Below are positions 1-64,000 of a DNA stretch of 64,000 bases, in pieces (positions within the stretch are counted from its first letter, which is position 1; each line of letters begins with the position of its first letter). This DNA comes from Raillietiella orientalis. Taxonomy: Eukaryota. Location: positions 62,001 to 126,000 of the forward strand of contig JAYWIR010000005.1 in NCBI GenBank assembly GCA_036172245.1. Reading direction: 5' to 3'. The position numbers were made by a program, and so were the translations under genes. The notes under the pieces were generated by a model that saw nothing but the letters and a program-made list of their open reading frames with translations, was not told the DNA's origin and did no database searches.

Positions 1-632
1 CTCTGATGCTACAGATCGCCATGGAACGGATGACCAGCTATCGGCCCGGAGCGTTCCCTTGCGAAGACACTCAGATCTTCCAAATGGAACTGCTGCTCGC
101 TGTGTTGCGACACCGGAGCTGTTCTACTTTAGATTGCTTTCGACCCTTCCTTCCGCATTCTTTCTCGCCTCCGCCCGCCCTTGCTCTCTCGCTCGTAAGT
201 TGAGCCTATCTGCCAGTCAGTCCCTGTGTCGCACCGGCTACCCCAGCAACCTCACCCCTGTTTGGTATGCTTGCACAGATCGGTGGCTCTGGTGGGGCTG
301 GGAGGCGACACGGTCTCGTCAGGAGGTGTGCAGCGGTCGCAGAAAGCATGGCGAAGAGCAAGCCCAAGTGCTGAATAGGACGGACGGCGTGGGTGGGGAC
401 GGGATCGAAGGCGAGATGGGCGCACGAAGATCGAGCTCGCGTCTCCGGTCGCCCCGGCAACCCCCGCCCGTAGAGCAGCATCTTCAGCAAGAGATTCAAG
501 GTTCCCACCCGTTCACGCCGGGCCGTGAAAGGACTTAACGATTGCACGAATGATGCTGAAGGGACGCTGGGGTTCTGGAACCAGAGTGGTCATCGGCCGA
601 CAGCAACTAAGGCGACGAAATCTTCTTTCCAG

Positions 633-3600
633 GCTTCGAAGGGTCCATATTGGACTGCCAAAGCTGCGATTCCCCTTTCTCCGTTCATCCGGAATGCTTC
701 CCGATCCAGATTCCTGCCAACGATCCCTTTTTCCCTTCGAGGAGATCACGGAACCAGCCGATCTGCATGCCTCTGACCCGCTCCCTGCCGGGTCAGCTGA
801 CTTTAGGTGAGTTGCCCGTTTCCCGACGCACGACAGACGCGAGTGGCCGTGGCGGCGACGACAGCGCACCGAGCGGCGCGCGTGGTTGCAGCGAACATGC
901 GATCGCCCACGACGATTTTCGGCGTCGGCGTCCCGGGGCGGGAGAATCGCGCGACCTCTGCGGGTACGGGCCCGCGTCAGGCAGCGCCCGCCAGACGGGC
1001 GGCAGCCACCGTCTGGAGCTTCGCGATGCATAGCCCGGCCACGCCGACTCCCGGAGCGTGAGGGGGAGCTGCTTTCACGGTCCGCGACGAAGGGCGCAGG
1101 GAACCGGCGGGGTCGGAAGAGCGGAGCCCCGAGGCGCTTCCGAAGAGGACACGCAGGGCCGAAGAGTCTGCCCTGGCCCCTGGGTCTCCCTCGTCGCCAC
1201 CGACAGATCTTGCAGCCGTAGGGATTCCGTGCACTTGGTAGCGAAGCGACGTACAGCTCGAGGGCAAACCCAGTGGGAGGGTGCGCGCGCACGGGGACAG
1301 GACGAAGAGGTTGGGGCGGCTGGAAGTGGTCACCAAAGCAGCGGACTTTCGACCCGGACTACCAAAATACGCACGCCCTCTCGCGCTGACTCCAGGAGGC
1401 AGCACAACATCGGGGTGGCTTCCCGGACGTGGGTCTCTCCAGCAGCAGACGCCCCGGCGATCGGCCGAGGGCGCCATCTCCAGCTTTCATTTTTTTTCTC
1501 TTCTTGGTTCTCAAGAAGTGTCGAAGAACTGTTCGTTTGGTCCATAGAGGTGGCAAACGAAGCTCTTAAGCACTCTCCACGCCCACCAGAGAATGCGTGT
1601 CACTCTTCAACTTAGGGGGCTACCCCGGACCACTTATGACGGGACCATTTATGGATCCAGGAAGGGCTCCGATGGAAGTCCGTTCCTCTGACGCCGGGGA
1701 AGGAACCCCGAAGGGAACCCTCTCCACCTGCGTCGGAGGTCACGTGGTTACGTGGTCTCCTCGCGTGGCACCACCACGCGTCGCGGGTTCGAATGCTCGG
1801 CAAGAATCGACGCCGAGAGATGGGGGTGAGCATCGCGGGTTCGAGATCCTCCCGCAAGATGACGCTGGCTCGACTCTATTCGTTCGAGTGCGGCACCGGT
1901 AACTGTTCGAACCGAATGCCCCCGATGAGTGGTCAGGATTGCGAGTCGACCCTCCGGGGTCCATCCAGGAAACAGAACCAAGGATTCCGGTTCCCTTCGG
2001 GGTTCCCTCCCCAGGAGTGAGGTTATCCTCCCAGTCCTCTCCAAAGCGTGAGCCTTCCACCCTGGTTGTCTCCGAAGGGACTCCGAAGGGAACCTCTTCC
2101 TGGTTCTCTCCGGATGAGTCCCCGGAGGGAGCCAGTCCATTTTTTCTTGTCCGAAGGGAACCTGGAAAGGATCCGCTTCTGGTTTCCTTCCCGAAGAGGA
2201 CCCCTAAGGGAGCAGCGCGCTTCTGGTTGTCTGGAGAAGGCAACCCTCCGAAAAGGGTACCAACCAACCACATGGGAAGCGATGAAGGGCCCCCCTGCAT
2301 GGGAAGAAGACGGCTCCTTGATCCCTGGAAGGACCCCGGGTGGGATCAACTTCCGAACCTGGAGGCCAGTCAACGGGAGCATCCGGTTTCTGGCTTCTAC
2401 CAGCTCCGCACTTGCAGTCCATGGGCCGGCCAGCGTCATCTCGCGGGAGGAACACGAATCCTCGGTGCACCCATTTTTCCAGCGTCGATCCTTCCCTGGT
2501 CGAGATTCGAACCCGCAACGCTTGCATGTCGCGCGCGGAGGCCTCAGCCGCTGCGAGCATCTCCACCGCGCCCGATGCGGACAAGAGTCGCGTGCCATCC
2601 CAGTGTTTTCCCGGAAGCTGCCACTCGAGGCGCAGCGTGGACGAAGTTTGCCTTCCTGTGAAGCCAGGGGGAAGCAGAAGGAGGACCCCACCGAGCAGAA
2701 GACCGATCGCTGGTAGGCATCGTCCATACAGGCGCGCGGGCGCTTCCAAGACTAACGTCCTCAACGGCGGCGGCGCCAAAGAACCTCCGCGTTTCCATCA
2801 CCTACAAAGAGAGACCTGCACGTTTTGGGGACCACAGGCTGCTGGGCCGAGGATCTGAGGGAGGGTGTTTTCTGGGATAGGCCAGGGCGCAGAACTTCCC
2901 CAAAGGTCATGAGCGCTGCTGCCCTTCACGTAAAAGAAAGGCTTGAAACACGCATGCGTGCACCTTCTGCAGGCTGTACAAGAGACGTGCATAACCCCAA
3001 GCAGCACCTCTGCTCTACCCTGCATTACGAAGGTCCTCTTCTCGTATCTTCTTCCTGGGATGTTGTGGTTCTCCGGCGGGATCGATGCTGCAGGATGTTT
3101 TTCGACTTCCAAGACGAGGCGTGTTTTCTTTTGGGAAGGTGGGGGGTGGGCTTCTTGGATGTGGAAATCTCTTCTGCATGACGCCTTCTACTTCGAGCCG
3201 GGCCTCACAAATTGGCCTCAGGGCTTCGGTTTCAACCGGGGCCAGAGCTTTTCAGGCCGCTCTGAATTTTCTGTCTCTCTCTCTCTCTCCCTCTTCCAAT
3301 AGCAATTTCTTTAATCTTCCTTCCCCACTACCCGTTGTCCGAATGGAAGAGACTCTTTCGCTGTGCCTCCGCCATCATTTAGATGAAAGACGCATCCACG
3401 TAACTGGGGGCTGAATGTTTCTCCATTCCCCACGGCAGTGTTTGTTTTTTCTTGCATGTCCTGTTTTCTTGGCTTCGTCTTGTTCAGTATGGACACTGCA
3501 TTCCAGGTTTCCGTGACCAGATCAATCAGGTGACTTCCTTCCTGGACGCCTCGGCAGTCTACGGTTCCGATCCGTGCGAGGCCAGGGAGCTGCGTTCGTT

Positions 3601-6600
3601 TTCCGACGGGAAGCTGAAGTCCACGTCTCACCCTTTCGGAAGAGGCAAGGATCTGCTCTTGCAGCAGCCAGTAGAGGCGTCGGAATGCCAGTCAAGGACG
3701 GTCCGCTGCTTCAGAGCGGGTAAGTGGGGCGGCGAGTCGCGCGTTTCCGACCGGGGCTTTCCCACCGCCACTGCGAATCGCCCGGCTCGATCGTAGTTCA
3801 ACCACGGGCGCGCACCCCCTTTCGAAAGAAACCTCCCCGGGCTGGACCACTTCGACCGATTTGTGAACGAGGCGTCCTCCTGCAGACGGCAGAGACAGCC
3901 CGCGCTCCTGGTACTTAGGTGCTCGTGCGGGGGACGGCCATCTCCCTTGACAGATTCGGGCTGGTGTCGACCCTCTCGTCCCTCACGTTTCTTTTCCATG
4001 GTGACATCGGAATTTCGCCTGTGGCAGCCAACCCCCCTCTGGGCTTTCCTATCTAGCTTTGTACCGGGTGCCGTGACGTCATGGCGCTGTTGAGGCCTCG
4101 CTAACTCCATCTCGCGGACCCCAACCCGGGGTGCCCCCTATCCTGGAGAATTACACTGAAGAATTACACGTCCCCCCCGCGGGCTTCCGCGGGCGGAGGG
4201 ACGTGGAAACAAAACAGTGTGTTAATGTTTAAAAAGAGCCACGTGAGCCGCGAGGCACGCGACCGGTTCTGAGGTACTTAGCGAACCAAAAAAAAGAAAA
4301 CTTCATCTCGCGTTTCATGCGCGAAGCTGTTCCTACCGTGTTCCTCTTCGGTCGCATTAACGCGAATCGGAACGCAAGCCTCTTTGACAAGGCTTTGGGA
4401 GAGAAGTTAGAAGTTTCGGTTCGCTTTACAGAAACCGGAAAGTCCAGGACGAAGGCAGGATATGGCTGGAGTTGGTTCTGGAGCCTTCTAGACGATCAGC
4501 GAGTTTCGAACAAAGCAGGAGGACGCAACTCAGCCGGGGGTTGATTCCGTGGATCGATCAAGTTCCGCCAGACGCTTTCAGCTGAAGAAAGTGCTTCCAG
4601 CTGGAGCAAAAGATGTTCTCGGACTGAAAGGATGAATGGGCGAAAGACAAGTCCTGGGGTGGCGCGGCATGTGAAACCCGAATGAAGCCCCGGAGACTCC
4701 AAATGGAATGCCTGAAGAAGGTGCAGGAGAAACTCGGAATTTCGGATTCATAGATATCGAAGATAAGAGTCCACTAAACACCTTCGCTGTTTTCCTTCCT
4801 GTCTTTTTTTTTTTTTTCGGATTTTCTTCTCTTTTTTTTTGCCTCGCCAAGTACTCAAGAACCGTTCGCCTAGGGGCTCACGAAACTCTTGAACGCTGCC
4901 CACGCCACCCGAGGGTGCTTGTAGCAACTATTCAAGTTAGGGGGGATCTCGGGAGGAGACCACCGTATGAATCCAGGATGGTTTAGAAGGAGAAAAAGGT
5001 GAGTCCCTATCACGCTTGAGAGGGAACTCCAAAGGAAACCCGGAAAGGATCCGCTCCTCGGAGTTCTTCTCCAGAGGCACCTGCAACGGGGCTGCTCCTT
5101 TTTCCCTCCTCCTCTCAAGAGAACCACGAAGGAGCGCTTCCCAGTTTCTCTGAAGAGTCGCTCCCCAATGGAAGCAGCACGCTTGCACTCTGGAGAGGCA
5201 ACTCCCCAAGAGGGAGGGGGGGTATCAACTATCTCCATGGTAACGGCTCCGTTTTCACAACCCGAGGGGAGCCCCGAAGGGAACCGTCTCCTCGATTCCT
5301 GGAAGGACTCCGGAGGGTCAACTTCCCATTCTGGCCGGTCCACGGAAGCATCCGAGAATTACCGGCTTCCAGCAGTGCCGCACTCGTGGGCTGCCAGACA
5401 GCGTCATCTTGCGGAGGAAACTCAAAGCCCACGGCGCATTACATTTGCGTAGCGTGCCTCCCCTTTCCGAGCGGGATTCGAACCCGCAGCGCTTGGTGGT
5501 GGCCACGAGCGGAGAGACCGCAGCCACAGGGCCGCCAGCGCGGGCTCGCGAAACGATAGGAAACCAGGCGAGCAACCGGAAGCGAAGCGGCCTGTTGTCC
5601 GGAAACGAAGGCCTCCAAACGGCGCCGACCGCCAGCGTTCCCGGTAAGCCCGGAACAGTTTCGAAAAGGTTGAACGCGGCGCTTGGAGAGCGCTGATCGG
5701 AAACGGGGCCGCCTGCAGCTCCAGCAGGGTGGGAGTCGCAGCGGCATGCCGGCAGAGGGACGAGGGGCGAGGGTTCGGCAGGAAGCGCAGCCGGAAGCCG
5801 GTTGACGAACTCGGGAAGCGAAGCCGACTCTGGTGTGGCACGTGACGACGGAACGGCAATCCTGAGACTGGGGATTTGGCAGTCCTGCGCGCCCACCGGG
5901 GTTGTTATCCATCGGCTGGGCTATCAGATACCGGATGGCTAGTCTCGCCCTCTTGTAGGTCTGGCGAGAATTTTCCTCGTTCCTTTATTTGCTCCCTGCC
6001 TCTTGGCCCCATGCTTTTCCTAGGGCATAATAATGTACGAGAGATTAGGGATAACGAGAATAGTCCGAGGCGGCAACGACGGCACTGACGGTCGTGTCGA
6101 GGAAGCGCCGGACGACCGAAGGGGAGGAAGACGCGAAGGTCTCGAGGATCTGGTGGCAACTGCGGGCAGCGACCGGGTGCCGATTCTGCCGCCAGGTCGA
6201 GAGCGACCAGCCTGGGTTCCCTCCCTCCCTTCCCTCCCGGGAGGGTTCTTCCGGAAAGCCAGGCATTGCATTTTCTCGTTCCTGCCGCGCCGGAATCTCC
6301 GACGTGCCCCTCTCCCAGCTACCGGCTGCCCGAGGGCAGAACCGACCCCTCGTCGCTCAAAGAACCTCTGTGTGCCACCCTCCGGGAGGGGTGGCCGCTT
6401 CGTCCCTGCTGGCGAAGTGACGAAGGGCAAGAGTGGCAACCAGCTCTCTGGAACAGACGTTGTCTGCGTGTTCTCGAAGACTCCGGAGGTTTCCAAGGAA
6501 ACGAGAGCTGCTGTATCGGAAAGAACAGCCCACTGAACAGCGGCACGGGCGCTTCCACGAAATAGCGAGGAGTCGCTTGGAAACCCTGCGGTATCTACGG

Positions 6601-9600
6601 ATCGGAAAGCGAATACCATGGGAGGAGCTTCACGGCGTGCATCCAGAGCGAGGCAGCCGTCGATCCAGCCCCATGAGGACCCGGGACAGCTGGCAGGGAG
6701 CAGGAAAGGGGGCTCTGCACCGTGAGCAGCAGAGACCACCAGGTGTCACTTGGCGGCGGCGCACTGAGAGCGCGCCACAACAGCTCGGGAGGCTGCCATG
6801 CCGACCGCCTGCTCGGTTCGAAATGGGGCTGCTCCCCTGCAAGAGCCAGACGCGCCCTCCGGACCGGATTTCTTCGCGAGGGTCCAGCAAGTCGGCCGAC
6901 AGGCGACCAAGAGCCACCTGCGAGCAGGAAAACCCCCGGGGCGAATTGCTAGGCAGCTGGTCGACCTGCCTTGCGACGATGCGCCCTCCGGGTTGCCCAG
7001 GGGAAGCAGGCAGCCTTCTGTGGGGACCAGCCCGCGTTCCCCCGCAACCTCGGTGTCGCAGTGACGCCGCCATCGCCTCAGCTCGCGCGCTGTAGCTGAG
7101 AGGGAACCGACCGTCAATCGCTCGTCGCGGCAGCTCCGAGAGGCGCCTGGGGACGCGGCGTCCTTTTGGCGCCCCGAGTCCTTCCTCTCCTTGAACAGCT
7201 CTCACGACTGCCGGACGGGAGCGAGGAGAAGGACAGGTCCCGAGGTGAGGTCACCCCTTCTTCCAGGAGACCCTCTTTCCACGGGCCTCCTGGCGTTCTC
7301 TCCCTTTTCCTAGGGGAGAAAGGGGGAAAGGGGGTGAGCGCGTCCTCTCCTTCTGCCTGTCTGCGTCTCTCTGGTCCACGGAGGCGGCTGCGGCCGCGGG
7401 TGACGTCTCCTTTTTCTCCCCCAGGGGACACCCGGAGCAGCGAACAGCCCGCCCTGGCGGCTATGCACACCATCTGGATGCGCGAGCACAACCGCGTGGC
7501 GGAGGATCTCCGCCGCGTCAACCCCCACTGGGGAGACGACCTTCTCTACGAGCACAGCAGACGCATCGTCAAGGCGACCATGCAGCACATCACATACAAC
7601 GAGTTCCTGCCTCGCATCCTCGGCTGGAACGCCGTCAGCCTCTACGAGCTCAACGTCAAGCCCGAAGGCTACTGGCACGGTGAGGCCGACCTCCCTTCCA
7701 GGGCACCTCATGCCCCCTGCCCCCAGGCTACGACTCGACCTGCAACCCCACCATCCTAAACGAGTTCGCTGCGGCTGCCTTCCGCTTCGGCCACAGCCTC
7801 ATCCGCCCCCGCTTCACCAGGATGAGCCCCGACTTCTCCCGATCCCGGTCCAGCATCCAGCTGAAGACGTCTTTCTTCAACCCAGAGGTCCTCTATGAGC
7901 CCGGGGCGGTCGACGAGATCCTGCGCGGCCTCAGCACGACCCCCATGGAAACCCTGGACGCGTCCATCACGGAGGAAGTGACCAACCACCTCTTCGAGGA
8001 GGAAGACGTTCCCTTCTCGGGGTTTGACCTGGCGGCCTTCAACATACAGAGAGGTCGGTGCTCCTCCCTAGTACCCCTCCGGTGGCGGAGTCGCTTCTGA
8101 CGCAACGGCGGAGTCCTGAAGGTTCCGTCCCTTCTCGACCCGCGGAGGTGCGGGGCGCTGTGCCTTGGGTCACCCGGGCTCGACCGTCCCGTCTCCCCGG
8201 AGACGCGAGGCACCGAGTCCCACCTGCCGTTCTCGAAGGTGGCTCAGGGGGGCCTCCCTATCTTCTGCCGTCGACCCTTGCCCTTTCTTCTGGTAGTCAT
8301 CCTCGGATCGGCCGCGAAGAGCTGGTCGAACACCGCTGCGCAGAACGAGCGCTCCCCTCGTCTCCCATTAGGACTCGGAAGAGTAGGAAAGGGGACACTT
8401 TTTTTCACTACCACTATCTTCCCACCCTCCACTTCCACCCTCGTCTCTATCATCCTCAGCTACTTGCTGACTTCCCCGTCCCCTTGCCCCGTCTCCCGAA
8501 GTCCTCGGAGCCAAAAAGTACGTCCAAGGAAGGAATTTTGCACCCCTTCGCATCCCCCCCCCCCACTCCTGCGCCGAAGCAGCAGCAAACCTGAAACCGG
8601 GAATGGAGGAGACGTGAGGCGGATGGCGGTAATAACGGCACGGACTCCCGCGCAGAGAAGCCTTCGGAACGTCCGCGAGTAACGTCCCAAGCCTTTGGCA
8701 GGCGAACCGCGCGGAGGTGCTGTGAACTGTCTCCAGCATGTCTCCAGCATCCAACTTTCTTCTTCTTCTTCCGTATGATGGCACTCGATCTATGCACGGG
8801 AACTGGGAACCTACCACACTATACGAGCCCTGCGGATAGGACGGTAGTTACGAAAGACACGAAGCCCATCTTCAGCATCATGGCACCAGGGTACTTCGTT
8901 ACTCGATCTGATCCTGTGGCAAGGAGATCAAAGGTGTTTGTTGGTCATTCGACTTGGAAGACTTTGGAGTTTTGCTGACACCGAATCGACGGAGAAGCAA
9001 CCTGAAGAGTTTGAGGTCGATCATCCCCCGTCAACCTTTCCTGCCCTGCTGCGTCCGCGAGAATCGCCGTGAGACAGAGTTCGACCCTTCATCGCGTGTT
9101 CGTTTGTTTGTTCTCTCTGTCTCCCTTCCAAAACACTGACACTGTATCAAAATTCGTCCGCAGCGCCTCATCAGGTGGAGGCACCGCGCTATACGAGGAC
9201 CGTTGCCAGTTTTCCGCCGTCGTTCCGCCACACCCGGGGCTCTACTCGTGCCTTATTTTTCATCCACGCCGGTCATTCACGTGTCCAGTTGCACGGGTGC
9301 ATCCAATTAGCCCATCGTTATTCAATTAAATGTGTCCACACCCGCACGTAGCGCAGCATTCTCGCCTTCGGGAGGTCAAGGAAGGCTTCGTGACCTTGGA
9401 GACTTAGGAGGTTAGCCGCTGCACGGACACCCGTTAAAGTGGTGGGAGTCGAGGAAATGGAGGGGTCGCCTTCACGGCAGGACGTGCTCGGCAGCAGGAC
9501 GAAAGAGAGGGGAGAGAGCATGGCCAAGCCGCGAGTCGCCCTGGGGACGATCTCGCGGTCTCCGCGCAGCACTCCTGGAACGGCTTGAAGAGTCCGCACG

Positions 9601-12247
9601 GAGAGGGGACCCGTGGGAAAGAGATCCTGTGAAGCGCCAGAGGGAACGCCGATAGAGAAAGCGAGAGGACGTCCCTCTCGCTCCATTGCGTGAGTGCCGC
9701 GGCTTTTGCTTTCCGGCCTGCTCCCGGAAACCGAGAAGCACCCGGGAGGTGCAGAGAGACTCGAGACTCGAACCTCTCCCCGGTCCCAGGAGACCTCCTC
9801 AAGAAGAGCCTCGCCCCCTTCCTGTCGATTCCTTCGTGGCCGTCTGCCGAGGGGAGGCTGGTCTTCCCGGTCGACTTTTGCGAGGTGCCGAGGGGACGCG
9901 CGGATCCACCTCTCGCCCCAGCCCGGTAGCAGCGGAAAAGTCGGGTCGGAATCCTCGGACTGGAACGCGCGACGGCGGTCTCTTCTCTCTATCAGCTCCG
10001 ACTCCAGATTGCCAGGCGATCCGGCTACGGTCCCGAAAAAAGGGGGTGAGGCGCCCTGGGTCTGCTTGCATTTCGAGGTGGCGAGGCAGAAAGCCTCCGG
10101 ACGAGCGCTGCGGTTCCTCTCCTGCAAGGGTAAGAACGGAGCGAGGTGGGTCCCTCCGGGTGCGAAACACGGAGTCCACGTCCCTGGTGTACCACAGGAT
10201 GATGAAGGTCACTCTCTAAGATGCAAAGGAAGCCCCCCTGTTCCCCACCGCGCACCGAAGACAAAAACATTCTTTGGCTCAGTCTTGAAACGGCGGTTGA
10301 CTTCCCTCTCCCCTCTCTCTCTCGAGCAGCATTGCCGCCAGAGATTCCCTTCCTGGTCCACTGTTCTTGTGCAACCAACAGGTCGAGATCATGGCCTGGC
10401 TCCGTACAACGAGTACAGGGCACTTTGCAACCTGAGCACGGCCATCACCTTCGACGACCTGTCCAGGGAAATCCACGAACCTGCCCTCCAACACTTCCGC
10501 GAGATCTACGAGGACGTCGACGACATCGACCTGTTCACGGGAGGCCTGAGCGAGATGCCCCTTCACGGCGGTCTCGTGGGGCCCACCTTCGCCTGCATCA
10601 TCGGCATCCAGTTCCGCAACCTACGCCGGTGCGACAGACTGTGGTCAGGAGGGAGGGCGTCATGGCCTCAGGGAGTTCTGGAAGAATCCCATCACGCAGG
10701 TACGAGAACGTCGACCCCATGGTGCGGTTCACGGAGGCCCAGCTCGCGGAAATCCGCAAGACCACGCTGGCGAAGGTGATATGCGAAAACTCGGACACGA
10801 TGGACGGCGTGCAAAGGTCACTGTTCGACCTTCCGGACCACTTCCTGTGAGTCCTGCTCTTTTTCTTTTTTTTCTTTTGGAAGTGTTCTGCGGTGGCTGC
10901 TTCCAAGGTGGCCGGCAGTCCAAACCGCCGCGTGGTCCACCGCAGTTCCTCCTAGTATCCACTCTCGGATGCTGTCCTGCGCAAATCGCATACTGACGTG
11001 ATGTAAGAGACAAGAGCAGTACAGAGCGTTCGACAACGCTGAAATTGCTCAACAAGTACAGCTGGCAGCTAGATTTAGACTGTTAGATGGCCATGCGCGT
11101 TCCCCATGCACGCTCAGAACACACAGCCCAGCGCCCATATGGACAGGTGCACACCAAAACGCACATGGTTTTTCCGGAAACACATATGCTATGCGTGAAG
11201 GAACGGCTCCAGATAACCCTGCTGAGGTGACCACGGCTATGCGAAATGACCTTGCGTTCTCCCTTCAGAATCATACGGAAGAAAAGATGGAAACTGCTGA
11301 AGCTGAAGGGAGCAGCATAAAGACGATGCTGGTGGGACCGCCGACATCGGAAAAGGGTAACTTCCCAAGTCAGACAAAAGAAAGTTCCAGCTAAACTATC
11401 GTCCATCGACTTGGACGGCAGAGTTTCAGTCGAACCCATGTGACACAGCTTTCCTACTTTGACCCTTTAGACACACCGATTGCCCTTGATTGATCACAGA
11501 TCGGCTACTGCGAATCGCTACCGTGAAGCAACTGCGTGAAAGGAGCAAAGTGTTCGTCATAATAATGCGAGTTTTTGGAGTTAGTTCCACAAACTGCTTT
11601 GATGAGTAGTTTGGCACCAACAAGTTGCGCACTTACACGACATGAGTAAACCTCAGCACTTCAAATGTTAAGCACACAAGAGTTTGTTTTAACAACAAGA
11701 ACGGACACCGTCGCTAATTCAGCAAAGCCGCTTTCCGAGCTTTAAACTCTTAGAATGTGGTTTAACGGGAGATATGCACAAAAAAAAAAAGCCTTGGAAA
11801 TATTCATCTGAGGTGTTTCCTCTAGATTCACACCCGTTAGCAAAGTGGCAGAAAATTCACTCATATGTTTATTTCTGTTAAACGTTAGAAATCCACGCAC
11901 AAATTGCGACAACCTACTTAAAATCGACTTGGAGGAATGGAGGGAGAGAATCTCCTGCAGGGTTGCCAACATATCTTTTGATATTGGGAAAGCTCAACGT
12001 ATTTCTCCGTGCGTTACATGCACCTGCACGAAGGAAGGCGTAAGCTGATCACTGAAAACCGAAAAAGTTGTCTTTTTAGCCCATATGCCAATCATTGAAA
12101 ATTAAGAATTGCTTTCAATTAGCCCAGTTATTTAACCACGAAGACATCCTGAACGATCACATCTGCAAAGTGCAATGTGCTTTCGCTTTCCGTTTGATGC
12201 CTCGAATAGAGCCAGTGGACAAAAGCCAGTTAGGATTTTCGACATGA
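633..12247 (+). CDS. Animal heme peroxidase (chorion-peroxidase/CG10211-like), 3' part. Exons 633-806, 3507-3719, 7425-7679, 7727-8053, 10382-10643, 10700-10846, 11889-12039, 12080-12247; upstream exons lie outside the window
   Basis: Phase-compatible GT-AG exons join into GFEGSILDCQSCDSP..CMPLTRSLPGQLTLG / FRDQINQVTSFLDASAVYGS / GDTRSSEQPALAAMHTIWMREHNR (distal Arg) / NEFAAAAFRFGHS (proximal His) / NIQRGRDHGL / DIDLFTGGLSE..GPTFACIIGIQFRNLRRCDRLWYE. A Cys-rich tail (SPCVTCTCTKEGPICQSL..CKVQCAFAF..LGFST) ends at TGA 12245-12247. Confidence 0.93.
1488..2582 (-). mobile_element. SINE-like copy B, interrupted by an oppositely oriented head fragment
   Basis: Head at 2582-2420, body to ~2011, and tail 1725-1488 ending in a T-run on + (A-run on -). 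Confidence 0.72.
1727..2010 (+). mobile_element. SINE-like copy A, 5' ~280 bp only, nested in copy B
   Basis: CCTGCGTCGGAGG..GTGGCACCACC..GGGTTCGAAT..GGGTTCGAGATCC..AGATGACGCTGG..GACCCTCCGGGGTCCATCCAGGAA. Confidence 0.75.
4112..4213 (+). mobile_element. SINE-like copy C, 3' tail only
   Basis: Close match to 48985-49085 (CCGGGGTGCCCCCTATCCTG, duplicated GAATTACAC, CGTGGAAACAAA). Confidence 0.75.
4781..5545 (-). mobile_element. Full-length SINE-like copy D, in a peroxidase intron
   Basis: The reverse complement starts GCCCGCGCTGGCGGCCCTGTGG..GGGTTCGAATCCC..AGATGACGCTG. The tail matches 37570-37755, including the A-rich tract. Confidence 0.82.
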
Positions 12248-14873
12248 AATGTGACAATAGTTTAAATTAATAGAAGGATGGAGCAGAAAAAAACAAAATC
12301 AATTTTTCTTGAAAATAAAAAAAAAAAAAAAAACATAGAAGTGATTTTATTCAATTTTTTCTTCATTTTCATTTCTAATTTTCCTATTGTAGCGGCTAGG
12401 ATGATCGCATCGGAAGAAGGAAACATGATGTTTCCTTCATATGCAATTAACGGATACATCAATACCTTCAGCCAAGAGGAACGTACACGTAGCGTAAAAC
12501 ACGGTCCAAAAGATGTCTTTTCTAATTAACCCCGAGGTTGAAGTGAACCATAGAAATTATTAAAAGGATATAACAGCTGATTTAAGGTTTGATTTAAGGT
12601 TGGCTGGGATCGCGGGAAAGCAGAAAGACGCAGAATCCAAGCAGCGTGGTTTTTTGTGTAGCGTATTTATTTAATTAACCGCCAGCACTTTGCACTCGCT
12701 GGAGTCACATCTGCCGGATTTCACTTCGTCATAAACCATCATTTGCTCAATCATGCAAAAATCAGGGACATTGAAAAAGCCCCATTTTGTTTTCTTGAAC
12801 GGGAAGTTTTCTCCCGTTCAGAGTATCACGAATCATCGGCAACTCAAGGGAAAAGATTTACAAAACGTTGCGAACTTCACTATAGAATTTGATCGATTCC
12901 ATCAATGTGAATGGCTCATGGCTCATCGACGATTCGGAAATTTCCCAGGAAGTGGCATTTTGAGACATGAGATTACGCACAATTGAGAGATATTCAACTT
13001 GACTGCATCCCAAGAATGCTGCAAGCCTTCCTGTAATACTGTTGGATCCCTTATGAACTGATAATTATGAAATGCAGATGCAATCCAGTAAAAGTGTACA
13101 CAGATAAAATTTCAGGAGTAGAAACAAAAGATATCTGTATAGAGAATGCTGTACCTTTTTTTGGTTTGCGTGGTGTGTTGCAGATATCTGTATACTAAAT
13201 GAGGGTTCCAGGGAGCATTTGCCATTTGATACAGAACGAGTTGAAGCTTCTGCAAAAGTGACTGCCAAAGTGCTGAGAGCACTTCCTTGATCTCAAGAAC
13301 TCCCAGGTAACTTCCAGAGTCAGCTCTGAGAATTTCATTCCAGGAAAGTGGCATTCAAATCGCTTGAGTAATTCCCGCTTCGTTCTTCTTGCAGACCCAC
13401 TCATGATTCTTGCTATAGTTTTCAAACTGGAGCTACGGAGTGATGCCATAGGAAGAGGATCGATGGAACTCGAAGGGGACTTATTTTCGGGAAGTAACGA
13501 CAGGGTCAAAGTTTACAGTAGCAGTTGGGAGCAAGTGTCTTCTCGACTGCAAATTAGCATGCGACCTTTCGACAAGGCACAGGGATGTGAATCCATGCAC
13601 GCAGGGTGGGCTTAAAACATCCGAGTGAGAGACGGCCTAAGATGCATCGGTAACTGCAAGCGACCCATTATGACCAGGACATAAGCCCAGTCCCAAGCTG
13701 TGGCAAGAAACAGCGGCGACGAAGTAAATTTAGTACGGGAGCCTTTGTCACTGTCACAGCGACTCGGCAATGCAAGAGAAACTTCACTTTGAAAGAGTCC
13801 TTATATGAAAATGCGACCAGTAAGCAAAAATGAGGATGCTGCTGCAACCTGTAGGTATGATCTGTAGGCATGCTTTTATGGAGTAGAATGCAAACAGTGC
13901 AAGGAACCAGTCCAGAGGGAACGAGGGGCCATGGATCCAGATAGTCTGAGGCTCAGAAGCAGCATCGTCACCCCTCGTAAGTCAGCGAACCAAATGTGAA
14001 ACAGTCGTCTCGACATCGACTGGCGCAAATGAATACTAAACCAAGATTCGCAACACGGGGAAAAAACCTACTCGCAAATAAACATATAACTGAAAGCTTT
14101 TCTCTATCAAGGCTCTTAACATCCACGATGATATATTACTAGTATATATCAGAATTCTTTTCGCTTAAATGGATGAAGGCGGGGCGATGGAAAAATAAAT
14201 GTGTAGAACCAACTATGTAGCTTGACTACAACTGAATCCATTAAACCTCTGCATTACATCGAGCATGCTTAATTAGAACTGCAAATACCCCTCACTTTCA
14301 CAATAGATTTCTCACCTGTGCAGATTCAGCTCCTCTACAAATAATCACATCTCACAGGCAAGAACAGTACACATTCCGGGCACCTTTTGGTGTACTGATA
14401 CTTTTAACATTCTGGGGTCAGGCATTCTTGCATGCGTGGTAATTCCACAACAAATCTCATTTCATTCTCTTAATAAAAAACATCTACTTTTTTAACTACA
14501 TGCATGAGCTTTTGCATGCCACATACATGCAAAATTTGATAAAAAAAAAAAACTACTTAAGATACATTACATACCAAATGTAACAACAGCAAGAGCAACT
14601 TATGTAAATAGCAAAAGAATTACCACATCCAGATAATGAAATACTACCAAAAGTAGCACTTTTTCTTTATTAGATTCTAAATTATTTCAGTTTTTCTATA
14701 ATGCAAAAACAACAGAACAAATTACAACACTGTTAAGTTTTAAACATAGAAAAGGATTGCTTGGATTCCAAGTTTTTCAGCACTTATGTTTGGGATTACA
14801 TGAACACAACAATAACTTCAGTTCATAATGTAAAGTATAGTTTGGGGTTAAGATAGTTGTCTGGGGCTAAAGA

Positions 14874-16425
14874 TCAACCATATGAATGACTTTTATGTGG
14901 TTTGTTAGGATTAAATAACCATGGATCTTTCAGGAACTCTGGACTCTTCAGTAAAAATGACATTAAGCCTATAATCCAAGAATACATTATTAAACACGAT
15001 TACATCCATGCATTTATGCAGAATTTTTGATCAGTGCTATTTACAATATGGTGAGATTCACACAAATATCAATTTGGTGTAAATTCATACACACACACAC
15101 ATATATATATATATAAATTATGACAAAAAATATCCATACATGTAATCTCTGGAACTGAGATACCTTACCTGCAAGTCTTGCTTTCTTTACTTCTCTGGTA
15201 ACATTTTCATACTGTTTTGTACACAAGCCAGTAATGTGCAATGGATACAACCTCCCAGTATATGGTGATACAAACTGGGATAACAATCTAACATTTTTAT
15301 AATCCACTTGCACATTGTATTTGCAAAGAATGCACTGAATTTTTTTCCTCACATATGGATTTTCAATTGTGGGATCTGGCTAAATCAAACACAAATATAA
15401 GAAACTTTTACAAAAAACAAACAAGAATACAAAGTTTATCTTACAATTTAGATGCAAAACAATAATCTAGAGATAGATTAAAATACTAAACGAAAGGACT
15501 GATTCAGAGTTTACAATCACCTTTATGTGATTTAAAATGCAATATGCAAGAATTACCTTTATTACTAACAGAGGAACCCTTCATTTTATTTAACACAACA
15601 CTTCACAGCTTTTTATACTGTAAAGAATAGAAATTCACATAGTGGCACTTTCAACTCAAAATTAAAGTTATCATTAGAACATTTCCTGATACCGAAAAAC
15701 AACAGAGGGCTTAAAGTAGTTTATACATAAAATTAATATACATTGCATTTTGATACAAACACAACAAAGAACTTTATTAGCTAACAAACCTCTTAATATG
15801 TGAAATCACATATTAATAGACCTGAAGGCTTCTTTTGTCTCTGAATTATTGAAATTGATTGAATTTCTCTTAGATTATACAGAATGCTGAAGCTAAAATG
15901 TAACTCACAGTGCAAAAAGTAATGCAAAATAAAACAACTTTCATATTGACAATTTTTTTCTGATCATTACTGCTTAACAATTTTTTTTAAAGAATATGAA
16001 ACATGGAAGAATTGCAAACATTATACCCTTCAGGAAAAAAAAGGCCCCTTTTTGATTCTGTTGCAATAGATATAGAACCCCCCGTACCCCCGAATGCTGC
16101 TGACATACTGCATAGAGAATCAAGAATTGACAGTCCATGACAGAGAAACATTAAAAGTGGGGTGCAGAGAACAATAATTTGCTCTAACAATACCAATAAC
16201 AAAACCCCTATGCTTAAGGCATTTATTTTTTACCATGTCTTTTTCCTGTGCTTGTTCTATTTTTGATTTAATTTTTTCCAAATAGCTGGATGAACCGTCA
16301 TTGGATTTTCCTTCCAAATTTTTTGATAAATAAGTTGACATACATGCTGCACTTATGCTCTTATCATTAAAAAATGACGAAATTTTCGAATGTTTTTTTA
16401 TAAAACTGTTCAGATTTGCCTTCAT
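14874..16425 (-). CDS. MRPS18C: Mitochondrial ribosomal protein S18c (bS18m), ~165 aa. Exons 16425-16234, 15379-15169, 14968-14874
   Basis: Spliced product has a basic Ser-rich N-terminus, then EKDM|PDPTIENPYVRKKIQCILCKYNVQVDYKNVRLLSQFVSPYTGRLYPLHITGLC..VKKARLA|GLMSFLLKSPEFLKDPWLF. This gives the S18 core (CxxC, DYKN.RLL.QF.SP.TG). All junctions are GT-AG and in phase. Exon 1 is less certain than exons 2-3. Confidence 0.88.
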
Positions 16426-16455
16426 TCTAACAAGCACTACTTAACTAAGAAAGGC

Positions 16456-17170
16456 TTAATAGAATTCCTCATCTTCTGTATTATATCGAACAATATTTGG
16501 ATCAAGACCAAAATTCATTAAGAGTTCGGTTAAAGACAGTTGTTTTCCTGCTGAATCTGTATAAATTTCATGAAGATGTTTCAAAACTTCCTGACATACG
16601 TCCTGCCATTTTTTAATTAAAACTTCCAAATCATTCAAATTATGCTGAAAATAACAATAAGATGATGATGAGTGATGGATGGTGCAATTTTCAAAGTTTT
16701 AAATATTGGTGGTTTCATATTTGTATATTTTATGGGTACATCATTCATATCAGGTTACTAACAACATGATCCCTAATCATGTGGATTGTACTTTCTGGAT
16801 CCAGGCATCAGAACCTGGTTGATTTCCATCAAAGTCAACCGAATCACCACATGAATCAACACCTCGAGCTGTTGCAATAAGAAAAAAAAAGAAAAAGAAA
16901 AAAAGCAGCACGATTTTTTCAAAACAGGGAACATTTTTGGGTACATTTTTTGGGCCATTTACGTACCTTTTTCCTGTAAAAGCACACCAATTCCAGTTTC
17001 CTCAGTCGCTCTTCCTTTTGCCCGACACGCTTATGTAGCTCTTCGAGTCGCCTACGAACGGCGGACCCACTCGTGCCGGGGTCGTCGGGCAAATTCGACT
17101 TGGGTGGAGAGCAGCCGGAGTCGACGTCCGCCGGCTTTCTTTTCAGGGATGCGAGATTTCTTCTAAACAT
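16456..17170 (-). CDS. SFR1: Swi5-dependent recombination repair protein SFR1/Mei5 homolog, ~130 aa. Exons 17170-16967 and 16644-16456; a further upstream exon is possible
   Basis: KEERLRKLELVCFYRKK|HNLNDLEVLIKKWQDVCQEVL..QLSLTELLMNFGLDPNIVRYNTEDEEFY* matches the SFR1 C-terminal pattern (LRRLKLV.MYR.K..L..LIKKW..LSLTQL...GLD...Y...EEF). Donor GTACGT, acceptor TTTTCAG, phase 0. Confidence 0.85.
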
Positions 17171-19032
17171 GAAATGTTCAGAAGTGATGACCTGGAGCGG
17201 ACATCATGACTAACCACACCGCGACCCGAAGAATGTACTCCTGCAGCACGGAGGTGACTACGGGACAACCCACAATTCCTAGTGAGCCGACTACAGACAG
17301 TCATGAATCTCTCAGCACACCCCGGGACTGCGTTGGTTTCCCCTTCCGACCAGTCGGGACTGCTTCGTGTGCCCGAGATATACGGGAAGCACGTGGTCAG
17401 AAGGCCACGAAAAGGGTGCAAGAAGAGGTTGGGGTAACCACCTTCCGACTGCCTTTGAGTCTCTCTCCGCTTCGCCACACTTCTTCGGTGCACTCTGAGG
17501 TCAACTACGAAGGTCTGAACACTTTGACTAGGCACCAGTACTGCTTTCATTTTAGCTCATTGCATTTTTGGCTGCGTGGAAGAAACACTTTGTCACTTGT
17601 GTTCTGAAAAACCGCTTTCCTGTGCAAAAACGGAACGTTGGCTACAAGAAATACTCCTGACATGTAGAAACAGATTCCTATGAAGAATAAAACCGACATG
17701 GAGATTTCCACCCAAAATACTTTCATTCAAACAACTTCTATGAAAAAGAATATTTGTAAAAAAAAAATTGGGGGCAACTTGCAAAGGTAAATTCCCATTG
17801 ATAATATGGATAAGGTTTTCGTAGGACTTCTAGATAATCTAGAACGGTGAATTTTGAAAAAACATTTACTAAAATAAAAAAACAATTGTTCGTTGTATCA
17901 ATGGAAACTGAGTGACGTGAATCTCGCGGTAAAAGGTCTCAAATGATAGGTTTTGTCTATTTCCAAAACAGCATTGCCAGCTCAAAAGAGAAAAGAAACT
18001 CAAAAGAGAACCTTCACAGTTTCTGGTTTGTACGTTCTGATTTTTTTATGACGCATGCAAAGTATCTCTTACTGAATTCTTTAGGTGATGCATCCAGAAG
18101 AAAACCTGTATTCAGGATTCAGATTCATTTCCAATCCTTATTTTGTATATCAATTCTTGATTTATTTATCTATTTTAAGTTTTTGACATTATTTTAATGA
18201 CAATCTAGGCCTTGATAGCAAATTAGCTCGATCAGCTATCGAGAACATCCTTTTTAGTTTAAAGGTATTCCTTCAACAATTTTTTCCTCAAAATTTTGTA
18301 TTTGAATACAAACTGAAATATGGAATGTGACTTGCAATGACATGGAGATATAAAAGTGGCAATTCTCTTTGGTTTTAAATTGACTTTCAACTCTGATTAA
18401 TAATGTATATTTTTGAACGGATGTCTGTTGAACGGATTAACCATGACAAAATCAGAAGAATCCATCAGAGCAGCCAAAAATGTAAATACAAACGAAAAAT
18501 AAGACTGGTTCATCTCGTCATCCTTGAACACTCTTAAAATTAGTGAATCACATAAAAGCATTCCAACTGTGGATAGAAAAATAAGTATTTAACAAAAACT
18601 CCTTCAAGTACGCTGTAGTCCGCGAAGGAATGAATATAGCAATAAACTTTAAACTCCTCTAAATTTTAAGGACTGATTTCACTGAACGTAAGCCGAATGA
18701 AAGCCACACTAGGAAATGATGAAAATATGAGGGAAAATTCAAGAATGTTTATTATGTGGGAACTTGGGGAAAAAAATCATTTGAAGCCATGTCAGCTATG
18801 TCCTCTAACAAAAGTATTGGATTCTTCAAGGTGAACTTTGACTCCTAAAATGATGATAATTGAGTTTGACTGAATTCAGCATAATGCAATTTTCAAGAGC
18901 TTAGTTCCTTTCTGTATCGTGATTTTAGCTCCGTGTTTGATGACAGTGTCTTCAGTCATTGAATGCAGCCTTTCGCATTATCGATTTAGGAGTTCATATT
19001 TGTATTTCTAAAGTAATGGATTAGTTACACGA

Positions 19033-19325
19033 GTAATGGAGTTTAGGTTGACCTAGTGATGAATGTGAATTTCAGTATGCTTTAACATAAAGACGTTGCA
19101 AGAAGCTGAACCTTGGAATCTTTTTGTGCACACTCACTAACATCGCAATACTTTTTCTTCTTTTCTTAATAAGTGATCCTCCTTTTTTAAAGGAAATGAG
19201 AAATTCCATTTATGAATGAAACTTTGAGGACATTCCATATTGAAACGTGGCATGTAAACCCCTTTTTGCACTCTTGAGCCTATTATTTCCCCTTTCTAGT
19301 TTCAGGATAAATAAGTATAGTGAGT
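19033..19325 (+). repeat. Left arm of a ~290-bp inverted repeat (partner 22941-23236)
   Basis: For example CTAGTGATGAATGTGAATTTCAGTATGCTTTAACATAAAGAC and ATACTTTTTCTTCTTTTCTTAATAAGT both recur as reverse complements near 23.1-23.2 kb. Confidence 0.88.
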
Positions 19326-20549
19326 AACAATAATTCACAGCCTTTACAGTTCTTTCGTCAAAACGTTTCCTTACATATGTTCCAGATTACAAATTCAGGA
19401 ATGTTGAATTTTGATGTAAATTATTCGAAGCTGTTGAAATGAGGGTAATAAGGTTCGCTTGCGGTAAATAAATTTGCAAAATATTAATTGTGACAGACAG
19501 TTAATGAAAATATCCAGTATAATGTAAGTAAACTGCACTGTGAAATTACGGTGGCAGACATTGATTCTGTGGTATCTAGAAAAAGGCAATAGAAGAAGCG
19601 TCTAATTTTAAAAATATATATATATATTTAAAATATGCTTATTACTACTTTAAGTCTGTCTTGATCTTTTCCTCTTTCTTTTGCTCGTATCATCTTAGTG
19701 TCATTAGCAAACATCTCATTTTGTTCCTCAGCTCTCGTGTTTTTTTCTCTACAGCTACAGTATCTGTGAGGAGTTGATTTCTTTCTGCTTCCAAATCTCG
19801 AATCTTCTTCGATTCCATTCAGGCCTCCAGTGGAGATGGTTTCCCGGCTCTTATGTATCTCGGGTAAGCCCATTAATGTTCGTTTCCATAACGTATGATC
19901 ATATATAGTATCGCCAAATCTCAGTTTTCGTCAAACCAGCTAAATATACAGACTTGAATTAATATTGACGTTCTATTTATGAAACTTCTAAATATATGAA
20001 ATCTATTGGAATCAGGACAAAATCTTCGAATTTACCCAGCCCAGGATTACGATAGAAAATGAGTTAATTATCACAAAGTCTGAAAATGCAATCCATTCAT
20101 CGACGTCAAACTTGAAATAAATCTACGATATTCTTTTAACACATCACTCTCCCTGAGGTTCTTTGGATTTTTCTGTTTACTATGTGAAAGAATTCTTAGA
20201 AACGTGGAAAAAGGTACAAAAGGAAAGAAAGTCTGGGGTGGAAGGACGGAGACCTTTTCTCCTACATCTTTTGATTGGAAGCACACTTCGTCACTACTAC
20301 TACTTTAGTGGTCATCAATTCACAAGAGTTCGAAAGTTCTGCTCAAGCACTGTGAATCCTCAATTCCCGATTCTGATGATTTCTTGCAAACAGAGCTGTT
20401 ATAAAATCCAAATTAAGTCAAGACAAACACATGAGGATCGAGAGAAGAAACGCAATTAATCGAATGATTCCCATTTCCAGCCATACCACTACTTCTAGGG
20501 ATTGGCCATCAATCGGCTCCAGGATATCTAGAGAGGATGTGCCATCCGC

Positions 20550-21070
20550 ATATCTTGCTGGTCTTTCTTTACAGAGACCCACTTTGTATAGTCTTCATGT
20601 TGCTCGTAGAGTTCGTATTGGCACTTCTAGGAGGGTTTGATGGGTTGTCTCTAAAAAGTTATCATGGTTAGCTTATCGCATACTTCATAATGTCATACCA
20701 TACTTGGCACGCACTGCTTTTGAGAATCCACAAGTGTTTCTGCAGTATGTTCACAAAGAATCTTTTGAGAGCCTTTTGGAACTTTTTTTATGAGAAGAGC
20801 ACTTGGGAAATGCACCTATTTGCTCTACTTCCCATTACGTCATTTCATCCAACTTCATCATCATCCAACTTCCACATCTACAAACACCTACAAACTACAA
20901 ACACCACCACACCTACAAACATTCTTATGTGGCAAATTAAAGAAAATGTCACAGTCACCTTATAATCCACCCCGACCACGCCCATCGTAATTCTCATCAG
21001 ATTAAACCTAACAATTCCATATCTAAACTTCCTAAATGGTCGCACCAACCCATAACTTCCTAATTTCTTT
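20550..21070 (+). mobile_element. Possible highly degenerate LINE C-terminal (zf-RVT) remnant
   Basis: SWLAYRILHNVIP, then across frameshifts KCFC..AFWN..STW..ILMWQIK, resembling the zf-RVT region. Confidence 0.35.
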
Positions 21071-21579
21071 ATATAACCCTTGCAAGAGTCATTGAATCAT
21101 AGGAAACAGATTTGACATGAGTCTTCATCAATTAGTTTTTTATGATGCGGTTTTGTATTTAAGCATCTGGCATCCCTCATAGCTTCATTCTGCAGGATTC
21201 ATAAGATTTTATTGATTTGGATAGCAATCTTCACTTCTTTACTGTTTTTTTGTAGACATAAAAACTTGAATATTGGTTTTTATTTTCCTTTTTTTTTAAC
21301 CCTCCCATTACTCTTTTATGATACCTGCATGAGCATTTAAGTGTTTGAAAATTCTTCATTTTTATATCGCATTTGCAGAGTGGTGAAAATGCTTTCTTGT
21401 GACAGTAACTTAGATATAGGCGCAGAAGAATGGCGATTTGCCTAGCGAATTATTTAACGTCCACTTCAAAAGGGAAAAAAAAACCACAATGGATTTCAAT
21501 GCTCAACCGCTTCTTATGGAAAAATGGAGAACGCATAACGACTGCGGTGGACGGTGGTGCAGGGAGGCGACATCCATTT

Positions 21580-22700
21580 CCACCGGACGCGCCGGGGCGT
21601 TTATTTCCAGAATAAACGTATTACAAGAACTGTGTGGTTGGACCACGGGTCCAACCACGCACAATTTAATGGAGACTTGTCGGGTCACCGGTTCTCAGTC
21701 TGGCGCGGCCCACCACGGCAGCAGAGCGGAGGGGACAAACAAAAAGAAATAAAAAAATGAAGATACATACCCGTTGGGGGGGTGCGGGAAGGGATCATGT
21801 TCTGCTATTGGCGGTCCGGTCCATCTTCCGTAGGATGTCGGCAAGGTCTTGCTGGATATTTCTTTCCAGGTGGGGCCATCGCGTTGCTATCCCGACGAAG
21901 TGGATGACATCCCAATCGCTGGGTCCTCCTGTTGCTTTGCTCCATACAGCGACGATCGCTGGTAGGCGGCACTGGACTGTCAGCGAGGCCTCTGGCCGAA
22001 GGGCATCGCGAACGAAGAGGGGTTTCAAAGCGTCCCTGGAGTTGCCTCCGGGGGTTCCAAGGGTCGAGGCAAAGAGTCCTCTAAGGGGCCGGAGGGCAGC
22101 ACAGTCCACTAGCAGGTGGGGGAGGGATTCACCCCTGCACCTGACACAGTTGGGATCCACATACATTCGCGTCCCGTGATGACGGCGGGCGTTGCACGGG
22201 GGGCCCCAGTGTGGCAGCAACAGCGCCGATTCCTGCCACTTCAAGGGGAGGGTGTGGGTGTCCACAAGCACCAGGGGCCAATTCAGGTGTTCCAACGGAA
22301 CATCCAGTAGCTCGTTCCAGAGGGAGAGACCGTGGGGTGGTATACTCGGGGTCGCAGCGTCGGTGAACTGACCCGTCTTCCACTCACCCAGCAGCCCTCT
22401 CTCCCTTCCGGAGGTGGTTACCTTAACTTCCCATTTCGCCACGATGCTGCTGCTTGGGTGTTCCCTAAGGGAGGGCAGCGCTCGACGAAGGAAGTTCTTC
22501 CTGCCCACTCGCTTTTTCCGGGATCCTCCAGGATCTCCCGAAGCGTGCAGCGGTTGTTGCGCACGAACAGGAACCGGCTCTCCTGTTCCGTGCGCTGCTC
22601 CTGGTTCCTCGGCCACCTGCGCAAGGCAGGAGATCCTGTAACCAGTTCGTGTAGCGGCAGGAGATCCATCCCGTTTTCTTCCTCGTCAGACTGGCCACCC
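21580..22700 (-). mobile_element. LINE 3'-end fragment, family B copy 1 (zf-RVT + 3' UTR)
   Basis: TLREILED..PNCVRCRGESLPHLLVDC..LFVRDAL..RWPHL..DLADILRKM. It aligns with 36114-37180 and 56860-57930 through the ORF, the T-rich tract, a hairpin and the AATAAACGCCCCGG end. Confidence 0.8.
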
Positions 22701-22940
22701 GCCGAAGCTGCAATCCTCAATGGGGAAGGCGACATCGAAGGTTGAGAACAAATGGTCAGATGGTTAAGAAAACAGTCAAGTCCTAGCTGTGCCACTGCGT
22801 TTTTATTCTATATGCGTATGTCCTCGGCATGCCATCAAAGTGTATACTGTATAAATAAAATGAATTTTAATGGATCGGAAACTCCCGGTTTTGAAATCAA
22901 ATCCTACTCTTATGCTAAAGTAATCGTACTCGTAAGTAAA

Positions 22941-23236
22941 ACTCCACTATACCTATTTATCCTGCAACTAGAAAAGGGAAATAATAACGCTCAAGAGTGC
23001 AAAGGGGTTTATATGCCACCTTTCAATATGGAATTTCTTTGAAGTTTCATTCATAGGTGGAATTTCTATCTGATTGAGGGAAGTGAGGATTACTTATTAA
23101 GAAAAGAAGAAAAAGTATCGCAATGTTGGTGAGTGGGCACAGATAACTTCCAAGGTTCAGCTTCTTACAAGTCTTTATGTTAAAGCATACTGAAATTCAC
23201 ATTCATCACTAGATCGACCTGAACTTCCAGTTTTAC
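22941..23236 (-). repeat. Right arm of the ~290-bp inverted repeat
   Basis: The reverse complement aligns colinearly with 19033-19325 (roughly 85% identity by eye). Confidence 0.88.
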
Positions 23237-25185
23237 TTACAGAGATGCAGTTTCCATTTGCGTTATGCAGTGTACATGGAGTCGTAAGTTAAGCCCTTGT
23301 AAGCCCTGTAAGTTAAGCCTTTGTATTACTACCTCGAAGGCATCAGCCAAGTTCTGAAATCAAATCTGACTTTGAAATGCCTGAAGTTTTCTTACACTGT
23401 TCGTCTTTCATCGACGTCTTATCTCGTGTAGGTTACGTCCCTTGTGAATGGAGCAATCCAGATCGTTTTGAGAAAGAAAAAACCAACCTCTGGTTTAATA
23501 AGTAAGTTTTTTTTTCTTCTTCTTCTCTTCTTTCATTGAAAAGTATCGTTTGAAAGTAAGGGGTATCTTATTTTCAAGAAAATGATCGTGTGAGCTTTCC
23601 ACAGTCTAGTGACACGCAGCGTGCAAGACCCAAGTCTTGTTGTACGTGTAAATATCATCATCATTAGTTTCAGCTTCTGCAAACGACACTCCTGTCAATG
23701 TGTTTGCATGCCGACTCACTGTAAGAACATGAATGGGTCGCCCCTGCAGGCTAAACCAACTTAGATCTGAAAACTGTGTAAGGAGGCAGAAAGTTGAGGC
23801 ACCGATGCTGAGTAACGTCGAGTGTGCCTGACTACCCTTTTCCAGAAGATCATGAGACCGTATTCGGCTGCGTGACCTGATGGTAAAATCCATGCAGAGT
23901 GACATACCAGGGGGACGTCTATGAAAGAACAGAGCACATGTCTGTTTGTTTTTTGTAGACAACTCCCCTTTATTCTTTCATCATTGCAGGTGAGACAGCG
24001 ATTGGAAGCAAAGAGGCAGGCATGATGATTTTTTCCGTTGACTTGCTTGTCTTATGTGTTTGCGTGTTTTTTTTTCTCTCTTATTTTTGTTCCTTTGCTT
24101 GAGAGCTGCGCTTGCAGGAAATACTGCCATCCAAGGGGAGATTTTCATGTGGAATAAGAGCCACATCATGACCTGTTCTGTGAAATAAAAGGCTTGAAAA
24201 CAGCTAACAATAACTTTGGTGGTTTTGTATGGAATGCTTTGGAAACATTTGTAAAGAAAAAAAAAATCCATTAGATGTATATATTTGAGACTAGCATTAA
24301 AATACTTATTTCTTTAACAGATATACTTCCGCCTTTGGCCGAAATGAAAGATGGGATGACAGCAGGGACTTTCATTTTACAAATACTTGCAGGACCTTTG
24401 AGGATATGAACTGGAATTATTAGTAAAAAAATTTTATTTTATAGTGATAGTGAAAAGTGAAAAGAAAAACAGCTCTGTGTATTAGGAGAAAGCGAATGCA
24501 GGACCATTACAAGAAACCGAAACTCTGACCTTCGATCGTTGTTATCTTTCAGAACGTCAGGAATCGTAATTAATTCTTGTTTAAAATCGCAGTAGTACAA
24601 AGCATCAAAGTCACGGGGTATCTTCCAGGCTGGCTTCTGGGGAGCCACATCCCGAGCAAAATCTCGAAACTTGTCCAGGTTCACACTGAACCCCAGGCGA
24701 GAAATGCAGGAGACCTGATACGCCAGTTGAGGATGCGCGACACCAGATCAAATAGGGATTCTTTTTCTCACGTAGTAGCTTTCGTTCTTGATCTTCGCCG
24801 AATCGCAGATTCCGGAAATTTTTGAGTTCTCCGATTCGCAGATTCATCTTAGCGGTTACTTGGCACGCAAAGTTTGGCATCATCTCTTATGCAACGAGAA
24901 TTTCAGCGTTTACTCCGCACCAATGGCTCACGCCTCAACGCACACCCATTCGTGCACCACGAAAGAGGAGAAAGTTTGGTGCTACGATGTTAGCTTCATT
25001 CTGTTTTGTTTCGACTGGTGACCAAGGCCATTTTCTTCACTCAGATGAGACGACATCGGTCAATGATTTGCTTCATCAGGACGTGAACATCTCACAAGCA
25101 CCGGAGATTGTTCTTCAGGAAAAAGCGATTCTTCAGCAAGAAAATTTTGCTAACGAGCTGAGGGAATGAGAGATCCGATCTGACA

Positions 25186-25790
25186 GCGGGTGCCTCCGTC
25201 GACCGGCCGGAATTGAAAGCTGGCCCTCCGGGGTCCTTCCAGGAATAAAAAGGAGCCCTTCGGGATTCCCCTCCGGTTAGGCAAACGGAGCTGCCCGAGG
25301 GGGGAGGGGGCGAACCTTCCATCTCTTACCATGCAGCTGGTGGATTTATCTCTCTCCAGAGTGCGAAGAAGCGTGCTGCTCCCTTCGTCGAGCTTCAAAG
25401 AAATTGGGAAAGCGTCCCTTCGGGGTTCTCTCCAGAAAAGGAAGCAAGGAGAGGTCCCTCCTGCTGGCGAGAAGAAATTCCCGGAGCGGATCCCTTCCCG
25501 GTTCCCTCCGAAGGAGAAACGAGGAGCGACTCCCCCCGGGGTCCGTTCGGGCGACCACTCAGGAGGGAACAGGGAAGAGGTTCCCTAGAAAGCATGGGAG
25601 GAGACGCTTCCTCCTCTGGAACCTTCCTGGAACCATGGGGTGGTCCCCTCCTGGGGTACCCCCTATCTCGAAGAGTTACTACATGCACCCTCGGGTGGCG
25701 CAGGCAGTGTCAAAGAACCACCCCCATCCCTCTCCCCCAAGGAGTCGAACGGTTCTTTAGCACTTGGCGAACCCCAAAAAAAAAAAAAAC
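25186..25790 (+). mobile_element. SINE-like copy E, headless
   Basis: CCCTCCGGGTCCTTCCAGGAA, CCCTTCGGGGTTCTC, CACCCTCGGGTGGCG, CGGTTCTTTAGCACTTGGCGA followed by an A-run. Confidence 0.78.
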
Positions 25791-25975
25791 GAGAACAACG
25801 AACCAGAAAAGATCGTCCCATGAAGAATTCCCCACAAGAACCGTGCTTGTAGATTTCCCACACACGGCTCCACAATAATAGCGTTCACGATGTATCTCCT
25901 ATGTATATAAAGAAAAGCATATTTTTGGCTTTGGAGTGGATTGACTTGTGTGTAATACTTGTTCCCAATTCGTGC

Positions 25976-26020
25976 TCTTTTTCTGGCTATGCCGGATAAA
26001 CCGGCATAGCCAGAAAAAGA
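25976..26020. repeat. Perfect 20-bp inverted repeat with a 5-nt loop upstream of the IS630 ORF
   Basis: TCTTTTTCTGGCTATGCCGG-ATAAA-CCGGCATAGCCAGAAAAAGA. Confidence 0.95.
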
Positions 26021-26081
26021 CAGCCCTTCTCATAATAGTCCAAAAGAGGTAAGGTAAGGATTTATAGTAGTGAAGGTAAAG

Positions 26082-26665
26082 ATGCCAGCAGCATATAGGT
26101 ATGTCTTCAGAAAAAAAGCAATGGAAGCTTCGGATGAAGGAGAAAGCACAGCAGATGTTGCCAAAAGGTTTAAAATTGGCGAGACAGCTATATATGAGTG
26201 GAGAAGAAGACGTAAGGGAACAGGAGATTTTCAGTCAAGAAAGCCTGGAAGCGTGAGTTATAATCATAAAATTACTGACTGGGATGTATTTGCTGAATTT
26301 GCAAAAGAGCATGGTGGCAAAACTCAATCGGAGATGGCCAAACTTTGGAGCCATATCAGCAGGCAGACAATTCATCGAGCACTTAAAATCATGGGATGCA
26401 CAAGAAAAAAAAGACCTACGGATATAAAGAAAGAAGTGAGGAAAAGCGAGCTCAATTTGTAAAGATTGTAGCAACAAGAAATCCTGATGATCTCGTGTAC
26501 ATCGATGAATCAGGAATAGACAACACTGAAGATTACGCTTATGGATATTGTAGAAAAGGAGAGAGGTTTCCTGCACTAAAATCTGGAGTGAAAAGTCAGC
26601 GCATTAGTATGATTGCAGCGTCAAATAAAAAGAAAATAATTGCCTCGATGACCTTTGGAGGACAT
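26082..26665 (+). mobile_element. IS630-family transposase, 3'-truncated; two ORFs joined by a -1 frameshift at the A8 run (26405-26412)
   Basis: ORF1 is MPAAYRYVFRKKAMEA..VAKRFKIGETAIYEW..KITDWDVFAEFAKEHGGKTQSEMAKLW..TRKK (HTH). The -1 frame continues KTYGYKERSEEKR..LVYIDESG (first catalytic Asp)..QRISMIAA. It closely resembles Wolbachia IS630 proteins as I recall them. Confidence 0.88.
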
Positions 26666-26912
26666 TAGACTTCTCTCAAAATTCATATAGGGAGCTTTCA
26701 AAATTGTGAACAGCAGCAATCAAATTAAATCTTAAACCAAAACGTTTTCGTCTATTTCCATATCTGTCAGAGATGATTTCAAATCTTTTCAACAAGCCAA
26801 TTGAGTTTTCAACTATCACCCTTTGGCTAGAAAGAGCTCTGTTCTCTTTTTTTTGTTCTTTGTTCAATGGATTCTTTTTCGTTTTCCTGTGCGGTAATTC
26901 AACATTTTTTGT
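26666..26912 (-). mobile_element. IS5-family (ISL2-group-like) transposase C-terminal fragment with its terminal repeat
   Basis: [68 protein letters not shown]. It ends in a TAGACTTCTCTCAAAA terminal-like sequence that cuts off the IS630 ORF. Confidence 0.82.
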
Positions 26913-26916
26913 GTAC

Positions 26917-27255
26917 TGTGGAGTTGTGGTTAAAGCTCAAATTCACGCAGGTGGCAGAGGTAAAGCTGGTGGTGTGAGGCTGGCAAAGTCGGCTGAAGAA
27001 GCTAAGCAGTTTGTAAAGTCTATGCTGGGCATGACTTTGATTACTCACCAAACAGGGTCAAAGGGGCAGCAAGTAAGGAGAGTATACATTGAGGAAGGCT
27101 CAAGCATTTACAAAGAGTGTTATTTAAGTTTGGTACTTGATCCAAAGCTCAGTAGACCAACATGCAGATTTTCCTCAGAAGGTGGAATGGATATTGAAGA
27201 AGTTGCAAAAAATTCTCCTACGAAAATTGTAAAATTTGATATTGATTATATCTGA
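26917..27255 (+). pseudogene. sucC: Bacterial succinyl-CoA synthetase beta subunit internal fragment
   Basis: [96 protein letters not shown]. It lacks the N-terminal ~40 aa and the C-terminal half, has no introns, and is of alphaproteobacterial (Wolbachia-like) type. Confidence 0.9.
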
Positions 27256-27260
27256 ATTGT

Positions 27261-27703
27261 CTGGACAGCAGTGTGTGGGATCAAAAGGGTGTGCTTTTGG
27301 TGGGCTTTATGGAGCCTGGAATAACCATCGCTTCGCGAGTCCACTGTGAAACACTTTCCAAATCTCGGCGTGCCATTGAGGACCGACAGCTGAGATCAGG
27401 AATTCTCCTTCACGACAACGCGCGCCCACAGACTGCTGTCCGCGCACTCCAGACAATTCGGAAATTCCAATGGGAACTTTTCGATCACCCTGTCCTGACC
27501 TCGCGCCCACCGACCACCACGTCTTCCCGCACCTGAAGAAGTGGCTCAACGATTCGAGGGGGAAGGCGAGGAGTGGAAAACTGCGGTGCTGCTGAACCGA
27601 CTGAACTCCCAGGCGGCGGAATTCGATGCAAAGGGTTCCAAAAACCTCCTTCCACGGTATCAGAAGTGCTTGGGGAAAAAATGGGCACTACGTAGAAAAA
27701 TGG
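27261..27703 (+). mobile_element. Degenerate mariner (Tc1/mariner DD34D) transposase C-terminal fragment
   Basis: WDQKGVLLVGFMEPGITI..HCETL..RRAI..GILLHDNARPQTA..FQWELFDHP, then after frameshifts FPHLKKWL..QRFE..LNSQAAEFD..PRYQKCL..NGHYVEK. Confidence 0.9.
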
Positions 27704-28128
27704 CATGGGAATGTACGTATTTCGAACCACCAAGACATTATTTTTGTTTCTCTTGTTTTGTTCTTCCTTTATGTCCGATCGGCCCTTGCTTTTGAGATGC
27801 GTCTCGTACTTTTCGTTTGAAAAAAAAAAAAATGCGTACTTGAATGCTGCTGCTCGCCCTTTTGCGCCTTATAATCTCCTAATAATCTCTGGAGCTTGAA
27901 TTCTGTCTCAGAACTAATCATTTCAAAGATTCCTGCTAAGTGTGTTGCAACGCTCTTGTTTGAAATCGGACTATCCTCTGTCCGTTAAACGCACGCGCAT
28001 CCCATGTTCAGCTGCTCGGTACCAGGACACCTCCCTCACAGTCGATTTCCATAATCCTGTAAATCACGTGCATGCCGAGTTCCGAATGCTTTTTATTTCC
28101 TGCCGCTCACTGTGACTTCCTTCCGCTT

Positions 28129-28872
28129 GCCCGCGTCGGAGGCCGTGCGGCTGCTGAGGTCCCCGCGCGTGGCACCACCAAGCGCCGCGGGTTCGAATAC
28201 TCCAAAATGAATCGACGCAGTGCGTCACGGTTCGAGTTCATCCCGCGAGATGACGCTGCTTGGCCTCCATTCATTCGGGTACGGCACCAGTAGCTGTTCG
28301 AACCGGAGGCCCCCGACGAGGAGGGCCGGGACAATCGAAGTTGACCCTCCGGGATCCTTCCAGGAAGCAGAATGAAGGGGAGTTTCCCTCCAGTTGCGCA
28401 AAGGAGCATACCCCATTCCGGAGAGACCCTCCACGGAGTAGGTGTGTCGCCACCTCTCCAGAGAGTACAGAGAAATGTGCCGATCCCTTCGGGCAGCGCC
28501 ATTCAGAGAAATTTTGGAAATGTCCCTTCGAGGTTCTCTTCAGTGGAGGAAACAGGGAGCGGTTCCCTTGCGGGACCCCTCCGGAGAAGAAAAAATGGAG
28601 CAGATTCCCCCAGTGTCCCTTCCGGAGAGCCTAAGGAAGGAAATTCCCTTCGGGGTTCCTTTCGGAGACAACCCGGATGGAGGTGATCTCCATTTCCGGG
28701 GAACCCTCTCCAGGTGTGAGAGGAACGGACTCCCTCCTACGGGGAGCCCTTCCTGGATTCATAGGGCGGACCCCTCCCCTGCCCCTATCTTGAAGAATTA
28801 CACGCACCCTCGGGTTGCGTGGAACCGTGTCGAAGAGCTGAGAAGACAGAAAAGAAAGGATTTCCATCATCC
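28129..28872 (+). mobile_element. Full-length SINE-like copy F with a ~44-bp flanking direct repeat
   Basis: Same head, body and tail as copy H. 28085-28128 and 28873-28916 match at 40/44 positions. Confidence 0.85.
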
Positions 28873-29691
28873 AATGCTTTTTACTTCCTGCCGCTCTCTG
28901 TTACTTCCTTCCGTTTTTCGTTGTCGCCGGCTCCAATAGGCGGAAGTGCTCGTAGAATTGGAAACATCGTGTCCTCAAATTAAAGCGCCGGAGCACACCG
29001 TTGCTTATCCTAGGGTGTCAAACCTTACCTTCCCTGGCCTATCTCTCATCATATGCCACTCGCTCTGGTTGGATCGTGTTCTTTCTTTTTCTTTCTTTCT
29101 TTCCAGTCTCGAAATCACTCCTCCATTGAGATCGCATCACGTTCTTGTAGGGGACCAGTGAGGCATCTGAAATTCGACCCCCCACTTTGGCATCTTTACG
29201 AATGGTTTGGTCTCATCCTTTCGATCTCGTCCTCTCTTTCCGAGCTGCCAACACCCCGCTTGCAGATTGGCAATTCCTTTTTGTAAACCGCTGCAATTTT
29301 GCATCCCTGCGGTTATTTGCTAATTGGCATATCCAGATTGAAACTTGCTTGCTGCAGCGGTCCTCGCCTGAAGGTCTCGCCCTCCAGACGCTTATCTAAA
29401 AGGAAAGTTATCAGGTGGTATGCAAAAGCGATCAAGCACTGAGATGCTCTTTTTCTTCTTGCGCTGGAGAGACGTACGCTTGTTTTTTATACCATGGATC
29501 GGACACGTCATTTGTCGACTGCCTCTGAGCAGGCCGGAACATGCTGTACACCTCCAGTGTTGTCACGAAGTACGACTGTTGTGTTTGTTATAAAATTGCG
29601 TTTGTTTTATAAAAATTGAATTATGTTTAGTGAAATAGACAAAGTATATCTTACATTTTTACTTTAAAAAAATTTATATTAAGATCCCGAA

Positions 29692-30500
29692 ATGGAAAGA
29701 GGCATTGCTCGTTCTGGTCGAAAAGAAAAAAGAGAGTGCAATAAGAATCGAATCGAAAATGAGGAAACTGATAGCAAATGCAGCGATGTTACTGTACCAT
29801 TTCGCAAAAGGTGTAGAGTATTAGATAGTGAACATGATGGTAGCGCAGACAGTGGTATAATTTTATACGAGGAAGATGAAAGCATAGCTGAATAAATTTT
29901 GAAGAATGAAGAAAATCGTACTAAAAGTATGGCAATATTGCAGAATTCCTGGAAAACAAAAATCCATTTTAGATTCATTAGATGAAAATGTCACGCCTTT
30001 AGAAATGGTAATTGCCATATTGAAAGAAGATTTTGGGGAGGGGGGAGGGATTATAGCCATGGAAACGAATCGTTATGCAAAGCAAGTGATGAGTGAAGGT
30101 CGCGGATTGAAAAAAAATTGAAAACAAGTTGGAGAGAGACTAATGTACATGAAATGAAAGCATACTTTGCTTTGTGTATTTTGCTGACGCAAGTGAAAAA
30201 ATCCATACAGAACTGTAAGTCAAAAAGGGCTGTAATTGAGCCTCCAATATACCGCAATGCCTTCGGGGAGATTCATGCAACTGACTCGGTTTTTACATTT
30301 TACTAATAATGGAGTTGTGGATAAAAATGATCGCCTAAACAAAGTTAGGAGTAGAACTGATTATTTAAATAATAAATTTGAATATATTTACACTCCTGAA
30401 AAAGATTTATCACCCGATGAGTCTCTAATGAAATACAAGGGTCGCTTATCCTATAAGCAATTCAGTCCATCAAAACGAGCTCGTTTTGGAGTAAAATTTA
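29692..30500 (+). mobile_element. Degenerate piggyBac-family (PGBD4-like) transposase, N-terminal half
   Basis: Acidic N-terminus, then ETNRYAKQ..WRETNVHEMKAYFALCIL..MPSGRFMQLTRFLHF..DRLNKVR..YTPEKDLSPDESLMKYKGRLSYKQFSPSKRARFGVKF. Contains stops and frameshifts; no TTAA/TIR was seen. Confidence 0.85.
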
Positions 30501-31039
30501 CAATAAAATTCTTAATAAGGATTTCCAATATATTGTTAATTTTGTCAATATTTATTTCAGTAGTCTACCTATTTTTTGCTTGCAATATGCTCGAAATTTC
30601 AATGGAAACGATTTCAATTTGTAAACCACACATCGATCAAGACGGGTTGGAAGCGGGTATTGATCGATAAATCTCCAGAGCAAGAGGTCATGGAAGCCTC
30701 GCGCGCGCTGAGGCTCAGGCGAGGTCAGGTCACGCGCTCACGGTTCGAAGCGCTTTCGTTTTCGTCTCTCGTCACTTGGCAACACTGATTCTGGACTTGC
30801 TCGGTGCAGAGACGCGCCTTTATGAGTTTTTTGAATGGAAGGGAAGATCCGATCTCTTGCTCAAGAGTTGATTGGAGTAATGGAGCTCTCATCCGTATTC
30901 CTGGCAAGCAGCTTTCACTATTCCAAGTTGTGTTACCTTTGTCGCGAATTTTCTTGTGTGGTCTCCATCCGCAAATTTTGTTTCTCTCCGTTTCCAAAGA
31001 AATCCACTGATCTCATTCTCGAACTTGGTTTGTGTGTCT

Positions 31040-33874
31040 TTTTTCTTTTTTTTTTCCCAGGTCCCACAAGGGGTGGGGTAAATTTATTTTCATTTTTTTA
31101 ATATCATTCACACTACAGTCACATTCATACAATACACTACTTGTTCTGTATTCACTGGAAGTCCTTGGGATTCACTGAAGTTCTGCACTTAGGGTGGGTA
31201 TGTGGGTGTTTGGTCCCGGGCGTCGTCTTCAATCCTCTTAAGGATGAGTCTGTACGTCCAGGCTGCTCGTCTTCCACAATTTCTTATGCCGATTTCCTTC
31301 TTCAGGAGTCCTTGCAGGATCTCCATCGGAGGTGCGGCTCTCCTGGCTTTCCTCATCTTCCACCACCGCACCAGAATGGCAGTGATGAAGAGGGCAATGG
31401 TCGTCCTCACCATGGGATTGTAACAGGGAACATTACCATCTCCCTGAAACATCCCGGCTAGGATCTCCATCGTGGAACTGGTGGTGCGTCCAATGATCCG
31501 TTTAAGGATGGGGACACGTCAGGATGTGAAGTCTGGTATCCGTGTCTCCACATGCTGGGCAGTCTTCGTCTCCTCTTCTTCTTGTGAAGTACTCTAGTCT
31601 GGACCCGCTCAGGATTCCTCCGTGATAAAACATCAGGAGATTGTCCTGGCTGTCCGGCGGAAGGTCACTCCTCCATAGGGTCGTGCCGATCGCCAACAGG
31701 TTGATCCTGTTGCTTCCGTAGCGATCGGCGGCTTCCTGGAGGGTACTGGTGTCTTCATCTTGATCCTTTATCACTCTTCGGAGGTTTGTTTTGGTTACCC
31801 TGGACCACGCAAAGTCATCGTGGTTTATCCACACTTCGCGGGTCCGGTGGGTGAACCTACCTAGCATCTTCTCGATATACCGAAGTATACGAGCATGATG
31901 TAGGTGGCCTCCTTTTCTCCATTCCTGGATTCGTTGCAAGGTAACTCTGTGCCGCCGGTAGATCCATCCTCGGGTATCGTCCGGGACCGGAAGCATCCAA
32001 GGGATCACGAGGATGGACTCCTGTTGCCAGAGTTCCCTGCTTCTTGGCACGATCTTGATCTTGTACTTTCGTACCAGCAGTTGTTTCCTCCTCCAGGTCG
32101 GGTCGATGGTCATCCACTCCCCTACTCGGCCTAGCAGCGCAGTCATCAGACCTTTCGAGTTGTTAAGCAACATCGAGTAGGCCCTATGCGCGGCGTACGG
32201 CCAGTCGTCCCATTGTTCGGCGATATCCAGGATGTGTCGCGTGTCCATGATTGCCATGGAGTGTGCAAGCGACTTCATCCCGGTTCCACCTTCTTCTTTG
32301 GGACGACATAGGGGTTTCAAAAGAACTCTTGGGCGATATTTGCCCCATAATGTCTTCCTTTGCAGTTTTTCCAGCTCCCTCGAGGTGTCCCTTTTCACTC
32401 TCGCAAAGGCCGCCCCGAAGAGCACCTTAGGAAGGAGGACTCCATTCCAGAGGTTGGCCTAGCGTTTCATTCCAAGGTCCTGTCGGGTGTACTTCGCTGC
32501 CTCTTTCGCCGTTTTCCCCAGGGTTTCATCCCATAAAAGCTTCGACGCAGGGCCGTCAATTTAGACTCCCAGGTATTTGGCTGTGTCCACCGTTCGGAAT
32601 CCTCTCCCCGTGAGGACGGAGAGGTCCAGGATTCCGACGGACAAAAGTTGGCTTTTCCTTACATTGATCTTTAATCCTAGTCCTTTTTCCATGAGCGTCA
32701 CCACTTCCAGGAACGCACGCTGATTTCGTTCTCCTTTGATGAAGAAGAGAAGGTCATCAGCGTACGCCAGGTGGGTGAGCCGCTGGTCGTCGATCTGGAT
32801 GCCTTGGAGGCATCCACTCTTCTCGATGTACGAGGACAGCGCCTCCATGTAAATAACGAACAGCATAGGACTTAGCGAGTCGCCCTGGCGGACTCCTCGT
32901 TCCATCCTAATTGCTGTGGTTTCTTCGCCGTTGATCTTGATTCGGCAGTACTGGTTCTCGAGTACCAATCTCACGAAGGTGCTGAAGTATTCCGGAAGGC
33001 CCAGCTTGTCCAGAATCTTCAGCAGCATCCCATGGTCGATGGAGTCGAAAGCCTTCTCCATGTCAGTGAACACCAGCACCAGGTCCTCGCCGACGTACCG
33101 GCTGAGTCCCACGGTGGCCTGGGCACACTTGACATTGTCCAACATGTGGCGTCCGGGCACCGCACATGTTTGGACCGGAGAGATGAGCTTCGGCATGACC
33201 TTGCCTAAGCGGTTGGACCAGATCTTCGCCAACCATTTGGCATCGGAGTTTAGGACGGAGATTGGCCTCCATTGGGCGACCTGCGTGAGGTCGCCACCTT
33301 TCGGCAACAATCTCATCCGACTCTCGTAGAAGGACTCGGGTAGTCTTCCTTCTTCACGGATGCAAAGGGTGAGCTGATGGAACAAGCGCAGGTAGGCGTG
33401 CAGGTACCGCTGATAGTGCGTGATGGGTACACTGTCAGGGCCCGCTGCCACGTCCTTCCGCAGTTGCCCAAAAGCCGTTTTCACCACATCTTCGGAGAAA
33501 TCCTCCTCCAGTTTGTCTCTCTGGAGATCGCTTGTCCTCTTCTCGAGGTAGCTCAGGAAAGTTCTCTGCATAGACTTGCATGTGTGTTGCCGTCGGAAGT
33601 GTTCTTCGTAGTGCTGATGGAATGCTCCCACGATGTCTTCCGACGTGTGCCGTTTCTGGCCGCCGTACTGGATGCAGAAGATGTCTGTCGCCAGATTCTT
33701 CTTTTCCAGCACGCCGACCTCCCCTTTCACATTGTTGAAGACGTACCGACTCTCGTACTGATCGTAGTACTTGGAGAGGGAGCGGTCTTGGATGTTGAGC
33801 TCCTGGTACCTTTTTTCTTTCCTTTTTTCTTTCTGCCACCCCGTTACGGAAAGCAGTCGATGTCTTCGCGACAT
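31040..33874 (-). mobile_element. 5'-truncated non-LTR retrotransposon, Tx1/L1 clade (RT + zf-RVT), inactivated
   Basis: RT motifs WRPISVLNSDAKWLAK, DMEKAFDSIDH, GVRQGDSLSPMLF, LAYADDL, KYLGV. In-frame stops at ~32561 and ~32460; zinc knuckle CPACGDTDTRLHILTCP; frameshift ~31500; stop 31189; A-rich tail ~31040-31100. No endonuclease domain is present. Confidence 0.93.
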
Positions 33875-35937
33875 TTGCTAAGTGCTGCAAGGAGGACTGT
33901 GGAGGAATTGACACATCGTCAACAGCCTGAAGACATCCCAGTCCTTCGATAGAATTTCTCAAATAGAGCGATTTCTATGCTGGAGTTTCCCTCACGTTTA
34001 TTGCATCTTCCAAGAAGCAGCTTTCAAAGGACGTTCACTTTTCATTTAAGGATTCCTTCCATACTGCATACTCTTAGATTTGAAATCTCGGCCGTACTTG
34101 TGTTTGTCTTGTCCACCCATTCATGCAATTGTGGAATCAGAAACGGCGTTTCGATAGTTTGCGACGTTTAGAATTGCTGACTCATGAAAATGGAAGCACA
34201 TGGACTCTGCTGGAGTATTTGATTTCAGTTTATCTCGACAAATTTTGATGCTGATTAGAATGCTGCTCGCTTTGAAGTGGAAAGTTTCCTCATTTTTTTT
34301 CTTTTCGCCGGTTTCAATCCGGAATCATCGGATTAATCCGTGGACTCCTCGGGACTTTCCAGGAGAGAATTTTTGCGAGCTAGAAAGTCCAAGACGCTCA
34401 AGGGATGTGCAACTAACAGAATCAAGCGGACCTGAACAGGAGACCGAGTTGTCGCCATTGTGACTTGGAAACGGAAGCTTCTCCCGCTGCGGCGCAGCCT
34501 CCTGAAACTGCTGTACTTGCTTCTGTGGTACATACACTAAGATCGAAACTGCTCCATACAGGAATCAGGAGTTCTGGCAGGGTTTAACGATGACTCCTTC
34601 AGGGGGGAAGGAGGGAGGGGCGATGCAAATCGGAACGGATCGTTTTGAAGCGAAATCACGCAAATCCGAAATACACGAAATGGCGGACATGCGCAATTGG
34701 AAAATCCAAGCAGCGTTCCGCAAGTAGAGCAGCGCTGCCATCACATTTCCCAAAAAATGGAACAAGTGGGCAGTTTTTCGCGTGGATCACTCTTTCGATT
34801 TTCATAGTGATGCTGAGATGACACCCGAAGGAAAAGATCGGGCGTCAGAAGAGCTGGAAATGAAGGCAAAACTCGAATTTTCAGTACGCTTGTACACTGC
34901 GAGCGTCGAGATGCTGTCCATGAAATGTCTGCCAGAATGCGCGGGGCTGAAGAACTCCCTTCCAGTATTTCTGGGACACATGGGCTTTGTGTTCACGTAT
35001 CAAATGCAACATGAAGATCCCGTGGATTTTCCATCATACGTTGGTCCTATTTAAAGATGCTGAGAGTCCATCTGGAGTGTGCACCGAGGGGGTGGTGATC
35101 GATCGCATATGCTCCGCTGTTCCATCGCCTCAAGTTGGTGAGCTTCGACACCATGCTGCGAAAGGTGTTTGTGAATTGTGCCATGAGACGCAGTCGATGT
35201 GAGCATCACGAGTAGCCTCGACGATCATCGTCGTTCCTCACTTCATGAGAACAGCGTGAGCATCTGAATGCTTTCACTTTAAAGCTGCATGCAATGGATA
35301 GCAGTTTCTCGGGGGCGACTTGGCGACGGCAAGCCGAGCTTCAAACCAGTTCCAGAGGTCCTGACCCACCCGACCGGCAGGATTGCTGCTCCCTGCGCGC
35401 GCACATCGCCGCCGCCGCATCTCGACACCCGCCTTGCTGAGCATCGCCCTTTCCGAGCGAAGGAGCTACGCACGGCCGCCGCGGTGGTCATGTGCCGCTT
35501 CCATTGTCTACGTCGAGTCATCCCGGCTTCAAGGGAAGTCAACGGCGACAGGCCTATTTCTCGGACGTGTTCCTGTGGCTGGAAGTGGCCAAACAGGGAT
35601 ACGCGGAAACCAAAAAGGGCGTTCCTTCCACTCTACGCAGACTTCGCGGTGAGCGACGATAGACCGGTGATTTGGCACTTCCCTCCCCGATCACCAACTC
35701 GTTCGTCCCACTGTTTGTTGCTTCTTTCTTAAGTGCCGGCAGCGAAGCAGCACGCTACTCTTCAGCCAGGTGCAACCAGCAGGAAAGCGGAAGTCTCTTC
35801 GTCTGTTTGCTTGGACGCCTGAGGCTCAACAGAATGATCAGGCGGCAAGTGCACTCAAACACAAGAGCGGATTATGATCATGATAAATGCTTTTCAGCTG
35901 TCCAATCTGTCTCCGTGAACTTGATCTGTGACTCACT

Positions 35938-37755
35938 GCCCGCGTCGGAAGCCACTTGGTCACGGTCTTCGAGCGTGGCAGCTCCAAGCAGCGCGGGTTC
36001 GAATACTCGGCAAGAATCGACTCCGTGAGATGGAAGGGGGAGGGGGGGTGTCTTAGGTTCGAGTTCCTCTTGCGAGATGACGCTGGTTGGCCTCTATTCG
36101 GGTGCGGCACTGGTTGACACCGGTCACGCTGGGACATGTATTTATAAAATGAACATCCATGTCTGTGGCAGGACGTTTGATCCTGCCACGTTACTTATAA
36201 CTACGAGGAGGAACCTCCAGTGTTCTGACACGTAGGCCAGCTGGTTCGCCCTGACAGCACAAGGGAAGGGGAGGCACACAAAAGGAAGAAAATAAAACAA
36301 AAAATGTAATCAAAGAATGAAAGGGTTCGGGAAGGGATCACTGTGTTCTGGAAGGCGTCCTCTGCATCCTTGTGAGGATGCTGGCAAGTTCCTGTTTCGA
36401 CACTCCCAGATGGGACCATCTTGACGCTGTCCTCATGAAGAAGACAGCAAAATAGAAGGCGTCCCTGTCTTCCTGGCCTTGATCCCGCTGCGTGGGCAGC
36501 AAAGGGCTGGTAGGGATTTAGCCGGCGTGAGGACGTCGCGCAGGAAGAGGTGCTTTACAATGTCTCTGGCGTTGCCACCGAAGGTCGTAGCAAAGCGTCC
36601 CCAAAGGGGCCGGAGGGCAACACAATCCACTAGGAGGTGCGGAAGGGATTCCCTCTCCCCGCACCTTGCACAGTTTGGACCCACATACCCTCGTATCCAA
36701 TGATGCCAGTGGGCTTTTCGGGAGGCCCAGTGCAGCAGCATCAATGCCGACTCCTGACACTCTAAGGGGAGGGCGCGGGTGTTTGTGAGCACCGGGAGCC
36801 ACTCCAGGTCTTCCTTCGGAATATGCAGTAGCTCGCCCCAGAGCAAAAGTCCATGGGGTAGAGAACTCGGGGTCTCATTGTCGGTAAGCTGACCCGTTGT
36901 CCACTCTGTCCACTCTGGTCCAGTCCTATTCTCTTTCCGGAGATTTCCACAGTAACCTCCCAATTTTTCCGCGAGGTTGCTGCCCACGTGTTCCCACTAA
37001 GGGAAGGCAGTGTAGCGGCGAGAAAGGTTCTGCTTGCCCACGCACTCTTCACATGATCTTCCAGGATCTCCCGGAGGGTTGTTGCGGGCGTACAGGAAAC
37101 ATCGCACCTACTCCGCGCTTGGCTCCTGGATCCTTGTCCACGTACAAACAGTTTCTTGCAACCAGGCACTACCGCTCGCGGGGCAGCACTGGTGGAAGCC
37201 GCGAACCGGATGCCCCTGTTGACACTCCAAAGTTCCTCCAGGAATTCAAGGAGTCAGTTCCCTTCGGGGCTCCCCTCTGGTTGTGCAGATGGGGCCGTAC
37301 ATGGAGTTGGTTGATACTCCCTTTGGAAGTCTGACTCTCCAGAGTATCAGAAGCGCGCTGCTCCCTTCAGAGAAAATAGGGAAGCTTCCCTTCGGGGTTC
37401 TCTTCAGAGGAGGAAACAAGGAGCGGATTCCTTGGGAGCAGGTTCCCTTCGAAGAAGAAACGAGGAGAGACTCCTCCTCCCCCGGATCCCTGCTGCGGAA
37501 TGAGGGAGAGGTTCCCTTTGGGGTTCCCTACCAAGCGTGGGTGGAAAGGACTCCTTCCTCTGGAGCCTTCCTGGATTCATAAGGTGGTCCCCCCCCAGGG
37601 CGCCCCCTATCTTGAATTCTACATCCACCCTCGGGTGGCGTGGACAGCATTCAATAGCTTCGTGAGCCCCTAGGCGAGCGGTTCTTCAGTACTAGGCGAA
37701 TGGAAAAAAAAAAAAAACCAAAAAAAAAAAAACACTGGAAGGAAAGCAGCGAAAT
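35938..37755 (+). mobile_element. SINE-like copy G, split into head (35938-36113) and body/tail (37181-37755) by the family-B LINE fragment
   Basis: Head GCCCGCGTCGGAAG with two GGTTCGA motifs. The body resumes at the same consensus position after 37180, and the tail has the same layout as copy D. Confidence 0.78.
36114..37180 (-). mobile_element. LINE 3'-end fragment, family B copy 2, inserted into a SINE copy
   Basis: TLREILED..PNCARCGERESLPHLLVDCVALRPL..LFLRDVL. It is flanked by the near-duplicated GGTGCGGCACTGGT / GGGCAGCACTGGT. Confidence 0.8.
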
Positions 37756-37979
37756 AGAGGAGCCCAGAAGGATTTTTATCATCCTAGGTCAATAGTGACA
37801 ATCTCCTCGTGAGGTCGCTACCGGCCTTTCAAAAGACGGAAGGATCAAAGAAGTTGGCGATCATGAAGTTGCCTAACACGCGCCATATTGTGATCTTGCA
37901 GCAGTTGGAAACATTGGCTCATCAGCGACGAAAGTGTGTCAACACCAGATTCCAGCAGCGAGTCGGGTGTTCCCGAATC

Positions 37980-39400
37980 AAAGAGATGCATACCAGAAAA
38001 GTAACGGCCCTTTAGGAACAGAAGTGCCGTTACTTCACTGACTGGAGCTCTAAATGACCACACCATGAGGCACCTTTACTTGTGGCTTCAAGACGAGAAC
38101 GCATATTTTCTATGTGACCGAGAATGAAAGGCTGGCAGACCGGGGGCGTGGTCGTAAACGGCAGCATATGCTTGGGATAGGAAGACGCTGCTCCATTACG
38201 TGAACATTCTTGATGCAAATCCGGAAGTAAGTAGACAGTACTGCAAACCTTTGAAAAAAAACACCCTGAAGAAGTTTGGAAAGCAACCCCGCAGTGGTCC
38301 ACGTTTGAAGGAAATATTCGGTCTAGTCCGGAGTTCACTGTCGGCTCGTCGCTTTCACACAAGAGTCCAAGCTACTTCCAGCAACTAATGCGGCTTCCTG
38401 TTGGTTATTGCATCTCTTTGACTTCCTACCACGTTATGAAAACCTGATCCAGAAGATCACATTGAAGTTTTCCCGTAACCACGTAAAGAAAGGGCAGTGA
38501 AGAGAGGACACTGGACTGTGAATCTACGAGGAAACACATCAGGACAGCTCCGTCGAACCTCAGAAAGATGTTTCAGCTATCTCACTTCGATGCACATTGA
38601 GGTCTTTTAAACAACTGATGCTGTTCACCACTGATGAAAAAAAGAAAAAGTATCATCCTTCCTCGAATACGGATGTAATTACTCTTGACTCGCCTCTTGA
38701 AAGGAGGCAAGTCACTAGGGTCTTCAGCTTTGGCCATCTCCGTTTTCAAGGCTGGTATCAAACGGTTTCTAAAGCTGTAAGCCAATCGTATGAAAACCAT
38801 CATGACGTAAGAAATAAGACAGCCTCCATACAAAGGTGTGAATCCGCAAAAGGTTCGTATGGACAGTGCCAAACAAGCCCACACTTTCGTAAGTGGGGAA
38901 ATTCACAAAGAAGAAAACGCCATTGGAGTCCGCTGAGACAAGTTCATCACCGAGGAGAATCCCAGAAAAAATAGGAGTCCCAAGTCATACCTGAAAATTT
39001 GTGAACTTTTCACATCAGCAGCGGCAGGACCACAAACAGCATCGTCATGAGAAGGAAAACAGGAGACCAGAGGATTTTTTGAGGCTTGTACTCGATAGAT
39101 GGAAGCAGTGCTGACACTCGTACAGGATGACTCTGAAGTCTTAGATGACTGCAGATCGGTCTGCAACAATTTCGCCACTCTCTTACGCCGACAGTCTTCA
39201 ATTCTTCATGACCAACAACGGCGATCACAACGTTCGTAATCTTGAAGAGAATAGAAAAAGTACAATGATCGATGCTGAAAAGTCAAAATTCATGGAATCG
39301 GAATCTGAACGCAGCCATTCCAAGAAAACTGAGCTTCAAAAGCACACGATAGGATGAAGAACACGGACGTCTGCATATTGAGATATCACGCAGAGATCGC
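37980..39400 (+). mobile_element. Possible highly degenerate Ty3/gypsy-like pol remnant
   Basis: Fragmented frames give HEAPLLVASRRE, IFGLV/SPSYFQQLM (RT-like), L*KPDPEDHIEVF (RNase H linker-like) and DDCRSVCNN (integrase CxxC-like) in the expected order, with many stops. Confidence 0.3.
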
Positions 39401-42400
39401 ACCATCCATGGTGGTCTCTGCGAATAAGTGAACGAAAGAGGACGCAAGCAGATACTTGCGAGTATTACTCTGATTTTTGCCAAGAGCAACGGGAAATCTG
39501 TGGGAAGGCGTCCTTCTTCTAAAGATGCTGTACTGCTCAGATTCCAAATGACCTGGAAGCAACAAAAAAATTCTGCTGAATCCAACGAGCGCCGGCGTAA
39601 ACAGATGTGAAATCCGGGAGAAAAGTGTAACACCACAGTCAACAGAAGGAAGGAAAAAGAGGAGTAGGGACGGGAGATCTCACTCTTCTGAATCTTGCTA
39701 ACGTCAAGAAATTCGTAGCGAAAGTGACCAGATGGGAGAGTAGCTACTGTCTCGGGCAAATGTCCGCCCTCACACATGGTGAAAGCAGGTAAAGAGATAT
39801 CGATTTCGCCTAGAAATGAAGCAAAGACTCATCCACCTCCATCTTAAGGTCATCTCGAGGGCTGAGGACTTATGGAGAGGAGAACTTCCAACAGTATGGA
39901 CGTGATGGGCGATAGCGGATGGCTCAGCCAACGACTACACTTGAAGATCTTCGATCTTCAATCTTCACTTCAAAAGATCTTCGATCTTCAAGTGTGGTCG
40001 TTGATTGCGAGAAACTTTCACTTTTTGCCTCACCTCATAGTCTGTTCCACAATCTCGAAAAGGGACGTCAAAAAAGCTTTGAGCTTGACCCAAGGGTGGA
40101 GCATGATCCGTTGATAAACACAGATCACTCTGTCAGATGCATGACCATGCATTCTTTTAGAAACGAGGGCAAGACTGGAAGCCTAACATGTACACCCATG
40201 GGCACGAGGAACGACCTCCTCATGCTTCACCATGAATTGGACTCTGGACTGGAAACCGAGGTGATGAGTTCCTCAAGGAATGTAAGGAACGAGGAGCCGA
40301 ACTTCACCTTCACCGAGATTGGAACTTCGGAGTGCGACTTGGCATCTCAGCTCAGGAAACCTTAATACGCTCTGTCCAGGACAGAAAGCAATCTCTACCT
40401 ACGAATTAGGGCTCTTTATCACAGCAACTGTGATGAGAATGCATGTCATCCGAAACGGAAGATGGACTCCAGCCGTGGACATCCCAGAAAACCCAAGGAA
40501 AAAAGATGTTGAAATCAGACAGTGCGATAGCGTGCCAACAGATAATTACCAACACTTTTCATAGTGGATACGACAGGCCCACGCGAGACCAAGAACCGTA
40601 ACTCAGCAACTATAATAACGAGGAAGGAGGTGCACGGGTGGAAGACAGACAACAGCTGTCGATATAATGTACTGCAAGTGTGAGAGGAAACCTTATAAAT
40701 TATGTGTGAATCAGAATTAGAAATAAAATATCCCACCTCGAGAGGACTACAGCAAAGGATTCTCTATCCTTGTTTCTGCTCTGCATATCGGAAAATTTGA
40801 AGAAAAAAAATTTTTTTTTCGGATATTATGATTTAAGTGGTATTACAGAAGGCATTACAGATCAGTCCATCTCTACTTATAAATCCCAAGTATACACTAA
40901 GAGGACGTGGTGCAGATTTTTTTATTTGTTTCTATACTTTAAGGTCGTACTTTTACCGATTTGTTTTTCATTTTTTTTCGAGGGTAAACTTTGAAAGTTT
41001 GTATCCAATGAATATCACATTTGTTTTGCTTTATTTTTCGGAAGTTTTTTTTTTTTGTCAGAAGAAAGTCATCAACATTTTTGGCTTCAGGTGTAATCTT
41101 CTGTAATGGAAAGGGCACCTGTTAATTTCTGACAATCCATCGCATGACTTTTCAAATGAGTTCTTGCACAAAAGTACCATTTTCTACTGACAGCCGAATG
41201 TTTCTGCCGTCCGACCGCCTGCTGGGATGCGTGCATGCGAAAACGGAAAAGCAGCCAATGCACGTCAAAAATCCGGTGTGTTTACCCAAAGGATGAGAAC
41301 ACACGAGGTATTTAGAATAAAGCACCATCAAGTATGCAATAAAATATTACGTTAAGGAACATTCGATAACATTAATCGAAATAGCAGGGAAACACCAACG
41401 GGGTTTCTAGATTATTTGGCCCATGTTTAACGAATTGCATTAGCTTACCATGATTGAAGTGTTTCATACATTTCTGGAAATTCAATCAAAAATGGTACAT
41501 TTTCTACGTCATTATCTGCTGATGCTTTCAGGCAGCCAAAAAATTGGGTGAACACTTAATGTGATTTACGCCAGTAAGCCTGAAAATACTTTGTTCTTAA
41601 CTTTGTTTCCCAAGCAGCAAAACCAAGTTTTCCTTGAAGTTAAAGCGAACTGGAAAACTGAAACCACTTTGTGTGTAATTTATGCACGTAGAGAACAAGT
41701 AAAATATTTATTGTGCTCGTATACCAGAACTGCTGAGCAGTTAACAAAGAACTTAATTAGCCATATATCATTTCATCTAAGCAAATAAGCCACAAGGGTA
41801 ATGGCAGAGCAGACCAGCATCCACAGAATGTGATGGGTACATTTAGAGGTTACTTTTACACCAGTATATGTGTGCCTCTGTAACTGATCTGATTAGATCA
41901 GATTATCAAAATGTTTTCTCCTGTTGAGTACTCACCTGTTGTAACTCTTAAGACTACAAAAACCACAGAGCACCATTAATAATTTAGAGGTCTATCAGTC
42001 AGTTTTCAACAGTTCTTGTTAACTGCTGCTATTAAACATGTAACTTATAACTTTTGGAGGACAGTTAATTGAGAATGATTCACTCAATTGATGAGTACCT
42101 TAAGTAATATTTGATCTCAGTTTTTGACAACTTTCCCATCTTGGTTATGCTAAAGCAACACAAAGTAGTTCCCTAGTCCATATCACATACTCCCATAAAC
42201 ATAATATGTAGACTTAGTGAACACTCAACTTCACTTCAGTCAGTAATAACCCAGACTTCAAGCAGTCAGTTGTTCCAAGTTTCAGTTATAATAAAGATAG
42301 TAAAACATCTTGAAAGCACATAAGAAACACTAGAAAAATTGCAATTTGACACTAGCACTACTACATTGTAATGTTCTGAATGAAAACTTAGCACTTGAGT

Positions 42401-42547
42401 TGTTCCCTTTTTATTTACATCAGCATATTACAAAATTGATTCTTGTTCTCAACACTGTGAGTGCACTTTGATAATTTACTGATTATGCAGATTTTAACAA
42501 ACAAATGATTTTTTAAGAACTTCTCTGAATTCTTCACTCCCAACAAC

Positions 42548-43276
42548 TTATTCAAGACCAGGTATGTCATCATCTGAATCTTGGTCATCATCAAAATCTC
42601 CCATTGGTTCTCCCATATCAGTAACCTGTTTAAACATCTGCAAAGTAAAATTATAAACTTGCACATAAGCATGCATATTACATCAAAATCCGCATTTCCG
42701 TTGTCTTCATCATCCTCTTCTTCTTTCCACTTATTAAAGTCTACTTTCAGCCAATGCTGCTTAACCTTAGTATTCAATAGTTGAGGCCAGTAAGGACCTT
42801 CTTCCTTTTTTTTAAGGCAAAGTTCTATTGATCGACCTCGAACCTCTACTTTGGATTCCTAAAAAAAAAAATTATATTTAACCTATGTGAAATGCGAAAA
42901 TTCAGAGCTTAAGTAACCACGTGACATTTTAGAAGCTTTCGCAACTGAAGAATAAATATTAGCACCCACCTCGGGTACGATTTCCTTGTACAAATCCATG
43001 CAAACTTCATATTCTCTAAAATCACTCCCTCCTGTGCCTTTGAAATAGATTTTTTGAGGCTGCACATCAATCTGGGGTTCTTTACAATCTTCCAACAATA
43101 TGGTTAAAAAAAGTACACTTTTCCGTTGGGCCCACATAACTGGAGGCGGCAACACCCTGTCGATACAAATACATGCTTTAAGCAGTGGCACAAAAGTTTT
43201 TGGATAACGGAAAATGGTCACTTTACAATTGTATTAGAACACAATGATTAACACATACTTACTTTGATTCAGGCAT
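42548..43276 (-). CDS. PTGES3: Hsp90 co-chaperone p23 / prostaglandin E synthase 3, ~155 aa. Exons 43276-43263, 43156-42970, 42858-42682, 42637-42548
   Basis: MPESK|VLPPPVMWAQRKSVLFLTILLEDCKEP..YFKG..LYKEIVPE|ESK..RGRSIELCLKKKEEGPYWPQLL..KQHWLKVDFNKWKEEED|..DSDDDIPGLE*. Contains the CS domain, the WLKVDFNKW signature and an acidic tail. Junctions are GT-AG and in phase. Confidence 0.93.
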
Positions 43277-46200
43277 GCTTACTACGCTATGTTACTAACA
43301 ACTATAAAATTCAATTATTTCCCTCAATGAGTTCCTCCTGGGATTCTCACAAGAATACTCACAAGGATAATAATTCCAAGCGGAAATATGGCGCTTCAGA
43401 GTACCAGTCATTTCTTTTTTGTTTTTACATTAGCATTTAATGAGAGTAATGAATAGTGCAGTGTTGAATAGAATGAATGAAATAATGGTTTAACTACTGC
43501 ATAAGATGACAAAATAGCATTCAATTGATTTATTTAAAAATATTTTCCTTATGCTAAGGTTGCTTGTCAAATTTACATGCAAGTGATCAACATATCACAA
43601 ATTTGGAAATTTTCTCTCAGATCCATACATTGTCTTAAACTCTCTATGAAACTGCGATTTGTTTTGTAAATAAACAAATTTTTAAATTTCTTTCATCTTT
43701 TAATAAGTCCGGTTCACTCCTTGACGTATTTGTTTTTATATTCAATTTCTAATGAAAGACTTGAGATCTTCCGATAAAAATATGAATTAATGGATATTTT
43801 GATGACCTTTTCTTACAATATTCTAACAAAAGTATTCAGTTATTCAATCTTCACCAAAGGCCTTATTTCTTTCTGTAATATGCTTATGTGTAGTGTTTCA
43901 GAGTAATGGAATGATAGAGTAATATCAAATTTTTTATTTGCCATCCTCGGTTAGCTAACTATAATTGCGTAGTGAAATTTCTGAATATTTATGAGAAAAC
44001 TTTACCAGTAAAAAGCATAATCTCTGAGAAAAAGTTTTTAGACAAAAATGGATTAACCGCAACCAAATTCCAGGCACATGTTTTTAATCGAACACATTAT
44101 CAGAAGTCTTGTCTAAAAGATTTATAATCTCAAAATATACAATATCGATACAAGGATTAACTCTTTAGATTCGTGAACACTGTCTGTGAGACTTTTCATC
44201 AGGTTTGAAATTATCGATTAATTTCTAAAACAATAAATTTTTAAAAACTTTATTTATGCATATTTGGAAATATAGTAACTACACGATAGTTCCATTCAAT
44301 CCTAAGTGTTAGAAATGTAGTAATTATTCATGTATGCATAAACATTTGCATGCATGTACAATATTTTGGCCCATTGCGTTTTCAGTAACAGCAAAATTAC
44401 ATCAAGTTCCAGAAACAGACTATAAGAAAGAAACAATTCATGTTTCGAAGGAGCATCATTCATTATTCACTATAAATTCACAGATGAAGGAGAAGCGCTG
44501 TTAAGGAAAATCCACTGTAAATACATGCTTAATTTCCTTATGCACTAAGAGAAATATAAGCATGTGATGCATGGAAAAAGTATCATGCCTATACGACTTG
44601 TAAAACTTCGTATTTAAGCAACATATCAAACACTATGCGGTACAATATATTCTCATGTTTCATGTATAACAGAGATGCGTTATCTGTGAAATATAATACA
44701 CTGTACAGTATTATAGCTGAATTCGAGTGCACATAACAAACATGCAATGCTGTTGATAAGATTGTAAATCAATTTAAAATAAGCAGATATGTGGCATATG
44801 CATGGTATGTAAATCTGTTTCAAATTATTACAAAGCGTATCATATTTATGTGTCTCTCAATGTTTGCACATTGTGCTCATGTGTTCCTACGTGTCATTCC
44901 TATTCGGTGTACGGATTACAAACTCATCAGATGCACAGAGCTCTCTACTTCACTATCACATCATTATTGCACTTGATGCCCTAAACTGATCTAAGGATAA
45001 TGTAAGCAGTGCATGATTTGTCACATAATAAGCTATCAAATGAACAAAACTGAATAAAGAAGAGAGAAATATCGTGCAAAAGCACTCACATGTGATATAA
45101 AGACACATAACTACTGCTCCATGTAATGAACTAAATCTCCTTCATCTAATGACCTGACAAAACATTTTTTGCATTGCATGCTCTGTTACAAAGGCATATT
45201 CAGATTTTAGTAGTGTACAAGATTTGAAAGATTTGCGACCAGAATATTCGTTTCATTGCACCAAAGACTGCACAGGTTATTACACAATGTATGGAAGCAG
45301 ACGGTTCCTCCGAAGGGTTGCTGATACATTGAGAACGCACCTTTTGTGTGAACTCATTTAATGAGAAATGGAGTTGGAGCGCTGATGATAGAAAATAAGC
45401 TGATATTAGGGTGGCCACCTCTATGGTTAACGAACAAGTGGGATGATTGTCAACATCATAAGTGCATAATTTCCTTCAAATTCTCAAAAACACGAACAGC
45501 AAAGAAAGGAAATAATAAAGTCTGGAAGAATTAAAATGTGCCGAAGCTCTCACAATGGGATTAAAGAGATACTCGGTGATCCCATTATCATCACTGTCTG
45601 GTTAGACAGCTAAGCAGGTTATCGGTACCTCCAGTCTACCTCTGACGCCAAAAAAATTCTGAGAACTTCCCTAGATCCGTGCACGTCCTCTCCTTTAAGA
45701 AACGGGGAAGTCGTTTCAGGTTTCATTATCCTATGCTAAGATCAACTGCCCATATGTAACAAAAACTTTGTGATAAGTTCCAAGAGCTTAACTAATTATT
45801 CGAACTCGGAAAGCTTCTGTTCAGAAATCTACCAAAAAGGGGTCTGGAATAAATAGGAGGGGATGCTGTCAAAACATAAGTTACTGCCACAAATAGCGAT
45901 CACAAAGAGAGGAAAAAAAAAAGCCGCGATAAGATAATTCATTAGTGGTAATGTGATTGTGAATGTAATTGAAACCAAACTGGCCAAGAACTATTGACGT
46001 TTTCTCTCAGCGCTTGCTGAACAGTTGCACAGAAAGAAAAGAACGATCGAAACAAGGAAGGCTGAGGCAAGCCTAGAGCTCGAGAAAAATGCTTGTTCAG
46101 ATGCATGAAAATCAAAGAGCACTTCGGGGGAACTTTTCCATGCCTTATTTTTCGTCATTCAACAAAGTAAACGCGACGTTTATTTGAAGCTTTCGCGAGA

Positions 46201-48313
46201 ACAAATAAACTCTCGTAACGGATGTTACGATTGCAGATGAAAGCGTGCACCCTGTAGGCGGAAGCTCTCGCCGCAAGAGCCATGTCCAGGCAACTGAAAG
46301 TATTGAAATATATACGTGGAAGTGCCCCTTGCATATCTGCATGGGATCCATCCGATTTTCAGCTTCTGCGCATTTACTGTGTGCGGAAGCCAAAATTAGC
46401 GCGCGCTTGCTTTAGGTAACCTGTCTGGATGTCAGGGTTGCAATGCAATATCCTTATTCTGCGTTGATGACTGATGCGCAGTCTTAGGCACTAGATGTAC
46501 ATCCTTAAACGAATGCAGACCTTTTTCGTTTTTCGTACCTTTTGTTCTAAAATGCGTGTTTCTTCCACAGATATACAGAAATGACGCATTAACAAGAAAC
46601 CAGTAAAAAGTAAGCAATTAAAAATACTAGCGCATACGTCTCATTATTTGTCATTCTTTCATATGATTAATATATGATTCCCACTCTAAAAAAAAGCGCT
46701 TAACGCGCTAGATGTTCTCCAGAGTGCTAACTGCATTTCAGTCAAAAGAACGAAGTTGCTGTTGCTGATAAATATTGACATTTATAAGGTAGCTGCAACG
46801 TGTAATGCCACCTTAGCAAGTTTATAGTAATTAACTGACCAGTAAGTTGGGCTGCTGTAAACTAGTTGCTGGAAAGGTCCAGAAGGTGTGATTTTCGTAA
46901 TATGAACTGACGTTGTGCACTCCATTCGCAAAGAATAGAATAGAATAAAGAGAAAGGTATCAATAAATAAAGTCGTGTGGAGATCAGCAAAATATGAAAG
47001 CCTTGGAACACTCCAGAGCGGTTCTCAGTGATTAGGACTTTTACAAATAATTTGAAAACAGATACTGATTCAGATACCACTATAGAAAATTACAACAGAA
47101 TGAACAATGGAGATGAACCTTCACATTTGAGAAGTACACAGTAGCTGCCGTTACGTGTTGTACAAAAGCGTATTCTTCAGTGGAACAAGAGGCAACGAAA
47201 ACGCAACGAAAAGCACAGCTCCTCTGATTTGCTAAAATTCTCAGAGTTCATGTTTTAAGCATCCATGCACGTTTCCACAAAGCACATCGTATTTCACGCG
47301 TGGTCTTAATGGTACCAAAAAATAAGAATCAGGTGTGAAGTGTGCTGTTTCTGTGGCAAACGAGGACTGAGGAAAAGCGTTCGCTCACGAAGATGGCTGA
47401 AATGGCGTTTTCCAAGCACGTTTTTCCCGTCAGAATTCGTCACGTCTGAGCAGCCAAAGCTCTAGGCAAACGTACCTCGGCACTCATGAAGTCGGGACTT
47501 TTTCCGCAACCTGTGGACAGGAAAGGACGATTCCCGGGTTCCCTTGTCTTCCCATCACGGTGGCCAGAGAATGGGGGCTTCCTTGCTTACCTACCGGTTG
47601 GAGCGGGGGGGGGGCACAGCTCAGACCGGATCGTGGCAATAATACTAACAATTGTTTCCTGCACGTGGTGAATTCATTTGTTGCAGCACACGGCATAAGG
47701 GCACGGGCAATTATTGCCCATCGATTGGAAACTGCGAGCCGATGCCAGCTGGGTCTTCGAGGGAGCAAGAAGGGCGGTCACCCGGTCATCGTTCCGTTCA
47801 GGGAGTGCAGCCTTCCTTCAGATTGAGTCTTTCTCTTCATTTTCCTCCTCCCTTTACGAATTCTGCATTCTGGGGTTTTCCCCCTTCGCATTGAGGCTTT
47901 CGCTGCCGCTGGAAGGACCCACGTTGGTTTGTTATGAAAACGAAGGTGAGCAGGCCGCTTATCGCCAGCGGAAACGGCGGCAGGAGCTGCACGGTACGCA
48001 TTCAGAGCAGGAGCGTTCCCTGGGACGCTCCCGAAGGCTAACCATGCCGTCGGCGTCGACCCGGGGCAACTGACAGGGAAGCAACCACGCTTTGCTTGGA
48101 AACGTCCAGGCACGCTTGCCCTACCAACGATTCCCAATATATTGAGCCACAAACTGCGGAGCATTTTCTACGCACTGAATTTTTTTCAGTTCCTCTTAAG
48201 AAATGTCACACTGCCTTTGGACAAGCCGCTTTAGGGTGAAGTATGCTTTCTCAGGAAATGAGCAGCAAGTTTGAGAATCACGGATTCAAAGCTTTGATTC
48301 CAAATCTGTTACC

Positions 48314-49081
48314 GCCCGCGTCGGAGGCTTTGTGGTTAAGGCTTCCGCGCGTGGCACCATGCGTCGCGGGTTCGAATACTTCGGCTGAAACTGACGCCAC
48401 TGCGTCGTTGGGTTCCGAGTTTCTCCTGCAATGGCGCTGGTTGGCCGAGACATTCGGCCGTGGCACCGGCGGTGGATTAAGCCGGACGCCCCCGATGAAG
48501 GCCGGAACAATGGGAGTCGACCTTCGGGTCCTCCCAGGAATCAAGGAGTGGGGAGTTCCCCCTCCTGTCGTGCAACGGAGAGCGGACCCCCCCACTAGGG
48601 GGGGTCCGCTCTCATTCTCCGAGTCGTCGCCTCTTCACAAGGAAGCAAGAGAGAGCGATTCCCTGCGGGAAGCTGCAGCGCCCCTTCTAAGTTTCGGAAG
48701 CGTCCCTTCGGGGTTCTCTTCAAAGGAGTGAACAGGGAGCGGTTCCCTTGCGGGTTCCCTCCGGAGAAATTCCTACAAACGGATCCTTTCCGGGCTTCCT
48801 TCGGAGAAGAAAAAATGGAGAGGACCCCCCCCCCCTAATGGGGGGTGTCCCTCCGGAGAGAATGAGGAAGGAGATGATTCCCTTCGGAAACAACCAAGGT
48901 GGGAGGTGCGATCCCCCCGTCCGGGGAGGATCCCTCCCCAAGCGTGAGAGGAACGGACTCCGAGCCCTTCCTGGATTCATAGGGCGGAACCCCCATCCCG
49001 GGGTGCCCCCTATCCTGAAGAAATTACACTCAAGAAATTACACGCCCCCTGCGGGTTGCCGCGGGTGGAGGGGCGTGGAAA
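48314..49081 (+). mobile_element. Full-length copy of a tRNA-headed long SINE-like family (copy H) with a 14-bp TSD
   Basis: Head GCCCGCGTCGGAGGCTTTGTGGTTAAGG..GTGGCACC..GGGTTCGAAT, body with CCCTTCGGGG motifs, and a 3' hairpin. CAAATCTGTTACCG occurs at 48301-48314 and 49082-49095. Confidence 0.85.
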
Positions 49082-50853
49082 CAAATCTGTTACCGAGACC
49101 ACCGTCCATGCTGTCATTACGTCACGCTGATTGTTGTTTGCGTCATGTCTTGATCACTGTTTTCCCATCTGTCGTTTACCAACAGTGGCTGCTTGTCCCT
49201 CGCCTTGGAGATCAGCAGATGCTTCTTGTTCTGGTATCCACGCACTTCAGCACCCCTGCAGTTCCATGGTGGCAATTCTCTGCAAGGACACTTTCCGTGA
49301 ATTCAAACTTCTATTGGCCACTCCGGGACCTGGCACGCCCTCAGCGTTTAAGGGACGCAGTCTTCACTGGAAAGTTTCTGGGTCTCGTAATGTTTTTCTC
49401 CTTCGGTAGCGTTCGTTGCAGCTCCAAGAAATAATCAATTCATGTTTTCCGTCGGTTCGGAATGGAGTTCCCGACATCTGGAAGATGCCACAAGCAGCCC
49501 CCACCTTTCGGCTTCCTCTTTCGGTGTGTATACGCGTGCGTTTTCAGGAATGTTGACCTTCGAAAGACTGGAGCACTGGAGATGAACGCCCGAATTCGCA
49601 CAGCGGAGAGAAAATCGAGTGTTTCTTGTCAACGCTCAACGAGCATCGCGACGGTCGACTGGCGCCGACTCCGCGGCTGTTCTTGAAATGTACGTGAAAT
49701 TGCCGTGAAGCGAAAAATGCTCCAGATGCACCATCCTCGAGAATCCGATCGCGAAAGATAAAGTGGACAACTCCAAAAAAGACGTCTGCTAAGTGCGCTC
49801 TTCGAAGAAGCAGGTCGCTGGAGCCTTGCGTGGTTTGCTAGAAAAAACAAATACCCTGCGACGTGTTGCTGAGGAAGAGTTCTCGGAGGCCACCAACGCA
49901 TGCTCGCTTGGTAGGACTCCACTTTTCCGAGAAACCTTCTGCCAGAGTGGAGAGTGCGAAGAATCTCTCGGAAATGTTCTTCAGAACGATGCTGCCTGTG
50001 CTACAGACGTCTATGCAACTGTCTCATTGTGAAGTGGAATCTGCGCACGGAGAATCTCCGCCTCGTTAGGAGGGGGCATTAGTTGGAAAGATGGCCCTAA
50101 CGAACGTCCAGAGAATTCTTAAACCCCTTGGCCTCAAACAGCGAGTCTGGCTCGCGATGGTTTTCTTATGCTGAACTATACGATGGCGAGAAGACTCGTC
50201 TCGAAGTGTGAAGAAATACTTAACAAGATTTTAAACTCTGCATCCACCCCCAATGTAAAAGTAGTTGGGTGCAGGCTCAGTTGCAGTTGCTAGTAGCAGT
50301 ATTTCACTGTTTTATATTGTAAAAATATAGCTTTGCGACGGCATGCTGAGGAATGTGTACGTGTGCTCAGTGAGGCACATTTAAACTGATGACGGACACA
50401 GGTCGACAAAGTTGGGGTGAAGGAAAATGTCGTAAAACTAGCATTTGCGACCGAGCACAATCAAAGCATGGCGGCGTTGATAAATAAAATCAGTTTCCCT
50501 GACACATAAAAATACGTAAAGGAATATGGAAGAATCTTTTTTTTAATACATATATGTGTTTGATATCGCTTATCTACAATACCTATCTCCTATTCAAAAA
50601 GCCATGGAAGAAGTATTGCCAGCTTTCGGTTGTTGTTGCGGAGGAATTACCAATGCAAATGTCAGTGCCTGATTCCCAATTCGTGGACAATCTTCTCATT
50701 GTGACACACCAACTCGATTGCAAGCAAAAAATTGGGAACAATCCTCAGAACACATTCCTCCAACCCACAGCAAACAGCATCCTACTAAAAGGGAAAATAC
50801 GTGTTTCACACAAGATTACAGGTGACTCTTGCTCAACAATGATACCAGGTTTA

Positions 50854-51559
50854 GATCAAAATCCCGAAAGCCGAAATTCCGAAAAATCATAAAAAGTAAA
50901 TATATATATTTATTATATATATTGGAGATGATAAAAATATGTACTTATTATGGATATTAATATACATATTTATATATGAAATATGAATTTATTTTAACGT
51001 GCATATTTTCTAATATTTATTAAGATGCATATAATTAATATCCATTGATGAATTATTGATATATATATATATTAAAGATCATAAAAATTAAGTGTATATG
51101 TCTATTATATGTATTAATATATATAATAAATATATGTCACATAAATACATAAAAATCGAAAAAAATAATGGTGGCAGTTAAAAGTAGTGGGGAAAAAAAA
51201 AAGCAAACAATTAAAAAAACACAAAAGGAAATTTTGCATTTCATACTCTCATCATTTTCAACACTCAATAAATCAAAGTTTCTGAGTAAATGAAGAGTTC
51301 TGTTTTCTGCATTCTGATCGTTTGATAAATCTATATGTTTATAATTCGATATTTATATATGCATCTAATATATATTCATTACGTATTTAAATATATATAT
51401 TAAGATGTATATGTTGAATATTCCTTATAATATACATTAATGCACATTATTAATTATATTAATAAACACACATGTTGAAATACACTTGTAAATTAATCTA
51501 GCTATAAATATACATAATGAGCACATATTTATTTTTTATGCTCTTTCGGGATTTCGATC
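50854..51559. mobile_element. AT-rich MITE/foldback-like element with terminal inverted repeats
   Basis: GATCAAAATCCCGAAAG..CATAAAAAGTAAAT at left and ATTTTATTTTTTATG..CTTTCGGGATTTCGATC at right, with a very AT-rich interior. The same right end recurs at 55003-55018. Confidence 0.62.
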
Positions 51560-54500
51560 GCAGCTGTCAGATACCATTGCGTTTTCCAGAATGTTTTGAG
51601 GAACGCCGTTGTAAACTATTAGTTCGGAATTCTTCATGCAACCCTTCATGCTTATTTGCGTTCTTTATTCTTATTCGTGTAATGCTCTGCAATGGATTAG
51701 CATATGCGCAGTAACAAACTTTTCATTTTTTTTTTTTTTTTTCAACGCATAAGTTATAAGCTGAAATACCTTGTCTTCTTTGTGACTGCCACATCCACTG
51801 AGATGCGAAACGAAATTGAATGGGAAGTTGCCTTTGATTAAATCGTAGGTGACGGGGTGACTGTTCAGTCCAGATAGAAATTACAAACCGTACGTGTAAC
51901 AGACCAGTAAATAAGTAGAGATTGCGATAGGCACTCTGAAGGGATGCGGAAAAGCAGCCATAGTTCCAAAGGATAATGAAACCAGGAGTGAAACCAAAAA
52001 TCTCAAAATCTTGATCCCAATCTCAAATCCTTGTGGCTTGATGGAATTCAGTGCTAACATATCGCAAGTTCGGCCCGTTTGGAGATCTGGCTGGAACCGA
52101 AGCAGCAAGCCTTTATCAGCCATTGATTGCCTGCATTTCCGTATCCTTCTTTCATCTTTTGCAAAGCAAAGTGCAAATCACAGGAGGAAAGGAACCCTTC
52201 ACGAAACCAGTTGGGAAGAATTCCGAATGAGAGGAAACGGAAATCAAATGTTTGCCTTTCTCATTGCATTTGTCCCTCGTGAAAGTCGAACTTTTTTGGA
52301 GGCAATTTCCTGACGATTCGTCTTTTGCAGTGAATCGTCCATTCGACTTTTTGAAGAGAAGAGAGAAAAAGTCTGTCTCTGCGTTGGAATTTTTATGTGT
52401 CTGTTCCTGCGGATTAAGAAACTTTTTTGAGGTTAGGGACCGCGACCTCTTTGGTGTTTCGCTCATCACTGGAAGCAAGGGTAGAGCAGAGATGAAATGG
52501 AAAGGCAAAGACGTCGTGAGATGGGTACTTTCGGATGTGAGAAAACGTCAGCTGCGTTTCGTGCATTCTGACCCCCACACCTAACGATGGACAACGTGAG
52601 GTTGCAAGAGCCTCATTTTACGAGTGTCATTCCGATCGGTCTCCGGTTACCAGTTCGCCGACTGCTGGCCATCTCTTGATATAATCATGAGTGTCTCGTT
52701 ATCTTGTATAAATATTGAAGGAGTGATGCCTTTCTCTTTGATTAAGAGACCTCAAGTCTAGCAGCTTTGGCTTTCAGCAAAAGCACCCTGCACTGTAAAG
52801 CTCAAGAAATTCGAGATCGTTCTGTTAAAAACTGGTTGTTTTGCACTTCTTTTGGACTTTAGATTTCCGGTGAAAATCGCTCCTGTGGATTTCAACCCTT
52901 CTACTCCCAAGAAGGCAAGTCGCCTTCTCGAAATAAGCATTCTTGGAATTTCATTTGACAAGCCGTGAGACCCGAGGTCCGGAAAAACAATCACAGATAG
53001 AAAGTGAAACCACGAATCGAACCAAGGATCCCCTGCCTTATAACGATCTTGCTGTGGAAAGCAAGAACAGATGGACTCTTTTAGCAGGATGTTCATCTGA
53101 AATGCCTTTTAGATAAAAATCCTGATGACTCCTGGTTGTAAAAACGTTAAAGAGGCATAAAGGATTCAAATGGCTGCTTTCGTAATATTAACAACGACAA
53201 AAACGAATGCAATTCCTCTTTGAACCTCTCGGAATCCTCAAGAAATTCCAACGTCCTTTCCTAAGGAAGGGATAGGTATGCAGCTACTCTTTTCTCTTTC
53301 TTTTTTTAGTGTGTAACTTGTCTCCTTCAACCCGCTTCACTTTACGTATACTGAGCACATACATAAGATCTAGCAGAAACGCAGAACTACATTTTCTGAC
53401 GCTTGATATCGAGAACGAAACTGCCACGCCTCCAAAGGAGCTTTCGGAAGAAGGTTGCAGACACATTCCTATGACCTCATTCATCCAAAGGCTGAAGACA
53501 CAGAGATGAGACAGATTGCCCTGCCGAACATGGATGCACCAGACTTGTTCGTTTGCTTCAAAGGCACGAGGTAGCACATGTGTCCACATTGCATAGTCAT
53601 TCAGCTACGTGCACAACTAGTGTGTGTGTGTTTACCCCGTCCACACACGCAAGAATTACCTGGCATGCCCAAAGTATACACGCAGAGTATGCTAGAGGCA
53701 TTGGCATCACGCAAGACTGTTTTGGTAACCGTTCGGATGCAATGGCAAATGAACGCACACGAGATCTTAATCACCTGCATTTGCAGCAACACCTTTTGTG
53801 GACTCTCCTCCTTCATTTGCGGACATTTCTCTGCTTAATAAGGAGTTCATGAAACCTTTTGGTTCAGCTGGCCTGTGCTCGATTCCGAAAGGTAGCGGCC
53901 ACCCCCACACTCTGGCAGTGCGTCCGAAGCTCTTGAATTTACGGGCTAGACCTAGGAAAACTTCACCCTCCCCAAACTTTCGTTTCTCCAGCTTGAATCC
54001 CTTTCCTTTCTCTCCAAGGGAATTCTCTCCTAGGTGCCTTGAACACCTTTTGGAAACCTTCTGCACCTCTGCGCAATCGTACTGCTGTCAACTGTGAAGC
54101 GTTTCCCTCGTGCTTGTCGCATTCTTTTGCAGCAGGCGCAGCTGTTTTCCGCTTGAAAACGAATTCTTGAAATTCTGTCAAAATCACGCTGAAGGGTCGC
54201 GACTCCATGTTTTCTCGCAGGCTGGCCACATTCTCCTGGCCAGCTCGTCACGAAAACTCCTTGAAGACGAGGTGAAAGCGAGGCACAGCGGCGCTGCTGC
54301 TGCACGCGACCCAGGTCGACTTCGGGTAATGCGGTTTTGCCTCGTTCCCCGAGGATCCACTGCATGCCGCTGCATGCGTGGTACTGGGACGCGTTGTTTT
54401 CTGACGTCATCTGTGCTTACCACTTAGATTAATTCGGAGAAGCAGGATGGCATCTCTTGAAATGAGCGACGAGATAAAGCTACTTGGGTATTTATTTCAT

Positions 54501-54701
54501 GGGATCAATAAAGCAAGATTATCGCTTTTGTTTCTTCAGAAAAAAAAGGAAACAATCCCGTACTGCGCACTTTATTGATTCATGATCTAAACTTTCATCT
54601 TAACCAAAAGGTCGAGAAGCGATTGATTCATGATATGTAACCACAGTGAACGTTCTCTCACAAACACATCTTCTGAAATCAGTCTGTTCTTAGGTTCTTA
54701 C

Positions 54702-54752
54702 ATATCTATCTATCTATATCTATATCTATATCTATCTATCTATCTATCTATC

Positions 54753-54787
<35 letters not shown>

Positions 54788-54800
54788 GGAGAGGGAGAGA
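54702..54800. repeat. Compound microsatellite (TATC/TATATC)n(TA)n(GA)n
   Basis: Directly visible in the sequence. Confidence 0.95.
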
Positions 54801-56691
54801 CAATATGCATATATATGTCTTTCATATCTATATCTATATCTACAATATAATCCGCAACTTATTAATTATATTGGTAAAATGCATGTTAATACATTTTAAT
54901 AAATATACATGTTCCAATAATATTACTCTTAATGATATATAGATTAATTAATTACTATGCATATAAAAATAAAATAAGCGTATGTGTTTATTGTTTCTGA
55001 TGTTTCGGGATTTCGATCGTTCGGGACCAGACCTCAAATGTCTCGACTCCTGTTCTTTCACTCTATGATTACCACAGCTTGATCAGAGAACTGAGGAATG
55101 CGTTCCCTAGCGAGGAGTCCCAAGGGAGATGCCGTGCTCTAAGCTCTTCCGCAGTGCTTCCCTGCTTATCTTTCCTTGATTCAGCCGCAGCTTCGTTATC
55201 CGGAGAGACCGCCCGTGTTCACCCGAATCGATCATGGCTGCGTGAGTCACGGCCGGGCACGTGCAAGGCAACATGGAACCTCGCACCGCCCACCGTTACC
55301 GTTTCTTGAACAGCACAGCCAGAACGCAGACACTTTCGCGGGGCCTTTGAGCTCCGACGGATGCATGTGTCCATGTCGTCGTCGTCAACCTTGCAATTGA
55401 GAGTCTTCTTGCTCAAACTCTGATGGACCCCATTCGTTCTGGTGGGTTTATTTTTTTTTCTTGCAGCACACCCTGATCTGCGATAGCGACGACAAGTGAA
55501 AGTTGGCTGACTCGGTTCGACCACGGCCAGCAGTGCTCGCGAGCGCCCCTGCGACGTCCATCAAGGAGAGAGATCACAGACATCGACGAGACTGGATCTC
55601 TTCAGCCCACCCTTTCGTACGCGGCAGGGTGCGCACGGCTTCCAGGAGACGCACATCGCAGGAATTTCGCTTTGCCTCTGAACCCCCATGGTCAGCTGAA
55701 GGCTCCTTTTTCGCCTGCATCTTTGAGAAAGGTCTCCAGCTGAAGAAAATCTGCTACTAAGCATTCCAAGGAAACGAATTTGTAACTTCCGGGTTCTGTA
55801 ACCTTTGCGCTTAGAATAGGATGCCATCTAATCTCGAATACTGACACTCTGAGTAACAATTATCAAGTAGCAAGCAATTAGTAATTATTAGGCGTTTCTC
55901 CTCACAAATCTACATCTTCCTAACGTGACAAGTCCATTGTGGATGGATGCCCTGCGTGCTTCTCCAAAGTTCTACATGGAATAGTGAGGTGTTGTTCCCT
56001 TCTCGCTTTTGGAGTAGGAAATGCTATGATTTTTTCTTATCGGGCATCTTCCGCCAGTAACCGTGACGAGGCGTTGGGCTCTGTTGCGCTTGAATCTGGT
56101 GGATCCGTTAACCTCACGTATTGGCGGGGAGGGCTAACCAGGATGAGAAGAGGGTCATTTTTCTTGTTTCGAATTTGAAAGCCAGAGCCCCCCACAGGAG
56201 CAGGCTTCCCCTATCCTCAAGACAACCGACTCACTGAGCGCGACAGCTTTTTCTACCAGCGCTGTTCGTCAAAAGTCGAATCCTTCGAGCAGCCGAGGTT
56301 GTCGGGAGCTACGTCAGTTTGCTGGGCGCTGTTCGCTGAACGATACCTGTCGCACGCGGCAAGCCTTCCCTCGTTCGCGGAGAATGCCGGTGGAAACGAA
56401 TCCCGGTTGCCGCTTTATTTCACAGGCAAAGACCTCACGAAACGTATCACCCGTACGCTTCCGTCCTGAAAACGGTGCTGTTCCCCTTAGCGGCAGTTTC
56501 AAGATTTCTGCCTGTTCCCTACTCCTGTGTGCCTCCTGTATCTGAAAAACCTACCCGGACATCCCACGACGGCATTTTTTGCTCCCCGTAGCTCCTGTGC
56601 CTGTCGATCGCGGCCTTTGGAATCTCACGCGCGTGCTGTCTTTCAGTCTTTGTGAAGGTGTCTCCTGCACGCTGCGCTGCTGTTCACTCAC

Positions 56692-59600
56692 CTGCGTCTC
56701 GAGAAGCTTCCTTCTTCAGCAGTGCGTTGCTTCTGGAATATCTCAGCACGCTGGTTAATACTTTGAACTTCTGCTCTACGTCTGAGTGACGAGCGCTGTG
56801 CGAGTAAGCGGTCAGCTCAATTCAGCGTGATGACTCACGCGATGTCTCTTGGATTCACACGAAGATACTTTGCAGAATCCGCCGGATGACGCTGGATGGG
56901 TTGCTCGAGGTGATTCGAACGCCAGAATTGTGAGAACGCTCCCTGTTTTGTTCCCCGTTTATTTCTTGCGTCGAATAGGGATCGGACTCTGGGAGGATGA
57001 TCCATCTCCCCAGATACCTGCCTCCTTCTTCGACAATCCTACAAAGGTAGATAGATGTATCTCTTGGTCCATTCTCGGTTTCTCGACCATCGATCTCTGC
57101 TGGAGACCTGCGATCAAGTAACGTCTTTTCTTTCTTGTCGCTAAGAACGGAATTTGCCACGATCAGGAGGAAGTTCTGCTGCAAGGTGGGTTCTTAGCTT
57201 GGAGGTTGCAAACCGTGAAAAAGTGAAACGAAGGCCTCCAACGTGGTAGTGTAGCCCCAGACCGTGCCGGTTGCGGGGAACGGAAAACCTTCCCGCACCT
57301 GTTGTTGGATTGTGTTGTTGTCTTCCTGAATGTCCGGGAACGCTTCGCTGCCGCCCTTCCACTCCCGATGAATGACGGCAGAGAGGTTTTGCGGCGCCTC
57401 TTTGTGCGCGACTCGATGTCGCCTGCAGCTTCCTCTCTTGCAGCCGTGTGCCGCCTTCGCAGGATCGCGGCAGCGAGAAGCTGCGCGCCGAAAGAGGCCA
57501 GTCGAACGGTAAGGTCATCCCAATCGTCTGTCTCCGTGAGGAAGGCGATAAGATGGCCACGTCTCCTACAACAAAAGGAGGAAGAAAAAAAAAAAAAAAA
57601 GGAGGAAGTTGCCAACATCGTCCGGAGGATGCCAAGGACGCCAGGACGGAATCTATGATCCCTTCCCATCCCCCTATCCTCCCTAACGTGTTTTTTAAAA
57701 AAAACTTTTTTGTTTTTGTTTACTCCTTCCCCCAATTCTCCTGTATGGATCTCATCGGTGGAGCTGCTTACGAGAAGCAGCTCCTCCGAGGCATTTCCCT
57801 TCTTAGTGGTCATGTGAAGCCACTGCCAAGAAAGACATTTTTTTAGTATTTTACATAGACCGTTTTTTTTTTTGTAAATATTTTTTTTTTTTTTTTACAA
57901 TAAACGTCCCGGCATGACCGGGTGAAGATAAAGAAAATGATGGTAATTAAGAGGAACTGGGTGGGAAATGGAAAATATGGGCTGGTTTTGGGGTCGAATC
58001 CACATTCAAAAGGGGGCGAGGTACTGTAGCTGAATGAATGGTCGTGTAGCTTGAATGACCACGGTAAATGGAGAAACAGTCAATAAAAGCGACGGTAGAA
58101 GAAATTTTATTTTTTCAGGGAAGAAATAAAACGGTAAAACCACTATTTAACGATTAGAAGAAGTCCTCGAGGCTATCTCTTCAAGTAAGTGAATCGTGAA
58201 TTGATTGCTATAAGTGTTATTTAATATAGAATTAACATTTTGGGCTTATGAGAATATCATTAAATGATCATCTCTTGATTTGGAATCGGTTGCCTCTGCT
58301 GGTCTTCGATGATTTACAAAATCGATGTTTCCAGTACACCCATTAAGGCTGGAATGTGAAGCCACAGGGCTGAAGGAAGGGAAAAATAGGAAGTATAGGA
58401 GGGATACGATTGTCTAAGGAGTATTTTGGGCTCCCAGTCATGTACGGGCTGAAAAGGACGTGATTCACGATGAGGGAAGGACTTCTTTTTTTTTTAAGGG
58501 GTAATTGGTACGAAGACAGGACAGCACACTGAGCCTTAAAGTCACATACGCTGTTCGATGATAGCTCAGCCGGAGTCGCCCTCCTTTCACTTGTTGATTC
58601 TTGGCATCCATTCGATGCCATCCTTGCATTCCACTCTATTCTTATAATCTGCTGCATCAAAGAATTTTCTAAAGGCATGATCGCGGAAATACCTCCCCTT
58701 CCTTCACGAATCGTCTCCCCAATCTGCTCCCATTCCTTGAAGCTCGGAGAGAAAAAACTTTCGAAGACGTCGGAGTTGGAGCCTTCGAACCCTACAAAGC
58801 GTAGTTCGGACTGCATCGAGGTCAGCTGCAGAAAATCAACAGCGCCTCCAGCAGGTTTCGGTCGGAAACTAAGTCGGACTGCATGCGGTCTTGTGCAGAT
58901 TTACATTGGGACTCTCATTCCAGGATGTCACGGTACGTCTCGGAGTGTCCCTTCCTATCCGTCCTACTCGTTCAAATGGTCCACAGTTCTACCTCCCTCA
59001 TTTATCCTTTTTAGCCACGCGATCCATTCTGAGAGGATCCAAAACAATGTACCTTTTTGGTGCTCAAGAAGTACCGAAGAACCATTCGCTTCCTCAGGAT
59101 GAGGCTCGACTATGCCGCCAGATGGGAGCTCACAAGGCAACTGCTACGCCACCCGAGAGTGCATGTGCCTCGGTCAGGGAGCTCCCCAATTATTTTTCAC
59201 AGCTCAGACTAGCAAGAAAAGTGATTTTTAAAAGCGAACAACGAATTTACTAGAAGCATGAGTAAAATGCATATTGAAAAAGGGATTGACTCCGTCGAAA
59301 TCCAAACTTTGAAAAACTGTCTTTTGGAGAGTGGAAATGCAATTATTCTTGGATGCATAAGCAATGACTGTTGACGATGGTCTTCTGGGAAGCCGTCGAT
59401 GGCAATACTTAGGCAGTATTAGGACGGACGACTTAATCATGATCCACATGCTCACAAAAATGGGTAGGACTTTCTTTGAAGAAACGAAATCTGCGATCTT
59501 TAAAAAGAAAGTGGAGCTTTTCGCTGCTTCCCCTCACGAAATAGTACGCTTCCAAGTGGCAAGAACTGAGCTCGGAGCGAGTATACTCTTGTTGTCCGAG

Positions 59601-60825
59601 GAGAAAGTTAATTTCAAACTTAATGGAAGAGTTCTATTTCCATAAGAACATGGAGAATTCTTAGCATAAGAACCAGCAAAAATTCCAGGAACTGCCAGAT
59701 TGCAATTAAGAAGGCACGCTTAAAATTTAATAACGGCTTTAAATCCATCCCTCAATGGCTATAAGACTATCATCGCTGGAAAAAAAAAAAAAATAAGGGA
59801 ATACTTCCGATCATTACATTGATGGGTATGTAAATTCTTTTAATTTCACCTGTAATCGCGTGTAATTTTTGAATGATTAAATGATCATTCAAAAATTGCG
59901 CAGAATCAGCATCGTTTCTTCAGTCTAAGCCAAGTCGTTGCCTCATCATGATTCTTGTGCTGGAATTTTGTATTACAAGTTACAATTTGATGGTGGAAAC
60001 ATTCACTTCGTTCACTCTTTCCTTCTTCTGCTTGTGCAGTCCTGCAAATCTTTATTTGGCAATTTTTTTTCCGGTTCCTGGTTTGACGAAGAACGCAGCA
60101 AACTTTTGTGGAACTCTCGTTTTTAGTCCGTAAGAATGCTATGTACCATCACATTCTCACAAGGTAAACACCGACAGATAACTATACACACGCACTTATT
60201 TATAAGAACATTTTAATCATAAGTACACTTTCGAAATTACCCACCAATTGCCAAATAAGTATGGCGTGAATTGTGAAACTGAGCTGGAAGAAAGTCTTCG
60301 GAATAATCAAGGTGCACAACCTGGTGGAATCTCAACTTCAACATCGGCCTGGGAGGGCAAGGGAGTGTCCGTGGACGACAACTGAATTTGACAAGAGTGG
60401 AAGAAGAAACCACAGTGCTGTTTGCAGCAGCCGATTTCTTAGGGGGAAAGGCGAAATCAATACGCACCAAGCAGGATGGATTTGGAGGTTCGTGAGCTAT
60501 CCAGATAAGGATCAGGAAATCTCCCTCAATTTCTGGGGGGAGGGGGGAAGTCAAGGACCACAAGAGCATCAGAAAGGAACTGAAAATACGCAGCAAATCG
60601 TTCTGCATGCAGGGTTCCCCCCCCCCTTGCGTGCCCCCCTCGAATCACTCAATGTGCGTTTCCGGAACTGGTCGAAACCGTAGCACCTGTGATTTCAAAT
60701 CCCTGAATTCGAACGCGGACCACCATCATCATCATTATCTGTCGCCCTGGTCCCGGGATCACCTCCGATGAAAAGCAGGGCTCCCTTTACGGAACGCAAT
60801 GATCTTGATGTTTAACAAGCGCCAT
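56692..60825 (-). CDS. Putative first two coding exons (60825-60791; 56781-56692) of an unidentified gene divergent from GIGYF
   Basis: AACATGG start and GTAAAG donor give MALVKHQDHCVP, which joins in phase to a 90-nt CAG..GTGAGT exon (RRAEVQSINQRAEIFQKQRTAEEGSFSRR). No homology was recognised. Confidence 0.3.
56860..57930 (+). mobile_element. LINE 3'-end fragment, family B copy 3 (more diverged)
   Basis: TLDGLLE..APDRAGCGERKTFPHLLLDC..LFVRDSM..RWPRL..EVANIVRRM*, followed by TGATCCCTTCCC, a T-rich tract and AATAAACGTCCCGGCATGACCGG as in the other copies. Confidence 0.72.
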
Positions 60826-61433
60826 GTTGATGATTGTTAACGGGACGATCCCGTGTTTTGCAGGATTTTGCGTTTGCTGCGAGCTTCGGCTTTTTTTTTT
60901 TTTTTTTTTCTTGCACGTCGGTTGCCAATCGGCCAAACCGTTCGAATTGAGTTGCCTCAATTGGTGAGCAGCACTTGAAAAAGCAGCGACGACACAAAAG
61001 CAGCAGCAGAAGCAACAACCCAAAAACAACAACAGCAACAACAACAAAACACACATTTGACGTTTCCCCGTCACTGTAAGCAGGAACGAGGAGTTTGTGG
61101 AGCTTTAGCAAACGTAACGTTGTCATTCATGTTGTCACATGAAGCAGTTGTGCCTGCTGTGTGTATTCGCCTTCGTGCCCCCGTGCTGGAAACGGTTGTT
61201 GTTGTTCCTCGGAAAGTTTTGCTGCAAAAGTGCAGTGGAAAAAGTTTTCGTTCGTGACGTTGCTTGGCCTTTTTCCCCCCTTTTTTTTCTTTGGAGGGGG
61301 GGGGGGAGATTTGAGATACGAGGTGTTTTGACGTGAAAAATTCAAATTGAATTTTTTTTGTTTCAGCGAATATTGTATTTGGAAAAGCTAGCAATTGCGA
61401 AGTATAAGTAGTGAATTGAGTTTACTCAGCATT

Positions 61434-64000
61434 ATGACAAAAGCAGTGCCAAATTTTGGACCAGAATGGTACGAGTTTTCTCTTATAAATGAAATGCCTT
61501 AATGTGTACATCATTCAGGTTAAGAACCCTAACCCACGCAAATTTTCATTGTAGTCCAGAGAATGCTCAAAGTGCATGTAAACCCAAATTAGCAGATTAT
61601 CGTTACAGTCGAGAGGAAATGCTTCATTATTTTGATAAACAGTTTGCACCACCAGATTTTTTGGAAAAAAATGTCCCCGATTTGTTTGTTGAAAAATGTG
61701 AATTGCCCCTGGCCCTGAGTAATTTTTCTGGAAAAGAAGAGGTGGTTTGACTGTTTTTGTCTATCTTTAATCCTATCGTGCGTTCCTTTGCTGATGTGTA
61801 TTTTACGAAATTCATTCTTTTTGCGAATTTCAAAATGATGATTGTACTTACAGTAAATTACATTTAAGTCTGAAAGTCTCAAAGATTTGATATCGCAAAG
61901 AAATGATTTCATTCAATGTTAATTTAGTGAATGCCATGCATAATATAGTTTCCTAATGAATAGAGCATACTTGAGAAACATTTGATTAGGGTATTCATTG
62001 CCAAATTTACTCTTAAGAATTCATATGGCAGAGGTCATATAAACAATAATTATGAAAGAGGCAAGCCTTCAAACAGAGCTCGGAGAGTTTATAATCGTAC
62101 CACTCATTTCGAACATGAAAAGGATTCTTCAAGCAGGCATCAAAAAGGAGTACAAGATTGGTCTCAAGTACTTGAAATTTTGTTGTAACAATTGTAATTA
62201 AAGATCCATAGGCTGTGCATGAAATGAATTGTGAGGAGGAAACTATGGACATCAAAGGAAGCAGTTTTCCTAGAACCAAAACAGTAGATAACTGGCGATT
62301 AAGAAAACAGGGCAAACAAGAGGATGACATGTGGAGACCATCACCATATAAAAAAGATCTTGAGAAGGACAAGGGATATTTTTGTAAGTGACAGCTTCAC
62401 GTGTAAGCATATTGTAGTTACTTTTAGTCAAGGCATCTAAAAGTTTCAACTGGAGGGACAAATCCCAAAAATATGAAAAAGAAAATAGAAATGATCATGA
62501 AAAGTAAGTCATAATCTTTGAAATATGTTAGGAGTAAGGTTAAAACATTTTTGGATGGAATAATTGCATTTTTGTTCATGCCACAATTTCACTCGTTTAT
62601 GACATTTTCATTTCTATTCCAGACTAGGGAACCGTCACAGAACGAAAAGTATGGGATCTGAGATTTCCGGTGGTTATACAAACTTTCTAAATGATACTAA
62701 GATCCAGAGTGCATTTTCAGATTTGAAGAGGTATTTTGAAAAAGAGATCATGTAAAAGTATAAAAATGAAAACTAATGCACTTTTATTGTGCAGAAGCAA
62801 TTCGTTTTGATATTGATTTAGTAAAAATGAGAATCCCAAACATTATCAGCTATACTTTAAAATGTTTTAAGTTTGATATAAGGTGTCTGCTTTCAGTTGT
62901 ATTTTTGTTTGCATTTTAAGTGTGCATGTACACATGCACATGCTTTTTTTTGCTTTTGTAATATCAATATTAAGCAGTTGCTATGTTTACTCCTAAATTG
63001 AACTTAAATTCGAATTTGTTTGTCCTCTATTTAACTACATTGATGTCATCCATTTGTGTTAATATTTAGGTGTATTTTTGCTATTATTTATTGAATAGAC
63101 ATTGCTTTGCATCATATGCTGGTATAATGGACAGGGATGAGTTTGATACTATCTGTGAAGAAAACAAAACACCTTTATTATTTCGGCATTTATTATTTGC
63201 TGAAATGATTATGAAGTAAAATGTGCTGTTGTAGTGGACTAAATCAGATGTATTGCAACTACATTATAGGAACTTGTTACTAACTAAAGAATTACTTTAT
63301 TAATATCCTCCCACATCTGTAGTGTATTTATTCTGTTGTTATTTAGTTACAGGTATGATGATTTGCCAGAGTGGTCAGACACAAATTCTGATCATTTTGT
63401 TGGGACTTTTGATCATACTGGAACTTTTCAAGGATCAGACTTCAAATACAAGAAACAGGTGAAATGCTTAAGACATAATATTTTAATTTCTGTTTGATTA
63501 GAGTGATGATGTGCTATGTTTTCAAGTTGAGAAGCAAAGTTTTCACACAAATGAAAATGAAAAACGTGATTCTAGTCATATTTTGCAATCCACATTAGAT
63601 TGTTCAGAACAGAATGCATCAAAAATTAACTCTCCTGTTCTTTCAAAAAATGTACATGGTGCTATGTCTCTACACAATACTTTGGACAGTAAATGTGATC
63701 ATATACCCGCAAAAAAGAATACAAGCATTCAAAATAAAGAAAATTCTCCAATTAATGTCTTTGTTGAGAGTCCAACTGTTAACAGTTCTTGTGCAGTGAC
63801 TGATGCAGTTCCCATAGAAGCCTCAGATTATCTGTCAAGTGCTAAAGCAGATTACAAACTTGATGGTAACATTGTTAATGCAAAGCATATAGCAGTTGCA
63901 GCTGATATGGTGATGAAGAAGTTTGTGGATGATTTTGAAGTGCACAAATCAAATAAATTTGATAAGCAAAATGAAGGATCCAAATGGTATTATCAGGATC
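61434..64000 (+). CDS. GIGYF2: GRB10-interacting GYF protein (GIGYF1/2, PERQ) 5' part. Exons 61434-61468, 61519-61741, ~61964-62167, 62212-62383, 62428-62503, 63353-63458, 63502->64000
   Basis: N-terminal NFGPEW|LR, the 4EHP-binding motif YRYSREEML, LPLAL, and DDLPEW..VGTFDHTGTF. The window ends in KWYYQD, the start of the GYF domain. Exon phases are compatible. The symbol denotes the family, not a specific paralog. Confidence 0.9.

Follow-up and report, generated by a model that had tools for sequence, protein, structure and literature searches.

The SFR1 and MRPS18C genes at this locus raise the question of how two protein genes with a very short same-strand gap between them are expressed, as one transcription unit or as two. 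In the 64-kb window, i.e. the whole stretch of 64,000 nt that was analyzed, both genes are located on the minus strand, and the tandem arrangement reported by the first-pass annotation is right to the base level. Re-reading of the sequence and recomputing of the coordinates confirmed the SFR1 stop codon TAA at 16458-16456, the MRPS18C ATG at 16425 and a gap of exactly 30 nt. The two ORFs share a frame, and the additional in-frame TAA at 16443-16441, which had been said to block a read-through fusion, was recovered upon recomputing. The recognizable genes of the window are separated by many kb, and in such a setting it is unusual for two intact and conserved genes of unrelated kinds to follow each other on one strand at a distance of 30 nt; since the window is not gene-dense, compaction does not explain this distance.

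The SFR1 model consists of two exons on the minus strand (17170..16967 and 16644..16456; 393 nt, 130 aa), with slashes marking the exon-intron junctions here and below:

16967..17170, minus strand, SFR1 coding exon 1: 68 codons, phase 0, ATG at 17170
16645..16966, minus strand, SFR1 intron: 322 nt, donor AAG/GTACGT, acceptor ...TTATTTTCAG/
16456..16644, minus strand, SFR1 coding exon 2: stop TAA 16458-16456, six ATGs

The Mei5 domain identifies the predicted product as SFR1/Mei5 (Swi5-dependent recombination repair protein 1). Exon 2 is matched by Pfam Mei5 (PF10376) with an E-value of 2.3e-11 and 44.4 bits against a cutoff of 28, and by a profile of 36 SFR1 homologues, built with the window sequence excluded, with an E-value of 1.1e-28. 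The end of exon 1 is matched by positions 20-51 of the same profile (E 4.1e-4). A word-index search of the protein collection with exon 2 returned no match, and BLASTP gave no alignment between exon 1 and the homologue P0118. The protein ends in ...NTEDEEFY directly before the stop, which fits a domain located at the C-terminus (...E-D-x-x-F-[YT]). Among 36 single-stretch SFR1 homologues, 33 likewise have the domain end at, or 1-9 residues from, the C-terminus, while the remaining three continue for 24-49 residues past it. The intron, which follows Y-[RK]-K-K, is at a position common to locus L001, as judged by eye. The context of the ATG at 17170 is weak, with T at -3 and T at +4. Exon 2 and the spacer together contain six ATGs, compared to shuffle means of 4.8 and 6.4, so there is no depletion; the lack of an internal ATG in exon 1 is not significant (P 0.04 with a mononucleotide shuffle, 0.21 with a codon shuffle).

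The MRPS18C model comprises three exons on the minus strand (16425..16234, 15379..15169 and 14968..14874) that yield an intact frame of 498 nt and 165 aa:

16234..16425, minus strand, predicted MRPS18C exon 1: 64 codons, phase 0, donor ATG/GTAAAA
15380..16233, minus strand, MRPS18C intron 1: 854 nt, ahead of the conserved P, a position also seen in L001 and L013
15169..15379, minus strand, MRPS18C exon 2 with the S18 domain: Pfam Ribosomal_S18
14874..14968, minus strand, MRPS18C exon 3: stop TGA 14876-14874

Here, the Ribosomal_S18 domain and its conserved cysteines identify the predicted protein as MRPS18C/bS18m. Exon 2 is matched by PF01084 with an E-value of 2.4e-17 and 63.2 bits (cutoff 21), and it has the invariant C16, C19 and C53. 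In the protein collection, 103 homologues of this exon were found with a best identity of 63-68%, and its best named matches are all 'S18c, mitochondrial'. The C-terminal exon was matched by tblastn in many loci, and the protein groups weakly with malacostracans (support 80/81). The predicted exon 1 is of a different kind, as it has no detectable homology: it found no match in the word-index search of the protein collection, gave no BLASTP alignment with Panulirus S18C, and was not matched by a profile of homologue N-termini, which retrieved nothing above noise among 304 ORFs (stop-to-stop, at least 15 codons, both strands, window positions 14000-21000). The exon is predicted from its phase-0 donor, its fitting length, a 101-codon ATG ORF that is longer than chance (P about 0.008-0.025) and its ending. 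This ending, (E)KDM, matches by eye the D-[MLQ] ahead of the conserved P in homologues, and nearly all of 25 aligned MRPS18C homologues have D at -2 before this P. By a crude count, the N-terminal 30 residues include five K/R, seven S/T and one D/E, with the first acidic residue at position 21. Fusion proteins of the two genes were absent from 26 MRPS18C homologues and from the 36 single-stretch SFR1 homologues, out of 53 SFR1 matches in total, the other 17 being of a long, multi-stretch type.

All four exons have canonical splice sites, and an additional acceptor-like site at 16444 lies within the spacer:

16455..16426, minus strand, 30-nt spacer: sequence GCCTTTCTTAGTTAAGTAGTGCTTGTTAGA; holds CCTTTCTTAG/, TAA 16443-16441 and TTGTTAG 16433-16427

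The first-pass annotation had pointed to TTGTTAG, which does end 1 nt ahead of the MRPS18C ATG, as an acceptor-like sequence. The better candidate is CCTTTCTTAG/ directly past the SFR1 stop, with its AG at 16446-16445, a join at 16445/16444 and a pyrimidine fraction of 0.76 that equals that of the real SFR1 acceptor. It had also been stated that the MRPS18C frame is not reached by joining the phase-0 SFR1 exon 1 to either AG of the spacer, which computation bore out. A further possibility had been overlooked: with SFR1 exon 1 and MRPS18C exon 2 (15379) each in phase 0, their direct join is in frame.

The placement of poly(A) signals is informative for the 3' end of SFR1. A scan for 12 hexamer variants, which covered only positions below 16456, revealed none that starts within the spacer (16455-16426); an AATGAA at 16426 straddles the last spacer base and the MRPS18C start codon. 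Reading by eye of the SFR1 coding end showed no AATAAA or ATTAAA in the last ~70 nt before the stop and only the variant AATACA (16482-16477). The first canonical hexamers past the stop are ATTAAA at 16272, inside MRPS18C exon 1, and AATAAA at 16227, which sits 7 nt beyond the exon-1 donor:

16186..16272, minus strand, candidate SFR1 poly(A) signals: ATTAAA 16272-16267; AATAAA 16227-16222
14666..14671, minus strand, AATAAA: likely MRPS18C poly(A) signal, ~200 nt past the stop

The second SFR1 candidate is followed by CA at 16212-16211 (11 nt downstream) and then by a GU-rich run at 16208-16186 (read by eye). As no canonical hexamer precedes 16272, any SFR1 mRNA must carry the MRPS18C start. 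With two separate CDSs on one strand and none of the scanned hexamers starting between them, the pair is a candidate dicistronic locus in the FlyBase sense, which would also call for a processed mRNA that spans both CDSs.

Upstream of SFR1 lies the sole GC-rich and CpG-rich island near the pair, which is unique in the window:

16751..17550, minus strand, GC/CpG-rich island: candidate shared promoter, SFR1 5' UTR and exon 1

Its GC content is 0.53-0.55 compared to ~0.30 downstream, and the MRPS18C start region has a GC content of 0.30. The CpG observed/expected ratio is about 1.0 in the island, 0.43-0.57 at 16001-17000 and 0.08-0.24 at 14251-16250. This stepwise fall would fit one gene body, although the pattern is suggestive only; it is less clear for a second gene of the window (p23-like). 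A self-BLAST of the window detected no other copies of the island, of both genes or of a downstream GC-richer stretch.

The lack of a hexamer before the MRPS18C ATG and the single island for both genes lean toward a shared transcription unit, and that SFR1 and MRPS18C are driven as one unit from this island has, in our judgment, an even chance of being correct. Every RNA-level step of this model is one that we infer from the gene models, the spacing, the absent hexamer, the island and the motifs, which are themselves read directly from the DNA. Transcripts would cross SFR1 exon 2, the spacer and MRPS18C exon 1 as a single 411-nt exon (16644-16234). By one route, cleavage either at ATTAAA 16272 or at the AATAAA with its GU-rich run, 7 nt beyond the weak donor, would generate an SFR1 mRNA with MRPS18C exon 1 in its 3' UTR. 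By the other, splicing from 16234 to 15379 and on to 14968 would generate an mRNA with both ORFs. The six AUGs of SFR1 exon 2 count against the model, since little MRPS18C would be translated from an mRNA with both complete ORFs, yet every cell requires its mitoribosomal proteins. The tandem order, which is not conserved (see below), and the lack of homology support for MRPS18C exon 1 count against it as well. MRPS18C protein could be obtained from a variant that skips exon 2 by joining SFR1 exon 1 to the acceptor at 16444, which would keep a 73-codon uORF that ends 1 nt ahead of the MRPS18C AUG, or else through internal initiation or a re-initiation of low efficiency.

The first-pass annotation had attributed the two proteins to one primary transcript by means of re-initiation, SL trans-splicing or a shared leader exon. 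Efficient re-initiation is disfavored after 130 codons with six further AUGs, and SL trans-splicing gained no support here (see below). Alternative splicing from a common leader or first exon is plausible; a good acceptor-like site is present at 16445/16444. Leaky scanning is likewise disfavored, as it calls for an upstream ORF free of internal AUGs; the six in SFR1 exon 2 would defeat it unless this exon is skipped. Green-algal bicistrons that use leaky scanning resemble the locus in their two ORFs, short inter-ORF distance and weak first AUG (here T at -3 and +4), as far as the portions of PMC7896298 and PMC11291117 covered here describe them, but differ in that the SFR1 upstream ORF has six further AUGs in exon 2. 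If both genes are co-transcribed, expression of a housekeeping mitoribosomal protein would hinge on the promoter of an accessory gene of homologous recombination and on the processing of its RNA, and the locus would represent a clean natural case of competition between a splice site and a poly(A) site choosing between two unrelated proteins.

Dicistronic loci are common in Drosophila, where they account for 2.5% of genes. The part of PMC4528330 covered here lists 159 dicistronic pairs, and its File S1 includes stop-start gaps of 8 nt for mRpL53/CG33155, 28 nt for MED9/CG42518 and 52 nt for Tim10/CG42497. Likewise, the present pair combines unrelated same-strand protein genes of an arthropod with a gap of tens of bases or fewer, and one partner is mitochondrial or mitoribosomal. 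In the same portion of File S1, CG42518 and Tim10 each have a monocistronic transcript that is produced by alternative splicing which interrupts the 5' CDS. Drosophila monocistronic forms arise by alternative poly(A), alternative promoter or such 5'-CDS-disrupting splicing, and the window motifs would allow exactly those. The Drosophila pairs are backed by cDNA, RNA-seq and TSS data, whereas SFR1/MRPS18C is read here from the DNA sequence. Neither SFR1 nor the SFR1/MRPS18C pair is present in part 3 of 6 of File S1, and mRpS18C was not found in the covered parts of the supplementary files other than file 1 (PMC4528330). A literature search for SFR1 with MRPS18C retrieved only unrelated work on E4F1 in breast cancer, and one for mRpS18C as bi-, di- or polycistronic found no mention of it among the papers listed. 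Given the Drosophila loci, this kind of locus is not new and nothing ties the functions of SFR1 and MRPS18C together; the pair, if real, would add to the known dicistronic pairs.

The main rival to one transcription unit is that of two separate, overlapping units, in which MRPS18C has a promoter of its own, within either the intron or the last exon of SFR1, that produces a short 5' UTR. SFR1 mRNAs would still run into MRPS18C exon 1 and end at 16272/16227, and any dicistronic RNA would be an untranslated by-product with respect to MRPS18C. This reading is possible rather than probable. It deals directly with the translation problem, since MRPS18C translation needs an mRNA without the six SFR1 exon-2 AUGs and a transcription start within ~45 nt of its ATG would suffice. 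A TATA-like GATATAATACAG (16487-16476) and an Inr-like CTTAGTT (16449-16443), both AT-rich strings read by eye just upstream of the MRPS18C ATG, could serve such a promoter. Moreover, 'alternative promoter' is the evidence given in most rows with a 3' monocistronic transcript in part 3 of Drosophila File S1 (PMC4528330), and MRPS18C is transcribed independently of SFR1, in convergent orientation, in other arthropod-like contigs. However, these motifs are short strings in 70% A+T DNA, no GC/CpG island or compositional shift marks the MRPS18C start, and it is uncommon for non-compact genomes to have promoters within conserved coding exons.

It is improbable that the genes share a first coding exon. 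In this case, SFR1 exon 1 would be spliced either to SFR1 exon 2 or to MRPS18C exon 2 (15379) and would supply the presequence MFRRNLASLKRKP..., leaving the 16425 ORF as 3' UTR only. The in-frame join to 15379, the basic SFR1 N-terminus (MFRRNLASLKRKP...) and the lack of homology support for MRPS18C exon 1 agree with it. A precedent is available in Drosophila, as mRpL13 and CG10602 have a common promoter, first exon and 49 N-terminal residues (covered part of PMC4528330, supplementary file 6); here, too, a mitoribosomal gene may share its 5' end with an unrelated neighbor. In contrast to that locus, the window pair has a separate candidate first exon ending in EKDM, with the homologue-like D at -2, which makes the shared exon less likely, while the last residues of SFR1 exon 1 are RKK (by eye). 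At 101 codons, the ATG ORF is longer than chance (P 0.008) and the SFR1 N-terminus has acidic residues at positions 15 and 17.

Lower still is the likelihood of an SL trans-spliced operon, in which the transcript is cut after SFR1 and a leader is added at AG 16446-16445 or 16428-16427. Operons of nematodes, tunicates and flatworms share with the locus a very short intercistronic distance and an acceptor-like AG just before the downstream ATG, and the window offers two such sites, one directly past the stop of SFR1 and the other a single nucleotide ahead of the MRPS18C start codon. The variant hexamer AATACA lies shortly before the SFR1 stop (by eye), SL trans-splicing is reported in copepods (PMC4664967) and in the amphipod Parhyale (PMC5111886), and MRPS18C groups, if weakly, with malacostracans. 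Unlike in these operons, no SL RNA was detected in the 64-kb window (no Rfam matches at all), reading by eye revealed no AATAAA or ATTAAA in the last ~70 nt before the SFR1 stop, and no further operon-like packing is visible; the Parhyale SL core motif is at chance level, with one match containing a mismatch in the 64-kb window vs 1.3 expected. Least credible of all is an annotation or assembly artefact, or a decaying copy, with one of the two models not a functional gene: MRPS18C exon 1 is without homology support and searches found no same-species transcript or protein, but neither ORF is interrupted, the splice sites are canonical, the two Pfam domains clear their cutoffs by a wide margin, intron positions are common to L001 and L013, and the region is unique within the window.

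A comparison with other genomes, proposed by the first-pass annotation as a check on the arrangement, supports proximity of the two genes and not their tandem order. SFR1 and MRPS18C are neighbors in two other arthropod-like metagenome contigs, and in both of these organisms (2/2 with both genes on one contig) they are convergent, i.e. tail-to-tail, at distances of 250 nt and 2.4 kb. SFR1 was found upstream of MRPS18C on the same strand in none of 80 loci. A tblastx comparison of window positions 9000-24000 with the comparison loci yielded the known exons and low-complexity matches and nothing else, and inverted repeats that could mark an inversion were not found flanking MRPS18C. The predicted genes are therefore linked by an old association whose tandem, dicistron-like form is not conserved. 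Adjacency in different orientations points to a long-lived linkage, for which a shared chromatin domain and 3'-end overlap are candidate causes. A more specific scenario, which we regard as speculative and rather unlikely, starts from an ancient arthropod neighborhood in which MRPS18C alone was inverted here, so that its ATG came to lie 30 nt behind the SFR1 stop and its own promoter was lost. The outcome would be an obligate two-gene transcript, with the weak donor at 16234 against the strong poly(A) site at 16227 setting the ratio of SFR1-only to MRPS18C-bearing products. If true, SFR1/MRPS18C would provide a datable example of a dicistronic locus arising by inversion.

SFR1, a two-exon Mei5-domain recombination and repair gene, and MRPS18C, a three-exon mitoribosomal S18 gene, stand in tandem with 30 nt between them, and this observation is confirmed. 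When the minus strand was read and the models were recomputed, all coordinates of the first-pass annotation were borne out, as was its claim that the two ORFs share a frame in which read-through is stopped by a second in-frame TAA (16443-16441).

Gene models and spacing at the SFR1-MRPS18C locus
17170..16967 + 16644..16456, minus strand: SFR1, 130 aa, stop TAA at 16458-16456
16455-16426, minus strand: spacer, 30 nt, GCCTTTCTTAGTTAAGTAGTGCTTGTTAGA
16425 (ATG) to 16234 (phase-0 donor), minus strand: predicted MRPS18C exon 1, 64 codons
15379..15169 + 14968..14874, minus strand: MRPS18C exons 2 and 3, giving an intact 165-aa ORF when joined with exon 1

In Pfam, SFR1 exon 2 scores as Mei5 (E 2.3e-11), and Ribosomal_S18 is the match for MRPS18C exon 2 (E 2.4e-17); each score is well over its curated cutoff. 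SFR1 exon 1 is supported by a profile of 36 SFR1 homologues, from which the window sequence was left out: the end of this exon is matched at profile positions 20-51 (E 4.1e-4) and exon 2 at positions 47-112 (E 1.1e-28), contiguously over the intron. MRPS18C exon 1 is the weaker model; a word-index protein search gave no match, BLASTP against a crustacean homologue no alignment, and a profile of the homologues' N-termini no signal. Its ATG-to-stop ORF (101 codons unspliced) exceeds 99.2% of dinucleotide-matched simulations in length, and the length of the exon fits the 46-76 residues found ahead of the conserved core in homologues. By eye, the EKDM at its end matches the D-[M/L/Q] that comes just before the conserved P in almost every one of 25 homologues aligned, that of Homarus also having EKDM, and the following intron has an equal position in two arthropod-like metagenome contigs, L001 and L013. 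The MRPS18C model, first exon included, is probably right, and we hold this with good confidence. MRPS18C intron 2 contains an (AT)n(GT)n microsatellite (about 15095-15125, minus strand).

Among 103 matches in the protein collection, none to MRPS18C came from this species or a close relative, and the best (63-68% identical) were from mites, ticks, Priapulus, horseshoe crabs and beetles; a small tree placed the window protein weakly (80/81) beside malacostracan crustaceans. No SFR1 part was fused to any of 26 MRPS18C homologues examined, and no S18 part to any of the 36 single-stretch SFR1 homologues examined (36 of 53 matches). Metagenome contigs were scanned with the MRPS18C alignment, yielding 80 loci (many short, some bacterial rpsR), and all their six-frame ORFs were searched with the SFR1 profile. 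SFR1 adjoins MRPS18C in three of these, L001, L013 and L014, the last two counted as one organism, which looks insect-like, because they are 99.9% identical over 3.4 kb. In L013 the last SFR1 exon is on the opposite strand, about 2.4 kb past the MRPS18C stop (span 2739-8114; L014 has the identical arrangement), and in L001 (744-1585) the genes converge stop to stop with 250 nt between them. AATAAA signals noted by eye in L001 suggest abutting or overlapping 3' ends. Of the synteny that the first-pass annotation proposed to check, adjacency therefore holds on two other contigs, and the same-strand tandem form does not: the genes are convergent there, and SFR1 lies upstream of MRPS18C on the same strand in 0 of 80 loci. 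With these loci and the window, adjacency of SFR1 and MRPS18C extends to at least three arthropod-like lineages, more than chance would explain. A single inversion of MRPS18C alone converts the convergent arrangement into that of the window; no inverted repeats flanking MRPS18C were found. This neighbourhood, conserved yet re-oriented, is the most original point of the analysis.

At the junction, none of 12 poly(A) hexamer variants starts within the spacer (16455-16426), and an AATGAA at 16426 spans its last base and the MRPS18C ATG. The first canonical hexamers after SFR1 are ATTAAA at 16272, within MRPS18C exon 1, and AATAAA at 16227, 7 nt beyond the exon-1 donor, with a CA 11 nt past it and then a GU-rich run, so no SFR1 mRNA can lack the start codon of MRPS18C or the greater part, if not the whole, of its exon 1. 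A separate AATAAA, at 14671, belongs to MRPS18C. The acceptor-like TTGTTAG reported earlier is present, and a better acceptor-like site, CCTTTCTTAG, lies directly past the SFR1 stop, with a pyrimidine fraction (0.76) equal to that of the real SFR1 acceptor and a first exon base at 16444. Joining SFR1 exon 1 to 16444 leaves a 73-codon uORF, ending 1 nt ahead of the MRPS18C AUG, and no other upstream AUG. SFR1 exon 1 lacks AUGs, an absence not significant against shuffles; SFR1 exon 2 and the spacer contain six, with no depletion relative to shuffles, which makes leaky scanning over a full dicistronic mRNA unlikely. Upstream, a 9-codon uORF (ATGATG...TGA; 17204-17178, minus strand) ends 8 nt ahead of the SFR1 ATG, and a further ATG lies at 17304; SFR1 would be under uORF control if its 5' UTR extends that far.

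A single GC-rich island (GC 0.55, CpG o/e about 1.0), unique in the window, stands at roughly 16750-17550; downstream of it CpG o/e drops first to 0.43-0.57 and then, across MRPS18C, to 0.08-0.24. A second island at the MRPS18C start, looked for by composition, was not found (GC 0.30). This is, indirectly, the expected look of one gene body behind one promoter; the pattern is less clear for the second gene checked, two ORFs (42415-43233, minus strand) that resemble p23/PTGES3-type co-chaperone (CS domain) exons by eye, neither matched by Pfam at E<=0.001. Over the MRPS18C gene body (14251-16250) CpG depletion is extreme (o/e 0.08-0.24, most of the window being at 0.6-1.0), which may reflect methylation of gene bodies in the germline of this organism.

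For the shared transcript proposed in the first-pass annotation, this indirect evidence leans mildly towards co-transcription, and the reading we prefer, at about even chances, is one transcription unit for both genes from the single island. All RNA-level steps we infer: SFR1 mRNA would come from cleavage at 16272 or 16227, RNA with both ORFs from splicing at the weak donor 16234, and MRPS18C protein from an exon-2-skipping variant, re-initiation or internal initiation. The pair fits an already known dicistronic kind, which it would extend if the shared transcript is real. In D. melanogaster, FlyBase lists 159 dicistronic pairs, 2.5% of genes (PMC4528330); File S1 of that study gives stop-to-start distances of 8 nt for mRpL53/CG33155, 28 nt for MED9/CG42518 and 52 nt for Tim10/CG42497, and for CG42518 and Tim10 a monocistronic transcript via a splice variant disrupting the 5' CDS. 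The literature searched mentions SFR1 and MRPS18C jointly only in unrelated work, with no report of this pair or of mRpS18C as bi-, di- or polycistronic, and mRpS18C is absent from the searched part of the Drosophila supplement, file 1 set aside (PMC4528330). A nested MRPS18C promoter is a possible, somewhat doubtful alternative; it would provide the required AUG-free leader and agrees with independent transcription of MRPS18C elsewhere. A shared coding first exon, which the first-pass annotation had not considered, is improbable; SFR1 exon 1, like MRPS18C exon 2, is phase 0, so the two would join directly in frame, and Drosophila mRpL13/CG10602 have a common first coding exon (PMC4528330, supplementary file 6). 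An SL operon is more improbable still; in the window Rfam found nothing and the Parhyale SL motif occurs only at chance frequency. An artefact is scarcely credible.

Elsewhere in the window, animal haem peroxidase exons (about 7100-10800, plus strand; An_peroxidase, E 1e-34, two ORFs) sit in a very GC-rich stretch crowded with overlapping ORFs. A fragment of bacterial-type succinyl-CoA ligase beta (sucC; 26920-27255 with 26058-26462, plus strand; ATP-grasp_2, E 4e-44), with an IS630-type transposase HTH ORF just upstream, shares 83% protein identity with a Wolbachia endosymbiont (next best bacterium 66%). It has the appearance of a host-genome insert derived from Wolbachia, or else of a piece of symbiont sequence joined in error. 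Mobile elements include a piggyBac-type transposase fragment (DDE_Tnp_1_7; 30236-30670, plus strand) and the reverse transcriptase of a non-LTR retrotransposon (RVT_1, E 1.7e-33; 31502-33877, minus strand). A GC-rich interspersed repeat family occurs on both strands (about 1900-2700, 5000-5700, 25200-25900, 28300-28900, 37200-37600 and 48700-49400); in the ORF listing its translations have the common strings 'EGTPKGT' and tRNA-end-like 'FEPAT/DSNPQ', and it is probably a tRNA-derived SINE.
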